Shown here: positions 1-64,000 of the stretch, piece after piece
How the letters are laid out: the number at the start of each line of letters is the position of its first letter
Position numbering within the stretch: position 1 is the first letter of the stretch
Assembly (NCBI GenBank): GCA_039208735.1
Contig: JBCCQY010000027.1
Coordinates: 10,915-74,914 of the forward strand
Origin: Myxococcota bacterium
GTDB taxonomy: Bacteria; Myxococcota_A; UBA796; GCA-2862545
Reading direction: 5' to 3'
Length of the DNA: 64,000 nucleotides
Notes under the pieces: generated by a model
Databases searched by the model: none
The model's input: only the letters and a program-made list of their open reading frames with translations
What the model was told of the DNA's origin: nothing
Program-made: the position numbers and the translations under genes

Positions 1-533
1 CGGCCGATGGACTCGACGAACGGCTCATCCGCGACCATGAGCCGATCGTGGATGGGGCCCACGGCTCCGTCGTATAGCGCAAAGTCGAGTTGCCCCGATG
101 CGACGAACGGCGCGAGTTCGGGGTGGGCGCGCCACCAGGGCAGGTTCTGGTCGGAAAAGTCGGTCATCACGTAGCGAAACGGACGCGTAGGTTCGCCATA
201 GGCCTCTGCGAACTCAAGCAGATGGGTCAGAACGAGAAACGCGAACCGACCCGTACCCGACCCCAGTTCGACGATGTGGACAGGACCTTCGCCCTCGTGG
301 GCCACCGTTTCCACATACTGGAACATGATGCGCGCATAAGCCCTGGCTAAACCGGCGTTCGACGTGATGTAGGATGGAATCCCATGCGTCAACCACGCAC
401 CGACGCCTTCGGCAGCGTAGAACCGTTGATTCAGTGACCAAATCTTCGATTCAGAAAGTCGAACCGGTGGTTCGATACGTCGTCGATCCGGCAGGTCCAC
501 CAACAGGGGGTTGTTGAACCTTGGTTCATCCAT
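1..533 (-). CDS. SAM-dependent methyltransferase, MidA/NDUFAF7-like (partial, runs off window start)
   Basis: Not in ORF track; manual translation from ATG at 533: MDEPRF...SESKIWSLNQRFYAAEGVGAW...IPSYITSNAGLARAYA...HIVELGSGTGRFAF...RYVMTDFS. ExGxGxG SAM motif; start overlaps the stop of the upstream gene. Confidence 0.75.
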   Translation of the reverse strand, partial: MDEPRFNNPLLVDLPDRRRIEPPVRLSESKIWSLNQRFYAAEGVGAWLTHGIPSYITSNAGLARAYARIMFQYVETVAHEGEGPVHIVELGSGTGRFAFLVLTHLLEFAEAYGEPTRPFRYVMTDFSDQNLPWWRAHPELAPFVASGQLDFALYDGAVGPIHDRLMVADEPFVESIG

Positions 534-1056
534 CGGGGTCTTCGCGGCTCGACGTTCGGCGAGCCTCGTCAACGGCGGCCCGGATTCCTCGACCGAGGTC
601 TTCAAAGGCCGCCTTCAGGTCACCGGCGGGCTCGGCTGCACGCTCCCGCCATTGGTCGGTGATCCAACGCACGGACCGTCCGAGCCCCCTCATGAGCGCC
701 TCACGGTCGTTGGCCATTTGCTCGGGAGGCTCGCCGAACACCTCTTCGGGGCTGGGGGGAGGTTTTCGAGGCGCGGTGTCCGTGTCCTGGTACTCGGGGA
801 GGTTTGCGATGGATTCGTCGCGAACGCCGGCGACGAAGCGTCGAGCCACGGCTCCGGCGGCGTTTAGGCCTTCTTGGACTCGCTGCTCGATCCAGACCTG
901 CGCCACGGACGCATCGACTTCGAACGGCACCAACGACTCAAGATCGACGCGATGAAGGCCACCCCCCCACTGTGCCACCTCGACGGGGCCAAGGATCAGG
1001 TCCTTGACGTTGTCGACGATGAACCACCGGCTTCGATCCCTGGTGTGAAGCAGCAT
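526..1056 (-). CDS. hypothetical protein, paralog of the N-terminal domain of 1107..2063
   Basis: From ATG 1056: MLLLHTRDRSRWFIVD...VDLESLVPFEVD...PEEVFG aligns with MILFHTEDRHRWFLVD...VDLEFLAPFEVD...PEEVFG of the neighbour. Confidence 0.7.
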   Translation of the reverse strand: MLLHTRDRSRWFIVDNVKDLILGPVEVAQWGGGLHRVDLESLVPFEVDASVAQVWIEQRVQEGLNAAGAVARRFVAGVRDESIANLPEYQDTDTAPRKPPPSPEEVFGEPPEQMANDREALMRGLGRSVRWITDQWRERAAEPAGDLKAAFEDLGRGIRAAVDEARRTSSREDPDG

Positions 1057-1106
1057 AAGCGGCGCATGTCTAAGGCGTTGTTTGAGTGGCGTCGAGGAGA
1101 CACCTG

Positions 1107-2063
1107 TCACTTCGGTAGAGCACCGTCGCCGGGCGTCGAATCGAAGGGAGGGCGCTGTAGACCGGTGACGTCGATGTCGCCAAGGTCCCATCCCCGGGCC
1201 GCGAGATGACCGAGGAATACAGGGGGTAACGCTACGTTGTAGCGCTCGAGGTAGCCCGGCAGGTCGTCTGGCCAGCAATACAGACCGTCGGTACGGACCG
1301 AAGCCGTTCCGATCGCCTCCGCAGACGATTCGAGAACGTCGGCCACCGGTTCGGTCGAAGCCTCGAGCAGCGGCGCTTGTCGAAGGTACGCCACGATCTG
1401 CGGTTGGTGGGCGAGGGGCAGGAACCGACGGGACTCGACCAGGGAGGGTCCTTCGGGATCGCCGTGGGGGAGTTCCCGAAAAAACCCGACTGGCAGGAGC
1501 TGTGGCGGTTTGGTTTCCGCCGGCTCGGCGGCTCGTCGCGCTAATGCCTCGGCAAAGCGCTTGTCCGCATGTTCACGAACCGCCCGAAGACCTTGGGACA
1601 ACGACTTCAGCAAGTCGCCGGGGTCGGACCGCGACCCGTTGGGTTCAGCGTCGTCGGGCTGCAGCCGAGCGGTAAGCCACTCGAAGGCTTGGCCCACCCC
1701 CTTTCGGAGCTGTTCAGGGTCCCGATACATTTCGCTTGGGCGAACCCCGAAGACCTCTTCTGGGGTCACCGTGGGCCCCTTAGCGACCTCCCGCAGCTCG
1801 GCTGAATCGTTGCGCGTCGCTTTTCTTAGGTGCTTCGAAAACCTCCGAAACGCCTGGCCAGCCTTTCGGAAGCCCCTTCGAATGCGATCGTCGATCCAGG
1901 CTTGACCTGCCGCTTCGTCTACCTCAAACGGGGCTAGGAACTCAAGGTCGACCTCCATCGGCGTTCCTCCGTAACGAACGACGGCGAACGAGCCGGAAGG
2001 AAGCGCTAGGTCTTCGTCAACGAGGAACCATCGATGCCGGTCCTCGGTGTGGAACAGGATCAT
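1107..2063 (-). CDS. two-domain hypothetical protein; C-terminal GFFREL...TDG..WP.DL..Y domain (possible immunity-like)
   Basis: 318-aa ORF; N-half duplicated in next gene; C-half GFFRELPHGDPEGPSL...IVAYLR...DVL...TDGLYCWPDDLPGYLERYNVALP. Confidence 0.7.
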   Translation of the reverse strand: MILFHTEDRHRWFLVDEDLALPSGSFAVVRYGGTPMEVDLEFLAPFEVDEAAGQAWIDDRIRRGFRKAGQAFRRFSKHLRKATRNDSAELREVAKGPTVTPEEVFGVRPSEMYRDPEQLRKGVGQAFEWLTARLQPDDAEPNGSRSDPGDLLKSLSQGLRAVREHADKRFAEALARRAAEPAETKPPQLLPVGFFRELPHGDPEGPSLVESRRFLPLAHQPQIVAYLRQAPLLEASTEPVADVLESSAEAIGTASVRTDGLYCWPDDLPGYLERYNVALPPVFLGHLAARGWDLGDIDVTGLQRPPFDSTPGDGALPK

Positions 2064-2182
2064 CTGGCTGGCCCCTCGCCCCGACTATCACGGCGCCGTA
2101 GGGTTCAGGCGCCAAGCAATCTTTGCATTATTGACATCCACGTGCCAGTCGGTGAATGCTGCCTCCCATTGGAAGGGTCGCG

Positions 2183-5100
2183 ATGCCGTCAGACGACGTG
2201 AAGTCCAGTTCCCGGAATCGCGCAGAGAGCCATCGGTCCTCGCCCAAGCGCCCGTCTCGCACCGAGGGTGTCGATGCGGTCGCTGTGCCGAGCCTCGAAA
2301 CACCGATACGCTCTACCCCCGCTGACGTTGGTAATCGCGTATTCAGCGAAGCGATTGCCGGCGGGCTCGAAGGATTTGGTGAGGTTGTCGCCGGAGAGAC
2401 GCTGTACGGAGCCCTGGGGTTGTCCTCCTCTCCGGAGCGGTCGAACACTGCGATGAACACGAGGTTGTCGGGCCAGGTAATGCGGCGCGCATCGCGTATG
2501 GCACCGAGAACCCCGACCACCTCGCTCGCCCAGCTCCTGGCCTCGAGCCGCGGGTTCCCCATTCCTCCGGCCGTTGCGAGCCGAATGTCGGGTGCGCTCG
2601 GGGTCGACGTCTCGGATGTGGTCTTGCACACCGACGCCTCTGCGGCGGCGGCGGCCCAGTCCATTGGCGCCCTTGCGTTCACCCTTAGGCGCCACATCTT
2701 CTTTGATGCGGGGCGCTATGCCCCTGGCACCGATGCCGGGGACGAGCTGTTGCTGCACGAACTGGTGCACGCCGACCAGTACGCCCGAGGCCTGCTTGAT
2801 TCCGCTTCTGGCGATGGCTTTACGGTGTCCCAACCCACCGACTGGGCCGAGGTCGAAGCCACCCAGGTGAGCCAGACCGCCATGAGCCAGCTCGGCGCCA
2901 TGGGCAGCCCGCACACCGCGATCGACCATGGTCTTGTCGGTGTCGACCCCGTCCCTGCGGAGTCGACGATTCACACCGACGGTCAGCTGATGGGAATGTT
3001 CGGCTGGGTTGGGGGCATCGTCGAGAGCGGACTCCTTGCGGCGGTTCGGGCCCTGTCGCCAGGGTTCGCCGGAATTCTTGAGAATGGGATCGGGCCGCTG
3101 GTGAGCGACCTGTTCCGCGAGGCGCTCAACGTCTTTTTGTCCAAGGTGCTCAATCCATTCGACATCCAAGGGAGATTCGCCGAAGTCAACGCGGAGATTC
3201 ACGCCTTCTTTGGCACCATACAGGGTGTTCTCGAAGGGGAGCCCGGGTGTTGCGAGACGTTCCAGAATTGGCTCGACACCGTGCAGGGGTTCATGGCGGA
3301 CCTGTCCCAGGAACCGGTCGTGCGTTCGCTGCTCGATATGGTCGAAGGGTTCGGGGGCGTCGTGGACATGTTCCGCGAGTTTCTCGGTGGCGCCCCTGGT
3401 TTCTTTGACGAACTCCTCGCAGAAGCGAGCGACGAATGGAACGACCTGCTGCGTTTGGTCAACATCGGGCGCAACATCGCGGGTTGGATTTGGGAGGGCA
3501 TCTGCGGCCTGATCGGCATTGATCCCGACCAGGGCAGCATCGTGGATTGGCTCATCAGCGAAGTGCGGTCCTGGTTCTCGAGTTCCATGGATGACGAGGG
3601 GCCAAGCCTCTTCAGTCGCGTGATGTCCTTCGGGTCGACGGTCATCAACATGACGCCGATCGGGTCTCTGCTCGACATCTTCGGAGCGCTGAAGGGGGTG
3701 TGGGACGGGGCGCAGTTCCTTTGGAACAACTGGAATTCCCCCACCCTCATCGAAGATGCGTCGGCCACGAGCCCGGCCCTCGGCATCTTCGCGGAGGGCC
3801 TGAAGGACGCCGCCGCCTCGGCGGATGAGTTCGGCGCTTGGGTATCGGACTATTTCCCGACGGCCCTCGCGAACATCAACGAGTCACTCAACGGGCTCGG
3901 CGATGGGTGGCTTGCGTACGGAGCGAAGCTGCTCCTCACCCCGATGCTCGTGCCCCTACAGCTCGGAACCGACTTCGCCATCTGGTACGCGCAAGGCGGA
4001 GACGGGGTCATGGCCAAGTGGGCCGCCGACGCTTGGGAGCACATCGAACCCTTCACGGAGGTTCTCGGCTTCCTGGTCATGCTGGCCGCCTCTGCGACGA
4101 CGGGGATCGGCATGATCCCCGTGATTTTCGCCGGCGTGTGGCGGCTGTTGCCCGACTGTCAGAAGCCGGCCATGCTCGACTTCATTTTGGATGTCCTGAC
4201 CGGCGCTGTCGGCTTGCTGGGCAGCATTCCTCTCGTCGATTTGCTGGCCACGGGGTTGATCGGGTTGTTGGAGGCCATTCGGGGCCAATCCGACGAAGAC
4301 AAGGTGTTGATCACGAACAACCTGGCCAAGATCCTGACCGGTAGCCCGCAGTTCATCGTCGGTCTGGTGTCGGGGCTCGGCGTGGGCATGTTCGATGGGG
4401 TCAAGGACACCGTCTCGATGCTGTGGATGGTGCTTGACGGCGTGATGACCCTCGTAAGCGGGGCCGCATCGCTGCTCGATACGGTGCGGGACTACGAGGC
4501 AGCGGACGTCGGCGCGGACACGGGCGCCGAGGCGGCAGAAGAACTCGTCCCTACTCCCGACCTCACCGAATACCTGACGAATCTCGGTGAACGGGTGCGG
4601 CCGCCGATCGCGTCGATCGGGCAAGACTTTACGCCGGCATTCCAGGCGATTTTCGGAGGGGGTGACGAGGCTCAGGTCACCTCGATTGAGGGACTCGCGG
4701 AGCGCATGGGGTCGATGTGGCAGTCGGCCAAAGAGGCGGTTGCCCAAGGCGGTACGCTGATCGGGCAGAAACTGTGCGAAATGCTCGTTGCGCCGGATGT
4801 GGGGTACCAGGTTGGGTATGTGGCTGGCTACGTAGGGGGCGTGCTCGCGGTCGAGGCCTTGATCGCCTTCCTCACGGCGGGTGCCTTTGTGGCCCTGAAG
4901 GCCATTGGCGGTGCGCTGGTCCGATTTGGAACGAATGCGTTCAAGGCGTTCAAGGCATTTGGCAAGCTGGTGCTCGAGCGGCTGATGCCGATGTTGCAGC
5001 GAATCGGAAGCTCCCCACCGATGCGTCGCCTCATGGGTTCGCTGCGCGAGCTTGCCGACCGGTTGATTCGGGCGTCGGACGACCTCATGGACATCGTGAT

Positions 5101-7453
5101 GCGAGGCCGGCGACGAGGGCGTGCCGCCTCGGCCCCCGCCCCGCGTCCCCGCACCACCCCTGGGGCCTCCACGCCTCGCACGGCGGGCGCGGCAAAGCGA
5201 GGCACACGAGGTCAGAAGCGGCGCGATCGCGACCGTGACGAGGGGCCGGTCGCCCTGCGGAGCAAGGCCCAGACAGCCTCCACCCGAGCCTGGCGAAAGG
5301 CTCGCAAGCGCACGGGCAAACGTTTGGTCCGTCGGGCCGCGCTCGAGAGCATCGTCAAGAAGCTCGGCGGCGTTCGCGGAGGGGTGAGGTTGCGGCTCGA
5401 GGTGGTTGAGGTCCGCAGCCGGTGGCACGTCAAGGCCACGGCCAGCCGAGGGACGAAGCGAGCCATCGCCACCGCTGGCCTTGGCTGGATCGCCCGGAGC
5501 CAGTCGGGCGAACGGTGGTATTGCGCCGACGACATGGGGCCGTTCAACGAAGCCCTCATCGACAGCACTTTCGCTCAGCTCCGCCGCTCGGATTCGGACG
5601 GGCAGGATGACTCGTTGCGCGCGGCCTACAACGAAAAGGTCAAGGAGGCCAAACGGCTCGAACGAAAGGGCCAACGCCGGCTCGATCAGAAGGTTCGTGG
5701 CCTCGAGATGGACATCAAGATGGAGCCGTTTTCCGGTGTTGAGCGCGACAAGAAGATTCGAACCAAGATTCGCATCGCGCCCAACACGACCGAAGAAGAT
5801 GCCGATGTGGAACTCAACCTCCACAAATTCTGGAAGCGGTTTAAGATCAAGACCCCTACGTCAAGGTCCAAGGTTTTCGAGGCCAAGAGCAAGGGACTAC
5901 GCCGCGAGGAGAACTTCCCGAGCCTCGGTACGCCTCCCATGCTCGGCAAAGGCGAAACCTTGCCGGCCTTCGTCGTCAACACGGCGACGACGCCTGGGGA
6001 AGTCGAAGGAAACATGGCGAGCCGGTATTTCGGTCCGGCGTGGTCCGGGGCGGGGCAGGACTACGAGGAAGCCGCTATCTTCCGCACCGCCGTCGTCGTG
6101 GGGGTGAACAAGTTCGTCGCCATCAGTGAAGACACGACGCGGGAGCGGGTCGAAGAAGTCAACCAAGCGATCTCAAAGATCAATACCAACACGAACTGGA
6201 CGTATTCGTTCTTCGGGTTTCTTTGGGAGCCCCATTGGTACGAGAAGGGCTCGAAGCGCAGAGTCGCATACATCCGCCAGGAGTATAAGAAGGCCTACAA
6301 CGCGGCAGATGCGAAGGAACGAGGTGAACTCGAAGACGGAAGGAAGGCCCGGGAGAAGGTCAGTGCCAAGACGCTGCCGTACGGTGATTTCCGCAATACC
6401 GTGATGGAGTCGAAGCCCACCAAGAAGGCGGTAAACCGGCTGTCTCAACACTACGATCCGGTGCATGCGTTGCTTCAGGATGCCGACAGCCGCATTCAGG
6501 CCCAGTCGGGAAGTGGCGTGCTTGCCGCTTACGACGACATCTTGAAGAAAATGGATCGGCACCCGCTCGTCACCATCGGCATGTACCGCGTCAAGGGGTT
6601 TGATTGGAGTAAGAAGGGCGACCCTCACCGCCTTCAGCTCACCAAGCTTGGCAACCAACTCGACCAGGCCATTCGCAAAGCGATCGCCAAGATCGCCCCT
6701 GAGATTCTGTACCCAACCGAGCCGAACTCGCTCGTGAAGTTGACGGACAAGACGCACGGTGACGGCGTTCTCGACCGTAAGCCTTTGCAGAAGGATCTGT
6801 TTGGGCACCGCGAGACGGAAGGACAGGTCGCCGGGCGCAACATCCGAGCCGAGAACCGAGTACATTCCAACGTCCACCCTGATCCGGTCGCGTACCGGCC
6901 TGACGCCAGCATCGAGCAGGACACGAAACCCGGCCTGCCCGACGAGCGGGGCTTGACCGTGAGTCAGGAGCAGGTGTGGGCCGCTTCGGAGGGGAAGCTG
7001 AAGCGCGGAGATCGCCTGTTGCCCATGGAGCCAGCCGACCGCAAACATCCCCTGACGGCGATCACCACTCAGTCGCAGACCTACGCTGACCCTCGCGGTC
7101 TCACGCGCGAAACCTGGAAGGCGGATCTGCCACCGGCGGATGCCGACGAGGATGCCGAAAAACAAGATCTGCGGGAGATCTACGACCAGGTCGAGCGGTT
7201 GTGCCGTGTCCTGGTGGACAGTCCGAGCATTGAAAAAGCGGCGGGCGAGGTCGAGCGAATCGAGGAGCAGGTGCGCGCGTCCGTCGCGAAGTTGACCGGC
7301 CAATATGCCTCGAATCAACGGATGGCTGGACTGATCCGACTTGCCGGCGACGTCGTCCAGAGTATCATCACGTCGCTCACGGCACCGGAACTCCAGCAGC
7401 TGTGGGATGATCTTCGAAAGACGCTCGACGACGTCATGGCCGCGAAGCCCTGA
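2183..7453 (+). CDS. DUF4157 (eCIS core) domain polymorphic-toxin-like protein with uncharacterised C-terminal domain
   Basis: N-terminal GFPIPPAVASRMSGALGVDVSDVVLHTD...ALAFT...IFF...DELLLHELVHADQ (HExxH DUF4157 signature); long hydrophobic helical middle; R/K-rich linker; globular C-terminus. ATG 2183 chosen; ORF open from 2156. Confidence 0.85.
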   Translation: MPSDDVKSSSRNRAESHRSSPKRPSRTEGVDAVAVPSLETPIRSTPADVGNRVFSEAIAGGLEGFGEVVAGETLYGALGLSSSPERSNTAMNTRLSGQVMRRASRMAPRTPTTSLAQLLASSRGFPIPPAVASRMSGALGVDVSDVVLHTDASAAAAAQSIGALAFTLRRHIFFDAGRYAPGTDAGDELLLHELVHADQYARGLLDSASGDGFTVSQPTDWAEVEATQVSQTAMSQLGAMGSPHTAIDHGLVGVDPVPAESTIHTDGQLMGMFGWVGGIVESGLLAAVRALSPGFAGILENGIGPLVSDLFREALNVFLSKVLNPFDIQGRFAEVNAEIHAFFGTIQGVLEGEPGCCETFQNWLDTVQGFMADLSQEPVVRSLLDMVEGFGGVVDMFREFLGGAPGFFDELLAEASDEWNDLLRLVNIGRNIAGWIWEGICGLIGIDPDQGSIVDWLISEVRSWFSSSMDDEGPSLFSRVMSFGSTVINMTPIGSLLDIFGALKGVWDGAQFLWNNWNSPTLIEDASATSPALGIFAEGLKDAAASADEFGAWVSDYFPTALANINESLNGLGDGWLAYGAKLLLTPMLVPLQLGTDFAIWYAQGGDGVMAKWAADAWEHIEPFTEVLGFLVMLAASATTGIGMIPVIFAGVWRLLPDCQKPAMLDFILDVLTGAVGLLGSIPLVDLLATGLIGLLEAIRGQSDEDKVLITNNLAKILTGSPQFIVGLVSGLGVGMFDGVKDTVSMLWMVLDGVMTLVSGAASLLDTVRDYEAADVGADTGAEAAEELVPTPDLTEYLTNLGERVRPPIASIGQDFTPAFQAIFGGGDEAQVTSIEGLAERMGSMWQSAKEAVAQGGTLIGQKLCEMLVAPDVGYQVGYVAGYVGGVLAVEALIAFLTAGAFVALKAIGGALVRFGTNAFKAFKAFGKLVLERLMPMLQRIGSSPPMRRLMGSLRELADRLIRASDDLMDIVMRGRRRGRAASAPAPRPRTTPGASTPRTAGAAKRGTRGQKRRDRDRDEGPVALRSKAQTASTRAWRKARKRTGKRLVRRAALESIVKKLGGVRGGVRLRLEVVEVRSRWHVKATASRGTKRAIATAGLGWIARSQSGERWYCADDMGPFNEALIDSTFAQLRRSDSDGQDDSLRAAYNEKVKEAKRLERKGQRRLDQKVRGLEMDIKMEPFSGVERDKKIRTKIRIAPNTTEEDADVELNLHKFWKRFKIKTPTSRSKVFEAKSKGLRREENFPSLGTPPMLGKGETLPAFVVNTATTPGEVEGNMASRYFGPAWSGAGQDYEEAAIFRTAVVVGVNKFVAISEDTTRERVEEVNQAISKINTNTNWTYSFFGFLWEPHWYEKGSKRRVAYIRQEYKKAYNAADAKERGELEDGRKAREKVSAKTLPYGDFRNTVMESKPTKKAVNRLSQHYDPVHALLQDADSRIQAQSGSGVLAAYDDILKKMDRHPLVTIGMYRVKGFDWSKKGDPHRLQLTKLGNQLDQAIRKAIAKIAPEILYPTEPNSLVKLTDKTHGDGVLDRKPLQKDLFGHRETEGQVAGRNIRAENRVHSNVHPDPVAYRPDASIEQDTKPGLPDERGLTVSQEQVWAASEGKLKRGDRLLPMEPADRKHPLTAITTQSQTYADPRGLTRETWKADLPPADADEDAEKQDLREIYDQVERLCRVLVDSPSIEKAAGEVERIEEQVRASVAKLTGQYASNQRMAGLIRLAGDVVQSIITSLTAPELQQLWDDLRKTLDDVMAAKP

Positions 7454-7470
7454 CCCCGCGTCGGTAGCCC

Positions 7471-8112
7471 ATGGTGAGGCGCATGAGTGAAGAAGAACTC
7501 GCACAACGCGTGGCATCGACAGACCGCCACGACTTTGACGCCATGGTGGAGCTTGTCGAGGCCCTCGCCAAGGCGGGGCGAAGCCGACGGCAAGCGCTCG
7601 ATGAAGCGTATGGAGCCACGTTCCCCGACGAATTCTTCGCCATCGCCAAGGCCCGAACCCGCGACCGAGCGCCGCGCGGTCGTTATTCGAACCTGCCGTG
7701 GCAGCTCGTTGCGGACGCCCCCAGGCACGACGCTACGTTTCCCCAGGGCCTCGAGGATGCAGCACGGAGCGTCGACCCTGACCTGATCCCGCTGCTGATG
7801 ATTGGGGGCATCGACTACGTGTATGGGGGGAGCTTGCTCTGCTATCGCCTCGACGAGCTTCGCGACGGGCGATCCACCCTGTTCGGATTCCACTACAAGT
7901 CCATTCCCCCGTACTCGGAGGCGACCAAGTACGGCGAATCACTCATTGCGGTGCTGCTCGACCATTGCCGCGACGAGTACGGGGGGCTGGAGAGCGAGAT
8001 CGATGTCCCTTACCGACGGGCGGCGGGTGCGGCGGACGCCTCCGATCTCGAGCGGTCCCACGACCGACTCGCACGCGTTGAAGCCATCTATCGGTCGTTG
8101 ACCCGTTCGTAG
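7471..8112 (+). CDS. hypothetical protein, candidate cognate immunity protein
   Basis: 213 aa, 17 bp after toxin-like gene; YGATFPDEFF...PW...DPDLIPLL...GG..LCYRLDEL...GESLIAVL pattern loosely recalls SUKH/DUF2228-type proteins. Confidence 0.6.
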   Translation: MVRRMSEEELAQRVASTDRHDFDAMVELVEALAKAGRSRRQALDEAYGATFPDEFFAIAKARTRDRAPRGRYSNLPWQLVADAPRHDATFPQGLEDAARSVDPDLIPLLMIGGIDYVYGGSLLCYRLDELRDGRSTLFGFHYKSIPPYSEATKYGESLIAVLLDHCRDEYGGLESEIDVPYRRAAGAADASDLERSHDRLARVEAIYRSLTRS

Positions 8113-8153
8113 GAAGCCGCGGCGGGTGCCGTTATTCGCTACGGATCTTCAAG

Positions 8154-8663
8154 TCACCGCAGATAGAGATTTAGCGTCAAGCCTGACGTGAACGTGCCGA
8201 GGGCAGGGCTCCGTCCGGTGCCGCGGATCAGGTCGACGGCAAGGCCCACGTGACCGGCAATCGAGAGTTCGTCGATCAACCAGACCTCACCACCGAGCCC
8301 TCCCGCTACGCGGAGCCGGCCGTCGAACCCGGCTGCTTCGTTGTCGGAAATCGCCAAGCGCGCCTCTCCGAGGACAAAGGGCGCGACCCGTCCGTCTTCG
8401 TTCAGGTACACTCGCACCGCCGGAACCAACGCCAGATCGAGGGGTTGGTCATCTTCCGGGTCGAGTCCAAATCCTACATTGATCCCTAGATTCACGCGGT
8501 CACTGACCATCCCCCAAACCCCAGCCGCAGCGTCGAGGGTGTCGTTTCCTCCACCTGGCAGTCCAAATGACAAAGACAGGTCTCCCGCTGAAGGGCGGTC
8601 TTGATCGGCCGCTGCGGCGGGAACGGACCATAGTAGGGCGATTAGACAAGCGAGTCGCGTCAC
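8154..8663 (-). CDS. outer membrane beta-barrel protein
   Basis: GTG 8663 with GGAG RBS; signal peptide ...VPAAAA; alternating amphipathic strands; ends GLTLNLYLR. Confidence 0.7.
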   Translation of the reverse strand: MTRLACLIALLWSVPAAAADQDRPSAGDLSLSFGLPGGGNDTLDAAAGVWGMVSDRVNLGINVGFGLDPEDDQPLDLALVPAVRVYLNEDGRVAPFVLGEARLAISDNEAAGFDGRLRVAGGLGGEVWLIDELSIAGHVGLAVDLIRGTGRSPALGTFTSGLTLNLYLR

Positions 8664-8893
8664 GAGGTCTCCATTGTCATGGGGGGCGTCGGCCCCCCTC
8701 GGATTTCCATGGTGGAACGCGGACCGGATCTGACGCATAAAGCAGTGCTGCAGTTGTTCTTCGAGGGCGCCCGAAGGTATCTAAACCGTTGCGGACAGCC
8801 CGAGACAGCGCCTCGGGTCCTTCGTGTACGCCGTTCAGCCGACCGCGCCGTACAGCGCGACGAGGGCGTCCAGATCGATGTTCGAGCCGATCT

Positions 8894-9655
8894 CTAGCGT
8901 CGCTGCCATGTACGCTTCCGAATCGTCGCCAGCCACTGCTCGCCGTGCGGCATACCACTGTCGCCTACCGTGCGACGAAGCTGGTCTTGGTCGTAGGGAA
9001 CCCGCCGAAGGTCGATGCTGGTGAGCCCGGCATCCGAAGTCACCATGGCGTACTCGGCCCAGGGCAACACCACCGGAGGGCGGTGGCCGTCGATCGGTTC
9101 CAGAAAGGGCATGCCCACGCTCCCCACGTTCACGATCACGGTGTCATCGACCCGCCGACACAGCTGGACATGCGTGTGACCGCATGCGAGGACATCGTGC
9201 TGTCGCCCAGCCATCCAAGCTCGAAGTTGAGTTTGGGGGGTCGAGGGGAGCACGGAATCGGTCGTCGACCAGGGTGAACCGTGCACACACCACACAGACG
9301 CGCCATCGAGTTCGATCACGGCCTCCGCGGGGAGCGCACTGAGCCAGGGCCGCAGGGGTGGGGCAAGCTGGTCGCGCGTCCATGCCGCGAGGTCCGCTAG
9401 GAATTCGGTTTGGGGCGACTCGTCCAGGGGGTCGTGGTTACCCCCAATGATGACGTCACAACGTGCTCGCAGTCGCTCCACGGTGGCGACGGGTCGTGGA
9501 CCAACGTCGACCATGTCGCCCAGGCACACGATTCTGTCGGCCCCGATGCGGTCGATATCCGCGAGCACTGCATCCAGCGCGTCGAGGTTGGCATGGATGT
9601 CCGAGACGATGGCCAGTCGCTCGCTCAAGGCATGTGGCCCACAACCTGGCTGCAT
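8894..9655 (-). CDS. metallophosphoesterase family protein (YfcE/MJ0936-like)
   Basis: SDIHAN, CLGDMVDVGP, GNHD, VHGSP, GHTH, NVGSVG motifs. Confidence 0.9.
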   Translation of the reverse strand: MQPGCGPHALSERLAIVSDIHANLDALDAVLADIDRIGADRIVCLGDMVDVGPRPVATVERLRARCDVIIGGNHDPLDESPQTEFLADLAAWTRDQLAPPLRPWLSALPAEAVIELDGASVWCVHGSPWSTTDSVLPSTPQTQLRAWMAGRQHDVLACGHTHVQLCRRVDDTVIVNVGSVGMPFLEPIDGHRPPVVLPWAEYAMVTSDAGLTSIDLRRVPYDQDQLRRTVGDSGMPHGEQWLATIRKRTWQRR

Positions 9656-9879
9656 TCTAGCAAACTCGGGTCCTCACCCAGGTGTCGTACCACATGCACC
9701 CGCCGGGCGCGGTAAAGGATGCGATTTCGTTGCATGCACGACGAGGGAGTAGGGCCCACGCGAGTCGCCGTCCCGTCGGACTCCGTTCGACGCCAGGTAA
9801 GGCACCGTCACGGGCTTACCTTTGAGCGGAAAGGTGAATCTCGGTCCTCCATGGTGCACGAAGTGGGTTGGAGGACGTG

Positions 9880-10746
9880 ATGCTGTCGTGGTTCCTATTG
9901 GCTTGCGCGCCGAGCGATGAGATGGACCTTCTCGAAACCCGAACCCTGGTCACCGAAGGTGAGGTGCCGCTCTGGGTTCGCATCGTGGAGCCTGACCCGC
10001 CTGCGAACAACACCTGGGTCATGGTGCATGGCGGACCTGGCTTGACCCACGACCACTTGTTGCCGTTGGAAGCGCTTGTTGATGAGGGCGACCGCGTCGT
10101 CTTCTACGACCAACGGGGCTCCGGAGGCAGCGGTGAGGCTTCCGCGTGGCGGTTCGGCGCGCACGTGCGTGATTTGGATGACGTGATCGACGCGAGTGGT
10201 GCTAACCAGGTGAAGCTTGTGGGCAGTTCCTGGGGCGGGTTGCTTAGCCAGATCTATGCGGAACGCCGTCCTGAACGCGTAGAAGAACTCGTGCTGATTG
10301 GCAGCGCGCCGGCGACCTACACCGCACTGCAGGCCGGCGCACTGCGATTTGCCGAACGGGTGCAGGAGCTCCAGGCATCCGGGGCCATCGAAGGGCCGAT
10401 CCCAAGCGGAATCGTCGATTACCTAAATGCCGTGCTCCCCGCCTACTTCGCGGAAGGACGCGCGATCCCTGATGAAGCCCGTGTCCCGATCCATGGCGAG
10501 ACCCACGGCGCGATTTCCATGGCCAATCTCTTTGCCGGCTACGACTACACGGCCGAGGTGGCGACGGTGTCTGCGCCCACACGGATCCTTGTCGGGGATG
10601 CGGACCCGTTTGGCATCGACATGTCGGAGGCGGTCCGCAATGACCTTGCATCCGGTGACCCGCTCGACATCATCGCGGGATGCGGCCATTGGCCCTGGTT
10701 CTACTGCCTCGATGAGACGCTGGAGGCGATGACCGCGTCGCGGTAA
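9880..10746 (+). CDS. alpha/beta hydrolase lipoprotein (proline iminopeptidase-like)
   Basis: LLAC lipobox; HGGPG, YDQRGSG, GSSWGG nucleophile elbow, GHW His. Confidence 0.85.
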   Translation: MLSWFLLACAPSDEMDLLETRTLVTEGEVPLWVRIVEPDPPANNTWVMVHGGPGLTHDHLLPLEALVDEGDRVVFYDQRGSGGSGEASAWRFGAHVRDLDDVIDASGANQVKLVGSSWGGLLSQIYAERRPERVEELVLIGSAPATYTALQAGALRFAERVQELQASGAIEGPIPSGIVDYLNAVLPAYFAEGRAIPDEARVPIHGETHGAISMANLFAGYDYTAEVATVSAPTRILVGDADPFGIDMSEAVRNDLASGDPLDIIAGCGHWPWFYCLDETLEAMTASR

Positions 10747-10867
10747 AGCACGTGTTGGGTCCGGGCCGATGCCGTTGTCAGGCCAAGACGGTGATCGACG
10801 CGTTGCTGAACGGTGGTGATTGGATTTCGGTCTCGGACTGGCCACAGTGGCATGGCAGAATGCCTGC

Positions 10868-11824
10868 ATGTCGTACTATCGTGCCTCGGGACGGATTCAC
10901 CCCTCAGGTCTTGTTCGCCTCGCTTCTCTGGTGGTTCCTGGCATCGCAGTGGGTGGGCTCTACGGAGTGGTCGCCTTCATCTGCCTGCTCGTCGGCGATC
11001 TTGTTGCCGAAGTCGTGCCTCTCCCCCATTTTCTGAGCGATTCGTCGTGGATGTTCGCCGCGTTCCTCGTTGGCTTCGTCGTCTTGGCGCAGGTGCGGCT
11101 CGTCCGACCTCGTCTGGTTGCCGCTCACAGTCGCTCCTCACTCGTGGCCGCCGGCGCTGGCCTTCTCATTGGGGCTGTCAGCGCGGTCACGAAGTGGGTC
11201 GTCCAAGGGCTCGGCATGGTTGCGTTGTTCGAGATGGATGTGCCGTGGATTGCGGTCTTCGACCCGAGCATGGCAAACGCGTTTGTGGCGGCTGCGGTCG
11301 ACTGGACGTGGGACCAGCCGACCGAGCACGCAGGCGTTCTCGTAGGGAGGCTCTGGCAAGGCGAGATGGTGCTCATGGTGATGGCGCCGGCTGTGCTCTT
11401 GTACCTTGACCGACCTACGCCCTATTGCGAGCGCTGTGGGCGGTGGGTTCCGGCCGCAGAGGCTGCACTGGTCGTCGATTTGCGAGGCTCATCCAACATT
11501 CAGCGACTGGTCCAGGACTGGGATGTCGAAGCCCTCGCGGCGCTCCCCCCACCGGACTACGATCGCTTTGATCAGCAGCAAGCGGAGCTTGCGCGAAATC
11601 AGAACAGCAGCAAGCAAAGCTTGCGCGAGTCTGATCAGCTCTGCCATGCGCTCGTGCCCTATGCCTGCAAGGTGTGCGATGACTTTACCGCCATCGAGGT
11701 GCAGCGCCTCGCTCGTACGTTCGACCCCGAAACGGGCCGGTGGAGGGTGTCGCGTCAGCCAGTTGGCCCTCGAACGATGATCTCCCGAAGCCAACTCGAG
11801 GCGTTGGACGAGGCGATTCAATAA
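10868..11824 (+). CDS. multi-pass membrane protein with C-terminal CxxC pairs
   Basis: About four hydrophobic segments, then YCERC and CKVC. Confidence 0.65.
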   Translation: MSYYRASGRIHPSGLVRLASLVVPGIAVGGLYGVVAFICLLVGDLVAEVVPLPHFLSDSSWMFAAFLVGFVVLAQVRLVRPRLVAAHSRSSLVAAGAGLLIGAVSAVTKWVVQGLGMVALFEMDVPWIAVFDPSMANAFVAAAVDWTWDQPTEHAGVLVGRLWQGEMVLMVMAPAVLLYLDRPTPYCERCGRWVPAAEAALVVDLRGSSNIQRLVQDWDVEALAALPPPDYDRFDQQQAELARNQNSSKQSLRESDQLCHALVPYACKVCDDFTAIEVQRLARTFDPETGRWRVSRQPVGPRTMISRSQLEALDEAIQ

Positions 11825-11836
11825 ACACGGTGCGCG

Positions 11837-12748
11837 TCACAAGGGTTCGTAGCGAATGCGAATCACCTCGTCGGGCCTTGGGACCCCGCGCAGAAGCGTG
11901 ATGGTGTTTGGCGACAGGTCGTAGCGCCAATCGATGTCGCGTTCGAGCCATGCCTCAGCCGCATCCCAATGCAGCGACGCCCTGGAGACTTGGATGTCGT
12001 TGGGATCGACAGGCCGGGCGGACAATGGGAAGGTTCGGGCTCTCGGTGCTTGGATGAAGTCGCTTTCCAGGACCTGGAGTAGCCAATCCTCCGGTGGCGC
12101 ATCCCCCACGAGTCCGTCGAAAGCCCGGGCTGCATCTCCGTACTGGGTGCTGGCAGGAAGCTCCACGAGCAGCGAAAGCGTGAGGGCTCCCCCAGGGGCG
12201 CGAAGGGCCTCGAATCGATACGCAAAGGCGTCGAAGTGCAGGCCTGGAGACTCGTCCTCGGCATTGCTGACCACCACCACGTGCAAATCAGAACCCGGAC
12301 GGCGGAACGAGTTCGCATCGCCCTCAAACACCGCGAAAATGGAATCAAAACCACGGTTTGGGGTTCCGTTTCGGGTCTCAATCTGCAGCAGATCGCCCAA
12401 CCTCGTCTCGGGATCCGAGGTCAGTCCATCGACGAACGCTCGGCCGTCGGCTGCGGCCCGGAGTGCACCCGAGCCGTCGGTGGTGATGACGCCAAAGCGA
12501 AGGTCGAATCGTGCGGCAGACACCAACAGGAGACCGCTCATCTCCCCGAGCTGGTCCCGTGTGATCTCGGTAGTGGCATCGTCATCGATGACAAAGAGCA
12601 CATCGATGGGCGCGACAGGTCCTGGAACCAGCTCATCGACGACCGGAACCTCGGAGGCGGTAGAGGCGGTGTCCTCGGAGGCCGGGGCCCGGCGCACCAG
12701 ATTCGGCGCCGCAGGACCCATCGCACACGCGGTGAACAGCAGAATCAC
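11837..12748 (-). CDS. VWA-like domain lipoprotein (myxobacterial CglB-like family)
   Basis: FTAC lipobox; IDVLFVIDD, FGVITTD, FRRPGSDLHVVVVSNAEDES; C-terminal FPLS..P...WRYD...NTITL beta domain. Confidence 0.7.
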   Translation of the reverse strand: MILLFTACAMGPAAPNLVRRAPASEDTASTASEVPVVDELVPGPVAPIDVLFVIDDDATTEITRDQLGEMSGLLLVSAARFDLRFGVITTDGSGALRAAADGRAFVDGLTSDPETRLGDLLQIETRNGTPNRGFDSIFAVFEGDANSFRRPGSDLHVVVVSNAEDESPGLHFDAFAYRFEALRAPGGALTLSLLVELPASTQYGDAARAFDGLVGDAPPEDWLLQVLESDFIQAPRARTFPLSARPVDPNDIQVSRASLHWDAAEAWLERDIDWRYDLSPNTITLLRGVPRPDEVIRIRYEPL

Positions 12749-12833
12749 GATTGCCCTCCTCGGCTAGAGGATACCGCAGGCAAGGCCGGTCGCTACCGGG
12801 TTGGTCCAGCGGGGCGACGAAGCCGAGCGTTGA

Positions 12834-13700
12834 TCACTTGATGGTCACGTCGCCTGACCCGTCGGAACGCAAGTCGAAATCGCCCACGTTCCGGATTCGG
12901 ATGTCGCCCGAAGTGTCGTCAACCGTCACGGTGCCGGTGACATTTTCGACGTCAATGTCGCCCGAGTTGTCGTCGATGTCGACGTCGCCAACGATGTCCA
13001 GGACATCGATTTCGCCAGAGTCGTCTACGATGGTTGTAGAACCCGCATTGGTCACGCGGATTTCACCCGAATTATCTTGGATATCGAGCGTTCCATCAAT
13101 GTCCGAGACATCGATTTCGCCAGAATCATCTTCGATACTTGTAGGACCCGCATTGGTGATGCGAATCCCACCCGAGTTGTCGCGGATCTCAACCGACCCC
13201 CCCACGTTTTCGATTTCGAGATCGCCAGCGTCATCGTTGACCACGACATCGCCCGCCACATTGAGGATGTCGATGTCACCGCTATCGTCATTGAGTTCGA
13301 GCGAACCCACTCCTTCGATCTCGACCACGCCGGACCGGTCGTTCACGATGGCGTCAAGATCCGCCGGGACACGCAACACAACGTCGGTGGCGAAACTGTG
13401 GATGCGTTCGATGTCCACAAAGGACCGAGCGACGATCGTATTGCCATTGGACTCGAGCGTTGCGACGAGGGCGTCGATGCCGGCCTGATCCGAGCGGAGG
13501 CCGCCAACCCGGGTGAGCGTGATGTCCATCTCGGCCGTGGTTCGGGAAGGATCGCCAATGATCTCGAGGTCGCCAGCCCAGGTCTCGAGTTCGATGGCCG
13601 TTTCCTCCGAAACCTCGAGCTGCAGCGTACGCTGATCGATGGTCTGGATGTCGCCACCAAAGCAGGCAACGAAGAACGGAACAAGCAGGAAGCGGGTCAT
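12834..13700 (-). CDS. DUF4097 family beta-strand repeat lipoprotein
   Basis: ATG 13700 with GGAGG RBS; FVAC lipobox; many DDSG[DE]I repeats of ~19-aa period. Confidence 0.85.
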   Translation of the reverse strand: MTRFLLVPFFVACFGGDIQTIDQRTLQLEVSEETAIELETWAGDLEIIGDPSRTTAEMDITLTRVGGLRSDQAGIDALVATLESNGNTIVARSFVDIERIHSFATDVVLRVPADLDAIVNDRSGVVEIEGVGSLELNDDSGDIDILNVAGDVVVNDDAGDLEIENVGGSVEIRDNSGGIRITNAGPTSIEDDSGEIDVSDIDGTLDIQDNSGEIRVTNAGSTTIVDDSGEIDVLDIVGDVDIDDNSGDIDVENVTGTVTVDDTSGDIRIRNVGDFDLRSDGSGDVTIK

Positions 13701-13753
13701 CGTAGGTCCTCCATGCCGTTCTAGAAACCGCGGCCCACGTTTCGTGTCACCGA

Positions 13754-14308
13754 CTATTGTGGATCGAACCGGAGGGGGGCGCGCTTGAACGAAGGCGAAA
13801 CCGTCAGAAAGGTCCGTAGGCCATCCTGACTTACGCGTGCGACAAGGGCCCTTCGAACCTCGTCTCGGAGGCGCAACGGCCAGTTGCCGGCTCCCCACAC
13901 AAATCCTTGTTCCAATCCGGTGCACGTCGTGGACTTCGCATTGGCGAGGTCAGGCAGTGCCTGGTCGATCTCATTTAGCGTTGGCGACACCGACTGAAGG
14001 TAGGCCAGTCGGATCTTCGCGTACTCGCTCCGGAGGGTCGAGATGTAGGACGTGAGCAGGCGCTGGGTCTCTGGATGCTGCGGCTGGTCCGATGCATCTT
14101 TGATCGCTCGTCTCGTCGCCTCCCAGAGGCGAACCAGGCGTTGGTTCACGAACGGACGCGCAGGTCTTCTGATCCACCGTGGTTGGCTCGGCCAGGTTCT
14201 TTCCTCCTTTGGCGTGGCCTGGCGTTGCCGGATGGCTCGAAACACGTCGCCTAGCGGTGAGTCTGCAACCGGGTCGGGGAGCGCGTTCTGAAGAACCTTT
14301 TGGACCAA
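13754..14308 (-). CDS. hypothetical protein or gene fragment
   Basis: 184-aa ORF, TTG start, no clear RBS, no recognisable motif. Confidence 0.3.
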   Translation of the reverse strand: MVQKVLQNALPDPVADSPLGDVFRAIRQRQATPKEERTWPSQPRWIRRPARPFVNQRLVRLWEATRRAIKDASDQPQHPETQRLLTSYISTLRSEYAKIRLAYLQSVSPTLNEIDQALPDLANAKSTTCTGLEQGFVWGAGNWPLRLRDEVRRALVARVSQDGLRTFLTVSPSFKRAPLRFDPQ

Positions 14309-14433
14309 TCTCTTAGAAAGCTGTCGTCTCCTTGGTCGGAGGCGTGCTGTAGCCGAGCGTGCTCGTCACTGACCGCGCGAAAAAGTCAGGTAGTACGTGG
14401 ACGACCCCTGGGTCTCGGAGCATCGTGAAGCGA

Positions 14434-14505
14434 AGCGTTCTCATCAAGGCCTCCGATGGGCGACAACCCGCCCGGTTCGGTCTGTTAGGCCTTGATGAAA
14501 ATGCT
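14434..14505. repeat. inverted repeat hairpin (possible terminator)
   Basis: Perfect 12-bp arms TCATCAAGGCCT (14441-14452) and AGGCCTTGATGA (14487-14498), extendable to 17/19; inner GGGCG/CGCCC stem. Confidence 0.7.
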
Positions 14506-14557
14506 ATCCGCTTACCATTCGCTTACCGCAACAACGGGTTGGATTGGCAAGGTCGCA

Positions 14558-14902
14558 CTAGTGCGGCTGATCGGAAGTTCGTTTCCAGGTTTCGGCCGCC
14601 TGAGCCGGGAACTCCCACGTGAACCGAAGGGATTCAAGGAGTTCCTTTGCAACGACGTCGGGAATGCCGCGAACGCCAGTGTAGGCCCAGCTCTTCTTGT
14701 CGCGGACCTGTAGGTCCATGACGTTGAAGGCGCCAGAGCCGTTGGCAAAGCGCAGCAGGGGCGTCCACTCGTCGTCCTCCTCGAGGCCCAACGTGCAGGT
14801 CTTTCCCCGAGGGCGCGCACGGAGCCAACGTCGAGCCAATTCGGACTCTTCGTGGAGGAGCCGGAGGACCTTCTCACCGAAGTATCGAGCTTCGTTTGCC
14901 AT
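14558..14902 (-). CDS. IS-borne accessory/passenger protein (114 aa), unknown function
   Basis: GGAG RBS directly after the native transposase stop; its TAG stop coincides with the IS end. Confidence 0.6.
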   Translation of the reverse strand: MANEARYFGEKVLRLLHEESELARRWLRARPRGKTCTLGLEEDDEWTPLLRFANGSGAFNVMDLQVRDKKSWAYTGVRGIPDVVAKELLESLRFTWEFPAQAAETWKRTSDQPH

Positions 14903-16062
14903 GGTGCGCGCTCCCTATGCGGCCAGGCGGGGATTGTACGTCCACGACAGGGCTTCGCGTGGCGTGCCCCGTAGTCGTCGAGCGACGCGTACAGGTGGTC
15001 GTCGAGCTCGACGAGCGCGCCGTAGCGACGGCCCGCGAGATAGCGCGTCGTGAAGCGAGAGAAGAAGTTCTCCGCAAGATTCAGCCAAGAGGCGTGGGTC
15101 GGAGTGTAGTAGACCCGGAACCGCGCACCGGCCTCGCTTCCCAGGAACGCCCCCATCTCTCGCGAAATGTGCGTCGAGCCGTTGTCCCAGACCAGGTGGA
15201 TCCGACGCATGGCAGGAAGCGCCTGGGCTACGGTCTCGAGCATCGCGATGGCCTCCGTCGTCGCGAAGCCCCGGCTCGGGAAGACCTCGGCGGCAACCAC
15301 CTCCCCGGTGTCGGGCCGGATGGCCGCCACCAGGTTGCGGGTGCCGTGGCGGATGTAGTTGTGCTCAACCCGTCGCACCTTGCCCGGCGCGGTCGGTCGC
15401 CCGGGGTAGGGCGAGCCAAGGGCCTGGATGTTCGTCTTCTCGTCGAAGCAGACCACCACTTCGTCCGCGGGAAGGTCTCGCATGTACAGGTCGCAGATGG
15501 CGTCGCGACGTGGGATGTAGTCGGGCCGGTCCGTAGGCGTGAACAGGTAGTAGCGCTCTCTGTGCGGTTGAACCTCGGCCGTCGCCAGGATGCGCTGCAC
15601 CGTGGAGCGGCTCATCACCGTGCCCTGAAGTGCAGCCAGCTCGACGATCAGCGTTTGAGTCATCCGCACGTCGCGACGGTCGTGTTGGTCCGGCTGTTGG
15701 CAACCGAGGCTGATGACCACAGCCTCGTCACGAGCGGTTCGTCGCCGAGGACGGCCCGTGCGCTGGGCATCGCGAAGCGCCTTCAGACCAGGACTGTCCC
15801 GAAAGCGCGACGCCCATTTGCGAACCGTCGGCCGGCTGACGCCGCACCGCCGAGCCGTCTCGCTCACCGACATCCCCATGAAGACGTGCCGCAGCACGAT
15901 CTCCGCTCGTTGCACGCTGCGATGCTCTGCGCGCCCTTGGCGCATCACCGCTTCCAGCTCGGCTCGCCGAGAACCCCCATCCACGACTGCTCCTCCATCT
16001 ACGGAGGAGCCTGATCACTCAGCAGGCCGATGGTGGCAACGAACTATCGGGCACGCTCACTA
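14559..16062 (-). mobile_element. IS630-family insertion sequence (~1.5 kb) with TA target duplication
   Basis: Both ends in CTAG (14558-14561, 16060-16063); imperfect TIRs TGGAAACGAACTTCCGATCAGCCGCACTAG (revcomp of left end) vs TGGCAACGAACTATCGGGCACGCTCACTAG (22/30); encloses an IS630 transposase. Confidence 0.9.
14915..15984 (-). pseudogene. IS630 family transposase, frameshift near C-terminus
   Basis: HTH (SETARRCGVSRPTVRKW), DEK, DNGSTH, YTPTHASWLNLAE; shifting frame at AAGCCC-TG (~14950) restores the typical KPxSWTYNPRLAA* end (TAG 14915-14917). Confidence 0.85.
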
Positions 16063-17409
16063 GGACCCGCCTTTGCGAGTTCTTTCGAGGGATAGTGTAA
16101 ACCCCTCTCGGGTCAGTTCGGCTCCAAAGGCCACACTAACGACGGCAGTGATGCCACTCGCATACCCGTCCCACAGCACCGACCAGCCTAACCAGGTGAG
16201 TACAAAGAAGTACAGCGCCATGAGCACGAGCAGCGCCATTCGCTGCGAAACCCAATTCACCACCGTGCTTCGGTTCCCATGTCCCGCTCCTACCCTTGCC
16301 CGAGGGGGTGACGTTCCGTCGCCAAGCCCTCCTGCACCGGTCCCACCGACCGTGAACGCGCTATGATACTGCCCCTTTGGCAGCCTCTCCATTGCTGTCG
16401 CCAATTCTGCACGAATCGTGGCGATGTTCTGTTCAAAGTACGCCACGTTGTAGGTGCGGTGCGACAACGGGTCTACGTCGCGAAGAGTATCCATCAGACC
16501 GTAGGTTCGAGTCAACAATCCACTCACCGTAGCTTGAAAGGCCACATTGTTTGGCTTCCCTTCAGGTTGGTCCCACTTCGACAGATACGCAAGTAGTTCA
16601 TCGAGTTGTCGGTAGATTGGGCCCCGGTTTAGCTCGCGCTTATCGAACGCGGTCTTTGCATCCTGAATCCGCCTGAGTAGCTCCTTCACGCGAGAGTCAA
16701 TCGTGGTCGATAACCCATGATCAGCATCGAACTGTAGTTCTCGAATTGCCCGTCGGATTTGATTTGCAATGCTCTCGTAAGTGGCATCTCCAGCAAGATC
16801 CGGGAGGGCCATCCTAAGCTTTGTGATCTGAACGTTCTGCCTCGAGCGAGTCACGAGGGCAGGTAGTGTTTGGTTGACCAACGCACTAGCAAGCAAACCC
16901 GCAAGTACGAATAATGGGAGAAAGGGAAAGGCACTCAGCCGGACCGCCACCGGGGTCTCAAGGTCCTTCCGGATGACTTCACCTGTTCGTTTTCCAGGTG
17001 GCACACCAACAAACCGAAGCTTGGCGCTCGAAGGTCCGATCGGCCAGTCTTCAAACACAATGCCGACCCCGTCGTGCGCCCCTTTTGCCAAGTAGAGGGG
17101 ATACTCATCACTACACCCCTTGGAAGTAGGGCCTTTCACTGCCGATAAGGCCACACGACCTCCTTCGGCGCGATACGCAAGCTCGCGATCGGCAAGACGA
17201 AGACTCACGCACAAGTCGGTGTCAGTCTCGATCCATAGACCACGTGCGATCTTTGTTCTCGACCAAGGCAATTGAACATTGGCGCTGATTGCTGGCACTT
17301 CGATGGCCAGCACGGGTCTCGAAGAAGCGTCGTCTTGGGCGGCTGCGATCGTGGGTTGCAGCAGCCCAATTCCTAATATCCATACTAGGATTCGATGAAG
17401 AGAACCCAT
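16060..17409 (-). CDS. hypothetical membrane protein (signal peptide, internal and C-terminal TM segments)
   Basis: From ATG 17409: signal ...PTIAAAQ; TM FPFLPLFVLAGLLASAL; helical middle; two C-terminal TMs. Confidence 0.65.
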   Translation of the reverse strand: MGSLHRILVWILGIGLLQPTIAAAQDDASSRPVLAIEVPAISANVQLPWSRTKIARGLWIETDTDLCVSLRLADRELAYRAEGGRVALSAVKGPTSKGCSDEYPLYLAKGAHDGVGIVFEDWPIGPSSAKLRFVGVPPGKRTGEVIRKDLETPVAVRLSAFPFLPLFVLAGLLASALVNQTLPALVTRSRQNVQITKLRMALPDLAGDATYESIANQIRRAIRELQFDADHGLSTTIDSRVKELLRRIQDAKTAFDKRELNRGPIYRQLDELLAYLSKWDQPEGKPNNVAFQATVSGLLTRTYGLMDTLRDVDPLSHRTYNVAYFEQNIATIRAELATAMERLPKGQYHSAFTVGGTGAGGLGDGTSPPRARVGAGHGNRSTVVNWVSQRMALLVLMALYFFVLTWLGWSVLWDGYASGITAVVSVAFGAELTREGFTLSLERTRKGGS

Positions 17410-17490
17410 CCATTTGTCCTTGCTCGACGTTCGGGTCGATTGGAGCAAACCAACGGAATCTCTGCTATCCCCTGACCGGGGTAGACCCCT

Positions 17491-18954
17491 TCAAGACTGT
17501 CGAAGACCGAAGCGGCGGATCAGTGAGTGGACGTACCCTCGATGCAGCCCCAATTGCTGTGCGGCCTGCGTCACGTTGCCCTCGCTCCGCTCCAGGGTTT
17601 CCTGGAGCAGCTGTGCCTGAAACCGTCTGGTGGCCTCCTGCCAAGTGAGCGGTGACATATCGCTTCTCATGCTTGCTTCGGGAAACGCGTGGCGTGGGAG
17701 GACCACCTGGCCTCCTTCTCCCGTACACAACACAACAGCTTCCTCGAGGGCCTTTGCCAGTTGACGAACGTTGCCTGGCCATTCTCTGGACTCGAGCTCC
17801 CGAAGCAGTTCAATAGAGGCGGTGCACCTGGGGAGTGACGGTTGCCGAAGGCAGAAGGCTTCAATCACGTGTTCGGCAAGGACCGCGATATCTTCGGTCC
17901 GCTCCGCGAGCGTCGGCATCCGAATCGTAAACGACTTTAGACGATAGTAGAGATCCTTTCTGAACTCCTTCGATTCAACTAGTTCAGCAAGGTTCCGATT
18001 GCTCGCACTGATGATGCGAATGTCCGCGGGCCGAGTGGCCCCACCAACCGGGGCATAGGTTTTTGATTGAAGAAGTTCGAGCAGGGCCGACTGCGTCTCG
18101 TAGTTGAGGGCATCGATCTCATCGAGGAAGAGCGTTCCCCCGATTGCACGGTCAACATGGCCTCCCACGGCAGTATTGGCGCTGGTGAAGACTCCCTTGT
18201 GGTGGCCGAACATCTCACGTTCGAAGACACTGCGCGGCACCGCGCCACAGGTAACAGAGTGAAAGGGGCCTGCACGACGTGCACTGTTGCGGTGGATGAT
18301 ACTGGCCAGGGTCGACTTTCCGGTCCCCGTGTCTCCTGTGATGTGGATGTCGATCTCGATCGGAGAAGCGCTTGCGGCGCGCTTCAACATCGCCGCGAGT
18401 GCTGCACTCCGCCCTACGAGTTCGTCACAGGAAAAGCGACTCCTCACATCGGCGGTATCATCTGCTTCCTGTAGCCTTCGAATCCGCTCCACGGCGGGAG
18501 CGAGCATCGCCGCCAGCGCCCTCACAAGATCTACATCATCAGATTCAAACGCCTCGCCATCCATCCGATTCTGAATGTAGACGACGCCGATGGGAAGGTC
18601 ACCCCTGAGAATGGGTGCGCAGACAACGGCCTCGATCTGGAAGTTCCGGGCCGAGATAGAAGCCAGCTTGGGGTCAAGCATGGCGGAGACCGTCGAAATC
18701 ACATCGACCGCCTCTCGCGCAGCTTTCACGATGGCACTTGACGTGCGAGCTCGAACCTCCCTTAAGGACGTCTCGTCATCACACCCCTGTGCCCTCCACC
18801 AGAGCGCCGCTCCGCGGTCGTCTTGCACCTCGACGTACGCCTGGCGGGCCTGGGTGAGTTCGACGAGGAGGGGCAATACTCCCCCAATCAGCTCACCACT
18901 GTCGCTGACATGCCACAAATCAAGTGCACGCTGCAAGAGTTGTCGTCGGTCCAC
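17491..18954 (-). CDS. sigma-54-dependent Fis family transcriptional regulator with GAF domain
   Basis: GAF (VVCAPI...GVVYIQ), Walker A GDTGTGKS, GVFTSA in place of GAFTGA, FLDEID, WPGNVRQL, C-terminal HTH; GTG 18954 follows GGAGG. Confidence 0.9.
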   Translation of the reverse strand: MDRRQLLQRALDLWHVSDSGELIGGVLPLLVELTQARQAYVEVQDDRGAALWWRAQGCDDETSLREVRARTSSAIVKAAREAVDVISTVSAMLDPKLASISARNFQIEAVVCAPILRGDLPIGVVYIQNRMDGEAFESDDVDLVRALAAMLAPAVERIRRLQEADDTADVRSRFSCDELVGRSAALAAMLKRAASASPIEIDIHITGDTGTGKSTLASIIHRNSARRAGPFHSVTCGAVPRSVFEREMFGHHKGVFTSANTAVGGHVDRAIGGTLFLDEIDALNYETQSALLELLQSKTYAPVGGATRPADIRIISASNRNLAELVESKEFRKDLYYRLKSFTIRMPTLAERTEDIAVLAEHVIEAFCLRQPSLPRCTASIELLRELESREWPGNVRQLAKALEEAVVLCTGEGGQVVLPRHAFPEASMRSDMSPLTWQEATRRFQAQLLQETLERSEGNVTQAAQQLGLHRGYVHSLIRRFGLRQS

Positions 18955-19144
18955 GAGGTGCCTCCAGCCATGAGCATCGGACACCTCACCGCGAAGTACA
19001 ATCCCCCATTCCGGGGACACTGTCAGCAATTGAAGACACCACTTCTAGGGCCGCAACAGATACCTGACACCTTCAACCGGCGAACCGCCACATCCGGGAT
19101 GGAACGAGGCTTGCTGTTCAAAAGCCAAACCTCGGAGGACCCAA

Positions 19145-19909
19145 ATGATGGTCGCTGAAATTCAGAACGTCCTGGGAGCCCTGGCCGCAAAGGCAACAAG
19201 CGCCGCGTTTGCTGAACTGCTGGCCGTCGACAACGACGTGAAGATCGGTCGCGTGGCGGGGAGTGGCCTCGACGGTGATGTTCCGAGGACCGGAACGGGC
19301 TCCGTCTGGATGGTCATTCCCGAGCTGTGGACCTGCCGCCGCCAACTCCCTCTCAATGGCCTCGCCCGCCTAGGTGATGACCTGGTCGGGTTCGTGACCC
19401 GGGACAAGCGCATCGCGGGCATGGTGCTGGTTCGCAACGCCTCTCGACGGCCTGGAGCAATGGCGCTCGACACTTTGAGGGAAGCAATCCAAGACCTGCG
19501 GCCACCTAACGAGACCGGAGAATCCTGGATCGCCGATCGACGGGGGCGCCCCCTTCTATGGCAAGCGGATCGACCCGCGCCAGCCATCATTCCCAACGTA
19601 CATGAGGGGCCCCTTCTGTTTTGCGGTGGTGCGTACCACACGACTCAGGCCCTTACTGGCGGAGAGACGCCGCGATTCATGGTCGCGCGTATGCCTGCTC
19701 GTTGGCTCAACATCACACCTCTCCTAAGGCTGTCGCCCCACCAGATCGAAGTGGCGGAGAGTGCCGCCGCCGGAGCGACCATTCCCGAGATTGCCAGGTC
19801 ACTGAACCGCAGCGACGAAACCATAAAGTCGCATCTTCGGGAGGTGTACCGGCGGCTGGACGTTGGAAGTCGGCTCGAACTCGCCGAGATTTGCAACGCG
19901 GCTTGGTGA
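19145..19909 (+). CDS. LuxR-type HTH transcriptional regulator
   Basis: C-terminal LSPHQIEVA...GATIPEIARSLNRSDETIKSHLREVYRRLDVGSRLEL. Confidence 0.85.
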   Translation: MMVAEIQNVLGALAAKATSAAFAELLAVDNDVKIGRVAGSGLDGDVPRTGTGSVWMVIPELWTCRRQLPLNGLARLGDDLVGFVTRDKRIAGMVLVRNASRRPGAMALDTLREAIQDLRPPNETGESWIADRRGRPLLWQADRPAPAIIPNVHEGPLLFCGGAYHTTQALTGGETPRFMVARMPARWLNITPLLRLSPHQIEVAESAAAGATIPEIARSLNRSDETIKSHLREVYRRLDVGSRLELAEICNAAW

Positions 19910-19963
19910 CTGTGAACTGCCTCCGCTGCGCAGCTGTAGAATACGGCGGGCAGTGGAGGACCA

Positions 19964-21139
19964 GTGGCGAGACACGCAGTGGTGGTCGGAGAGGGCGTAG
20001 CAGCATGCGCTACGGTACTGACCCTCGAACGTACAGGGTTCGATGTCACACGGATGCGTTCGGTTCCCGAGTCCGACAGATCGACGATTTTAGGACCGCC
20101 CGATGATCTGTGGATTGCACTATGGAAGAATGGAGTGAGTTGTCTACGGGCACTCGGAATCACAGACTTTCCAGACTCCAACACTCCAAAGTTCGAACGT
20201 GCACAATTTCGAGAGCATCGAGGAGCTGATGTAGCCACCGTATCGCTCGATCCAGGTGCGTTCTTCGTCCAGCGGCGCGTTCTTCGGCAACGGATTGAAA
20301 AGGAACTCAGAGCGCACCCGCCTGAGTCGGAGCTATGGACCGCCTGCGACCAACCCAACAGCGTGCATATTCACGACATGAGTGGGGGAGTGAAGAGCTG
20401 CGATTTGCTGATCGGTGCAGACGGCATCCGTGGTCGCACACGCCAAATGCTCCATGGCAACGCGGGCATACGATCGGCGAATCAACAGGTCGTGTGCGGA
20501 TTCACATCACTGAACGAGCCCTCCCTTCGTGCTGCTGTCGATCGATTCATTCCTGGAGGGTTAGCGCTGTCCACGGCTGACGATGCCTCGTTGTTCGTCG
20601 GGCTGCGAGTCGCAGACGATAGGCTGTATTGGTACTGTGCAGGTCTCGCTTCATTGGGAACGTGGGACTCTGTACCCGAACTGACCGCAGTGCTCGCACG
20701 ACGATTCCGGTCGTTTCATGAGCCGATCCCTACCATCCTGGAGCACGGAACTCCGTCTCCACAAGGCCTTTTCGTGGAGGATCTTCGACCCGGAACACGG
20801 TTTACGCGCGGGCGAATCGCGCTGGTCGGAGATGCCGCGCATGCCATGACACCGGACCTTGGTCAAGGCTGCAACCAGAGCCTCGAAGACGCTGTGTCGC
20901 TTGGAAAGGCTCTTGGGAGGAAGACGAGCGTCCTTTCCGCGTTGCGGGACTTCGCGCACGAGCGGGAACCTCGCGCAGGGCTGATCACGGAAGTCTCCTA
21001 CCTGCTCTCTCAAGCCACGCTGCCTGGCTCGTCGCTGGGAGCCGTCGCACGGGATGGTCTAATGTGGTTGGGTCGACCCTTTCACGTTGCTTCCATGCGC
21101 TGGATCCTCGACGGAGGTCCGGCCCAGGCCGCAGGATGA
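19964..21139 (+). CDS. FAD-dependent monooxygenase
   Basis: GEGVAA, DLLIGADGIRG, LVGDAAHAMTPDLGQGCNQSLEDA. Confidence 0.9.
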   Translation: MARHAVVVGEGVAACATVLTLERTGFDVTRMRSVPESDRSTILGPPDDLWIALWKNGVSCLRALGITDFPDSNTPKFERAQFREHRGADVATVSLDPGAFFVQRRVLRQRIEKELRAHPPESELWTACDQPNSVHIHDMSGGVKSCDLLIGADGIRGRTRQMLHGNAGIRSANQQVVCGFTSLNEPSLRAAVDRFIPGGLALSTADDASLFVGLRVADDRLYWYCAGLASLGTWDSVPELTAVLARRFRSFHEPIPTILEHGTPSPQGLFVEDLRPGTRFTRGRIALVGDAAHAMTPDLGQGCNQSLEDAVSLGKALGRKTSVLSALRDFAHEREPRAGLITEVSYLLSQATLPGSSLGAVARDGLMWLGRPFHVASMRWILDGGPAQAAG

Positions 21140-24100
21140 CCGCAACCGCATCTCGATCCTTTCCGGAACGCTTCACCTGGAAGGAGGCGCTTGGAAGCGG
21201 CCAACTTGGCGAAGTCGATCTTGTTCATGACCACGACCTTGAAATTGACGTGGCCCTGAAGAACCTGCCGACTCCCGACCCAGGCCTCATCACATCGCTA
21301 AAGCACGAGTTCCGGCTTGCCAGTAGCCTGGAACATCGCAACCTGGTGCGTCTGTACGAACTATTGATCGACGATCATCATTGTGCATTCACAATGGAAC
21401 CGATCCATGGGGACCTCTTTACGATTGTCTTGAGCCAAGCACTGGAGGACGGAGACGACGAGCGTGTTCGATCGTTGGTGAGTCAACTCGTGGCTGGCGT
21501 GGCCCAACTCCATGACGCCCACATCATCCATCGCGACGTGAAACCGACAAACGTCCTCGTTGAACATCAATCGGATCGAGTGGTCGTACTGGACCTTGAT
21601 CTCGCCTGGTCAACCAGGCTCGGCATGCCGAGAAGCGCTAGTGGAACACCGCAATACATGGCGCCGGAGGCCCTGTGGGGCCGAGCCAACTATGAATCGG
21701 ATTGGTATGGGGTGGGAGCAACCCTCTGTGAAGCCGTCTGGGGCGCACCCCCTTCACAGGTGGTCCGTCATTCAGACGGGGTGCCCAGTTGGCTTGTTTC
21801 GGTCATCGACGAGTTGCTTTCGGAAAAGCCAGAAGATAGGCCCAATCGCTTTGAACTGCGCCAGAAACTTGGTCTCGATGCCCCATCCGCACCGCCCTAC
21901 GTTCCTCTGCTCGGGCGCAAGGCGGAATTGGCGAGATTCGACCAAGCCCTGGAGAACCTTCGGCGCGGATTGCCCGACGCACTGCTGGTGACGGGCCCAT
22001 CGGGAATGGGCAAATCTCGGTTGCTCGAGGAGTTTCTGCTTCGGGCACGCCCAGAATCAGATGTCCTCATTCTCACCGGCAACTGCCGAAATGCCGAAAC
22101 GCTTCCATTTAAGGCGATCGACCCATTGGTGGCGTCACTGACCGACCACATCGACCGTCGGCGAAGGGAAGATGCCGCGTGGTGGGACCCACCTGAGGAG
22201 TGGTGGCCCGCAACCTATTTGTTTCCTGAGCTGGTCCAGGTCCTGTCCCCACCCCCACCAAGTGGCGTGGTTCATCTGCCGGAAGCCCGACGCCGGCTGG
22301 CCATCGTGGCATTGCGAGGCCTCTTAGGGTGGTTGGCCCAGCAGTCGAGGCTGGTTTGGATGCTTGATGACGCTCAATGGGGAGACGAGGCCAGTGCTGG
22401 GCTTCTGCGCCAGCTCGTGACTGAACCCACGCCACTTCCAGTGTTGATGGTGGTCGCTGCCCGGACCGAACCTTCATTAGGCCCCTTTGTTGAGGCGTGG
22501 CGCCTGTCCACCCAGCCCGATGTGGTCCAAATGCAGCGATTGCTGACAGCGGACATTGAAGAACTCCTGGGTGAAACTATCGATCCTTCGATGGTCAAAC
22601 AGGTTGCGGAACAGTGTGATGGCAATCCGTTCCTGCTCCAAGAAGCTGTTCGAAATGCCACGCTCGGCCGAACTCTCAACATCCACGATGTGGAAGGGGA
22701 GCGTCTCCGTGGGTTGAGTCCCATCGAACGGGATCTCGCTACGTTACTGGCTCTTGCCAAAGGCCCCGTCCCTCGTGCCGCCGTCCTGCAAGCCATCGGA
22801 GCCAGCGCTGACGCTTTTTCGGCGATTCTGAGCCTTGAGAGACTAGGGCTACTCCACGTCGTTGCAGGTGACCGTACCTTGGCGACCGGGCACGCGCGGT
22901 ACCGTGAACGACTTCTTTCGGAGGTTGATGACCGGACACGACGTTCGGGACACGGACGGCTGGCCGATGCACTGGCTCGCTTTCGAGGGTTGTTGGGTCC
23001 TGCTCGATTGCTACCTCATCTCATCGGAGCGGAACGTTTTGGAGAGGTTTGCCAAGTCGCGCTTGAAGCTGCGGCGACTGCTCAGGGTACCTCGAGATTT
23101 GAGGAAGAGGCTGCCTATCTCGAAATGGCCATTGAATATGGTCCGGTCTCCGACCGCTGGTCATTGATGGAGCGCCAGGGGGACGCTTGGCGCGCGGCGG
23201 GACTCGGACCAAAGGCAAGCCAGGCATACCTAGAGGCCCTTGCAGCGTCGGATCAACGTGGAAGCCTGGCGCAGCGCCGGCGGCTCTTGGTCAAAGCGGG
23301 TCAGGAACTCATCCGTCATGGAGAACAGGCCCGCGGCACAGAACTTCTCCGTACTGCGTTGCGTGAACTGGGCGTACGAGCCCCTCGCACGGCCAACGCA
23401 GCTTTGATGATGGGAGTGTTTACCCGCCTGCCCGTGTACCTGTGGGGGCTCATCAGAGCGCCGCATCGCGAGGACAAGCAACTTCCCGCGCGGGTCGAAG
23501 AACGGCTCAACGCACTATGGATGGCGACCAACGCCCTTTCTCAGGCCGATGTGACCCTAAGCTTCGCGCTGTCTGGGCGCTATCTGGCTGAAGCGGTTCG
23601 TTGTCGTGCTCCCAAGCACATGCATGCGGCACTCGGCACGGAGGCAGCCATCCACGCGTCCATCGGCAACGCGGCCTCGACGCAACGTGTCGACGAACTG
23701 TTGACTCACATCACTTCGCTGGCCGATGCCACGGATGAAGAGTGGCGCATCGGCACCCCTGCGTTCATTGGCGTAGCCGCCTGGCATCTGGGGCGTTGGG
23801 CTGAAGCGGAGGCGGCGAGCATTCAAGCGACCAATGCCTTTCGGCGTTCCCCGATTGGTCATGCGTGGGAATTGGCCACGATGCAGCACTACGCTTTCTC
23901 CGCCCGGTTCTTCCGCGGCGACATTGAAGGTTTGCAGGACGCGGTTGATGAGGCACGCGAAGCGGCGATTGATCGGGGTGATCGCCATGCGGCATCGGCG
24001 CTCGCGCTTGGAGAGCCGGGCCTGGTGCGGCTGCTCGAGGGACGGCCGGAAGAAGCGCACCGGGCACTCAAGGAGGCGGATCAGGCTGGTTTTGTAGCGG

Positions 24101-24522
24101 GTCCTGACTTGACGACCTATTACTACACTGTCCTAGAGGGGCATCTCGCCTTGTTCGAAGGGCGTTTCCACGACGCTAGGCGAGTCCTTGAGGAACGTTG
24201 GCCTCTGTTTCGCCAGGGCCGCGTCTTGGATGTCCAGAACGCCAGGGCGTGGCTCACGTACCTCAAGGGCATCGCCATTGCGCGAACCAGTGAACGACAA
24301 CAGGGAGCCTCCAGGTTGCGCGCCTGTGTCCGCACCTTGAAGGCATGCACCACCCGCCCCGCTGCGGGGATGGCCTCCGCCCTCGAAGCGAGACGGGCAA
24401 AACTTCTCGGCCGCCCCACTGAGGCGGCAGAGGCTCAAGCTCGTGCAGACGAGCAGCTGGCCAAGGCCGACACCTGGATTCTGCGTAGCACGTCCGAAGG
24501 GGCAAGCTGGCTTCGTCTATAG
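21136..24522 (+). CDS. Ser/Thr protein kinase fused to AAA/STAND ATPase and TPR-like helical region
   Basis: GSGQLGEV, VALK, HRDVKPTN, GTPQYMAPE; Walker A GPSGMGKS; LDDAQWGD; ATGA overlap with monooxygenase. Confidence 0.9.
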   Translation: MTATASRSFPERFTWKEALGSGQLGEVDLVHDHDLEIDVALKNLPTPDPGLITSLKHEFRLASSLEHRNLVRLYELLIDDHHCAFTMEPIHGDLFTIVLSQALEDGDDERVRSLVSQLVAGVAQLHDAHIIHRDVKPTNVLVEHQSDRVVVLDLDLAWSTRLGMPRSASGTPQYMAPEALWGRANYESDWYGVGATLCEAVWGAPPSQVVRHSDGVPSWLVSVIDELLSEKPEDRPNRFELRQKLGLDAPSAPPYVPLLGRKAELARFDQALENLRRGLPDALLVTGPSGMGKSRLLEEFLLRARPESDVLILTGNCRNAETLPFKAIDPLVASLTDHIDRRRREDAAWWDPPEEWWPATYLFPELVQVLSPPPPSGVVHLPEARRRLAIVALRGLLGWLAQQSRLVWMLDDAQWGDEASAGLLRQLVTEPTPLPVLMVVAARTEPSLGPFVEAWRLSTQPDVVQMQRLLTADIEELLGETIDPSMVKQVAEQCDGNPFLLQEAVRNATLGRTLNIHDVEGERLRGLSPIERDLATLLALAKGPVPRAAVLQAIGASADAFSAILSLERLGLLHVVAGDRTLATGHARYRERLLSEVDDRTRRSGHGRLADALARFRGLLGPARLLPHLIGAERFGEVCQVALEAAATAQGTSRFEEEAAYLEMAIEYGPVSDRWSLMERQGDAWRAAGLGPKASQAYLEALAASDQRGSLAQRRRLLVKAGQELIRHGEQARGTELLRTALRELGVRAPRTANAALMMGVFTRLPVYLWGLIRAPHREDKQLPARVEERLNALWMATNALSQADVTLSFALSGRYLAEAVRCRAPKHMHAALGTEAAIHASIGNAASTQRVDELLTHITSLADATDEEWRIGTPAFIGVAAWHLGRWAEAEAASIQATNAFRRSPIGHAWELATMQHYAFSARFFRGDIEGLQDAVDEAREAAIDRGDRHAASALALGEPGLVRLLEGRPEEAHRALKEADQAGFVAGPDLTTYYYTVLEGHLALFEGRFHDARRVLEERWPLFRQGRVLDVQNARAWLTYLKGIAIARTSERQQGASRLRACVRTLKACTTRPAAGMASALEARRAKLLGRPTEAAEAQARADEQLAKADTWILRSTSEGASWLRL

Positions 24523-24942
24523 AAGAGTGAGATTGTCTCGATCCCTACCCGCGAATGGCTTCCCAAAAGCCTTCGCCGAAATCGGGCTCTTACCGATGCG
24601 TTCCCCAATCTGCTGGGTTGCCCACAACGACTGTAGGATTTCGGCCGATTTGTCAGGATCGTCGATCCGTGCGGCAACCTTACTTTTTGAGCGCAATTCT
24701 TGCCACAGTCGTTGGAGCCGTGCAGGTCCGTCCTGCAGCACACATGGGGGGCCATTCTCGCCGCAGGTACATCCTCCTCCTCCGGCACCTGTGCAAGAAT
24801 GTGCACCTGAGGCGTGCTCGATGCCGTTGCATACCGTGAAGTCACAATCATCTACGAGCGTCGTTTCTAGAACGATGAATCGGATGTTTCCCTGCCAGAT
24901 TGCGAGAGAATTGGTGGAGTCATCAATCTCAATCTCTATCAA
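24517..24942 (-). CDS. small Cys-rich hypothetical protein
   Basis: TTGA start/stop overlap with the oxidoreductase; six Cys in CDFTVC...SCTGAGGGGCTCGENGPPC. Confidence 0.55.
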   Translation of the reverse strand: MIEIEIDDSTNSLAIWQGNIRFIVLETTLVDDCDFTVCNGIEHASGAHSCTGAGGGGCTCGENGPPCVLQDGPARLQRLWQELRSKSKVAARIDDPDKSAEILQSLWATQQIGERIGKSPISAKAFGKPFAGRDRDNLTLL

Positions 24943-27581
24943 CGATCTTCCCTCCGGTTGAGCAGGACCGCCAGGTGATTGACCAGGGCCGTCCCAATGC
25001 CCGAAAAGGACTGAGCGTAGCTCCTGATGGCCTCACCGAGGGAGTCCGGCTTATTGGACCCGAACACACTAGATTCAATCTTGAGAATATCGACGAGGTG
25101 GGGAAGCCCGCGAGCGGTTAGCTCACGATCCAGCCGCCGCATAAACTCTAGGTCGTCAAGCTCACGCTCGTCGACATCATACAGTGAACAAGGTGTGAAC
25201 AGCATCTCGTTCGTGACCTTCATGCGAGCATTCAACAGCGCATTTGTCGCGCGTCGGGCAGACTCGTTTGCAGCTTCCATCGTTGGGATTCGTGTACTCG
25301 TAGGAAGCCATGTCCCACAAAAGACCACGGTATCTCCAAACCACGCTCGGTAGCATGCTGTTTCATACTTGCGCCAAAGCGCAGCGAGCTCAACCGTATT
25401 TACCAGGTAGGGGCTCGAATTCTTAATGACCTGACGCGGACTCGACAGGGTAGGCTCTCCAAAGTGGATGGCCTGATCGATGAAGAAATCGGGCGGCGTC
25501 TCGGGAAGATCGGCCCCCGCAGATGACAAACCCCTGCTAAGCTGTTGCCAGACCTCCTCTGCAAGCTGTTGTTCATCGCACTTCCAGGCAACTTTTCCGG
25601 TTCGGGACTCTACGTTCCAAGCCCCAATGATCACAGAAATGGCACCCCGATAGCCGAACTCTCGGCTGCGTCGTCGACCTCGGAACTGTCCCTGGGAAAT
25701 CGAAGACAGACGCCACTCGGAGTCGGGGTAGTAGATGTGACCATCCAGAATTTCGTAGTCACGATGCATGAAAAACTGGATGCCTGCGAAATGTCGGTAC
25801 GGAAGTTTTTCAGGCGGAGCCATTTCAGTCGTGACCGCCTGCTCATAGGTCTTGACATCCTCCAACGTGACTTGGTCCCAGGTGGTCTCCCGTTGTTCGA
25901 TGTGTTGCAAACCGCTCGCAACCAAATCCAGTGCCAACGCAATGGGCGAAGCCGCAAGCTCATCCCGAATGGGTTGCTGGAGGTCTTTGTGGAGGCTCTC
26001 GTCGATGGAGTCCCGAAGCCCGACGCCTAGCCGGGCAACGGTTAAGGGGGGCAATGCCAACGCGATGTACCGCCTTTGAGAGGGCGTACGGTCAGCAAAG
26101 GGAATGTTTCTTTTGTGTTTTGAGCCGTAGTCAAGTTGAATCGCAGGATTACCCTGCTCGGAGGTCACGAAGCGAAGCGAATCGAGGTTGCGGCGGAAAG
26201 CCGTTACAACGTATTCTTCGCGAAGGAAGTCAATCCAAGGGTCGAGCCAGGCCTCGGTGGTGGGACCGTTGAGCGTACCGTCGATGACGGGCTCTTTTCG
26301 GATGTGAGACAGTAACAACTGCATGGTGATGGAGCCGAAGGTTCGAGCATCCGCTAGATCGGCGCGCAGCCCAACGAGGGCTTGTGGCCAGTGCACTAGG
26401 GCATTGCGGTAGGCTGGTCCGGCGGACTCACCTCTCGAAAATGTGAACCAGGTGGTGCGCTCGTATTGTTCCCGCCGAGCTGGACAGCTGGTGAGGTACC
26501 GAAAGGTGGCGAGTTGGCCTCGTTGAGCGTCCTCGTTGGTAATGCCAAGTTCGTGCTGAATGGCATCCGCGAACCGAGAGAATTCCGCCCAAGACTGCTT
26601 CAGCGTCCGTGGTAATACGACAGGCCGGTGGCCAGACTCGGAGGCAAAGGCGTGCTGATCCACTGAGATCAGGTTGTCGAACACACTATGCAGAGATGGT
26701 TCAAACTGTCCTGGGTCCCAAAAATCCCCCGGAAAAGCACTCTGCAACGCACGATTGATGGAAGGCTGGAACGGTCGACCTGGGATGAACGTGCGACGCA
26801 TGGTGTCAAACAGGTGTTTGTAGAACCCTGGAAAGAATCGGTAGCCGTGTTCGCCAGGAACGAGTTCCTCATGCAGAGCGATGACGACGCACGGCTGAAC
26901 CTTGCTTGGATCGGGTTTGAAGAGCCGACTCAGTTCGTCTTCACGACGATAATCTGTCGCCTGCAACACCTCCTCTGCAGAGCCGAGCCTACCGCTGCGT
27001 ACAACCAAGGGAAAGGGGGGCCGAGGTCCCGTGACGTCCTTTCCCCGTTGGAGGAGGTCCTGAAGCTCGTTCTTGACTTTCTCGGCATTTCGTTCGGCAT
27101 CCTGGGCGTTGCTCGCGATCCCACCCACAAAAACCAGGCTTGCCCAACCCTTGGGAATGTCTGCTTCAGCTGCCCAATCGAGGATTCGCGTGGCGATGCC
27201 ACGCAGTTGCTGGGTTCGGTCCTTGTCGGACATCACGAGGCGAGGCCAGCGACCTGCACGCCGCTTCTTTGTCTCGGTCTTCACGTCGGCCCACAAGTCC
27301 GTCGGGGGCCGGAGATGTCGCGGTCGATTGTCTACCCGAAGAGCCGTCTGGTGAAACCAGCCGATCTCCGGTAACATTTTGCTGAAGATCGGTGCTGCGC
27401 CGTACTGGTTTGCGGCAAGACCACCGAGCCTCGGATCCGAGAGCGTCCGGCTATCGACAGCGGCTTCAAACAGCCCGATGCTAAATCCGCGTTGAGCAAG
27501 TTCATGGGCGGCTGTCATGCCGGCTACACCTGCACCCACAATGTTCACAACGCCGGGCTTAAGGTCGGTTTCGTTGATCAT
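24939..27581 (-). CDS. FAD-dependent oxidoreductase (HpnE/carotenoid desaturase-like, amine oxidase fold) with large insertion
   Basis: GAGVAGMTAAHELAQRGF...E...LGG; PGEHGYRFFPGFYKHLFDTMRR; LNGPTTEAWLDPW; GIQFF; TMEAANESARRA; AGGAG RBS before ATG 27581. Confidence 0.85.
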   Translation of the reverse strand: MINETDLKPGVVNIVGAGVAGMTAAHELAQRGFSIGLFEAAVDSRTLSDPRLGGLAANQYGAAPIFSKMLPEIGWFHQTALRVDNRPRHLRPPTDLWADVKTETKKRRAGRWPRLVMSDKDRTQQLRGIATRILDWAAEADIPKGWASLVFVGGIASNAQDAERNAEKVKNELQDLLQRGKDVTGPRPPFPLVVRSGRLGSAEEVLQATDYRREDELSRLFKPDPSKVQPCVVIALHEELVPGEHGYRFFPGFYKHLFDTMRRTFIPGRPFQPSINRALQSAFPGDFWDPGQFEPSLHSVFDNLISVDQHAFASESGHRPVVLPRTLKQSWAEFSRFADAIQHELGITNEDAQRGQLATFRYLTSCPARREQYERTTWFTFSRGESAGPAYRNALVHWPQALVGLRADLADARTFGSITMQLLLSHIRKEPVIDGTLNGPTTEAWLDPWIDFLREEYVVTAFRRNLDSLRFVTSEQGNPAIQLDYGSKHKRNIPFADRTPSQRRYIALALPPLTVARLGVGLRDSIDESLHKDLQQPIRDELAASPIALALDLVASGLQHIEQRETTWDQVTLEDVKTYEQAVTTEMAPPEKLPYRHFAGIQFFMHRDYEILDGHIYYPDSEWRLSSISQGQFRGRRRSREFGYRGAISVIIGAWNVESRTGKVAWKCDEQQLAEEVWQQLSRGLSSAGADLPETPPDFFIDQAIHFGEPTLSSPRQVIKNSSPYLVNTVELAALWRKYETACYRAWFGDTVVFCGTWLPTSTRIPTMEAANESARRATNALLNARMKVTNEMLFTPCSLYDVDERELDDLEFMRRLDRELTARGLPHLVDILKIESSVFGSNKPDSLGEAIRSYAQSFSGIGTALVNHLAVLLNRREDR

Positions 27582-27984
27582 CGGTAGTCTCCTGACAGTA
27601 CTCACGAAAGCCCTGCAGGAGCGCGGGGGCTTCTGGGGAACGAATGCAGGCATTCAGGAACACGCCAAGGGCTGACTCCAGAGCCAGGAGGTCCTGGAGC
27701 GTGCCGACGAACTCCAACTCTCCCGAGCCCAAAGCGGCCAGCAGCGTAGTGTCGTGATCCAAAAGGCGAAGCAGCGCACCCGGCGACGTGCGCACGGTCA
27801 CGGGGGATGACCTTGCAGGGGCTGTTCTTAGCTGGGCGTCGGTTGCGCTGAGACAGAAGCGCTCGTCAGAGCATTCGACGAGCACGCGGACGCTCGCGAT
27901 CAAGGTCACCACCTGCGCATACAAAGCCGGGTGGCGGCGATGCACCATCGAGACGGCAGGTTCGACGAATCGACTCCGGAACAC
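27559..27984 (-). CDS. SCP2 sterol/lipid-binding domain protein
   Basis: VTVRTSPGALLRLLD...LLAALGSGELEFVG pattern typical of SCP2. Confidence 0.7.
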   Translation of the reverse strand: MFRSRFVEPAVSMVHRRHPALYAQVVTLIASVRVLVECSDERFCLSATDAQLRTAPARSSPVTVRTSPGALLRLLDHDTTLLAALGSGELEFVGTLQDLLALESALGVFLNACIRSPEAPALLQGFREYCQETTDDQRNRP

Positions 27985-27985
27985 A

Positions 27986-29023
27986 TCACGCTCCCAGGAA
28001 TTCGAAAACGGTGTTGCACGTCAGTTCGATGGGCCCGTCGGCCGTCTTGCCCTGCACATGACAAGAACCTGAAACCTCGTTGATGATCGTCACCCCGAGG
28101 TCGTCGTCGTTCGGAATGATCACCTGCGCAACGGCGCGGCTTTCGAATGTGACGTAAACGGAGGCTGTGGCGTGGTGTGCCTCAATGATGACCCGGGCCG
28201 GGATATCCGTCGCCGATCCTTGAGAGAGAAGGGCCATGACTGGCGGCAGCTTGTGAACGTACGAAGGGCGAAGTAATCCTTCGTGTCGAATCGTAATCTC
28301 GGTGTCGCGAAAGGCCTCGGCAGGTCGAGCACCATGCCAAAGGAACGCGGTCTGCATCAGGATTCGAGTAAGGGAGCGGTCGTTGAGTCTGGCGAATACG
28401 AAGGACCATGGATTGTGGGGCTCCGCGGGAATCGCAAACCCCCATTCCCATGCGAAGTCACGGCCCCACCTAAAGTGACCCCAGTTGTGGTCATGATAGG
28501 CTGGAGTTCGGTCGAGTCGCAGTCGCCGTTCCCCCACGCTGACTTCGCCCGTTGCATGGAGTCGAGGCACCACCACCCAGTGGATCGGTGGGCTATCTCC
28601 AACCACCACGTTGTAGACGGGCACCGGCAAGGCCATAGGGGAAAGCGACACGTCGAGACGAATCTCTGGGGTGCTGTGGGTTTGTGCCCACAAGCGGTAT
28701 CGACCGTTCTCAAAACGCAATCCACTGGGCCCGAAATCTGCTTCGATGGTTCCACCTCGCACGCCGATGGCTCCGGCGGGAAACGTGTCGATCGCACCGT
28801 GCCAGCGGTCATTCATCTGAACCATCAAAGTTTGACGGACGTCTGTGTCACTCCCCGATGGATGGTCCACCTCGCTGAAGTTCACCAGCAGATCAAGACC
28901 GCCCGCATAGATGCAAAAGTGCATCCACTCCTTGAATCCAGGCTCAAAGCCAATTCTGGACGGCGGCCGACGAAACCAGTCGGTTCGTTCAATGGCTCTC
29001 GCCAACTCGGCTCTCCCGATCAT
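27986..29023 (-). CDS. CrtC/AttH-like (carotenoid hydratase / tocopherol cyclase fold) protein
   Basis: FKEWMHF, HWVVVPRL, AYHDHNWG, WEWG motifs. Confidence 0.7.
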   Translation of the reverse strand: MIGRAELARAIERTDWFRRPPSRIGFEPGFKEWMHFCIYAGGLDLLVNFSEVDHPSGSDTDVRQTLMVQMNDRWHGAIDTFPAGAIGVRGGTIEADFGPSGLRFENGRYRLWAQTHSTPEIRLDVSLSPMALPVPVYNVVVGDSPPIHWVVVPRLHATGEVSVGERRLRLDRTPAYHDHNWGHFRWGRDFAWEWGFAIPAEPHNPWSFVFARLNDRSLTRILMQTAFLWHGARPAEAFRDTEITIRHEGLLRPSYVHKLPPVMALLSQGSATDIPARVIIEAHHATASVYVTFESRAVAQVIIPNDDDLGVTIINEVSGSCHVQGKTADGPIELTCNTVFEFLGA

Positions 29024-29298
29024 CGAAGCAAGTCGTTTAGGAAATGGCCATGAGCTTGCTCAATTGGCTCCTGTGTTCGCGGCGGTGCCACACGTTCCAG
29101 GGACTCAGCGAGCGCAATCAAGCCAAGGACAGCCAACGTGACCGACGACGGTTCTCCATCGGGGATATCGCCTGTTGAAGGCGGAGCAAGCTCACCGAGC
29201 CAACGGTGCAGACGCTCGGTGCCAGACAACATGCCGAGCACCGCTTGCAGCAAAAGATTCTGATCAGAATAGCGGTTGGGCCGCCGGTCCAGGATCAT
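29020..29298 (-). CDS. small hypothetical protein
   Basis: ATGA overlaps on both sides within the operon. Confidence 0.65.
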   Translation of the reverse strand: MILDRRPNRYSDQNLLLQAVLGMLSGTERLHRWLGELAPPSTGDIPDGEPSSVTLAVLGLIALAESLERVAPPRTQEPIEQAHGHFLNDLLR

Positions 29299-29681
29299 TG
29301 CGGCACACCCTTGATGCCGTCTTCCAACACTTCTTGAACTCGATCCGCAACCGAGGGATCCGTGGCTGCTCGTACGATGGCTTCGACGATGGCAGTGGGC
29401 AAAACAACCTGATCATCATCGTCGAACGTTCGCAACGGGAGACCATCCCAGATGACGCGGACCCGTTCTACGAGTTCAGAGCCCTCGAGGCGGGCCAGCC
29501 ACTCGGCACCGGAGTCTGTCCGGCTGAATCGACGTCCCTCCTGGACAAGTGATGCAAACAGTGCCTGTGCCGCCACGGGATGTCCAAGCACCGACCGTCT
29601 CAACGCCCGCAATGCCTCGGTGACCTCGTCAACGGCATTGTAATGGAACACCACACAGCCTGGCGCGTGGTCGTCGCTCAT
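29295..29681 (-). CDS. hypothetical helical protein
   Basis: ATGA overlaps; HPVAAQALFASLVQEGRRFSRT...W. Confidence 0.7.
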   Translation of the reverse strand: MSDDHAPGCVVFHYNAVDEVTEALRALRRSVLGHPVAAQALFASLVQEGRRFSRTDSGAEWLARLEGSELVERVRVIWDGLPLRTFDDDDQVVLPTAIVEAIVRAATDPSVADRVQEVLEDGIKGVPQ

Positions 29682-30304
29682 GTGGACTCCTGACCGTAAA
29701 GCACAACGGGAATAGGTGCCAAGTCGCTGCCAACCTCTAGTGCGGCAAATCCCCGTAGGGTTTCCTTGGGTGTGACATCACCGAAGGCCAGCGTGACGAC
29801 CACCGTGATGGTTTCTCCCGGACGGAGATGGATGGTGGCAGGGCTGAACGAGGTCTGCCACGTCTGTTTGCCCAGCTGGATCGTGGTCGGGAACCGAGCT
29901 GACAGCCACTGCCCCAGCCGGTTCTCAATGAGAAGTTCGCCTTTGGCTTCGTCAGACGATGCTCTGCGCAGTTCGAGTGGCCGATCAACTCGGTGGGGCG
30001 CGGAGCGTTGGGTTGAAGTCGCGCCCGATGTCCCTTCGAGCCAGCCGATGAGGACCCGGTGGGCGCGCGTCTGGAGTTGGAGGACCTCTCGTAAGGTTCG
30101 GACCGCCAAATCTACCGAATCGTAAGCAATGCCATGCGGGGAATCCTGATTGTGCGAGGAATCCGGACGTTCGCTTAAGGAGTCAAAGCGGACTTTGGCC
30201 TCGAGAGCATCCGCGAGGCCACGAACCAGTTCGTCCTCTCGTTCATGGCGTGCTCGAGCCTCCGCTCGGCCCGCCGATTTGATGTCGTCGTCCCGTTCGC
30301 CCAT
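29678..30304 (-). CDS. hypothetical protein with C-terminal Ig-like beta domain
   Basis: GAGG RBS; C-terminal IENR...FSPATIHLRPGETITVVVTL. Confidence 0.65.
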   Translation of the reverse strand: MGERDDDIKSAGRAEARARHEREDELVRGLADALEAKVRFDSLSERPDSSHNQDSPHGIAYDSVDLAVRTLREVLQLQTRAHRVLIGWLEGTSGATSTQRSAPHRVDRPLELRRASSDEAKGELLIENRLGQWLSARFPTTIQLGKQTWQTSFSPATIHLRPGETITVVVTLAFGDVTPKETLRGFAALEVGSDLAPIPVVLYGQEST

Positions 30305-30312
30305 GCGCTACC

Positions 30313-31401
30313 TCACCGCGTGCGCGCGACGACATACGCCGTCAATCCAGCGAGGAAGTCCCAATGCACGGATGTCGTCGCTGGGACACGATGCAACGAG
30401 GACGTCGCGGAGTCAAAGGCACGACGAGCCCGAATCGCACGCAATCGAGCCTGTTCTTTGGCGTAAGAGATGCTTCCCGCTTCGCGGATGCGATTGTGAA
30501 GCCAGTGAATCTGGTCCCAGTGTTGCTTCGAGTGGTCACGGTTGGGATCCTCCGGCCGGGGCGCCGTGAGGATCGACAATGCTTGGTCTCGCTCCGACGG
30601 GGTTGCATGGCGGAGAAAATGCAACACGATGAGGGTGCGCTTCCCCTCCCATAAGTCGCCTGCAATCTCTTTTCCGTAGCTGGCTGCCGTGCCTTCGAGG
30701 TTGAGGACATCGTCGGTGATCTGAAACGCAGCCCCCATCAAGGTAGCCCACCTTAAAAGTGAGGAAAGGCGTTGCTCTGGCACGCCGGCCAGGATCCCCC
30801 CCACCCGAATGGGAGTGAGGAAGGTGTACCAAGTCGTTTTCCGATGGACCATGCGTAGATAGTCGCGAGCCGAGAGCTGCCATTGTCCGCGTCGAATCCA
30901 GCCAAGCTCGATGGCTTGCCCCTCCGCCGACCGCCGCGACATCTCAGCGATGGCGCTCAAGACTCGCAACGCTGGCCCCAACCCGACGAGAGCGGTGTTG
31001 TCGAGGAGTGGACCGAGGCACAACCCAAGCATTGCATCGCCCGTGTTGATCGCCAGCGGCACGCCAGCCACACGGTGGAGCGTTGGCGCATCACGGCGGG
31101 CCCAGCTGCCATCCTCAATGTCGTCGTGGATCAGAAACGCGTTGTGGTAAAGCTCAAGGACCGCTGCAGTGGGAAGCACCGCCTCAGACCGGCCTCCAAG
31201 TGCACGGCAGACCGCGTAGGCTAACGCAGGTCGTAGCATCTTCGCTTCGCGAAACGGGTACTCGCGAACCAGATCGTAGAGGTCTGCGTCGAACGGGGTG
31301 TTGTTGGGCACGATGCGCTCTATCTCCGCGAGGACTTTTCTTCGCACCTCGAGAAGATAGTCTTGAACGTCTTTTTCGGAGAGAGGGGGCGAGCTTGACA
31401 T
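30313..31401 (-). CDS. trans-polyprenyl diphosphate synthase (GGPP synthase-like)
   Basis: KMLRPAL, FARM ELYHNAFLIHDDIED...RR, GQAIEL, KTTWYT, SARM variant FQITDDVLN, GKEIAGDLWEGKRT. Confidence 0.92.
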   Translation of the reverse strand: MSSSPPLSEKDVQDYLLEVRRKVLAEIERIVPNNTPFDADLYDLVREYPFREAKMLRPALAYAVCRALGGRSEAVLPTAAVLELYHNAFLIHDDIEDGSWARRDAPTLHRVAGVPLAINTGDAMLGLCLGPLLDNTALVGLGPALRVLSAIAEMSRRSAEGQAIELGWIRRGQWQLSARDYLRMVHRKTTWYTFLTPIRVGGILAGVPEQRLSSLLRWATLMGAAFQITDDVLNLEGTAASYGKEIAGDLWEGKRTLIVLHFLRHATPSERDQALSILTAPRPEDPNRDHSKQHWDQIHWLHNRIREAGSISYAKEQARLRAIRARRAFDSATSSLHRVPATTSVHWDFLAGLTAYVVARTR

Positions 31402-31616
31402 CTCAGGATTCCGACCGAACCTAACGTCCAGTTGAGAGCGTATTGTTGCCGCTTGCGACCGCCCCGCCCATCCCCCAACTGGGGGATGGACTGGATGTCT
31501 ACGCTCCCCACTTCCGGATCGACCGAAGCCCGATGTCCTCCCGAGGTCAGGGGATATCCCCGATTCCGAAGAGCCTGCACGCTTGTGGAGTCCGACCTCG
31601 ATGGGTTGGCAGGAGG

Positions 31617-31970
31617 ATGGCATTGCCGGATGTTCGGCTTCGGGTCTCGGTTCGCCCTGAAGGACCAACGCAGTGGCTGCTTCAGTGCACATTTAACGGT
31701 GGTGAGGTGCTCCCGTACCAGCCCTTCAAAGATTCCCTCATTGGCGAGGTTGATCCTTTGTTTGTGGGGGTTGGCCCCGCTTCGGTGGTGACCGTCGTTC
31801 GCCCCGCGGTCGGGGGCTCGGTCGTTCGCGTTCACAGCAGCACGCAAGGCGGCCCCTGGAGGCTCATCGGCGAAGAGGTGGGCGGACCGAACCAAGATGT
31901 CAGGATTGAAGGGAACTACGTGCCGGAAGCAAGTGACGATGATCCTCTAGACCCGTGGGGTGTCGCGTGA
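31617..31970 (+). CDS. hypothetical protein
   Basis: Purine-rich stretch before ATG; GTGA overlap with the next gene. Confidence 0.45.
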   Translation: MALPDVRLRVSVRPEGPTQWLLQCTFNGGEVLPYQPFKDSLIGEVDPLFVGVGPASVVTVVRPAVGGSVVRVHSSTQGGPWRLIGEEVGGPNQDVRIEGNYVPEASDDDPLDPWGVA

Positions 31971-33196
31971 TCGCCCTATGCTTCGTGACGATCACACTCG
32001 CCTCCGAACCCAGACAAGCCATGTCGTCGGCCCACTCCGGAACCCTTCCTACGACCACCAACACGAGTCTGGCTCCCGTTATCACTGACCTTTTGTCGGC
32101 TACCATTGGGGCCTCAGAAGCCGGCTCCACGGTCACCGCAACTGCGGCACTTCATCCCTACTTCAAACGGTATGTGGGAGATCTCCGAGTCGGGGTACGG
32201 AGCGACCCCGACTCGTTCACCGTGTTCGGAGCCTATGGCTTCCACAGTGCTTCTAGGGACGTGGAACCAGCCCGTGCGTCCGAGGAATGCTCGGCGCAGG
32301 CGCTCCTATCGGGGGACGCCAAGCAGCTTAGGAGCAGGCTTGAGCAATTCGATGCGCATCCCGAGTGGCTCTCAACCCCAACCCTCGGTCTACCTCCCCT
32401 CACAGATTCGGCGACGGAACGATTTCTCTGGCACATCAACAGTGCAGCAATCGTGTTGGGGAATAGCGCCGACGAGATAACGGATCCGGACGTTCGGGGG
32501 GAAGTGGAGCGACTCCTCCGAGAGCTGGCCTTGGCCCAAAAGAGCCTCAATTCGAAGCGCACCAATTGTCTGTCGATGAACCTCGATCGCTCCGTGGGCC
32601 GGGCACGCACGCTGCAGCTCACCAGTTCTGTCACAGTCTTTCCGCTACTCCGAGAACCACCAGTGGCATCGGACACGATGGACGGAACCTTCACCGACCC
32701 TACCAAGTCTCTGCTAAAGGACTACTCCATCGGATTGCAAGGTGGGTTCTTTCCTGGCCCTAAACTCGGGATCTGGCCGACCGCTTCCCTGTCGCGACGC
32801 CGACCGGACGCAGCCCAGGACACCCCCCTAGATACCCGACTCGGTGGATCACTGACTGTCTCCGTCGCCCTTACCAACTGGACGTTGAACAAAGAACGGT
32901 TCCGTCCCATCGTCGCGTTGGGGGCCACGGCGGAGCGCACCTGGTGCCTTGAACGCCCCTGTCTTCAGGCTATCCGTCCTACCTTCGCAAAGGGCACTCC
33001 GGTGGATCACGTTTCGGCGATCACGCCGTTTTGCGACGTGCGCATTTCGCAGAAGGTCCAGTTTGGTCTTGCCGTGCCGCTGCAGTGGTTTGGAACGTCG
33101 GAGGCCCCCGCGATGACCGATCCCAACACCGAAACGGACGTCATCTTTCGAACCCTGCCGTTGGTCCGTATGTCTTTGCAGACATGGTCCCTGTAG
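31967..33196 (+). CDS. hypothetical secreted protein, beta-rich C-terminus
   Basis: Long ORF; hydrophobic N-terminus; paired Cys; amphipathic strands at C-terminus. Confidence 0.6.
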   Translation: MIALCFVTITLASEPRQAMSSAHSGTLPTTTNTSLAPVITDLLSATIGASEAGSTVTATAALHPYFKRYVGDLRVGVRSDPDSFTVFGAYGFHSASRDVEPARASEECSAQALLSGDAKQLRSRLEQFDAHPEWLSTPTLGLPPLTDSATERFLWHINSAAIVLGNSADEITDPDVRGEVERLLRELALAQKSLNSKRTNCLSMNLDRSVGRARTLQLTSSVTVFPLLREPPVASDTMDGTFTDPTKSLLKDYSIGLQGGFFPGPKLGIWPTASLSRRRPDAAQDTPLDTRLGGSLTVSVALTNWTLNKERFRPIVALGATAERTWCLERPCLQAIRPTFAKGTPVDHVSAITPFCDVRISQKVQFGLAVPLQWFGTSEAPAMTDPNTETDVIFRTLPLVRMSLQTWSL

Positions 33197-33343
33197 GCCG
33201 GACCTAAGCCCTGCGGTCAGCCGCCGAGGTGATCCAAGCGCTCGGCTGTCAGCACCAGCACCGAGCGAAACCACCGATCTTCGGCCGACTTGTCGACTGG
33301 GGGAGCCACGCCAACATCATCGTGTAGTCCTCAAGAGGTACAC

Positions 33344-33613
33344 GCCCGACTCTCCAACGGTGCGCTGCTCGTAGCGGGTAAGACGTGGACCGGTTTCGCC
33401 GACTCCGAAGAGCAGTACGCGGACGACTTCGTCGGCCAAAAGATTCAGCCCTTCTGGATCGAAACTGAGGCCCGCAAGCTCGAAGGGACCAATTTTGTCG
33501 TCGACCAGATGTTTCGCCCGTTTGCGATGCGCGACGGCAACCTGATCACGGGGCAGCAGCAGTACTCCGGTGCCGAGGCCGCGAAGCTCGTCATCGAGGC
33601 CGTTGGACGCTGA
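33344..33613 (+). pseudogene. 5'-truncated DJ-1/PfpI (type 1 glutamine amidotransferase-like) gene
   Basis: Only C-terminal LVAGKTWTGFADSEE...PFWIE...RDGNLITGQQQYSG is present; catalytic N-terminal half absent. Start coordinate approximate. Confidence 0.8.
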
Positions 33614-33693
33614 GGAGAAGCCGATGACCCCAGAGGACGTCAATGACGATCGTCGCACGATGTTCCTTTGCACCCTCTTTAGGAGAGAACACG

Positions 33694-34314
33694 ATGGAGA
33701 TCGCCGTTATTGGAGCCGGTCGCGTCGGTAGCACACTCGGAGCGCGTCTTGCTTTCGCGGGGCATCAGGTGCACTACGCCCGTCGAAACCCGTCGGAACC
33801 CGCGCCGGACCCGCTGCGCCACGAAAGGTCAACCACCGGGTCGGCTCGCGATGTCGTCGGCCGCTCGGAAGCAGTGCTGTTGGCGACGCCGTGGGCCAAG
33901 ACGGAGGAAGCTCTTGCCTCCGTCGGGGACTTTGGTGGCCGACCGCTTCTCGACGCGACCAATCCCATCGGTCCTGGCTTTGCGCTGACCCATGGCCACG
34001 ACGATTCGGGCGCGGAGCAAGTTCAGCGTTGGGCGCCCACCTCCCGCGTCGCCAAGGTGTTCAACACCACGGGCCTCGAGAACATGGCGAACCCTCAGTA
34101 TGCGTTCGGTCGGGCCGTCATGCTCGCGTGTGGGGACGACGACGACGTTCGGGAGTTAGCCGTGCGCCTTGCGAAGGACGTGGGATTCGACGCCAAGCCC
34201 TTCGGACCGCTCGCCAGCGCTCGACTTCTCGAACCCATGGCATTGGTCTGGATCAAGCTGGCGATGAGCTATGGAATGGGCCGAGAATTCGCGTTTGGAA
34301 TGCTCCACCGATGA
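33694..34314 (+). CDS. NADPH-dependent F420 reductase-like dinucleotide-binding oxidoreductase
   Basis: IGAGRVG, LATPW, DATNP, SGAE, KVFNT, CGDD, LEP; AGGAG RBS. Confidence 0.88.
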   Translation: MEIAVIGAGRVGSTLGARLAFAGHQVHYARRNPSEPAPDPLRHERSTTGSARDVVGRSEAVLLATPWAKTEEALASVGDFGGRPLLDATNPIGPGFALTHGHDDSGAEQVQRWAPTSRVAKVFNTTGLENMANPQYAFGRAVMLACGDDDDVRELAVRLAKDVGFDAKPFGPLASARLLEPMALVWIKLAMSYGMGREFAFGMLHR

Positions 34315-34403
34315 CGATTGCATCGAGAGGCTTGTCGGGGGCCCGCGCTCTCGCGTGAAACGGTAAGGCCGCTCGACGAACCACTTCCGTGGAGGGCGAG
34401 CGA

Positions 34404-34820
34404 ATGACGTGGCTGGTGGCAAGTGCGTTGGCGAACACGGGATCGATGGCGGTACCGGTGCCTGGTTCGATCTCGCAGGAGGGCGTTCAGGTCACCGCCT
34501 TTCGACGTGGTGAAACCGTAGTCTTCGAAGTCGACGTGCCCTGTGGAATGCACGTCTACGGTCGCAAGGAGAAGCTCGGCCTTCCCCTCGCCGTGATCGT
34601 TGATGGCAAGAAGGTCCGGGCCACGGTTCCGCCTGGCGAACGCACCGTGACCCACCCCGAGCTGCCGCCCTCCTACTGGCTCGAAGGCCTCGTGACCCTC
34701 GAAGCTCGCACCGAGGCGCACGCCGGAGAGTTGCGGGTGCAGGCTTGCACGGACGACACCTGCTACCCACCCGAACGGTTGCCTTGGTCGGTGTCGCTCC
34801 CCGAGTCGCCTGCGAAGTGA
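34404..34820 (+). CDS. DsbD N-terminal-like domain protein
   Basis: GMHVYG and QACTDDTCYPP motifs. Confidence 0.7.
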   Translation: MTWLVASALANTGSMAVPVPGSISQEGVQVTAFRRGETVVFEVDVPCGMHVYGRKEKLGLPLAVIVDGKKVRATVPPGERTVTHPELPPSYWLEGLVTLEARTEAHAGELRVQACTDDTCYPPERLPWSVSLPESPAK

Positions 34821-34940
34821 CGACAATGGAGTTCGTGGGCCGCTGAACCGCCTCATACGTACCCGGTGGCGCCCCCTTTGTAATCGACCTCGACGAAACC
34901 TGTGCAAGCAGATAGCAGACCCGCGACATCGTGATGAAGA

Positions 34941-35082
34941 GGCATCAGGAGTACGGGAAGCCGGTGAGAGTCCGGCGCGGTCCCGCCACCGTGTTCGGCC
35001 TGCGCCTCCCTCAATACGCCACTGCGAAAGCGGGAAGGCGAGGGAGGAGATGAGCCGTCAGCCGGGAGACCGACCTGGTGCC
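34941..35082 (+). ncRNA. cobalamin riboswitch
   Basis: GGGAAGCCGGTGAGAGTCCGGCGCGGTCCCGCCACCGTG; GCCACTG...GGGAAGGC; B12 box AGCCGGGAGACC; P1 GGCATCAGG/CCTGGTGCC. Confidence 0.92.
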
Positions 35083-35183
35083 ACCCTTGCGACGTCCCCG
35101 GGTCAGGGACGATGGGTAGGTGCATGCGGAATTCGCCGCGTGATGTAGCCACTCTCGACCGGGATGAACGGATAGGAGAGAGT

Positions 35184-35744
35184 ATGCTTCATCGGGCCTT
35201 CTTCCTCGGCGCCATCCTTGCCGCGTGCGCCGATGGTTCCGACGACAAGATGAACACCGGCGATACCGCGGCGGATGCCGATGCGGACACCGACGCCGAT
35301 ACGGACGCCGACACCGACGCGGATACGGATGCCGACACCGACGCGGATACGGACGCCGACACCGACGCAGATACCGACGCAGATGTGCTGGATATCGCCG
35401 GGACTTATATGTCGAACTTCGGCGCGACCTTCCAGATCTCCGAGATGGAGGTCTCGGTGGACTACGGAACGCCGGACATCTACGCGGTGGCGAGTTTCGA
35501 CAATGCCGCCGGTGTCATCATCGCACAGAACGCAACGATGAACGCCTATAATGGTGATTTATGGTCGCGATTCGAATATGTGGTTGACGGGAAAACCGTG
35601 TTTTGGTGCCAGCAGGCATTCGCCGCGGAGACCCAGCTCGACGCCGAGAACGCCGAGCCCGCCAACCGCGATGATCCGTCGATGGGCGGCTGTGGCGTTC
35701 CCGTGAACAACTTCCCCTATACGGTACTCACGCCCCCGAAGTGA
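35184..35744 (+). CDS. lipoprotein with DTDA linker, downstream of cobalamin riboswitch
   Basis: AGGAG RBS; LAAC lipobox; ~120-aa domain AQN...N...WSRFEY...WCQ...GGCG. Confidence 0.85.
   Translation: MLHRAFFLGAILAACADGSDDKMNTGDTAADADADTDADTDADTDADTDADTDADTDADTDADTDADVLDIAGTYMSNFGATFQISEMEVSVDYGTPDIYAVASFDNAAGVIIAQNATMNAYNGDLWSRFEYVVDGKTVFWCQQAFAAETQLDAENAEPANRDDPSMGGCGVPVNNFPYTVLTPPK
35274..35384 (+). repeat. coding 12-bp tandem repeat (about 8 x DTDA)
   Basis: GAYACSGAYGCN units. Confidence 0.9.
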
Positions 35745-35784
35745 CCTAGGACACGGCGGGCTTCGTCGCTCCGCGCCGGCGGGC

Positions 35785-36852
35785 TCACGCGGGATCCCGC
35801 ACGGCAAGGTCGTAGGGCGCGAACGTGCCCCTGAACCAGTCATCCGGCGGCGGTAGGGGGCCGCAATCCGATCGGGATAACGGTACCAATCCCCCGGCGG
35901 TGGACGGGTCCTCCCAGCCTCGGCGGGCGGCGATCCACACGGTGTCGTCCAGCACCGCGATGTTCGAAAGGAACACCGAGATGGGCTCAGTCTGGCCCAC
36001 CAGGGGGCCGTCCCACGCCTCCAGGCACCTGACCGTGTGCTCTGAACAAAACAGGCAGGGTCGGGTGATCACGTAGGTCGATCCATCGTTGGCTACCGTC
36101 AGCGCGCCGATGGTGTCGTCGAGCCCATCGGGACGAACCGGGCCCGAGACCCTGCCGTCCGCCTGCACGCGCCACAGGCCGTCTTCGCATGCCGCGACCG
36201 CGCCGCCGTCCGGGTGCGCCTCCAGCACCGGGTTCGGCCCTACCGGCAGCATGCGGACCACCGAGAGTTCCACTGGGTCGATCACCGCCACCCGCCCCTG
36301 TGGGTCGGCGGTCCAGTTGTTGTCTCGGTCGAGGCGCTGGAGCCCCACGAGCACGAGGTCGCCCTCCGCCACCGCGCTCGACATCTCCGGGATGCCGTCG
36401 ATGTCGGCTTCACCAGCGAGATCGACCACACCGAGCAGATCGCCCGTGTTGGGGTCGAGCACCCACGCCTCGGTCTCTTCGTACCGGGTGACCAGCCAGC
36501 GCCCCGCCGCGGCGGCGACGGCGTGTGGGTTGGAGCCGCGTTCCGTGGACACCTCCCAGGTGGGGGCGCCGCCGAGCACATCGTATCGACGGATTGTGTC
36601 CATCCCCAGGCGATTGATGGCCACCACGACGGGGCCAACCGTGTCCACGACGGCATCGCCATGCAGCGATGTGACATCGACGGGCGAGCCACCCCCATCG
36701 GGGACCACGGCCAGCCCCCCTGCGCTGTAGTCGTCGGAGGCGGTCACGGTGACCAGCCGCGCGTCGTTCGGGATGGCCATCGGTTCGGGGTCGGTCGTCG
36801 TACAGGAGATGGACAGCGCCGCGAGCCCGGCGAGGCGGTGAGCATGCGTCAT
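35785..36852 (-). CDS. beta-propeller (YncE-like) lipoprotein associated with TonB receptor
   Basis: SISC lipobox; INR, SNPH, DGIPEM, LQRLD, VAVID; ATGA overlap with receptor. Confidence 0.75.
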   Translation of the reverse strand: MTHAHRLAGLAALSISCTTTDPEPMAIPNDARLVTVTASDDYSAGGLAVVPDGGGSPVDVTSLHGDAVVDTVGPVVVAINRLGMDTIRRYDVLGGAPTWEVSTERGSNPHAVAAAAGRWLVTRYEETEAWVLDPNTGDLLGVVDLAGEADIDGIPEMSSAVAEGDLVLVGLQRLDRDNNWTADPQGRVAVIDPVELSVVRMLPVGPNPVLEAHPDGGAVAACEDGLWRVQADGRVSGPVRPDGLDDTIGALTVANDGSTYVITRPCLFCSEHTVRCLEAWDGPLVGQTEPISVFLSNIAVLDDTVWIAARRGWEDPSTAGGLVPLSRSDCGPLPPPDDWFRGTFAPYDLAVRDPA

Positions 36853-38828
36853 GGGGTCTCCAAAGGAGGGTGGAACCGTAAAGAAAGCCAGCCCGTGCGC
36901 CCAGGCAGCGGGTAGCCGACGAAATCGGTGATGGGGGCGGGGATCGACGTGTCCTCCGCGCCGAGCGGGTCCCGATCGACGGGGCCCGTCCGGACGTTCA
37001 ACAGGTTGTCGAGGTCCACCGACAGCGTGAACCAGCCGGATGGCTCGGTCCAGGACAGCGAAGCCCCAAGCAAGGTCCGTTGCGGCTGAGCCACGATGCC
37101 CTGGGGGTCGACGGGGACCGCCGAGGTGTGATCGATGTCGAGGCCGGCTTCAAGCCCGAGTCCCGGCCGTCCCCAGATCCGGCCCCACAGCCGCGCTGGT
37201 GCGACGAACGGGACCGGGCGCCCTGCACGGGTCGGATCGTCGGTGGTCTGGATCGCATGGGTGAGGGAGCCGCTAGCCCGAATGCCGATCCGTTCGTCAT
37301 AGGACAGGGCGGCTCCGAGATCGCCACCGACCGTGCGCGTGCGCCCGAAGTTGACGGCGACCAAGGTGCGCTGGGTGTTCTGCAGCCACCCGATCGCATC
37401 GCGCGCAACCACCGCGTAGGCCGCGAGTTCGGTGGCCAGTGCAAGGTCTCCGGCTCGGCTCACCCGCACCCCCAGCTCCGTTTTCCAGGCGCGCTCGGGG
37501 AGCAGGTTCGGATTTCCGATGAGTGCCCCGCGATCGCCATACAGCTCGGTCAGGTCGGGGGGACGAAAGCCTGCCCCGCCCGAGGCCCAGACGGCGATGG
37601 CGGGGCTTGGTTGGAACCGTAGAACGGTCCCGGGTAGCACAGCGCCGGTGGACTCGGGTTCCGGATCGACGCTCATCAGGCCGCGGACGTCGAGGCCAGG
37701 AATGATCTGCAGCGTGTCGCCCAAGTGGATCGGCAAATCCACGGCGGCACCGAGCCCGTAGCGCGACGCGGTGAGCGCTGGCGATGCCTCGTCCCCATCC
37801 CGACGATCGAAGCCCTCCCGCCGTACGTCCACCGACCCGCGGAGGGCGGTGGCGGTAAACAGGGCCCCCTGGCCCCAAAGGCGCGCGCCCACCGTGCCCG
37901 TGCGGAAACGCTGGACGCCCGGAACGCGCGGGAGGGACTGATCGGGGTCGCTCAAGCGTTCGGTGCGCCCAAGGAACCACAGGCCGCCTCCGATCCGACT
38001 CGCGCCCACGACCCCCTCACCGTCGACTCCCGCGAGGCCTCGCCAGGTGGTGAGGCGGGCGCCGGGCAGAGGCAGACCGATCGGACCGGGCAGTCCCTCC
38101 TCGCGACCCGCTACCGAAGCCAGCAGGGTTGCGCGTTTGAGGTCGTCACCAATCCGCACCCGGAGCAGACCCGCGCCCTGGCGCCGGTCGTTGTTCTCGC
38201 GGAGGCGTGTCTCGTCGTCGCCCACGTCGTACCGGGTGCCTCCGTCGTCGGGGAAGCTGAAGTCCCCTGCGGTGTCGAGCACGTCGCCTGCGACAAGAAG
38301 GTCGCCGGGCACCGACCCGCCCCACGGAAGGCTGCCCGCCAAAGACCCGCGGGTCGAGTCGAAGCTGCCACGAGCCACCTCGCCTTGAACGAAGCGGGCG
38401 CCAGAGCGAGTGATCAGGTCCACCACTCCGCCGATCGGGGCCGCGCCGACGGTCGCCGGGGGCCGTCCCGGGGTCACCAAAATGGACGCAAGCCCGGCCA
38501 GGGGCCAGCGGGAGAGGTCCACCGCTTCGACGCCGTCCGGGTTCAGCGGGATCCCATCAAGGCGGACGAGCGACTGGCGAAACGCCGTCCCCCGCAAGCT
38601 CACGCCGGCAAACGCGCCGAGGCCGCCGAGACGACGCACCCGCACGCCGGGAACCGTCGCAAGCACGTCCTCAAGCCCATCGGCCGGTCGAGCGACGTCG
38701 TCCACCCGGACTTCCGTGGTGCCCGGCGGGGGGCCGGAGTCGCGTTTGGCGGTGACCGTGATCTGCACCGGCTCCTCGGCCGACGCGGTGACGGCGTAGG
38801 TCGCGAGCCACAGCCCGCCCAAGCTCAC
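36849..38828 (-). CDS. TonB-dependent receptor, probable cobalamin transporter (BtuB-like)
   Basis: ITVTA TonB box; plug LATVPGVRVRRLGG...SLRG...LDGIPLN...GGVVDLIT; FRPPDLTELYG...GNPNLLPE; YPLPGRT. Confidence 0.88.
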   Translation of the reverse strand: MSLGGLWLATYAVTASAEEPVQITVTAKRDSGPPPGTTEVRVDDVARPADGLEDVLATVPGVRVRRLGGLGAFAGVSLRGTAFRQSLVRLDGIPLNPDGVEAVDLSRWPLAGLASILVTPGRPPATVGAAPIGGVVDLITRSGARFVQGEVARGSFDSTRGSLAGSLPWGGSVPGDLLVAGDVLDTAGDFSFPDDGGTRYDVGDDETRLRENNDRRQGAGLLRVRIGDDLKRATLLASVAGREEGLPGPIGLPLPGARLTTWRGLAGVDGEGVVGASRIGGGLWFLGRTERLSDPDQSLPRVPGVQRFRTGTVGARLWGQGALFTATALRGSVDVRREGFDRRDGDEASPALTASRYGLGAAVDLPIHLGDTLQIIPGLDVRGLMSVDPEPESTGAVLPGTVLRFQPSPAIAVWASGGAGFRPPDLTELYGDRGALIGNPNLLPERAWKTELGVRVSRAGDLALATELAAYAVVARDAIGWLQNTQRTLVAVNFGRTRTVGGDLGAALSYDERIGIRASGSLTHAIQTTDDPTRAGRPVPFVAPARLWGRIWGRPGLGLEAGLDIDHTSAVPVDPQGIVAQPQRTLLGASLSWTEPSGWFTLSVDLDNLLNVRTGPVDRDPLGAEDTSIPAPITDFVGYPLPGRTGWLSLRFHPPLETP

Positions 38829-38893
38829 AGGCCAGCCGGGTTTTTGGCATCGGGGGTGCACGCAGCGAGCAGGGCGACGGTGAGCAAACGCAT
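38825..38893 (-). other. 22-codon lipoprotein-signal ORF (micro-lipoprotein or deletion relic)
   Basis: MRLLTVALLAACTPDAKNPAGL*, GAGG RBS, GTGA overlap with receptor start. Confidence 0.5.
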
Positions 38894-39060
38894 GAGACCT
38901 CGAGGGTGAACCCTCTCCATGACGGACCGCGCCGACCATGTCAGCCGTAGGTGGCGGCGTCGGAGAAGGAGTACCGTGTGGGGCTTGGAACCGCTACGAT
39001 AGCCCCCGTGAGCCAGCTGGTCGACGGTCGCCAGTTTGTGCCTCTTGAGGAATTTGCTTG

Positions 39061-40362
39061 ATGACCCAGTCACCGACCCCAGCCCTGTTGTTCACGGGCG
39101 TGAGACTGATCGATCCTGAGGCCGGCGTCGACGAGGTGACCGACTTGCTCGTTACGCCAGACGGGGTGCAGCGAGCCCCCGCGTCGGTTCCCGACGACGC
39201 GCGGCGGGTGGATGGCCAAGGCTTGTGGGCCTTGCCGGGCCTCGTCGACATTCAGGTGCACTTTCGCCAGCCCGGCTTTGAGTACAAGGAAACCATCGAG
39301 AGCGGCTCGGCGGCGGCTCTGGCGGGTGGCATTTGCACGGTCGTCGTCATGCCGAACACCCAACCGCGCCTGGATACGCCTGACCAGGTCGTGTTCGAGG
39401 CCGACGAAGCGCGACGGGTCCGTGGCATCGACCTGCTGGTCGCGGCGGCGGCGACCCGGAATCTGGATGGCCACGAACTCACGGACCACCAGGCCCTCAA
39501 AGCGGCGGGCGCGGTCGCGATCACGGATGACGGCTTCCCCGTTCTCGACGACGATCTGATGCGGGGCAGCTTGCAGCGCTGCGCCGAACACGATCTGCTG
39601 TTCATGCAGCATGCCGAGGACACACGCATGACCCAGCACGCCCCGATGACCGACTCCCCGGTCAGCGTGTCGCTCGGTGTGCGCGGCCAGTCCAGCGACG
39701 CCGAAGGCGTCATGGTGGAGCGGGATATCGCGCTGACCCGAGAGACCGGAGCCCGGTACCACGTGCTTCACACCTCGACGGCGCGGTCCATGGCCGCGAT
39801 CCGTGCTGCCAAGGCCGAGGGCCTGTCGGTGACCTGCGAAGTCAGCCCGCACCATCTGCTGCTGACGTACGAGGCATGCGCAGGCGGCGATCCGAATACC
39901 AAGATGAACCCGCCGCTTCGCTCCGACTACGACCGTCGAGCGCTCATTGCGGCGCTCGCCGACGGCACCGTGGATGCGGTGGCCACCGACCACGCGCCCC
40001 ACACCAAGGCCGAGAAGGCCAAAGGGTTCGAGGACGCGCCGTTCGGTGTGATCGGACTGGAAACCGCGTTTGCCGCACTGTTGTCGTTCGTGCACGACGG
40101 CACGATCTCCGACACCCGAGCCGTCGAACTCATGACCTCGGGGCCCGCACGCGTACTCGGCCTGCAGGGCCAGCTAGGGACCCTGGGCAACCGTGCACCG
40201 GTGCACCTCACCTTGGTTGATCCGACCTGCGAATGGACGGTCACCGAGGAGGCGATGGCGGGCAAGTCGACCAACAGTGCCTTCCTCGGACACGTGTTCA
40301 AGGGCAAGGTCGTGGCCACCGTACTGCACGGTGAACTCCGCTACGCCGACGGCGCGCTCTAA
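39061..40362 (+). CDS. pyrC: dihydroorotase
   Basis: PGLVDIQVHFRQPG, MPNT, HAED, EVSPHHL, KMNPPLR, ATDHAPH, GVIGLET. Confidence 0.9.
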   Translation: MTQSPTPALLFTGVRLIDPEAGVDEVTDLLVTPDGVQRAPASVPDDARRVDGQGLWALPGLVDIQVHFRQPGFEYKETIESGSAAALAGGICTVVVMPNTQPRLDTPDQVVFEADEARRVRGIDLLVAAAATRNLDGHELTDHQALKAAGAVAITDDGFPVLDDDLMRGSLQRCAEHDLLFMQHAEDTRMTQHAPMTDSPVSVSLGVRGQSSDAEGVMVERDIALTRETGARYHVLHTSTARSMAAIRAAKAEGLSVTCEVSPHHLLLTYEACAGGDPNTKMNPPLRSDYDRRALIAALADGTVDAVATDHAPHTKAEKAKGFEDAPFGVIGLETAFAALLSFVHDGTISDTRAVELMTSGPARVLGLQGQLGTLGNRAPVHLTLVDPTCEWTVTEEAMAGKSTNSAFLGHVFKGKVVATVLHGELRYADGAL

Positions 40363-41429
40363 GCCCGGGTCTGCTCCAACACGAACGCTCCCACGTACAG
40401 GCCGCCGAGTTCGAACACACGCACATGACGCGAGGACCATCGGGCACTCGCGTGCAGCGCACGGTTGAACGCATGCCGTCGCTGGGCGACCATGACCAAC
40501 CGTGCGTCGGGGCGGCATACCGCAGCCAGACTGTGCAGGACGTCACCATAGAATCGAGCCAGGTCGAGCCCACGGCCCAACCGCTTGCCGAACGGAGGGT
40601 TGCAGACCACGGTATCGAAGGTTTCGGACGGCCACTGTTCTAAGAGCGCTCGCGCATCGGCCCACCGCACGTCTGCACGGTCGATCAGGTCGGCGCGGAG
40701 CAAGTTGTCGCGGGTGCCCTGGGCGGCCGCCTCCAAACGATCGACCCCGGCCAGCTGTACGCGAGGCCACCGCAGCCCGGCCTCGAGCAGCACGGTACCC
40801 GCGCCACAGAACGGATCGAGCAGCCGTTCGGGGGGCTTGTCGGGACGGGCGAGCTGCAGCAATGCCCACGCGACATTGCTCCGCAGCGACGTTCGTTGGG
40901 TATACGGCCCCCTCCGGCGTTGGAACAGGGGACCGAGCTGCACCCCAATCTTGCAGACGCGCTTTCGTACGTCACATCGGATTTCGACATCGAAGGCCTT
41001 GAGTGAAACCGGGTGACGGGCCACCGCCCGCACTCCAGCCCCCGCCACGCGCTGGACGTCCTCGCTCGTGAAGGAGTGGGTTCCGGTTCGCGAACTCGTC
41101 ACCCGAAACGAACGCTCGATGTCGTCGAGTTCAGATATCTTTGGCACGACCTCCGAAACCATTCGTTTGATCTGGTCCAGCGGTCTGGGGCCATCGAGGA
41201 TGAACTGGGCCACCGACCGAACCGCACGATGGGCGGACCGTAGGCTGAGCAACGCCGGGCGCAAGTCGTGCCACGTCGCATCGATGTCGACGCTTACATG
41301 GCCGGCCAGGCCGTCGGGGCGCAGCTCGACTCGGCTTAGGACGAGACCATCTGCCGCGATGCGCGCGCGGAGTTCGTCGATGACGAGGTCCTCGAAGCCA
41401 GGGTTCGTGGTGAGTTGGACCGTGACCAC
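40359..41429 (-). CDS. THUMP-domain RNA methyltransferase
   Basis: SFRVTSSRTGTHSFTS, LDPFCGAGT, VCNPPFG. Confidence 0.88.
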   Translation of the reverse strand: MVTVQLTTNPGFEDLVIDELRARIAADGLVLSRVELRPDGLAGHVSVDIDATWHDLRPALLSLRSAHRAVRSVAQFILDGPRPLDQIKRMVSEVVPKISELDDIERSFRVTSSRTGTHSFTSEDVQRVAGAGVRAVARHPVSLKAFDVEIRCDVRKRVCKIGVQLGPLFQRRRGPYTQRTSLRSNVAWALLQLARPDKPPERLLDPFCGAGTVLLEAGLRWPRVQLAGVDRLEAAAQGTRDNLLRADLIDRADVRWADARALLEQWPSETFDTVVCNPPFGKRLGRGLDLARFYGDVLHSLAAVCRPDARLVMVAQRRHAFNRALHASARWSSRHVRVFELGGLYVGAFVLEQTRA

Positions 41430-41580
41430 CGAGAGGACCTACGGAGACAGACACACCTACATGTAGCGGCTTTGTCGCGGGTCGCCGCTTACGGTCGTTG
41501 GCCTTGTGAGGGGAGCGCTGGGCCTTCCTACTGGCGTCCCGTTGACAGCCGTTGGCGGGGAGTTATCCCATAGTCTTGTT

Positions 41581-41943
41581 ATGCAAGATAACCTCGATGA
41601 CCAAGTCGCTGCCTGGCAACGGCAGCTCCGGAAGGGAGTGGTTGAGCTCGCGGTGCTCGGCTTGCTCCGCGGTCGCCCGCGCTACGGCCTTGAGCTGGTG
41701 GAGTGCCTGTCGTCGTTGGGGGTGAAGTCGGGCAGCATCTATCCCCTGCTCGCGCGCATTCGACGCGAAGGTAAGGTCGAAAGTGAATGGGTGGCCGATG
41801 GGGTTGGGCACCCGCGCAAGTACTACTCGCTGACGTTGTTGGGCGCACGCACCTACGAAGCGAAGCGTCATGCCTGGAGTTCGTTCTCTAGCGCCCTTCA
41901 GGCCCTGTTGGAGGATTCCGAGGATGTCGAAGTTGCCAAGTAG
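41581..41943 (+). CDS. PadR family transcriptional regulator
   Basis: QLRKGVVELAVL, YG, GSIYPLLAR, PRKYYSLT. Confidence 0.92.
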   Translation: MQDNLDDQVAAWQRQLRKGVVELAVLGLLRGRPRYGLELVECLSSLGVKSGSIYPLLARIRREGKVESEWVADGVGHPRKYYSLTLLGARTYEAKRHAWSSFSSALQALLEDSEDVEVAK

Positions 41944-42436
41944 CAAGGGGCTCGCGGTCGACGACTGGATGTCGACGTTCGAGGGATCCCTGAGTTCGCT
42001 GCCGGCCTCTGAGCGTTCGGACATCGTGGCGGAGCTGCGACTCCACCTCGCGGAGACGGGCGAGACGCCGGCCACGGCCTTCGGAGAGCCCATGCAGTAC
42101 GCAGAACGGTTCGTCGCTGACCCGCGAAGGGTTGGGGCAACTCCGGAGCCGCGCTGGGTTTGGCTTCGTTGGGTCGCCCGAATCGCTGCGCTCCCCATGG
42201 CCATCGTGCTCGAGCTGATCGGGCTGATGCTGCTGATGACGATCGGCTTCGAACTTCTGCAGCCCGAAGATACCGGCTTGTTCGTGCAGGATGGCACGGT
42301 GACGGCGTTCGGCATCGACACTGAGCCCTCCGGGACGGAGGTGCTTGGCGCCTGGTTGATCCCTGCCTGTTTGCTCATCGGCGGACCTCTCTCGTACGCC
42401 GGACTGCGCCTATTCGACTGGATTCGCAACCCCTGA
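41924..42436 (+). CDS. HAAS/DUF1700-like membrane protein
   Basis: LPASERSDIVAELRLHLAE...FGEP followed by TM segments; typical PadR partner. Confidence 0.75.
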   Translation: MSKLPSSKGLAVDDWMSTFEGSLSSLPASERSDIVAELRLHLAETGETPATAFGEPMQYAERFVADPRRVGATPEPRWVWLRWVARIAALPMAIVLELIGLMLLMTIGFELLQPEDTGLFVQDGTVTAFGIDTEPSGTEVLGAWLIPACLLIGGPLSYAGLRLFDWIRNP

Positions 42437-42529
42437 GGCTCTCGCGTCTCGCGCTTTGAGTCCGCATCCTGATCTTGTTTCACAAGCCTTGCATTACAAG
42501 TCTTGCTTTGCAATACCACGGGAGATCTC

Positions 42530-44119
42530 GTGCGCCCTTCGTTCAGCTGGATCGTCGTCGCCTTGGCGGGAATCGCCGCGTGCACCAACCCGGACACCGA
42601 CGACCCTACCGCTTCGAGCGGGACCGATGCCTTGCCGCAGACCTACCGCGATGCGCGCTTCGACGATGTCGTGGCCACGGTCCGGTCCGAGTTGGCCTCC
42701 AACATCGCCCAGGGGGTATCGCTCGCGGTGCTGCATGAGGGCGAGTTCGTATGGGTGCAGGCCTTTGGTACCGCCGAGCCCGGGGCTGACGTACGGATGC
42801 GGCCTGACCACATCCTCCAGATCGGGTCAACCACCAAGCAGATGACGGCGGCGTTGGCGCTTCAGGCTGCCGACGCTGGGCAATTCGGGCTCGACGACCC
42901 GGTGGCGGAGGTGCTGCCCGAGTTCTCGCTCGACGACGATCCAGGTTGGAGCAACGTTGCAACGCTGCATGATTTGATGTCGCACCAGGGGGGCCTCGTG
43001 GACTACATCGATCCCGACAACCCGGCGGACGACGAGGAACTCGCGAACTGGATGTATGGGTTCTTCGCGTCGAACCAATGGTCGATGAACCCACCTGGAG
43101 AGTTCTGGAACTACAGCAATCCCCACTTCAGCCTCGTGGGCCTTGCGGCCGAGGTCCACGACCCTCAAGGGCGAACTTACGCCGACCTCATCGAGGAGCA
43201 GCTGTTTGCTCCGCTAGGGCTCACCGACACATACGCTCGCAAGACCCACGTTCGCCAGACCGACCGGTTCGCACTGTCCACAGATGGCGAGGGCCTGATC
43301 CGCATGGGGGGGGTTCCGGACCCCGCTCCCGAACGTCCTTCGGGGTTCGTTTGGTCCACCCCCTCCGACATGTGCAAGTGGGGTGATTTCCTCATTCATG
43401 GCGATACGTCCGTGCTTAGCGACGCAAGCCGGGATCTCATCGGAACCCCGCATGTGCTCACAGGCTACGACGGCGACCACGAAGCATACGGGTATGGCCA
43501 GTTCGTTCGCGACTTGTATCCGCTGTCGGACGGCTACTACCCCATCGAGGTGTGGGAGCACGGAGGCAACACGCTGTCCTTCACTTCGGTGTTTGTCGTG
43601 GTGCCCGAACACGACACGGTGATCTCGATCCTGAGCGCCGGGGCGGCGGACAGTTGGGATGAAACCGTCGAAGACATCCTCCGGGCCACGATCGAGCTTC
43701 CTGAACCGGCGGCTTGGGAGGGGCCTCCCTTTGAGCCCGAACGCCTCGCCGGGCACGTAGGTACGTACGTTGATCCTTACAATGTCGGCACCATCGAGAT
43801 CACGGAGGGGGGCCAGTTCGGACTTCAAATTGCGATGCCCGATCTCGACGCGCTCGGCTACTCCGTCGGGCCTGACTTGATCCCCGTCTCGACCGACCTC
43901 TGGCTCGTCGACCTCGGTGGCTTCAGGCTCGATCTCTCGTTTGTCCGCGATTCTTCGGGAGGTCCGGACGCTGAGTCGACCTACATTCGCAATCGGTCCT
44001 TCGTCGGCATCCGTGAGGTCGCCACGCAGCCTGCTCGGGCCACACCTGCTCGCCGCCCGTCGCTTGACCTCGCTCCCGCGTTCTGGGAGCGCGAAGTGCG
44101 ACGGCGCAGGACGTGGTGA
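42530..44119 (+). CDS. serine hydrolase (beta-lactamase class C-like) lipoprotein
   Basis: IAAC lipobox; STTK, YSN, HGG motifs. Confidence 0.9.
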   Translation: MRPSFSWIVVALAGIAACTNPDTDDPTASSGTDALPQTYRDARFDDVVATVRSELASNIAQGVSLAVLHEGEFVWVQAFGTAEPGADVRMRPDHILQIGSTTKQMTAALALQAADAGQFGLDDPVAEVLPEFSLDDDPGWSNVATLHDLMSHQGGLVDYIDPDNPADDEELANWMYGFFASNQWSMNPPGEFWNYSNPHFSLVGLAAEVHDPQGRTYADLIEEQLFAPLGLTDTYARKTHVRQTDRFALSTDGEGLIRMGGVPDPAPERPSGFVWSTPSDMCKWGDFLIHGDTSVLSDASRDLIGTPHVLTGYDGDHEAYGYGQFVRDLYPLSDGYYPIEVWEHGGNTLSFTSVFVVVPEHDTVISILSAGAADSWDETVEDILRATIELPEPAAWEGPPFEPERLAGHVGTYVDPYNVGTIEITEGGQFGLQIAMPDLDALGYSVGPDLIPVSTDLWLVDLGGFRLDLSFVRDSSGGPDAESTYIRNRSFVGIREVATQPARATPARRPSLDLAPAFWEREVRRRRTW

Positions 44120-44471
44120 ACGAGGTAGGGCGAATGCAACGGCGGAGACTCATCCCGGACGGTCACGGAGCCACACGTTTCGAAGAAACGAGGCTGATGG
44201 TCCCAAGTCCTGAAGGCTCCGCATCGCATCGGGGTTGGTCAGGGCGGTCATGACCACCCTGTCGACATCGGCAAGTGAAGCCAGCACGCGAGGATCTGCC
44301 TGCCTCACCGTGTGCAATGTCGCCTCGGCCTCGGTGGGCGGCTCGAGCAGCGCCGAGGTCCGCAAGGGCTCGTGCCGCACATCCCGGGTTGCGTTGGATC
44401 CTGGTCTGTGAACGCGTGACAACGTATCTGCACCGAATGCTATCCTTCAGAGCACGCATGAGGGGTGACAA

Positions 44472-45203
44472 GTGGAGCCACGGCGCGACGAGGCACTTTG
44501 GCAGCGCATTCAACATCTTGAACGTCGCGCCACGCGTTGGCGCTCGATGACCCTTGCTGCGATAGCGATATTTGCGGCGCTTCCGCTCCTTGCTTGGGCG
44601 CTCGAGCCCGTTCCTAACGAGTTCCAGTCAGGGGACAGGATTTCGTCGGCCGCAGTGAACGCAAACTATGACTACTTGGTCGATGCCATTTCGCAACTCG
44701 AGGCCCACGCGATTCCGACCGGGGCGTTGATGTATTTCAATGAATCGAATTGTCCCGCCGGGTGGAGTGAGGTTCCCGAAGCACGTGGTCGGACCATCGT
44801 AGGCCTTTCGGGATCTGCAGGTACCTTGGCAGGCACTGTGGGAACGGCCTTTGGTGATCTTGAGGATCGTGGGCACGTGCACGACGTCAATTCGCCCGTG
44901 GGTACGACCGGTGGAGCTGGAGAGCACAACCATCAGTGGATTGCCAGTTCAGGCACGGGACTGCTGACGTTCTTCGACAACACCGGTGCCCAGATTGCTA
45001 ATCAGCCTTCGTTCCCCTACGCCGGCGGAGGAACGGCACTCGGTGCGTTCATCGATGCAGAGAACGCCAACCATGACTTCTTCACCGACGAGAGCGTCGA
45101 CCACGACCATAGCTTCGATCCTGCCGCAGCGACCTCCTCTTCCGCCGACACATCAATGGTATTGCCTTATATCCAATACTTACTGTGTTCTAAGGACTCG
45201 TAA
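44472..45203 (+). CDS. membrane-anchored/secreted protein with phage tail-collar-like domain
   Basis: FQSGDRISSAAVNANY; IPTGALMYF...CPAGWS...GRTIVG; HxH motifs; LPYIQYLLCSK. Confidence 0.65.
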   Translation: MEPRRDEALWQRIQHLERRATRWRSMTLAAIAIFAALPLLAWALEPVPNEFQSGDRISSAAVNANYDYLVDAISQLEAHAIPTGALMYFNESNCPAGWSEVPEARGRTIVGLSGSAGTLAGTVGTAFGDLEDRGHVHDVNSPVGTTGGAGEHNHQWIASSGTGLLTFFDNTGAQIANQPSFPYAGGGTALGAFIDAENANHDFFTDESVDHDHSFDPAAATSSSADTSMVLPYIQYLLCSKDS

Positions 45204-45507
45204 TACGAAAACTTCTTTATTTGCTCTTCGGGTGCGTCACTCTTGTACAACTCGAATAGGCCGGCGGTCGCCACTTCTTCGTATGTCCCGGGGCGAAGTC
45301 GAACAGGCGGTTCGTAGGCTAAAATACATTTACACAATCCTCTTTGCCGCAGGATGGGCACTATCGGTTCCTGACTGCCCGCAGTGGACAGCGTTCTGCA
45401 TTCGTCTATGTGAGCCCGTGAAAGCTGGCTTCCGTAGCGAAACGGGGTTCCTGCGTCGAGAAGTACAACGGAGCGCAGAGGGTGGCGTGAAGCTCCAGCT
45501 CTGAAGA

Positions 45508-45568
45508 ATTGGTCCCATTGGATGGCAAGCCTTCTGCCCAATGGACCTTTTGCGGCGGCCGAACCAAT
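45508..45568. promoter_or_regulatory. candidate MocR/PdxR operator (ATTGG/CCAAT direct and inverted repeats)
   Basis: ATTGG at 45508 and 45517; CCAAT at 45538 and 45564; GGTCCCATTGG...CCAATGGACC near-perfect inverted repeat. Confidence 0.55.
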
Positions 45569-45571
45569 GCG

Positions 45572-47095
45572 ATGCTTCTACCTCTGGAGGCATCGTTGTC
45601 TGCCACTCTTGGCCTTACGCTCGACCCCAGCGTCGGGCGTCCATTTTACCAGCAGATCTTCGACCAGGTCGTGGAACGGGTCCAATTGGGAGCATTGGTA
45701 CCCGGGACCCGCATGCCGCCTTCGCGGACGCTCGCGAGGGACCTTGGCACGACCCGAAACACCGTGGTGCGAGCCTTTGAAGAACTGACCCAGGCCGGTT
45801 GGCTTCAGGCCAGGGTGGGGCGTGGCACCTTTGTGTGTGCTCCTCCAACGGAAGCTCCGTTGGCTCCCCCACCCAAAGCGGCCCTTCCGTGGACCCGCGT
45901 GTTCTCGAGCGCCGCGTCCGCCGAGATTCACCAACGCGCCGAGAGGCTCGCCATCGGCCTGGTGGACCGCCCCTGCATCGATCTGCAGTCCATGCAGCCA
46001 CCACGCGACCTGCTACCCGTCCAAGACCTTCGGCGTTGCACGGACCATGTCCTCCGCAGTCGCGGTGCGCGGGCCCTCGAGTACGCCCCCATCGAAGGGG
46101 TCGCCGTTCTACGCGAACAGGTCGCGATCGACCTCTATCGGAGTGGCGTCGCATGCTCGGCGGACGACCTCATCGTGACGGCAGGCTCCCAACAGGCGAT
46201 CGACTTGGTGGTGCGAGCCTTGGTTGACCCAGGTGACACGGTGCTCGTCGATCAATGCACCTATGCCGGCCTGCTGCGCATCCTTGGCATGGCCGGGGCC
46301 CAGGTCGCTCCGATTCCCGGTGACGCTCGCGGTCCAGACATCCCCGCCCTCGAGACCATCCATGGGGCGAAGCTCCTTTACGTCATGCCGGACAGCCAAA
46401 ACCCGACGGGGGCCTGGATCAGCCGGCCTCGTAGACAGCAAATCGTCGCGTGGTCTCGTCGCGCGGGGGTGCCCGTGATTGAGGACGACCATGCGGCCGA
46501 CCTCGACCTTGACTGAATTGCCTTGCCTCCTCCGCTTCGGGCCCTGGATGGTGAGGTCACGCACATCACCAACTACAGCAAGCGGCTAGCCCCTGCGCTG
46601 CGCCTGGGCGTGGTGGTGTGCCCGCCTCCGTTACGTCGGAGGCTGGTGGCTCTAAAACGAGCGACTGACCTCGGTTGCTCCGCTCTACTGCAGTACACGC
46701 TTGCCGAGTTCCTGCAGCGCGGGTACCTGCGCGCCCATCTCGCACGCACCCTTCCCGAATACCGTCGCCGTCGAGATGCGCTCGTGGACGCGCTCGAAGC
46801 ACACTTGCCCACGGGCTTCGACGTCCAAATCGCCCGTCGCGGCGTGACCCTCTGGATTCCGTTGCCCGACGGCATCGATCCAGGCGCTGTCTTCATGGAG
46901 GCGCAGCATCAAGGGGTGCTCATCATGCCGGGCACCCTGCACACGCAACATGCGATGGAGCAGAGTGGCCTTCGCCTGACCTTTTGTGCCGAGCCTCCCG
47001 AACGGCTCATCGAGGGGGCTCGCAGACTTGGTAGCGCGCTTGCGACCGTTGAGGCCGGACGGCGCGCCCCTATCAACACCCTGGAGGGACCATGA
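45572..47095 (+). pseudogene. MocR/GntR PLP-dependent regulator (PdxR-like) with in-frame TGA at 46514-46516
   Basis: wHTH PPSRTLARDLG...GRGTFV; AGSQQAID, QNPTG, IEDD; same frame resumes with SKRLAPALRLG. Alternative start TTG 45596. Confidence 0.85.
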
Positions 47096-47964
47096 CGATC
47101 GACCTCAAGGTCGGACTCGCACGCATGCTCGAAGGTGGCGTCATCATGGACGTTGTTGACGTAGAGCAAGCCCGTATCGCCGAAGCAGCTGGCGCCTGCG
47201 CGGTGATGGCGCTTGAGCGCGTTCCGGCTGACATTCGAAAGGACGGAGGCGTTGCTCGCGCGAGCGACCCTGAAATGATTGCCGCGATTCAACAGGCCGT
47301 CAGCATCCCCGTGATGGCCAAGTGCCGGATTGGGCACTTCATGGAGGCACGGGTCCTGCAGGCGTTGCAGGTCGACTTCATCGATGAGTCCGAGGTTCTC
47401 ACCCCCGCCGATGAGGCTCACCACATCGACAAAGCAGCCTTCGACGTTCCGTTTGTCTGTGGCTGTGTCGACCTGGGAGAAGCGCTCCGTCGAATCGCCG
47501 AGGGCGCCGCGCTTCTGCGAACCAAAGGCGAAGCGGGCACGGGCGATATCGTGGAGGCCGTAAGACACCTGCGCCGGCTTCGAAGCCAGATTCGCAGATT
47601 GGGCTCACTCGGGCGCGAGGAACTCGTGGCCGAAGCCAAGACGCTCGGTGCACCGGTCGCCTTGGTTCAGCAGGTCGCATCCGCAGGCACCCTTCCCGTG
47701 CCAAACTTTGCCGCAGGTGGCATCGCCACCCCCGCCGACGCCGCTCTGTGCATGGCCCTTGGAGCGACCTCGGTGTTCGTGGGAAGTGGGATCTTCCACA
47801 GTGCAGACCCCGCCAAACGGGCTCGTGCCATGGTGGAGGCGGTCACTCACTGGGAGGACGCGGAGCGCCTGACGGCCGTAAGCACCGGGCTGGGGGCGGC
47901 GATGACAGGCGTGGCGCGGGACCGGTTGGCCGACGGCGAACGGCTGGCCACGAGGGGCTGGTGA
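47092..47964 (+). CDS. pdxS: pyridoxal 5'-phosphate synthase lyase subunit
   Basis: [61 protein letters not shown]. Confidence 0.97.
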
Positions 47965-48488
47965 ACCTCGTTGGCGTGCTTGCCCTGCAGGGCGACTGGC
48001 GTACCCATGGTGAGGCTTTGGATGCCGCACGAATTCCTTGGAAGCCCGTTCGCGTCGCTCGGGATCTTGAGGCGTGTCGTGGGCTGGTGATTCCCGGGGG
48101 TGAAAGCACCACCCTGCTGCGCTTGCTTGAGCCCACGCTGACGTCGACGATCGAGAGGTTTATTGAAACAGGTCAGCCGGTACTGGCCACCTGTGCGGGA
48201 CTCATCATCGCCGCGCGCGATGTGTCACCCGTGCAGCGGAGCTTCGGCTGGATCAACATCGGCGTGCGACGCAACGGGTGGGGACGTCACCTCGATAGTT
48301 TCGTAGACCGGAATCGAGCCTTCATTCGCGCACCTCGCATCGTGGACGCCGCAGGGGTGGAGGTGCTGGACACGGTCCGTGGAGAGCCCGCCCTGGTTCG
48401 GCAGGGAGCCGTCCTCGGCGCGACCTTTCACCCCGAACTCACTCAAGATGTTTCGGTTTATCAACTTGCTTTCGGAGCCTTCTTATGA
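47961..48488 (+). CDS. pdxT: pyridoxal 5'-phosphate synthase glutaminase subunit
   Basis: GVLALQG, PGGESTT, TCAG, FIRAP, FHPELT. Confidence 0.95.
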
Positions 48489-49630
48489 AGCCGTTCGGAC
48501 ACGCATGGCGTGATCGATTCTCCTTGAAACCAGAATTGGTCTACCTGAACCATGGCACGGTGGGCGCACCGCCTCGTCGGGTTCTCGAGACCGTACGGGG
48601 TATTCGTAACGAACTCGAATCCAACCCCGTCGGTTTCCTTGTCCGCGCCCTTCCCGACCGTCTGCGCCAGGCCAGGCAGCGGGTCGCCGGCTTTCTTGGG
48701 GCTCGTGCAGAGGACCTGGTTTTCGTCGACAATGTGTCCGCCGCGGTCAACGGTGTGTTGCGTTCACTGGCCCTGGAATCGGGGGATGGGATTGCGATCA
48801 CCAGCCTGACCTACGGTGGCGTGGCGGCAGCGGCGAAGGCCGTCGCGAAGCAACGGAATCTCATGCTCCACGAGGTTGTCCTTCCGTTCCCGGTGGCTCA
48901 CCCAGATGATGTGGTCAACGCGTTCGCAAAACGTCTTCCACCCGACACCCGCTTGGCCATCGTCGATCACGTAACCGCGGACACCAGCCTTGTTCTTCCC
49001 ATCGCGGACATTGCGGAGCTGTGTCGTGAGCGAGGGACGACGCTGCTTGTCGATGGTGCCCACGCCCCGGGGATGCTTCCCCTTGACATCCAGGCCCTTG
49101 GGGCAGACATCTATGTTGCGAACTTGCATAAATGGCTTTGGGCCCCCCGTCCGTGTGGGGTGTTGTGGGCGCGACCGGAGCTTCAGGATCAGGTTCGCCC
49201 CGCCGTTGCGTCCTGGGGCTACGACCAGTCGTTCCATGCCGCCTTCGAGTGGGTGGGTACGAAGGACCCATCGCCGTTCTTGGCTGCGCCCGAGGCGATC
49301 ACCATGTTCGAGGAGGTTGGACCCGACGCCGTGCGAACCTACAACCATGACCTGGTGTGGGCGGGCGGCAACCTACTGGCCGACCGGTGGGGAACCGCAA
49401 GGATGGCTCCGGAGTCTATGGTTGGCGCGATGATGGCGGTTGCGCTTCCCAAAACGGTTCCGCGAACCCCCGGCGCCGTCGCAGCCTGGCTCGCACACCT
49501 TCACGCTCGAGGATTTGAAGTCAGCGGAGCCACAAATGGCACCGAAGCCTGGGTGCGAGTCGCGGCGCAGGTTTACAACGAACTCGACGACTTTGTAAAT
49601 CTCGCCGAAGCGGCCCCCATGGTGGCTTGA
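48485..49630 (+). CDS. class V PLP enzyme (isopenicillin-N epimerase / EgtE-like C-S lyase family)
   Basis: YLNHGTVG, VDGAHAPG, NLHKWL, GTKD. Confidence 0.85.
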   Translation: MKPFGHAWRDRFSLKPELVYLNHGTVGAPPRRVLETVRGIRNELESNPVGFLVRALPDRLRQARQRVAGFLGARAEDLVFVDNVSAAVNGVLRSLALESGDGIAITSLTYGGVAAAAKAVAKQRNLMLHEVVLPFPVAHPDDVVNAFAKRLPPDTRLAIVDHVTADTSLVLPIADIAELCRERGTTLLVDGAHAPGMLPLDIQALGADIYVANLHKWLWAPRPCGVLWARPELQDQVRPAVASWGYDQSFHAAFEWVGTKDPSPFLAAPEAITMFEEVGPDAVRTYNHDLVWAGGNLLADRWGTARMAPESMVGAMMAVALPKTVPRTPGAVAAWLAHLHARGFEVSGATNGTEAWVRVAAQVYNELDDFVNLAEAAPMVA

Positions 49631-49655
49631 GGGGGCTCGCCCGGTCGCAGCAGCG

Positions 49656-51262
49656 CTACGGTCCGTTTCCCGTGATGGTCACGTGGTTGACGGAGGTGAG
49701 GTCGTCGACGAAATCCAACAAGTAGTCGTCGCCTAGTCCCCGGTTAAAGGTCGCCGTAAAGTTGCCCACCACCTGAAGCGAACTCATGGAATCGATCGAG
49801 GTCAGTCCGCTGTTACGGACGAGAATCAGCTCGTCGATCTCTTCCACGGTCTCGAGGCCATCGAGTTTCACCAAGGCCCCGCAGTCCTCGATCTCGAGTC
49901 GATCGAGTTCAGTGAGGGTTTGAGGTCCTAAGAGACTGTCCAAACCCTCATTGTCTCGCAAGATCATGTTGTTGCAGGTCTGCGGAGCAAAGGAACCAAA
50001 CTCCTTGAGGAAGCCGCTATTCGTGACGGTTATGGAGCCAACATCGGCCAAGTTGCTAAACGAATTGAGCGACGTCAATCCTACGTCGTCAAGCTCCAAT
50101 TCATCGATTTGAGTCAGTCCGAGAAAGCCCTCGGCCAAGACCAGCCGAGGAACCCGGACCAGTTCAAGCTCACTCATCGACTGGACATTCGCAAACGCCT
50201 CGATTTCATAGAGAAGAGGTAGCCACGTTACACGGACCACATCTACCGAAGTCAGGGAATCAAAGCCCGAAATTCTGACCAAATCGGAACTCGAGTCAAA
50301 GGTGATAAGCGAGGCCTCGATCAAGCCTGAAAGGGCGTCGAAGCTATAGAAGCCCTCGAACCGAGAAATTCGGACATCCCTGGCTCTTTCGACCCCGTTC
50401 AAGCCGGTCAAATCCAGCGTCTCGTCGAACTCGAAGAGCCTCAAGGGTCCGGTGACCTCGCGAAGGCTGGCAAAGCCATTCAGACTGGCCAGCCCACTCC
50501 CGTAGATGGTTAGGGTCTCGACGGTATGCAGAGTCGTGAACTCGGACATCAAAAGCGGATTGTCCTGGAATCTCGCAAGCTCCACCTCTTGGACCATCGG
50601 GACAAAGGCCGACTTGAGAAGCGGATTCGCCTCGAGACTGAGTTCCGACAGCGATTGTAATTGGGAACCTGAAGCGAAGTGAGCGTGGCGTTGCCATGCA
50701 CCTCGAGCCGGCCCTGAATGGAGCGGAGGGTTGGAAGCAGGATCTCCTTCAGTTTTGGATTCGAATCGATCGTGAGATTCCCCTCGATTTCGGAGACACA
50801 ATCGAGCCAAGCCACATCGCTGTCGATCGAGTTCCCCGAAATCGCAACGTCGCCAAAAATAATGATCTCGCAGAACCTGGTGCACAAATCACTTCCCGCT
50901 GTGATCGATGCGAAGCTGCCGACTTGGTCTTGAAGAGTCGGGTCGAAATCATCGCAGTCATCCGCCAACAGAGCCCCATCCCCATCCGCGTCGAGATCCC
51001 TGGTGTCCGGTGAACAGTCGTTGTCGATGCCGTCATAGGGGATCTCGGATTGAGCAGGGTTCACCTCAGGGTCGAGGTCATCACAGTCCTCGTCGCTCGT
51101 AAACCCATCACCATCCAAGTCTTCTGTGAGCATCCTCGGATTGCAATCATCATCGAGATCCGCTTGCGCGGTTTCTTCGCAGCCGTTGGTGTCTCCACAA
51201 GCCATCACCACCGGAACAACACTAGCCATCGCGATCCGAACCCATATCGGGGCTGCCTTCAT
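49656..51262 (-). pseudogene. lipoprotein with MopE-type DxDxDG/DCDD repeat and L-domain/LRR repeats, frameshift at ~50664
   Basis: VMAC lipobox; DLDGDGF...DCDD...DGIDNDC; LxxLxxV repeats continue in another frame; one extra C in GTTCCC-AATTA joins ORFs 50549..51445 and 49656..50885. Confidence 0.8.
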
Positions 51263-51458
51263 AGCGCACGCTCCAACCTCAACCCGTTCACCATACATGC
51301 AAATCTGACCGGAACCAGCAGGACGGTCGCCCGGGGGCGCCTCTGGCGGCGCAGCACTTGGGCGGCCATGGAGCGCACCCTGCTCTCGCACATGGAGCGT
51401 GGATTTCCTGGAACCGATTTCGTCTGCGGTAGTCTGCCCACGCACTCAGGAGACTCTC

Positions 51459-51686
51459 ATGACCCGCAATGTCCTTGCCTTGTCGCTCTTCGCCCTTAGC
51501 GCCGCAATCGTGTATGCGTCCACGCCTCAAGCTACCGCCCAGACAACCGCTGCGCCCGAATGCAAGAAGCTTGGAAACACCACGAATGCCAAGCTCGAAA
51601 AGTGGATTGCCGAGCAGACGGCAGCGGGTCGCTCGCAGGTGATTTCTATCCCGAACGTCAACAACACGTTCCTCTGCGCCTGGTAG
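51459..51686 (+). CDS. small secreted protein with two Cys (75 aa)
   Basis: AGGAG RBS; signal peptide; EC...LCAW. Confidence 0.7.
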   Translation: MTRNVLALSLFALSAAIVYASTPQATAQTTAAPECKKLGNTTNAKLEKWIAEQTAAGRSQVISIPNVNNTFLCAW

Positions 51687-51937
51687 GTCAACGACCGTTC
51701 ACATTGGAAGCGAGGCACGCTTGCCGGAGACGCACCGACGAGGATACCTGCGGCCGTGCGCGACGCCCATCTCACCGCTTGGAGTCCGACGGCCACGGCC
51801 ATCACGGTCGCGCCTCCCTTCGCCCCCGTCGAGGGCCACACGAGCTTCGCGTGGACGGTGCTGCCTGGGAGATCGATCGCAAACGGCACTTCCACGGAGG
51901 GCCGCTACGTACGGGTTGGTGCGTCCGAGGCGTTGCC

Positions 51938-52603
51938 GTGACACCAGGGCCCGTGTCGGCTGATGAACAGCGGTTTCTCGATGCCATCGAGAGGGCCCCC
52001 TCCGCGAACGAACCACGGTACGTCTACGCCGATTGGCTCTCGGAGCGGGGACGACCCTTGGGTGAACTCATCTGGCTGCAGTGCGAGTTGTCATCGCTGT
52101 CGGCACGATCTGAGTTTGGGCCACGCACCGATGAGCTTCGGGCGGCGGAAACCCAGTGGCTCGCGCGACATGGTCGGCAGGTGTTTGGCCGCTTCGTCGA
52201 ACCGAGAATCCGCCTTCGTTTCGACCGAGGCTTCGTCGTAGGCTTCAACCAGGATGGGCTATTCGTGAGTGAGCCTCAACACGGCACCCGCCGTGGGTTG
52301 AGGTTTTCTGCGACCGGACGGGTCGCCCGGACGACCTTCGAGAGCCGGGCGCCCTTGTTTGCCGAACGGATTGCGCGGTGGATGGCGCCCGGGCACGCTC
52401 AAACGACTGTCTATGCCTACGAACTCGACGGCCTTCGCCCACGTGTCGAGGGATGGCCGATGCGCCTCCGGTGGAAACGGGGCTTGGTCTACCGAGGGCT
52501 TTGGCAGGGCATCACGCTCCAGATGAACTGGAGACACCAGGCGAGGCTTGAGTTGCTGTCCGCAGACGATCGTGAGCCCCTTTGGGCTCCGGATTGGCCA
52601 TGA
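51938..52603 (+). CDS. TIGR02996 domain protein
   Basis: FLDAI...PRYVYADWLSERG...GELIWLQC; FDRGFV. Confidence 0.8.
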   Translation: MTPGPVSADEQRFLDAIERAPSANEPRYVYADWLSERGRPLGELIWLQCELSSLSARSEFGPRTDELRAAETQWLARHGRQVFGRFVEPRIRLRFDRGFVVGFNQDGLFVSEPQHGTRRGLRFSATGRVARTTFESRAPLFAERIARWMAPGHAQTTVYAYELDGLRPRVEGWPMRLRWKRGLVYRGLWQGITLQMNWRHQARLELLSADDREPLWAPDWP

Positions 52604-52658
52604 ATGACGCATCCGTGAAGCCAGACCCGCAATAGCGTAGGGGGACCGAGGAGGACCA

Positions 52659-54332
52659 ATGGTCGGATGGTGGCTGGCATTTGTTTCAATGGCCCAAGAC
52701 TACGCCAGCGAGGCGAAGGAACGTATGGACCTCGAGTTCGACGTGGACGATCTCGAAGAGGTGCTCGCCGTGGAGGTGACCAACCAACCAACCGCGGTAC
52801 CTCGAGCCCCCTTGCCCCTGGCCCCAAACTCGGAACTGCAAGACATTACGGTGTTTCTGGATCATGCGCGAGTGACGCGCACCCAGCGACTCACCCTTGC
52901 GGCAGGGCGACACACGGTGCGCTTCGAAGGGCTTCCTCTTGCGTTGAGGCCCGAAGGTATCGATGCGCGAATCATCGACGGCTTCGGCCGAGTCGCCTCG
53001 GTGGAACTGCTGTCCGGGCAGGGAGACGTCGAGTCCACCGGGGCGATTACCCAAGTTCGCGATGATGCGAAGGAACTCGCCCGAAAACTGGGCCAAGTCC
53101 AAGACCGTATCGAAGCCCTGCTGGCCAAACGCGCCTATCTTCGGCGCGCGGTCCTCCCTAACCAAGCAAGCCAATCCCCCGTCGTGCGCGAACTTCGCGA
53201 CATGATGGACTACGTGGGCAGCGCCGAACGCACACTTGCGGAGGAGTTGCGTACGCAAGAGCAATTGGCCGAAGAACTGGGAGACGCCTTGAGGCCGCTA
53301 CTGACGCGCCTGGCGGACCCTCTGGCTACGGGCCGCACCGTGAAGGTCGGGGTCGAGGTAGACGATCCGAAGCCGATCACCGTCGCATTGCGCTACGCGG
53401 TTTCGGGCGCGAGCTGGCGTCCCGCCTATGACGCCCGACTCCTTGGGGGAGAGGTTGTCCTCGAGCAGTTCGGGGTCGTGCGACAGTCCACCGGTGAGGC
53501 TTGGACGGACGCTCGACTCGAGCTTTCAACCGCGGCGGTCTCGCCCGCTGGAGAGCGGCCGCCATTGACGCCATGGGTGCTGGGGGGGCCCGGTGTCGCC
53601 ACCCAAGTCGAGGTGGGCGCGGGAGTGTTTACTGAAGTGGGCATCGACGCGACCGCGGCCTCTCAAGGGCTCATTGCGAGCGACCTTCAGGCCGAGGTCC
53701 GAGGCAACGGTGCGCTCGTGTTTGCGATTGAGGGTCGACGCACCATCAAAGGCGATGACAGCGCACAACGCGTGCCCATCGCCCGCCAGCGTCTTTCGGC
53801 CAAGGCTTCGTTCTCGACGGTGCCCCGACAGGCCCTCGAAGTGCACCGACTCATCACGGTCGGCTACGACGGTGGGTTTCCACTCCTCCCTGGCCCTGTC
53901 ACCACCTTCGTCAGGGGGGACTACGTCGGTCGTGGCATCATTCCATCCGTGGTGCCTGGTGAAGCACTCACGTTGTCCTTCGGCCCTCACGATGGGTTCC
54001 GCGTGCGCCGACAGCTCGTGACCCGCAAGCGTGAAAAGGCAGGCGGATCCAAATTTCGTTACACCCTCGGTTTTCGGATCAGTGTGGTGAATCACACGGA
54101 CTCTACCGCGACGATCGAAGTCCGCGACCAGATCCCCGTGTCTCGCGAGGGCCGAATCAGCGTCAAGGTGCTTGAGCTGTCGAACGGGACGCTCGACGAA
54201 ACCTCTGGTCAGATTCGTTGGACGCCGCGGGTGGAGCCTGGCGCAGACCAAACCATGGACCTCGCCTTTCAGATTGTGGCACCCGCCGATATGGCCCGAG
54301 ATCTCGACGCGGAAATCATGATGCTCCATTAG
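52659..54332 (+). CDS. TIGR02231/MuiA family protein (DUF4140 + DUF4139)
   Basis: ITVFLDHARVTR, coiled coil, ASWRPAYDAR, QSTGEAW...LELST, RDQIPVS. Confidence 0.85.
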   Translation: MVGWWLAFVSMAQDYASEAKERMDLEFDVDDLEEVLAVEVTNQPTAVPRAPLPLAPNSELQDITVFLDHARVTRTQRLTLAAGRHTVRFEGLPLALRPEGIDARIIDGFGRVASVELLSGQGDVESTGAITQVRDDAKELARKLGQVQDRIEALLAKRAYLRRAVLPNQASQSPVVRELRDMMDYVGSAERTLAEELRTQEQLAEELGDALRPLLTRLADPLATGRTVKVGVEVDDPKPITVALRYAVSGASWRPAYDARLLGGEVVLEQFGVVRQSTGEAWTDARLELSTAAVSPAGERPPLTPWVLGGPGVATQVEVGAGVFTEVGIDATAASQGLIASDLQAEVRGNGALVFAIEGRRTIKGDDSAQRVPIARQRLSAKASFSTVPRQALEVHRLITVGYDGGFPLLPGPVTTFVRGDYVGRGIIPSVVPGEALTLSFGPHDGFRVRRQLVTRKREKAGGSKFRYTLGFRISVVNHTDSTATIEVRDQIPVSREGRISVKVLELSNGTLDETSGQIRWTPRVEPGADQTMDLAFQIVAPADMARDLDAEIMMLH

Positions 54333-54413
54333 CGAGCAAGATCCGCTGCGAGACGGTCGAGATTTGGTGATCGCGCCGCCGAGGCGAACTCACACGAGAG
54401 AGTCCCAACCGTA

Positions 54414-54920
54414 ATGGAAGAAGACCGCGAACTTGCTCTTCGAGCCATCCGGCGGCATTTTCCCTCCGGACTTTATCCAGAAGATCCCAACTACGTGTAG
54501 CGTGCCGAATTCAAGAGGCTGCGGGATGCGCAGGCCCGCGTGGATTTTGAACCCTTCGATCGCCTCATTGAAACGATTCGAGCTGCCTACCCGACCTGCT
54601 ACGTCGACGACCGCCGGCGGACCTTGCTTCACGACCCGAGCCTCATCGTCGCGGTTGCAGTGGGCCCGCACAATCCGAATGCCAAGCAATTCCATTTTGT
54701 GACGGCTTGCGTGTCCATCATTGCACCGTTCTACGTTGTGCACGGTGCTCCCCGAGGCGGCCGCCTGGGTGCATTCTTGGACGAGTTGGTAAGGCAAACC
54801 TTCGAGGTTCGATCTCTCCCTCCTGAGCTCGGCCACGAACGAATTCCGGACATCGCGGTCGGCAATGTCGAGATGGGAGAAACCACGATTGGTGACGCGC
54901 TCTTCTCGCCTGATCGTTGA
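54414..54920 (+). pseudogene. hypothetical protein with in-frame TAG at 54498-54500
   Basis: ATG 54414 MEEDRELALRAIRRHFPSGLYPEDPNYV*RAEFKRL continues in frame into ORF 54540..54920. Confidence 0.6.
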
Positions 54921-55051
54921 TCTTTCGCTTCAGGAATGCGGAGGTGGCCGCATCGCACGCCAGCCCGGGGTCCAGGAATGCCGATATGCCGGGATCACAA
55001 AGAGGCGTATGCCCTAGTCTCGTGCTAGTGGCTCTCGGCTTGGAGGGCAAT

Positions 55052-57565
55052 TTGCGATTTTGGTACTCAGTGATGCTTGCTGGCTGCGGAGTGTCTTTCG
55101 ACGAAGTTCCGCCTCGGACAAGTCCAGCGGCCAGTGCGGAGGTCTTCCTGGTGAACTCCTCCGCGGACTCAAGGGATCGGACTTCGCTTCGCGGCGCCAT
55201 CATCGCGGCCAACCGCAATAAAGAAGTCGACACGATCCGGATTGAGCCTGGAGTGTACACCCTTCGACTCCCTGGCATCGACGACGACGCGCAGGGGGGC
55301 GACCTTGACATCACCGAAAGCGTTGTCATCGAAGGGCTCGGAACGGACAAATTCCAGACGGTCATCGATGCCAACCAGATGGACAGGGTCTTCGACGTCA
55401 TTGGCGACATCGACGTGACGTTTCGGAACCTCACCATCACGGGGGGCTTGGTTGCGGGCACGGGGCCGGCTGGATCTGGTGGCGGTGTCCGTAATGCAGG
55501 CGCCGACGTGACCTTCGAGACGGTCGCAGTGGACGACAACACCGCTTCGATCGGTGGTGGGGTTGCCAATGTCTTGGCGTTCACCACAGGACGAAGCGGC
55601 TCCTATTTCGAACAGGACAGCTGCGTTCGATTCAACACCGCCACCACAGGCAACGGCGGCGGCATTTATTCAGGCGATGACGACGGCGGGATTGGAGTCA
55701 CCAATACGGAAGTTCTCGGAAACTCCGCGGCGCTGTCGGGTGGCGGCATCTTCATGTTTCATGAGCGACTTGGACCCTTTTCTTTTCTGTCCATTAACGG
55801 GTCGGACATCATCGACAATCAGGCCGGGGCGGACGGTGGTGGTGCTTACGTCAGCGGTGTGTTTGGGTCGAACAAGAAGAGCCTCCTCACTCGCCAGACC
55901 GTTAGCAACAGCCTGTTTCACAACAACTCTGCCGCTCGGGATGGCGGTGGGTTCTTCGTGTTCAACGGGCTCGCTGTCGATCGCTCGACATTTACCGCCA
56001 ACCGTGCGGAGCGCAATGGTGGCGCAATCGCAAGCTTCTTCGACGTTCGAATCATCGACACGACCATCGGCGACCGTGTCGGCTTCACGGCGAACGAGGC
56101 GCAGCTTGGCGGTGGTATCTATATGGATGGACGATTCTTCACCAACCACAAGGGATTCAGTCCCATTACACTGCAGTTCTGGAGTTCGTCGATCGTGCGA
56201 AACCTCGCGGACCATGGGGGTGGTGTCTATCTGATCGAGAGCCGCACGAACCTTCAGGATTTCGACGTGTCTGAGAACCGCGCTATCGTGAGTGGGGGTG
56301 GACTCTTCCTTCGGCCGTTGAACTATTTCGACTATGGCGGCAACTTTGTTCCCGTCCTTCGGCGAGGCACCGTGGCCGATAATCTGGCTCGGGTGGGTTC
56401 AGGACTCGTGCCAGTATCGACGGGCGGCGGGGTTCAGCTCCAGGTTGGTGATGACCGTGACGTATGGTTCGAGAGGGTCGAATTTCGGAACAACCATGCG
56501 GACCTCGCCGGCGGTGCGATTGTCATCGAAGACGTCCCGGGGGCCAAGGGCACGGGGATCGACAATCGCGTCCGCTTTGATGCCTGTGGGATCAACGAGA
56601 ACGAGGTTGGATCCTTCTTGGCGAACTCCGAGGATGGCGGAGGCATCTACATCGATACCAGCGATGATCCGTTGGTGGAACTCTTCAACACGACCGTGTC
56701 GTCGAACACTGCCGATCGTGGGGCCGCGGTGGCTAGCCATGGCCCAGCGACGGTGCACCTGGCCTACACCACAGTGGCTGACAATACGTCGCTATCTCCT
56801 GCCACAGCGTCAGGTGGTATCTGGATGACAGGGGGAACCTTCCGGTCCGCAGCCTCGTTGTACGCAAACAATGACTTTGCTGACTGCCAGTTGATCGGCG
56901 CCTCGCTCATCAGTGAGGGCTACAACGTCTTTGAGGACATCTGTGGGAACGGCCCGCTGACCTGTGACAATCCGAATTTCGCGGCGCCCGGGACAGATAT
57001 CTTGGGCGGCAATTCGCTGGTGTGTCCTGGTGCTGTGACTCCCAACGTCGGACTGGATGTCCTGCAAGCAAGCCCCACGTCGATCTCGAGATTTCATCCT
57101 CTTTTGGCTGGCAATAGCGCGATCGCGATCGTTCCCCTCAGCGGACCCTTCTGTTCAGACATGCCACTCGGCGTCGACCAGCGCGGAGACGTGGCCAACT
57201 TCCCGAGGCCTGGGGCGCCGATCTCGATGGCCTGTGACGCAGGCGCTTTCGAGAGCCAAGAGACGGTGGCGACTTTGCCGTTGGTCCGCGCGGGCGACTT
57301 CGCCCTGGACTCAGACTACGTGATGACCGCGACATGTGACGGTACGACGGTGACGTTGCTGGGGACGGTGGCCTCGGGGAGCATCACCTGTCCGCTCGGC
57401 ACCAACGTCACCATCGAGTGTGACACCACCGGCAAAGCCGCTTGGGTGGAACTGTTCCGCAATGATAGCTCCGTCTCGACAGTCTTCTCCGGGCTCCTAA
57501 GCGAGACCTTTCCGGTCGCGCTGGGGGATGACTTCGAGTGCTGGTGGACCGAAGTTCAGGACTAA
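55052..57565 (+). CDS. CSLREA-like / GGAI-repeat beta-helix lipoprotein with choice-of-anchor Q-like domain
   Basis: LAGC lipobox; SLRGAIIAAN; many NxAxxGG[AG]I repeats; DQRG...CDAGAFE; TTG start after GGAGG. Confidence 0.85.
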   Translation: MRFWYSVMLAGCGVSFDEVPPRTSPAASAEVFLVNSSADSRDRTSLRGAIIAANRNKEVDTIRIEPGVYTLRLPGIDDDAQGGDLDITESVVIEGLGTDKFQTVIDANQMDRVFDVIGDIDVTFRNLTITGGLVAGTGPAGSGGGVRNAGADVTFETVAVDDNTASIGGGVANVLAFTTGRSGSYFEQDSCVRFNTATTGNGGGIYSGDDDGGIGVTNTEVLGNSAALSGGGIFMFHERLGPFSFLSINGSDIIDNQAGADGGGAYVSGVFGSNKKSLLTRQTVSNSLFHNNSAARDGGGFFVFNGLAVDRSTFTANRAERNGGAIASFFDVRIIDTTIGDRVGFTANEAQLGGGIYMDGRFFTNHKGFSPITLQFWSSSIVRNLADHGGGVYLIESRTNLQDFDVSENRAIVSGGGLFLRPLNYFDYGGNFVPVLRRGTVADNLARVGSGLVPVSTGGGVQLQVGDDRDVWFERVEFRNNHADLAGGAIVIEDVPGAKGTGIDNRVRFDACGINENEVGSFLANSEDGGGIYIDTSDDPLVELFNTTVSSNTADRGAAVASHGPATVHLAYTTVADNTSLSPATASGGIWMTGGTFRSAASLYANNDFADCQLIGASLISEGYNVFEDICGNGPLTCDNPNFAAPGTDILGGNSLVCPGAVTPNVGLDVLQASPTSISRFHPLLAGNSAIAIVPLSGPFCSDMPLGVDQRGDVANFPRPGAPISMACDAGAFESQETVATLPLVRAGDFALDSDYVMTATCDGTTVTLLGTVASGSITCPLGTNVTIECDTTGKAAWVELFRNDSSVSTVFSGLLSETFPVALGDDFECWWTEVQD

Positions 57566-57871
57566 AGCACGTGGACAGTTTCCACGCCCCCCTTGTCGGG
57601 GGCCACTCCGGTGCGCGCACCAGAGATTCCTGCTTCGACAGGATCCGTTAGCTCGTCGTGGCCGTAGCGGTGACGAACCAGAGCGCGTCCGTGCACGGCG
57701 GCATACTGGTGCGCGACGAGCTGCCACGAGGTCGGCAATGAGAGAATTCGACCCATCATGTTCTATTCCCATCGAGCACCCGAACGAACTTGCCACAGTC
57801 GATCCCCATCGTGGGTTGCCGCGCGTCACACGAGCCTCAACCCGCGACGGAGAAAGGCTCGGCCAGCATTC

Positions 57872-58387
57872 TCAATGACTAATGGAGATGCCGATGGGGC
57901 CGTACTCAAAGCGCTGGTTCGGCCCGTAGTGGCAGGAGTACTGCTGAAGATAGTAGCCCGAGGACGTGGATCCTCCGGCGACATCGAGGCACTTGCCGGA
58001 ATATCGATTGACCAAAGCGAATTCGCCGGAACCAAGGTCGACCTTCGTCCACTCCTGGTTACTGCCACCATTGCACGGATACTGTTGCAGGGGCTGGTGG
58101 TTGGCGGTGCTCCAGCCTGGAAACTCCAGGCACAACCCACTGCTCAGATTGTCGATTTCGATGTAGCCATTGGCGTTCGTGACGAACTGCCAGTACTGAT
58201 TGTGCCCGTTATTGCAGGAGTACTGCTGAACCCAGGTCGCGCCAGAATAAAAGCCAGGAACGTCGATACATAGTCCATTCCCCACGTTTTCTACGGTGAA
58301 GTAGAAACGAGCGGCCTGGGCGTCGGATGACGCAAAGAGGCCAACCAGGGCGACCGTCGACAGCAAGACGGGACGGAGCAAGGTCAC
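57872..58387 (-). CDS. secreted ricin-type beta-trefoil lectin
   Basis: Signal ...AQA; three CxD/E...QQY.C...NQxW/F repeats. Confidence 0.9.
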   Translation of the reverse strand: MTLLRPVLLSTVALVGLFASSDAQAARFYFTVENVGNGLCIDVPGFYSGATWVQQYSCNNGHNQYWQFVTNANGYIEIDNLSSGLCLEFPGWSTANHQPLQQYPCNGGSNQEWTKVDLGSGEFALVNRYSGKCLDVAGGSTSSGYYLQQYSCHYGPNQRFEYGPIGISISH

Positions 58388-58541
58388 AAACACCTCGAAG
58401 CACGCTGGATGAGTGCGGTTGCGCGTGCTTGTATTCCTTACTTGAAAAGTTAGGTCTGCCGCTTGGTTCCGGACCGCACCGGACAAGCCCGGACGAAGTG
58501 TTTTCCGGCACGACTTTGCCACGCCGTGGCATCGCTACGCA

Positions 58542-59270
58542 TCAGCGACGAATTCGGGACAGCATCTCGTCGGGCAGTTCGCCTTCGGGTCCCCTCTCCA
58601 GCAACGTGAACCGATGGCGGCACTTTTTGGATCGGAACGACGCGTCCAGTTGAGCATTTATCGAGCGGTAGTCGGGTGTTCCATCTCGGTCGATGTCGAG
58701 GTCCCATCCGTCGGGAGCGAGCCTATCCACCTCGAGTTGCGCAGCCGCTTGGGCTCGAAGGTTGATCGGACGATCTTCGAACCAGACCGCCTTTCCTGCG
58801 TTCAGGGTCACCGCACCTACCTCGTCGGCATCAATGGTGTTGAGTGAACCGTAGAACGCTGTCGTTTCTCCGTTTGTCCGCTGGAGGTAGTGCATCTCGA
58901 CGTAGGATTGAAATCGGTCAGGGCCGGCCACAAACTCGTTCCATGTCACCTCGGAAGGGCCGCGCATTCCGAGACCCCACTCGCTCCAGTTGACCAATTG
59001 CACCCAGTGGATGACCACCGCGACGAGGTCCTCCTCTTCGGCCATGGGCACGCCCAACTTCGCCTGGTCGCAGAGCGCTTCGTTGTCGGAAAGGACGAAT
59101 TGGGCGAACCCGACCCGCTCCCTGCGCCCGTTGGCGAACTCGAGAAACTTAAAGTCAATGTGTAGGAATGCGTTGTTGATTCGCTCGAGCGGTGCATCAA
59201 GGTTTGGTGCGGTCACCTCGGGTGGAGGACCACATCCAACCAGCCAGATTAAAAAAAGTCCTCGCAACAT
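58542..59270 (-). CDS. lipoprotein, tandem paralog A
   Basis: GGAGG RBS; LVGC lipobox; similar throughout to 59284..59997. Confidence 0.8.
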   Translation of the reverse strand: MLRGLFLIWLVGCGPPPEVTAPNLDAPLERINNAFLHIDFKFLEFANGRRERVGFAQFVLSDNEALCDQAKLGVPMAEEEDLVAVVIHWVQLVNWSEWGLGMRGPSEVTWNEFVAGPDRFQSYVEMHYLQRTNGETTAFYGSLNTIDADEVGAVTLNAGKAVWFEDRPINLRAQAAAQLEVDRLAPDGWDLDIDRDGTPDYRSINAQLDASFRSKKCRHRFTLLERGPEGELPDEMLSRIRR

Positions 59271-59283
59271 TCGTCCTCCGCGC

Positions 59284-59997
59284 CTACCGTTTCGGAAGTT
59301 CATCTTCGAACCCCGCACCCAACAAAATGAACTCATTGCGGCAAGGCTTGGCGCGAAACGACGCATCCAGGTTTGCCTCGATCGACCGATGGTCCGGCGT
59401 CCCGTCGCCATCGAGGTCCAGGTCCCAACCGTCGGGGGCCAGCCGATCCACTTCGAGCAATCCGCTGAAGTACCCTCGCAGGTTGGTCGGATCATCATCG
59501 CTGAATCGGGTTGCGACTCCCTGCAGGTCAGCGAACCCGAGCACATCTTCGTCCACGGCGTTTCGCGTGCCGTAGAACGCCGTCGTACGCCCATCAACCC
59601 GCTCAAGGTAGTGGGCCTCGACGTAGGTTTGGTCTCGTTCGGGGCCGGCCAAAAAGTCGTTCCAGCTGAGTTCGGTGCGACTTTGGAATCGACCATCCAA
59701 CCAGTCGTTCCGGTTCATTCGCTGTATCCAATTGATAACCAGCACGACAACGTCAGCCTCTCTTGAAAGAGGCGAGGCGGTTTTCGCGACCTCGTCGCAG
59801 AGTTCTGTGCGATCGGACAAGACGACTTGGGCGAATGCGACGTCCCGACGCCTACCATCTTCGAACTCGATGTGGCTTTCGTTGAGGTACACGAACGCAC
59901 TGTTGATGCGTTCGAGCGCGCTATCCACTCCTGCCGCGGTCACCTCGAGCGGGGGCCCACAACCGAAGAGCATCGATCCCCAAAGCCAGCTTACCAT
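59284..59997 (-). CDS. lipoprotein, tandem paralog B
   Basis: GGAGG RBS; LFGC lipobox; shared LEVDRLAPDGWDLD.D.DGTPD.RSI.A.LDASFR. Confidence 0.8.
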   Translation of the reverse strand: MVSWLWGSMLFGCGPPLEVTAAGVDSALERINSAFVYLNESHIEFEDGRRRDVAFAQVVLSDRTELCDEVAKTASPLSREADVVVLVINWIQRMNRNDWLDGRFQSRTELSWNDFLAGPERDQTYVEAHYLERVDGRTTAFYGTRNAVDEDVLGFADLQGVATRFSDDDPTNLRGYFSGLLEVDRLAPDGWDLDLDGDGTPDHRSIEANLDASFRAKPCRNEFILLGAGFEDELPKR

Positions 59998-60423
59998 TCA
60001 CCCTCCCTACGTTTGCGGTCTTGGTATGATCGACACCGGAGGGTCGGCGAAGGCGCCCGCGTTTTTGGTTTCGGCGGCGCTAGGACTTGTCAGACTTGCT
60101 CGTACGGGCAAAGACCACCACGCCTGGGTGTTTCGCCTACGCAGCGGGGCGCTTCGATGCGAGAATGACGCTGAGCCGCCGCTGTGCGTCAATGTGGTGT
60201 TCGCGTCGATGCAGCTGTCGGCAACCGAGCAGTGCGACGCAGACGGCCTAGGCGGTCACGCGTCGCCCCTCCAGGGCGCCAACGACAGGCCTCCGATCGA
60301 CCTTGGCCCAATTGCAACAGAGTTTCACAAAGCCGGCAACCGGTGTTCTGAATTGCCACCACATCGGAACTTACGCGTGTTTGGCCCTCGATACTTCCTG
60401 GTCCTTCTCAAGGGGAGTTGAAG

Positions 60424-62388
60424 ATGTTCAATTGGCGTTCCATGGCTGCGGTCAGCCTGGCTGGCTTGCTTGTGGCTTGCGAAGGGCCCACGGGTCCGGC
60501 CGGTCCCACGGGTGCGGACGGTGTCGATGGTGAGAACGGCGCCGAGGGTCCGGCGGGCCCTGAGGGTCCGGCCGGCCCCGAAGGCCCGGCGGCCCCCGGT
60601 CAGTCCTTCCGTCTGACCGTGCTGCACATCAATGACCATCACAGCCATCTCAATCCCAGCGACTTCGAGTTCGACACCAGCGGTCTGAACCTCGATGCGG
60701 GCTATCAAGCGGTCGACGTCGAGTATGGTGGCATGAGCTTCGTCAACAAGCTCTTCGAGCAGCGCGCGGCGACGCAGGAGAACGTGCTCAAGATTCACTC
60801 GGGCGATGCCATCACCGGGACGCTGTTCTACTCCTTGTTCGAAGGTGAGACCGACGCCGCGGTGATGAACGAGATCTGCTTCGATGCATTCGTTCTAGGC
60901 AATCACGAGTTCGACGACGGTGACGCGGGGCTGGCCTCTTTCCTCGACGACCTCAACGGCGGCTTCTGCGGCACGCCCACGCTTGGGGCCAACGTCAGCC
61001 CCGGCGCTAGCTCGCCGCTTGCCAATGGCTACATCGAGCCCTTCACCATCGTCAGCGTTGGGGGGCAGGACGTCGGCATCATCGGCATCAACATTGCCCA
61101 GAAGACCGAGGTCTCCTCGAACCCCGACCCGGGCACCACGTTTGCCGACGAGATCACCACCGCCCAGGCCAACATCGACATGCTGACCGGCATGGGCATC
61201 GACAAGATCATCGTTGCTACCCACCAGGGCTTCGCGAATGATCGGGCCATGGCGCAGGCGCTCACGAACGTGGACATCATTGTCGGGGGTGACTCGCACA
61301 CCCTGCTCGGCAGCCAGGGTCTCGCGGACCTCGGCCTGCCTGTCGGTGGTGACTACCCGACGGTCGAAACCAATGCCGACGGCGACCCCGTCTGCGTCGT
61401 CCAGGCCTGGGAATACGCGAAGCTCATGGGTGAGCTTCGCGTAACCTTCGACGCCAATGGCAAGGTCACCGATTGCCTCGGCCAGCCCTTCCTCCCCATC
61501 GACGTCAACACCATCGCGGACGAAGACTCGGGCACCCCGCTGACCGACACCGACGCTCAGATCGTTGTCAATGCGCTCATCTCGCGCCCCGAAGTGGTGG
61601 CTGGGGTCTCCGACCCAGAGACCGACGCCATCATCGCCACCTTCTCCGACGAGATCTCGATTCTCGAGCAGACTCAGATCGGCACCATGAACGAAGATCT
61701 GTGCCTCGAGCGCTTCCCCGGGCAGGGTCGCTCCTCCATCTGCGACGTCCTGGACACCTTCGTGCAGGGCTCGGACATCTCGAACCTGGTTGCACGCGGC
61801 TTCATGGAGGTCACCCCGACCGCAGACTTTGGGCTGCAGAACGGCGGTGGCGTTCGCGTTGACGTGCCGGCTGGCTCCTACACCATCGCCGACGCGTTCA
61901 CGCTCCTGCCCTTCTCGAACACGCTCGTCACCCTCGAGCTGACCGGCCAGGAAATCGTCGATGCCCTCGAAGATGGCCTTGGCAACGTTCTCGATAACGG
62001 CGGCTCGACGGGTGCCTACCCCTACGCCTCCGGAATCCGCTTCGACGTCGACGCTTCGCAGCCCTTCGGGAGCCGCTTTAGCAACGTCGAGGTCAACCCT
62101 CGCGTCGCGGGCGCCTGGGCCCCTATCGATCTCGCCGCCACCTACACGGTGGTGACCAACAGCTTCCAGGCCTCCGGTGGAGACGGCTACGCCACTCTCG
62201 CTGCCGCACTCGCCGCGGGCAACTCAGTGGACACCTTCACCGAGTACGCACAGGGCTGGATCGACTACGTGGAACAGGTCGGCACCATCAACAAGTTGCC
62301 CCTCGACGAGTACAGCACCAAGTCCTACACAAACACGTCGGGCTGTCTGCACGTCGCTGGCAACGCGAACAGCTGCAGCGGGCTCTAA
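60424..62388 (+). CDS. 5'-nucleotidase/NAD nucleotidase-like lipoprotein with collagen-like linker
   Basis: LVAC lipobox; LHINDHHSHL, HSGDAITGTLF, LGNHEFD, GGDSH, NGGGVR, LPFSNTL, GGDGY. Confidence 0.92.
   Translation: MFNWRSMAAVSLAGLLVACEGPTGPAGPTGADGVDGENGAEGPAGPEGPAGPEGPAAPGQSFRLTVLHINDHHSHLNPSDFEFDTSGLNLDAGYQAVDVEYGGMSFVNKLFEQRAATQENVLKIHSGDAITGTLFYSLFEGETDAAVMNEICFDAFVLGNHEFDDGDAGLASFLDDLNGGFCGTPTLGANVSPGASSPLANGYIEPFTIVSVGGQDVGIIGINIAQKTEVSSNPDPGTTFADEITTAQANIDMLTGMGIDKIIVATHQGFANDRAMAQALTNVDIIVGGDSHTLLGSQGLADLGLPVGGDYPTVETNADGDPVCVVQAWEYAKLMGELRVTFDANGKVTDCLGQPFLPIDVNTIADEDSGTPLTDTDAQIVVNALISRPEVVAGVSDPETDAIIATFSDEISILEQTQIGTMNEDLCLERFPGQGRSSICDVLDTFVQGSDISNLVARGFMEVTPTADFGLQNGGGVRVDVPAGSYTIADAFTLLPFSNTLVTLELTGQEIVDALEDGLGNVLDNGGSTGAYPYASGIRFDVDASQPFGSRFSNVEVNPRVAGAWAPIDLAATYTVVTNSFQASGGDGYATLAAALAAGNSVDTFTEYAQGWIDYVEQVGTINKLPLDEYSTKSYTNTSGCLHVAGNANSCSGL
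60484..60600 (+). repeat. collagen-like G-X-Y coding repeat
   Basis: GPTGPAGPTGADGVDGENGAEGPAGPEGPAGPEGPA. Confidence 0.85.
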
Positions 62389-62404
62389 GCGACGCTTCGA
62401 TGTA

Positions 62405-62448
62405 CCCTCGAGGGGCGGGTCACGGGCTTCCGGGCCCGCCCCGGAGGG
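62405..62448 (+). terminator. GC-rich hairpin after nucleotidase gene
   Basis: GGGGCGGG/CCCGCCCC and CCCTC/GAGGG stems; no U-tract. Confidence 0.45.
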
Positions 62449-62478
62449 GAGTCCATGGATGAAGCGGTAGGTGGCGCG

Positions 62479-63105
62479 ATGGCGCATCGACTGGCCGGAC
62501 TGGCGGTCGCTGGAGGACTGGTCAACTTGGTGTGCGACGTGGCTCTTGCGCCCGGGTGGGGTCCGGGCTCGGCGGCCCCAGACCCCTCATCAGCGGCCAT
62601 TCTTCTGGGTCAGGTCCCCATCTGGCGTGTCGTCGGGGCCACCGTCGTCGGTGCCATCGCGATCAGTAGCTGGACCCTTGCTACCCCGGCCCTGGCGCGG
62701 TTGGTGCGGCCCGCAGGCCCAAGCCTCACGTTTGCCGTCTCTGTCCTTCACGTGTGGTTCGTCGGCGGATGTGTCACGTTCCACGTTCTGTTCGGTAGTA
62801 CTGTGTGGGCGGCCGATGCCGACCCGTCACAGGTCGAACCGATGTGGATGGCGATGGGAGCCGTGATGGGGATGCTGTTCCTGTCGCTGCTCGGTACGCT
62901 GGGAGCGGCGGTGTTCCGATCCCCAGACGTACCCCGATGGCTCCCGTTCGCGTCGCCGGTCGTGGGGATGACCGTACTGCCTGGGCTTGCGGGCTTCATT
63001 CCCGCACCCGTCGGGCTTCCGCTAACGCTTTCCGCATCCACCGCCGGAGCGGTCGTTTGGCTGGTGGCTCTGTGGCGGACCGCCCAGCCTTCGCCAACAT
63101 CATAG
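62479..63105 (+). CDS. multi-pass membrane protein (DUF6796-like)
   Basis: About six hydrophobic segments. Confidence 0.6.
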   Translation: MAHRLAGLAVAGGLVNLVCDVALAPGWGPGSAAPDPSSAAILLGQVPIWRVVGATVVGAIAISSWTLATPALARLVRPAGPSLTFAVSVLHVWFVGGCVTFHVLFGSTVWAADADPSQVEPMWMAMGAVMGMLFLSLLGTLGAAVFRSPDVPRWLPFASPVVGMTVLPGLAGFIPAPVGLPLTLSASTAGAVVWLVALWRTAQPSPTS

Positions 63106-63114
63106 GTGACGACA

Positions 63115-64000
63115 TCACCGAGCATCGATTGGGGGCAGTGACGCGAGCGCGTCGCGGGCGTCGACCACCACCTTGCCCTCGGCTCCGAACACCGGCTCGG
63201 CCTGTGCGACAACCCACTGAAGGTCGGCGCGAGCGTCGTCGGTGCGACCCAGGCGCGCGAGGATGCGCGAGCGGACGATGCGGATCTCGGAGCCGCCGGA
63301 GATGTGGTACCACCGCGATAAGTCTCCGTCGGCCTCGAAGTGAGCCTGCACGGTGTTGATGAGGTCCAGTGCCCGTCGCACCTGCCCCTGCGCGCTCCAC
63401 GTCCGTGCGAGCAGCGCCTCGGTCAGCCAGTCGGCGCGTCCGGGGGCCCACTCCTCGCCGATGCTATCCTGCAACACGGCGGCGGCGTCATCGGGTCGAT
63501 TCAGCTCGAGCAGGCTCTCGGCAAGCAGGCGGCGGGTGCCCACGATCCGTCGATGGCCCGCCGGCAGCGCGGCGAGTTCGATGGTGAGGGCTCGACGGGC
63601 GAGCGCTTCGGCGGCGGATGCGTCGTGCTCGGCAAGGCGCACGAGGCCTTGGTAGTTCAAGAACACCGCGGTCTGGACGTGGTCAGCGCCGAGGCGCCGT
63701 TCGCTCAACGCACGCGCTTCGTCCAACACCTGCGCCGCGGCCGTAAAGTGCCCGTCGTAGTAGCGGAGTAGGCCGAGCTGGCCCATGGAGTTCACCACCG
63801 CACCGGCTGGCGCGGTCTCCTGGAGTTGCCGCTTCATCGCTACGGCGCGCTCCAACCGCCGCTCCGCGGCCGCCCGCTGGCCGCGCTCAAGCTCGATGAG
63901 GGCGCGGCTGTGGAGCAGATCGGGCACCAGAGCGGGGGCGATGGGCTCGGCCACCCGCAACGCATCCTGCAGCGCGGTCTCGGCTTCCGCGAGGCGGCCA
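63115..64000 (-). CDS. TPR-repeat protein, C-terminal part (5' end beyond window)
   Basis: Kinesin-type TPRs: LGADHVQTAVFLN, AEALARRALTIE...LPAGH. Confidence 0.8.
   Translation of the reverse strand, partial: GRLAEAETALQDALRVAEPIAPALVPDLLHSRALIELERGQRAAAERRLERAVAMKRQLQETAPAGAVVNSMGQLGLLRYYDGHFTAAAQVLDEARALSERRLGADHVQTAVFLNYQGLVRLAEHDASAAEALARRALTIELAALPAGHRRIVGTRRLLAESLLELNRPDDAAAVLQDSIGEEWAPGRADWLTEALLARTWSAQGQVRRALDLINTVQAHFEADGDLSRWYHISGGSEIRIVRSRILARLGRTDDARADLQWVVAQAEPVFGAEGKVVVDARDALASLPPIDAR

Follow-up and report, generated by a model that had tools for sequence, protein, structure and literature searches.

Among the closest described counterparts of the locus studied here are the DUF4157 (PVC-metallopeptidase) toxins of extracellular contractile injection systems (eCIS). 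In the sections of two surveys that we drew on, these toxins combine an N-terminal HExxH DUF4157 domain with a very long linker and a variable C-terminus, and they occur in genomes that encode eCIS genes (PMC8213781, PMC11297309). The same sections place DUF4157 toxins typically next to an eCIS operon (88%, PMC11297309), indicate that most of the tested eCIS-associated ones have no dedicated partner, and count 983 of 1130 DUF4157 proteins with unannotated C-termini (PMC11297309). The string ‘glycosyl’ has 0 occurrences in the main text of Geller 2021 (PMC8213781), and the sections of Danov 2024 used here name no glycosyltransferase toxin (PMC11297309).

Glycosylating toxins are known from other settings. 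Yersinia ruckeri Afp18 is described, in the part of its report used here, as an eCIS-delivered glycosyltransferase that targets RhoA (PMC4518317). Afp18, PaTox, Lgt1-3, SetA and TcdA/B are GT-A DxD toxins that form a sequence-related set and modify eukaryotic proteins, as do the described glycosyltransferase toxins in general within the portions of the literature consulted. In our literature search, none of the glycosylating toxins that have been tested came with a matching bacterial immunity gene. From Actinobacteria, Zhang et al. 2012 predicted a DxD toxin behind a PVC-metallopeptidase domain, Tox-Glycosyltransferase, which is TcdB-related (PF04488), carries a YxDxD motif and has no immunity protein listed (PMC3482391). 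An earlier note on the present DNA had not foreseen that a glycosyltransferase toxin of another family had already been predicted behind the same N-terminal domain.

Here we analyze a DUF4157 protein and its downstream neighbor in a window of 64,000 nucleotides, the whole stretch of DNA that was analyzed, from a Myxococcota bacterium. The protein shares the architecture and genomic background of the DUF4157 eCIS toxins, but it is encoded apart from eCIS operons and has a dedicated partner.

Results

Architecture of the DUF4157 protein

The gene is an intact ORF (Table 1), which an upstream ATG at 2156 would extend to 1765 aa. A HELVH-containing DUF4157 domain had been placed at about 2550-2780 from the sequence, and the Pfam search bore this out (E 2.9e-23, 82 bits, cut-off 22), with HELVH at residues 192-196 (nt 2756). 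By reference to the eCIS signal peptides described in the part of the survey used here, the leader ahead of this domain is a possible loading signal (PMC11297309). The long hydrophobic region claimed from the sequence is also present (GRAVY +0.41, with four 19-residue peaks at Kyte-Doolittle at least 1.6), and this helical carrier likely serves translocation or tube filling. Two of 40 relatives (L073 and L074) encode a DUF4157 protein with the same carrier and a different C-terminus, and the GT domain was found in 0 of the 40 relatives examined. The carrier is polymorphic among relatives, its C-termini having been exchanged.

The remaining parts of the earlier description needed refinement. 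The R/K-rich linker stood as to composition (26-27% K+R), but part of it, starting around residue 1011-1037, shows conservation in 5/39 homologous loci. The motifs of the C-terminal region lie where they had been read (PYGDFRN at nt 6377, QDAD at 6476, YPTEPN at 6710), whereas the domain begins closer to residue 1215-1240 than to 1260, and the last ~100 residues of what had been taken as one ~500-aa domain are a separate helical tail, charged and hydrophilic.

Table 1. Features of the putative toxin-partner locus, in positions of the window.
Feature	Position	Strand	Description or basis
DUF4157 polymorphic toxin gene (putative toxin)	2183..7453	+	intact ORF, 1756 aa
Hydrophilic N-terminal leader, residues 1-125	2183..2557	+	GRAVY -0.47
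DUF4157 / eCIS_core domain, HExxH	2558..2791	+	PF13699, residues 126-203
Hydrophobic carrier region, residues 246-975	2918..5107	+	GRAVY, Kyte-Doolittle; common to relatives’ DUF4157 proteins with other ends
K/R-rich region, partly conserved pre-toxin segment, residues 976-1235	5108..5887	+	composition, locus comparison
GT-A (GT2-like) glycosyltransferase domain (predicted), residues 1236-1655	5888..7147	+	model, alignment
Conserved residues in GT-A domain			N1309, P1399-R1404, D1433/D1435, Y1468, D1494/R1498, Y1510/E1513, E1546, Q1632
DxD motif, D1433-A-D1435	6479..6487	+	conserved column; directly 3' of predicted beta strand
E1546, first residue of a helix	6818..6820	+	117/119 rows; helix is model residues 311-325
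Four-helix C-terminal tail, residues 1656-1756	7148..7450	+	model, locus comparison
Conserved partner gene, candidate immunity	7471..8112	+	213 aa, or 209 aa from the probable start at 7483

The C-terminal domain has a predicted GT-A fold

An AlphaFold2 model of the C-terminal domain was of high confidence (pLDDT 93.3, pTM 0.92), and three structure comparisons agreed with the earlier guess of a GT-A-like domain. Foldseek returned 25 matches at E ≤0.001, all of them glycosyltransferases; VIA-align gave a best Z of 14.8 (rmsd 2.9, 232 aligned); and the best 50 of 48,161 solved chains again consisted of glycosyltransferases alone, with GT2-type enzymes ranking first (hyaluronan synthase, Z 14.6). 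The model is a single Rossmann-like GT-A fold (Z 14.6-14.8) in which the DxD lies directly behind a core strand (strand at model residues 192-197, then D198-x-D200). Judging from this model, the domain almost certainly has a GT-A fold. Its nearest folds are GT2-type enzymes (hyaluronan, cellulose and chitin synthases, TarS/TarP, SpsA, PcManGT and AvpGT; Z 11-15, ~190-250 residues aligned), which likewise have a DxD behind a strand, whereas the domain has 5-13% identity to known glycosyltransferases in the structural alignments, no membrane channel and a fusion to a toxin carrier. That GT2-type biosynthetic enzymes and not the known toxin glycosyltransferases would be nearest was not anticipated in the earlier note. 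TcdB, PaTox, Lgt1, SetA and SseK are absent from the best 50 of the fold lists; lower ranks may hold them.

Searches of Pfam and NCBIfam returned no match for the domain. The earlier note recognized no nuclease, deaminase or ART motif in it, and the predicted GT-A fold argues against a nuclease, deaminase or ADP-ribosyltransferase at this position. Tox-REase-7, suggested by an Atlas feature search (0.80-0.81), fell below the 0.9 lead level, is contradicted by the fold and was rejected. Pfam glycosyltransferase profiles had 0 matches in the query and 107 distinct homologues, and PDB sequence searches gave nothing meaningful, no solved chain being matched. Because GT2 profiles have no sequence match, the domain is named GT2-like by fold alone, and a fold in common with glycosyltransferases demonstrates no function. 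Unlike Afp18, PaTox, Lgt1-3, SetA and TcdA/B, the window protein has an immunity-like neighbor and no sequence match to solved chains. It differs from Tox-Glycosyltransferase as well, with no PF04488 match, a GT2-like fold, a conserved partner and, as against YxDxD, an H/Y five residues ahead of the DxD.

Conserved motifs and the homolog family

We aligned the family in 128 rows, with counts per site taken over the rows having a residue there. D1433 and D1435 are present in 117/117 rows, N1309 in 111/111, Y1468 in 118/118 and E1513 in 117/118. The motifs are not due to chance, since they are near-invariant in this alignment; about ten motif residues hold over homologs that are 20-40% identical. 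The DxD context in the window is HALLQDAD, and H or Y stands five residues ahead of the D among the rows listed. E1546 is a candidate catalytic base, presumably so from the topology of GT2 enzymes. We consider it highly probable that the domain is an active transferase.

Most named close homologs are actinobacterial and adjoin an eCIS-type AAA ATPase. Distant homologs include ankyrin- or deubiquitinase-fused proteins: ankyrin, OTU or RickCE domains are found in 12/107 scanned homologs, 11 of which belong to one clade without DUF4157. One clade of the family, comprising 19 rows, seems to be directed at eukaryotes, making the target kingdom uncertain. The window protein falls outside the ankyrin clade. 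Plasmid and phage searches yielded two weak Streptomyces plasmid matches, to a distant member, and nothing else.

A conserved partner follows the putative toxin gene

The 213-aa gene reported 17 bp downstream is there, with a gap of 17 nt between the ORFs, although its start is probably the second ATG (Table 1), because homologs and database records begin at that position. A partner follows the toxin in 34/39 genome loci, frequently with overlapping stop and start codons, and in 14/17 metagenome loci with a core match. In a set of 401 genomes from a single actinobacterial genus, both genes occur in the same 6, adjoining one another. One locus has two toxin-partner pairs in tandem. The conserved adjacency argues against a chance or unrelated neighbor. 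In the loci examined, the C-terminal tail was seen only in partner-bearing forms; tail and partner co-occur inside one clade (37/38 rows), and this confinement means that the co-occurrence counts as one evolutionary event. The partner is missing from 5/39 genome loci, from 2 sufficiently flanked metagenome loci and from another 3 of the 401 genomes. Several of these partnerless forms have DUF4157, which means that the domain is not dependent on the partner in every case.

The partner model best matched the N-terminal domain of HPF1 (Z 10.7, rmsd 3.3, 144 residues, HPF1 35-200), followed by matches below the Z 8 caution level to the SMI1/KNR4 protein 3d5p (Z 7.2, rmsd 3.4, 102 aligned) and YobK (Z 5.8). 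SUKH clusters appear in the Atlas search at TM 0.39-0.45 by query, and Foldseek E-values were weak, at least 0.06. Pfam and NCBIfam searches of the partner gave no match, and Pfam SUKH profiles matched 0/37 family members; if it is SUKH, the family is at best a divergent one. On the strength of the models, a SUKH/HPF1-like fold is very likely, and this resemblance fits an immunity protein. The partner resembles SUKH (SMI1/KNR4) immunity proteins in its place directly after a toxin gene and, more tentatively, in its predicted fold, but it has extra N- and C-terminal helices and a glycosyltransferase neighbor instead of a nuclease. It also lacks the C-terminal, PARP-binding part of HPF1, as the alignment stops at HPF1 200-202, which is the C-terminus of the partner, and HPF1 requires Tyr238/Arg239 for PARP-1 binding (PMC4858568). 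Partner proteins are acidic, with a median net charge of -14; in the window copy there is no hydrophobic segment. Charge complementarity was discarded as an argument for binding, the window domain having a net charge of -1, though many actinobacterial ones are basic. The conserved neighborhood and the predicted immunity-type fold strengthen the earlier proposal of an adjacent candidate immunity gene, and the partner probably gives immunity by binding the toxin.

Injection genes lie elsewhere in the genome

The window had been described as free of eCIS structural genes, and tube, sheath and baseplate J had no match anywhere on the toxin’s contig (C27), placing the gene outside an injection operon. 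Such genes are present on three other contigs (C12, C55 and C63), in contractile-injection clusters that combine tube, Pvc16_N and AAA ATPase genes with sheath and/or baseplate ones; genome totals are four tube, five sheath, four baseplate J and six DUF4157 genes. Injection genes elsewhere in the genome make delivery in trans plausible, and eCIS delivery of the toxin seems likely. An eCIS-type AAA ATPase homolog is nearby in 26/39 homologous loci. The genome encodes several particle types. TssC and TssF were not found in this 92.7% complete genome, which argues against T6SS delivery.

Discussion

The explanation that we favor, with moderate confidence as a whole, is an eCIS-delivered GT2-like antibacterial toxin with an immunity partner. 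The DUF4157 protein, very probably a toxin, would enter, in trans, one of the contractile injection particles that the genome encodes, and the particle would deliver it into rival bacteria, a bacterial target being on balance likely. Once there, the GT-A domain would take the sugar of an NDP-sugar and attach it to an essential macromolecule of the cytoplasm; inside the producer, the downstream partner would bind and block the toxin. The acceptor is the weakest step of this explanation. As ankyrin- or deubiquitinase-fused homologs retain the conserved motif residues, the acceptor may be a macromolecule conserved in bacteria and eukaryotes, for example a protein or nucleic acid that serves gene expression, a suggestion for and against which we see about equal weight.

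The chemistry might differ with the partner still serving immunity, if the domain drained or polymerized an NDP-sugar pool (e.g., UDP-GlcNAc) or glycosylated a small molecule or lipid carrier. The nearest folds include processive or cell-wall GT2 enzymes (the synthases above and TarS/TarP), a mannosyltransferase and AvpGT, which was solved with the nucleoside Ara-A, and a metabolite target would likewise be common to bacteria and eukaryotes. We regard this as unlikely, however, as the model is without a membrane channel, its tail is charged and hydrophilic, and known toxin glycosyltransferases, in the sources consulted, modify proteins. Quite unlikely, in our estimate, is an effector against eukaryotes such as protists or fungi, with the partner, instead of giving immunity, as a loading chaperone or as a cofactor injected alongside it, on the model of HPF1 and PARP. 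The ankyrin, OTU and RickCE homologs, the precedent of Afp18 and the rank of HPF1 as best structural match would all suit such an effector, but the match spans HPF1 35-200 only, without the residues needed for PARP-1, the ankyrin clade does not include the window protein, and toxin-then-small-gene order, coupled stop and start and a SUKH-like fold are the pattern of immunity (PMC3113570).

Another possibility is that the effector works inside its producer, in programmed death or development, as has been reported of intracellular Streptomyces particles, the partner setting the threshold. One study describes tape-measure-like effectors of an intracellular particle, one of these effectors having an immunity gene (PMC13277306), and the named close homologs are, as noted, mostly actinobacterial and next to an eCIS-type ATPase. 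Yet the patchy distribution (0/40 relatives, 6/401 genomes) and the C-terminal swapping fit inter-strain conflict, and the window’s genome has several particle types; action within the producer is very unlikely. As for a GT-like domain that only binds and is non-toxic or inactive, no glycosyltransferase family matches its sequence and its activity is a prediction, but the near-invariance of its motif residues across divergent homologs and its toxin position beside a dedicated partner make this extremely improbable.

Returning to the antibacterial toxin with an immunity partner, the broadest view of it is one that we hold tentatively and with rather less than even confidence. The protein could be the founding member of a class of antibacterial glycosyltransferase toxins derived from GT2-type biosynthetic enzymes, acting on an acceptor so conserved that ankyrin/deubiquitinase anti-eukaryote effectors reused the active site. 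Its neutralizer would belong to a new SUKH-like family. Of bacterial proteins, this family would come nearest in appearance to the HPF1 N-terminal domain, a hint that HPF1 descends from an immunity protein that bound a transferase. The toxin-partner pair is directly testable because it is small and soluble and offers clear catalytic candidates. If the favored explanation is true, GT2-like toxins with a partner of their own would bring a further killing chemistry to conflict between bacteria, an antibacterial weapon that poisons through sugar addition being rarely seen, and a function would be assigned to some of the DUF4157 proteins with unannotated C-termini. The acceptor, in turn, may show that a universally conserved molecule can carry a new kind of modification.

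Architecture of the toxin gene and its surroundings

The toxin gene is an intact open reading frame, in agreement with the earlier note, and the motifs that had been read from it all lie where they were placed. Its only Pfam match above cut-off is eCIS_core/DUF4157 (residues 126-203, E 2.9e-23), and an NCBIfam scan of the protein gave no match. A hydrophilic leader is followed by a hydrophobic region (residues 246-975, here the carrier), a region of 26-27% K+R (976-1235) and a soluble C-terminal part, comprising a predicted GT domain (1236-1655) and a helical tail (1656-1756). Third-position GC is similar in carrier (0.79), toxin domain (0.77) and partner gene (0.76). A perfect TTGACA hexamer lies ~50 nt upstream of the toxin start; a promoter scan returned no plus-strand promoter matching it. 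Two tandem ORFs upstream share, by eye, a similar motif, and the 318-aa member of this pair has no Pfam match.

Coordinates of features in the window and in related loci
Feature	Location	Strand	Remark
Tandem ORFs	window 526-2063	-	HTxDRxRWF.V
TTGACA hexamer	window 2131-2136	+	
Toxin gene	window 2183-7453		1756 aa; residues numbered from ATG 2183
Partner gene	window 7471-8112		213 aa
IS630-type transposase (DDE_3 + helix-turn-helix)	window 14512-15984	-	~6.4 kb downstream of toxin-partner pair
Toxin with second domain	L048:165-8435	+	Myxococcales locus
Gene after partner	L021:12345-14168		Family 20 glycosyl hydrolase
Gene after partner	L048:10199-11881		Same family as in L021
Carrier-sharing DUF4157 protein	L073:4459-10086	-	Other C-terminus, no Pfam match at E 1e-5
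Carrier-sharing DUF4157 protein	L074:1482-6554	-	Other C-terminus, no Pfam match at E 1e-5

The predicted fold of the toxin domain resembles GT2 glycosyltransferases

An AlphaFold2 model of residues 1236-1756, built from 98 family sequences, reached pLDDT 93.3 and pTM 0.92. Foldseek gave 25 matches at E 0.001 or better, comprising hyaluronan synthases, chitin synthases and one mannosyltransferase, and VIA-align superposed Xenopus HAS1 with Z 14.8 (rmsd 2.9, 232 aligned). When 48,161 chains were searched, the best 50 were all glycosyltransferases (Z: HAS1 14.6, PcManGT 14.1, BcsA 13.2, TarS 13.0, SpsA 12.7). All four lines of evidence uphold the GT-A-like fold that had been guessed. The GT2 layout consists of a nucleotide-binding residue, a donor helix, a metal-binding DxD and a base on the finger helix. 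The model places N1309 close to where a core strand ends, PYGxxR at a helix start, the DxD after a strand and E1546 at a helix start, an order that agrees with this layout and suggests corresponding roles. Because identity to GT2-type enzymes is 5-13%, we call the modeled domain GT2-like by fold, not a GT2 member.

With residues 1214-1756 as input, an exhaustive HMMER search (E 0.001 or better) defined a family of 128 cluster representatives, including the query. In the 128-row alignment, D1433 and D1435 are invariant (117/117 rows with a residue there), and N1309, W1348, P1399, R1404, Y1468, D1494, R1498, Y1510, E1513, E1546 and Q1632 are 93-100% conserved; that the domain is inactive seems very improbable to us. 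Pfam scans of 107 distinct homologues (sets of 37 and 71, with one in common) found DUF4157 in 24, ankyrin, OTU or RickCE matches in 12 (some below curated cut-off) and glycosyltransferase family matches in none; two Streptomyces toxins scanned both lacked DUF4157. In a FastTree tree, for which 131 of 151 rows were kept (those with less than 60% of the core filled were dropped; 20 of 39 genome loci entered), 37 of 39 tail-bearing forms, the window's among them, group in one 38-row clade (support 0.99). Eleven of the twelve ankyrin/deubiquitinase forms belong to a clade of 19 rows (support 0.94) that lacks DUF4157 and retains the motif residues, and the twelfth sits outside it on a long branch. 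The fused domains suggest that this clade is directed at eukaryotes. Homologues in which the GT domain is joined to ankyrin repeats, OTU or RickCE (P0070, P0073, P0075, P0083, P0091, P0093, P0096, P0118, P0124, P0125, P0133) apparently constitute an unannotated effector family; one fused homologue also has a weak SNAD1 match.

A partner gene accompanies tail-bearing toxins

The partner ORF begins 17 nt after the toxin stop, as described before; the start of its homologues corresponds to the second ATG, 7483. Related genome loci (39; mostly Streptomyces, with other actinobacteria, two Myxococcales MAGs and a few Pseudomonadota and Bacteroidota) carry a partner homologue in 34 cases, a partly circular count because the profile was built from 31 of these plus the window's gene. 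All 34 have the helical tail, and the five tail-less loci all lack the partner. Fourteen of 20 metagenome loci have tail and partner, three have the core without either (one stops at the locus edge) and three have no core match. Across 401 genomes of one genus (that of L022), six carry the partner, with a close toxin adjoining in the same six (one being the centre genome), and three more carry a distant toxin form without it, although scoring was limited to the best 7 and 2 candidates in each genome and weak orphans could be missed. Since tail and partner mark one clade, their co-occurrence in these sequences is one evolutionary event, which falls short of proof that the partner binds at the tail.

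Several loci vary this arrangement. L050 holds two toxin-partner pairs in tandem. In L048, GT domain and tail are followed by ~640 more residues with a second, unannotated domain, and of the two genes after the toxin the second is the partner, as if there were one immunity gene per domain. In the Myxococcales loci L021 and L048, members of one family lie just beyond the partner, the L021 copy being a family 20 glycosyl hydrolase; next to a toxin that would add sugar, an enzyme that removes it could point to a HexNAc donor, serve repair or be chance synteny. In metagenome loci L087 and L088, frame changes or stops interrupt the toxin tail or the partner, through assembly error or decay.

The partner model (pLDDT 91.1) drew weak Foldseek matches, of which the best nine were all HPF1 (E 0.06-0.2). 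VIA-align on the Foldseek matches gave Z 10.7 for HPF1 residues 35-200 (rmsd 3.3, 144 aligned), and VIA-align gave 7.2 for the SMI1/KNR4 protein 3d5p and 5.8 for YobK, against a background of 3.8. An Atlas search had SUKH clusters among the matches listed, below the naming bar for structure, and none of 37 partner family members has a Pfam SUKH match. SUKH proteins are described as versatile toxin-binding immunity proteins (PMC3113570, PMC3482391). The PARP-binding residues of HPF1, Tyr238/Arg239 (PMC4858568), fall beyond the part aligned with the partner, and this speaks against a catalytic cofactor of the HPF1 type.

Delivery genes and exchanged C-termini

The genome (9.4 Mb, 288 contigs, 92.7% complete, 6.2% contaminated) yielded four tubes, five sheaths and four baseplate-J matches in the search for injection genes that the earlier note had proposed. 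None is on the toxin's contig, consistent with the reported absence of eCIS structural genes nearby. There are six DUF4157 matches. Among 33 selected ORFs scanned, contigs C12, C55 and C63 showed clusters with Pvc16_N, AAA ATPase, tube and sheath and/or baseplate genes; because of the contamination, some could be another organism's. T6SS TssC and TssF were not found in the genome. Overall, C12, C55, C63 and C143 (L059-L065) carry three or more distinct contractile-injection clusters and five further DUF4157 proteins; one of the five has a GIY-YIG match, and C63 encodes a Hint-domain protein.

The GT domain was found in none of the 40 relatives compared. The carrier was found in two, both times in a DUF4157 protein with an unrelated C-terminal domain, a candidate further toxin; one aligns up to residue 1212. 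One carrier with exchanged C-termini is the polymorphic-toxin pattern. An eCIS-type AAA ATPase homologue, ~40% identical to the genome's own, occurs in 26 of 39 related loci, which probably sit at the end of eCIS operons.

Proposed function and relation to published systems

We consider it probable that the toxin would leave its producer in a contractile-injection particle, enter rival bacteria and glycosylate an essential cytoplasmic macromolecule there through its GT domain, with the partner keeping it inactive at home. Against this stand the DUF4157 forms that lack a partner, the eukaryote-type clade within the family and the weak sequence support for the partner being a SUKH protein. Depletion of nucleotide sugars, or glycosylation of a small molecule, is an unlikely alternative activity. 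Slightly less likely still is an anti-eukaryote effector with the partner as chaperone or cofactor, and we find an effector directed at the producer itself improbable.

Among published systems, the account of Zhang 2012 (PMC3482391) has a Tox-Glycosyltransferase following PVC-metallopeptidase that is TcdB-related (PF04488, YxDxD) and is given no immunity protein; the window's family failed both the YxDxD motif and the PF04488 profile tests. Afp18 is a tested eCIS glycosyltransferase that acts on RhoA (PMC4518317), and Legionella GT-A effectors are summarized in PMC11696984. DUF4157 toxins have been defined, with C-termini described as mostly unannotated and immunity genes as uncommon (Geller 2021, PMC8213781; Danov 2024, PMC11297309), and the available part of a report on actinobacterial effectors lacks the word 'glycosyl' (PMC13277306). 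Full-text searches of a collection with few subscription papers, supplements (which may list members) aside, returned no account of the toxin-domain family and none of a bacterial immunity protein resembling HPF1. The type of system is already known; the toxin domain and its partner family appear to be undescribed.

Follow-up and report, generated by a model that had tools for sequence, protein, structure and literature searches.

A conserved, probable isoprenoid cassette with an AttH-fold enzyme in Myxococcota, Actinomycetota, and other bacteria

Gene organization of the locus

The window, the whole 64,000-nucleotide stretch of Myxococcota DNA that was analysed, carries eight open minus-strand reading frames (A to H), from a prenyl synthase gene starting at 31401 to an orphan frame ending at 24517. 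The first-pass annotation had described eight coupled same-strand genes, and the junctions from A to H were as it claimed, with gaps of +8, -4, -4, -4, +1, -23, and -4 bp. The extent of the unit has to be redrawn, since the conserved unit comprises seven genes and, beyond the claimed coordinates, a STAND gene on its flank, and H is not conserved. This flanking gene (21064-24522, plus strand) encodes, by Pfam, a Ser/Thr kinase-AAA(STAND)-TPR protein and is convergent with the operon. Its start is overlapped by an FAD monooxygenase gene (19964-21139, plus strand; PF01494).

No clear transmembrane segment was found in any operon protein (maximum KD19 1.61), and sigma-54 motifs were not in excess in the window (18 matches versus 14.9 by chance). 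The low GC3 of G (0.62) and E (0.65), which lies in the 1st to 4th percentile of the genome, fits horizontal acquisition, as does the absence of E from all four same-genus genomes.

The prenyl synthase A

Gene A (31401-30313, minus strand, 362 aa) encodes a trans-isoprenyl diphosphate synthase. Its earlier label as a polyprenyl diphosphate synthase was borne out by the Pfam match to PF00348 (E 1e-54; 185.9 bits against a cut-off of 27). Both Asp-rich motifs are intact, and the motifs KxLRP, HDDIED..RR, GQ, KT, DDxLN, and GKE..GDLWEGK are all present; the motifs, HDDIED and DDxLN among them, are conserved across about 58 alignment rows. Judged from these motifs, A is an intact trans-prenyl synthase. 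The closest solved structure was Thermus GGPP synthase (1wmw, 265 bits). Five residues ahead of the first DD motif, A has Ala where the Thermus enzyme has Trp, so the chain length of its product is uncertain, with C20-C25 likely. A scored under every NCBIfam cut-off, and the model of polyprenyl transferases that are Family 2 encapsulin cargo (NF041169) gave 167.7 bits against a curated cut-off of 450.

The AttH-fold enzyme E

Gene E (29023-27986, minus strand, 345 aa) had been called CrtC/AttH-like, which agrees with the AttH double beta-barrel of its predicted structure and with the presence of three residues from the CrtC catalytic set of four. The model (pLDDT 94) matched 2ich with a VIA Z of 27.8 (rmsd 3.0, 286 residues aligned; Foldseek E 1e-11), and kievitone hydratase and 25-phosphosteroid lyase with Z of 24.4 and 22.6, respectively. 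The catalytic set of CrtC is given as His239, Trp241, Tyr266, and Asp268 in the accessible text of PMC4717167. W149, Y176, and D178 of E correspond to W241, Y266, and D268 and were invariant in 64 of 64 sequences. The position of His239 is Ile147 in E and is not conserved; other invariant His residues of E (35, 177, and 179) may substitute for it. No Pfam family matched E at E <= 0.05, and thus PF07143 did not; the genome's own CrtC-like protein likewise had no match, so this test is insensitive. The alignment of E with this CrtC-like protein is weak (hhalign 1.1%, E 0.048) but falls precisely on the W...YxDxNxG motif.

Going by model and alignment, E shares both its fold and its Trp/Tyr/Asp residues with isoprenoid hydratases. 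The characterised isoprenoid-acting relatives that were examined add water or eliminate phosphate at tertiary carbons: 25-phosphosteroid lyase and, as far as the available parts of the sources describe them, CrtC (PMC4717167), kievitone hydratase, and Hgs (bioRxiv 10.1101/2025.10.20.683597). On a rough estimate, we slightly favour hydration or lyase chemistry over cyclisation for E. The substrates of the known hydratases are, to our knowledge, finished neutral lipids and not prenyl diphosphates, so the action of E on a prenyl diphosphate would be without direct precedent.

E could instead be a non-canonical terpene cyclase, which would form a cyclic di- or sesterterpenoid either by a cation cascade started by D178 or as a pericyclase on a polyene desaturated by G. 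The many invariant aromatic residues of E would suit such an enzyme; its fold matches CghA, Phm7, and Fsa2, the scores to the Diels-Alderases being about as good as those to the hydratases (CghA Z 24.4, Fsa2 Z 23.7), and an Atlas feature match led to a cluster in which tocopherol cyclase makes up 18%. By the accessible text of the two sources, the CrtC mechanism was modelled on squalene-hopene cyclase (PMC4717167), and hypothetical proteins can cyclise head-to-tail chains in gromomycin biosynthesis (PMC13010261); encapsulated terpene synthases are also known. However, the motif match of E is to CrtC-type hydratases, and the type II loci described below lack G, so a G-made diene cannot be the general intermediate. 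We consider a cyclase of this kind unlikely.

The putative carrier F and the FAD enzyme G

Gene F (27984-27559, minus strand, 141 aa, GTG start) is a core gene for a divergent SCP2-like putative lipid carrier and was present in 62 of the 80 loci found via gene E. Its earlier SCP2 label agrees with the family profile, but the single-sequence Pfam match is weak (PF02036, E 0.013; 16.2 bits, below the gathering score of 21.3). Seven of 41 family members matched PF02036 at E <= 0.01, and the top PDB matches of the family profile were SCP2 proteins (best E 0.0025), UbiJ also being matched.

Gene G (27581-24939, minus strand, 880 aa) encodes an HpnE-related FAD enzyme with large inserts; G proteins measure 750-880+ aa, and the gene was present in 42 of the 80 loci. 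Of the HpnE/desaturase-like label it had received, the relationship to HpnE over the full length stands (hhalign 98%, E 1e-13, 438 columns; best E 3e-10 among 24 G-family members). Membership does not, since G reached 22.5 bits against TIGR03467 (HpnE hydroxysqualene dehydroxylase), whose curated cut-off is 283. Moreover, a control set of HpnE-like oxidoreductases aligned to G at 92% (hhalign), which places G in the wider clan and not with HpnE specifically. The solved structures contained no specific relative of G beyond its FAD-binding start.

Conservation and two architectures

A lack of conserved synteny elsewhere had been taken in advance as counting against the operon; the cassette proved to be conserved, with synthase, E, and F together in 61 of the 80 E loci. 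A, C, D, E, F, and G were all present in 41 loci, in the same order in every one and on a single strand in 39. The carriers span Myxococcota, Actinomycetota, and other bacteria, environmental mycobacteria included, and the distribution is patchy; cultured carriers include Sorangium, Mycolicibacterium tusciae, M. chlorophenolicum, and Ruegeria. The searches gave 575 matches for E and 528 clusters at 50% identity for C. Pairwise protein identities covary (A-E rho 0.89, A-C 0.87, A-F 0.81, A-G 0.70), and none of 300 permutations reached these values, with the reservation that kin are not independent. By this measure of sequence identity, the five genes A, C, E, F, and G vary together from genome to genome.

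A second architecture, type II, lacks G, keeps E, and often has a SAM methyltransferase gene. Synthase, E, and F were found without G in 19 loci, several of them with long flanks; E thus does not need G. Because the second architecture drops G yet keeps E, E is likely the committed enzyme of the cassette; G is dispensable in type II and would serve for tailoring in the type I architecture.

No account of this gene set was found in the literature searched, which left most subscription journals outside its coverage. The earlier proposal of an undescribed system is in line with this and with the conservation of the set, which on a rough estimate is very probably a dedicated isoprenoid cassette.

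Genes B, C, D, and H and the predicted actinobacterial shell gene

Gene B (30304-29678, minus strand, 208 aa) encodes an N-terminal amphipathic helix (hydrophobic moment 0.68) and a likely Ig-like domain. Its family was detected, with variable copy number, in at least 26 of the 80 loci, a lower bound that follows taxonomy. Pfam gave weak matches to Phasin_2 (2 of 29 members, below the cut-off) and to Ig_VWA7 (1 of 29). Gene C (29681-29295, minus strand, 128 aa) is a core gene present in 59 of the 80 loci and encodes an all-helical protein of an unnamed family, for which Pfam had no family. A fold search with its AlphaFold model (pLDDT 78, pTM 0.51) returned nothing prominent (best Z 5.5), and neither HexA nor HepS was among the entries listed. 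Vinculin matches of the C profile were rejected as generic helical matches. Two predictions of an A+C complex gave an ipSAE of 0.00 and, having been run without controls, count neither way. A profile search found natural B-C fusions (P0159, P0183, P0209, and P0238), so B and C likely form one functional unit. A frame joining synthase, C, and D (P0230), which has garbled stretches, was taken as a frameshift artefact. Gene D (29298-29020, minus strand, 92 aa) encodes a small hydrophobic two-helix protein with conserved LLG motifs and was present in 46 of the 80 loci, mostly those containing G.

H (24942-24517, minus strand, 141 aa, TTG start) had been counted as a Cys-rich member of the operon. 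It does have six Cys in 141 aa, but it has no relatives and lies outside the conserved cassette: a search of 5.8 billion proteins returned H itself alone among 17 candidates, and no cassette locus contained a homologue. Given its GGAGG ribosome-binding site and stop-free run (P 0.0045), H is probably a gene, and it appears to be an orphan passenger.

A gene for an HK97/encapsulin-like shell protein of about 260 aa was present in 18 loci, all actinobacterial, and absent from the window's genome. In a sample of 121 genomes of a mycobacterial family, it occurred with C in the same three genomes, about 1.3 kb apart. The HK97 fold is predicted (Atlas TM 0.77-0.81 to PF04454 clusters), and by sequence 1 of 14 members matched PF04454 (E 0.0053). 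The sole PDB match of the family was maritimacin (E 0.55), and comparison with three canonical mycobacterial encapsulins by hhalign was negative (0.45%). From its predicted structure, the shell seems closest to Family 1 encapsulins (PF04454). A 2021 census table lists three of the carrier organisms solely with DyP or cysteine desulfurase shells.

The cassette might mainly build a lipid-protein body, that is, a polyisoprenoid granule or compartment coated by B, C, D, and the repeat-rich proteins of type II, with the shell as an alternative container. The amphipathic helices and phasin matches of the B family would suit such a coat, as would the type II loci with three to four B paralogues and a repeat-rich beta protein; B-family and shell genes overlap in one locus only (L024), and the HK97 fold of the shell would suit a container. 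We nevertheless regard this as quite improbable, the phasin matches being below the cut-off, B detection being taxonomically biased, and A being nearest to short-chain GGPP synthases.

The STAND kinase and its neighbours

A STAND protein was encoded within 2.9 kb in 30 of the 33 G-containing loci with long flanks, compared with 1 of 21 loci without G, several of which are short contigs. The best matches of the window's kinase were cassette-adjacent kinases (456-216 bits), whereas the best other kinase of its own genome reached 122 bits. Its C-terminal subfamily also occurred, in unrelated contexts, in 4 of 38 relatives without full-length E. From these patterns the STAND kinase seems to be a co-inherited partner and is possibly a sensor; that the cassette product is its ligand is, on a rough estimate, somewhat doubtful. 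The FAD monooxygenase, with homologues in six cassette loci, is a recurrent accessory gene.

Such a neighbour, the patchy and foreign-looking island, and the caspase-domain genes that adjoin two cassette loci (L010 and L047) could point to a system for defence or conflict, with the STAND sensor switching on production of a toxic or membrane-active isoprenoid. PADLOC 2.0, however, gave no match for the eight operon proteins and recognised solely generic kinase and cyclase domains of neighbours, and by Pfam the rest of the window does not look like a defence island. A defence role therefore seems to us highly unlikely.

Head-to-head synthase

As had been claimed, no head-to-head synthase, terpene cyclase, or UbiA was found in the window by Pfam scans, which covered nearly all open reading frames of at least 100 aa from a crude gene caller. 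The only PF00494 synthase of the genome lies on another contig (C43), where it belongs to a separate carotenoid cluster that is also equipped with a cyclase, a desaturase, and a CrtC-like gene. Among the carriers, 28 of 37 had a PF00494 match, and the nine without one are mostly draft MAGs; in two Ruegeria genomes the match is weak (E about 1e-20).

The genes might act in trans and tailor a product of other loci (a carotenoid, a squalene/hopanoid, or a quinone), as a variant of a known pathway; the prevalence of PF00494, the likeness of E to CrtC and of G to HpnE, and the UbiJ match of the F profile are consistent with this. The cassette, however, always comes with its own synthase, PF00494 is missing or weak in the carriers just named, the carotenoid cluster is separate and self-contained, and G falls under the HpnE cut-off. 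Tailoring in trans is in our view very unlikely.

Proposed pathway

Our best reading, which we hold with evenly balanced confidence, is that the dedicated product of the cassette is a modified isoprenoid lipid, formed without any head-to-head condensation and with an AttH-fold acid enzyme replacing the known terpene synthases. The original interpretation is retained in its conserved isoprenoid cassette, acid-type AttH-fold enzyme, and SCP2-like carrier, and loses H. A would form a C20-C25 prenyl diphosphate. D178 of E would then protonate a trisubstituted double bond, and water would quench the tertiary cation; E might also release the diphosphate, since the cassette has neither a phosphatase nor a prenyltransferase and one fold relative acts as a phosphate lyase. 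F would carry the hydrophobic intermediate between the soluble enzymes, and G would tailor the chain by flavin redox chemistry, a SAM methyltransferase often taking its place in type II. B, C, and D may serve to organise the enzymes or to coat the product, and in Actinomycetota some of the pathway may lie inside the encapsulin-like shell. Sensing of the product, or control of the operon, would fall to the neighbouring STAND protein.

A bolder version is that the cassette leads to a bacterial isoprenoid signal by a new route, in which E is a third kind of terpene synthase acting on a prenyl diphosphate, a B/C/D scaffold or a Family 1-like encapsulin organises the enzymes, and the STAND kinase/cyclase reads the lipid; taken as a whole, this is improbable. 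If E does act on a prenyl diphosphate, the AttH fold would join those with terpene-synthase chemistry. With several hundred sequence clusters and cultured carriers, the cassette forms a compact cluster family that lends itself to testing, and because it contains no recognised terpene synthase, rule-based mining would likely miss it. The co-inheritance of a STAND protein and a lipid pathway also offers a direct route to seeking a ligand for such receptors.

Comparison with known systems

The comparisons with published clusters follow the accessible portions of the sources cited. Like the crt clusters with CrtC (PMC4717167), the cassette has an AttH-type enzyme with aligned Trp, Tyr, and Asp beside a prenyl synthase and a flavoenzyme; it differs in that E lacks His239 and a PF07143 match, CrtB is absent, and B, C, D, and SCP2 genes are added. 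The hydroxy-GDGT synthase Hgs with the desaturase Ted (bioRxiv 10.1101/2025.10.20.683597) is likewise an AttH hydratase that works on an isoprenoid chain, and its gene overlaps that of its redox partner, but its substrate is an archaeal ether lipid and that partner a B12-radical SAM protein. No radical-SAM gene was among the window's Pfam matches, and, judged by gene size and N-terminal sequence, no Ted-like neighbour was seen in nine archaeal E-like loci. In comparison with HpnCDE, the homology of G to HpnE spans its length, but G has inserts and scores 22.5 bits against the cut-off of 283, and the cassette lacks HpnC and HpnD.

The gromomycin cluster (PMC13010261), also found in Actinomycetota and Myxococcota, makes a terpenoid from a head-to-tail chain without squalene by unannotated enzymes. 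As described there, it depends on a guanidine prenyltransferase and on Rieske oxygenases, neither of which was seen in the cassette. Terpenoid links have been reported for Family 2 encapsulins, of which the Family 2B members are associated with 2-MIB/geosmin synthases and polyprenyl transferases (PMC8346489, PMC13739066); the likeness is an actinobacterial shell gene beside a polyprenyl transferase. As far as those accounts go, the differences are that a class I cyclase is missing from the cassette and a shell gene from the window's genome, A falls short of the Family 2 cargo model (168 versus 450 bits), and the actinobacterial shell, at about 260 aa, is nearest to Family 1 by predicted structure. 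The linked shell would thus be a predicted Family 1-like encapsulin tied to terpenoid metabolism.

Conservation and architectures of the cassette

The cassette to which the minus-strand operon at 24517..31401 belongs is real and conserved. E, its AttH-fold enzyme, has 575 homologues. A profile from 64 of them confirmed at least 295 stretches in GTDB genomes, and the best 80 were kept as loci; locus counts thus describe a similarity-ranked sample (best 80 of at least 295), and the cassette genes were detected by HMMs built from those same 80 loci. In this sample the prenyl synthase A was present in 62 loci, the small proteins C and D in 59 and 46, the SCP2-like F in 62, the HpnE-related FAD enzyme G in 42, and the small protein B in at least 26. 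The synteny that the first-pass annotation had left to be searched for was found, since A, C, D, E, F and G occurred together in 41 of the best 80 E loci, in identical order in all 41 and on a single strand in 39 (A was inverted in L003 and L005). The identity matrices of the cassette genes correlated with rho of 0.69-0.89, values inflated by common ancestry and reached in 0 of 300 permutations.

Type I cassettes contain G. Those of Myxococcota and others, including the window, read A-(B)-C-D-E-F-G and adjoin a kinase-AAA-TPR (STAND) gene; in those of Actinomycetota an AAA-GAF-cyclase gene (L039) and an HK97/encapsulin-like shell gene come first, followed by A-C-D-E-F-G and an ORF for a short helical protein. 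Type II cassettes (Ruegeria, Solirubrobacteraceae, Gemmatimonadota, Acidobacteriota, Tectomicrobia and others) have neither D nor G. They run from A through, in most cases, three to four B paralogues and usually a C gene to E and F; a beta protein rich in repeats is also encoded, and frequently a SAM methyltransferase as well. Because A, E and F form an invariant core (61 of the best 80 loci, 19 of them without G, some truncated by contig ends) and G is variable, the substrate of E is likely supplied by A. G and the methyltransferase may represent alternative tailoring steps.

A type II protein of 120-170 aa with repeated xELPxIxL beta motifs (L058:4165-4608, L049:1998-2384, L016:287-787 and others) has a conserved Cys-containing motif at its C-terminus and appears structural; the single member scanned gave no Pfam match. 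Seventeen of the best 80 loci (9 archaeal, 8 other bacterial) hold a distant E only, alone or in ABC-permease-like contexts, and do not represent this cassette. The Methanosarcinales stand-alone relatives (L059, L061, L064-L066, L068, L069, L071, L073) are apparently signal-peptide-bearing and share the YHDHNWG motif, for which the search itself selected. In L070, L072 and L075-L080, from Gemmatimonadota and others, distant E domains form protein C-termini in ABC-permease-like operons.

Layout and origin of the operon in the window

The sizes and junctions (+8, -4, -4, -4, +1, -23, -4) of the eight ORFs were reproduced as first described. Their reading as one eight-gene unit stood in part: the eight coupled ORFs are present, but the last, the Cys-containing H, had no homologue in any cassette locus or in a search of 5.8 billion proteins. 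H is probably a local passenger gene, because it is without homologues and yet has a ribosome-binding site and an open frame unlikely by chance. No clear membrane span was found in any operon protein.

Apart from three distant prenyl synthases, close paralogues of A-G were absent from the 9.4-Mb genome. The low GC of the operon (58.6% versus 63.9% for the genome), the low GC3 of G and E (1st-4th percentile among 4,791 long ORFs) and the rarity of full-length E (2 of 40 relatives, 0 of 4 same-genus genomes) fit a block gained by horizontal transfer. The closest homologues come from Myxococcota.

Elsewhere in the window, an eCIS core domain (PF13699) occurs in a protein of 1765 aa (2156-7453), after which comes a 213-aa ORF; the two may be a polymorphic toxin-immunity pair. 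A lipoprotein-like ORF at 35112-35744 has a low-complexity (DTDA)n repeat.

Properties of the cassette enzymes

A keeps every catalytic motif, and its nearest match was Thermus GGPP synthase (265 bits; runner-up, 204). At the fifth position ahead of the first DD, a chain-length determinant, A has Ala in place of a bulky residue, which may permit a C25 product.

The model of E (pLDDT 94) is an AttH double barrel. Z values of 27.8-22.6 were obtained against AttH, against kievitone hydratase and 25-phosphosteroid lyase, and against three Diels-Alderases, whereas the following match reached 8.5. In CrtC, H239, W241, Y266 and D268 are given as essential, and the primer table shows the context AYLDSNEG (Hiseni et al., PMC4717167). 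The counterpart in E is AYHDHNWG, with W149 located 27 residues upstream, and this set was invariant in all 64 E sequences, which were picked by phmmer and not by motif. E differs from CrtC in having Ile at the CrtC His position. The hhalign comparison of E with the genome's own CrtC-like gene was non-significant, yet aligned exactly at these residues. We give roughly even chances to the preferred reading, a putative acid-catalysed hydration or diphosphate release by E on a C20-C25 chain; cyclisation by E, the main rival, is considered rather improbable.

The relationship of G to HpnE extends from the FAD motif through the C-terminal TMEAA motif (hhalign 98%), but G falls below the HpnE family cut-off. 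Since a flavoprotein of the phytoene-desaturase family is described as hydrating archaeal lipids (Garcia et al.), more than one reaction is conceivable for G. F appears, judged by sequence, to be a divergent SCP2-like protein. B-C fusions were detected by HMM in 4 of the top 150 C homologues, and P0157, P0168, P0224 and P0265 have similar long forms.

The cassette appears to be independent of carotenoid synthesis. The only PF00494 (squalene/phytoene synthase family) gene of the genome lies in a separate, self-contained carotenoid cluster (L119:4057-10860, contig C43), together with a prenyl synthase, a lycopene cyclase, a desaturase, a glycosyltransferase and the CrtC-like gene, which Pfam missed. 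A PF00494 match was absent in 9 of 37 carrier genomes of unreported completeness, that of L039 among them.

Neighbouring genes

The STAND gene at 21064-24522 (+) is convergent with the operon. Its product matched ten cassette-adjacent kinases at 456-216 bits across most of its length, versus at most 122 bits for 106 other matches in its own genome, where its AAA part had just two other matches. Among G loci from the best 80 whose flanks both reached 3.5 kb or more, a STAND gene lay within 2.9 kb in 30 of 33, in variable orientation (divergent from A in the relative G005). The presence of this kinase subfamily in four relatives without full-length E, and its scarcity in type II loci, where it is mostly missing, count against a partnership with the cassette.

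Two other genes found repeatedly near some cassette loci encode an FAD monooxygenase and a GAF-sigma-54 activator. In the window the activator is divergent from a LuxR-type gene (17491-19909), and its homologues flank L015, L019 and L020; a -24/-12 motif with one mismatch (19100-19115) lies just upstream of the LuxR-monooxygenase-kinase run. Peptidase_C14 (caspase-domain) genes adjoin some myxobacterial cassettes (L010:7691-11350 and L047:6389-8818, both Pfam-confirmed; L018:5223-7728). Cytochrome P450 genes near L034 (3916-5310, Pfam-confirmed), L041 (15327-16754) and L023 (14629-17374), the latter two assigned by clustering, are possible extra tailoring enzymes.

The predicted shell gene of actinobacterial cassettes

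In 18 of the best 80 loci, without exception actinobacterial (L021-L029, L031, L036-L039, L042-L045), A is immediately preceded by an unannotated gene for a protein of about 260 aa (around 7300-8100 in most). This divergent HK97/encapsulin-like gene is mostly missed by Pfam, with a Linocin_M18 match in 1 of 14 family members. Its Atlas model gave TM of 0.77-0.81 to PF04454 encapsulins, and the sole PDB match of its profile was maritimacin (E 0.55); hhalign of the family against canonical mycobacterial encapsulins was negative. Across 121 genomes of one mycobacterial family, the shell gene and C occurred in the same three genomes, about 1.3 kb apart, one of these being the search centre. In the supplement of the 2021 encapsulin census (PMC8346489), the four occurrences of M. 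tusciae, M. chlorophenolicum and Root265 list only DyP or cysteine desulfurase shells, 362 'Minor' mentions lying outside this comparison. Several Atlas clusters related to the shell gene exist, and these may have other cargo. Because neither the shell gene nor a PF04454 gene was found in the window's genome, encapsulation is not general to the cassette.

Comparison with known systems

A description of this gene set was not found in the portions of the literature searched, including PMC13010261, PMC4717167, PMC8346489, PMC13739066, PMC11061730, PMC5805349 and bioRxiv 10.1101/2025.10.20.683597, whose supplements might list bacterial homologues. The cassette is apparently undescribed, but its parts have known folds, and there is precedent for terpenoid clusters with unusual enzymes.
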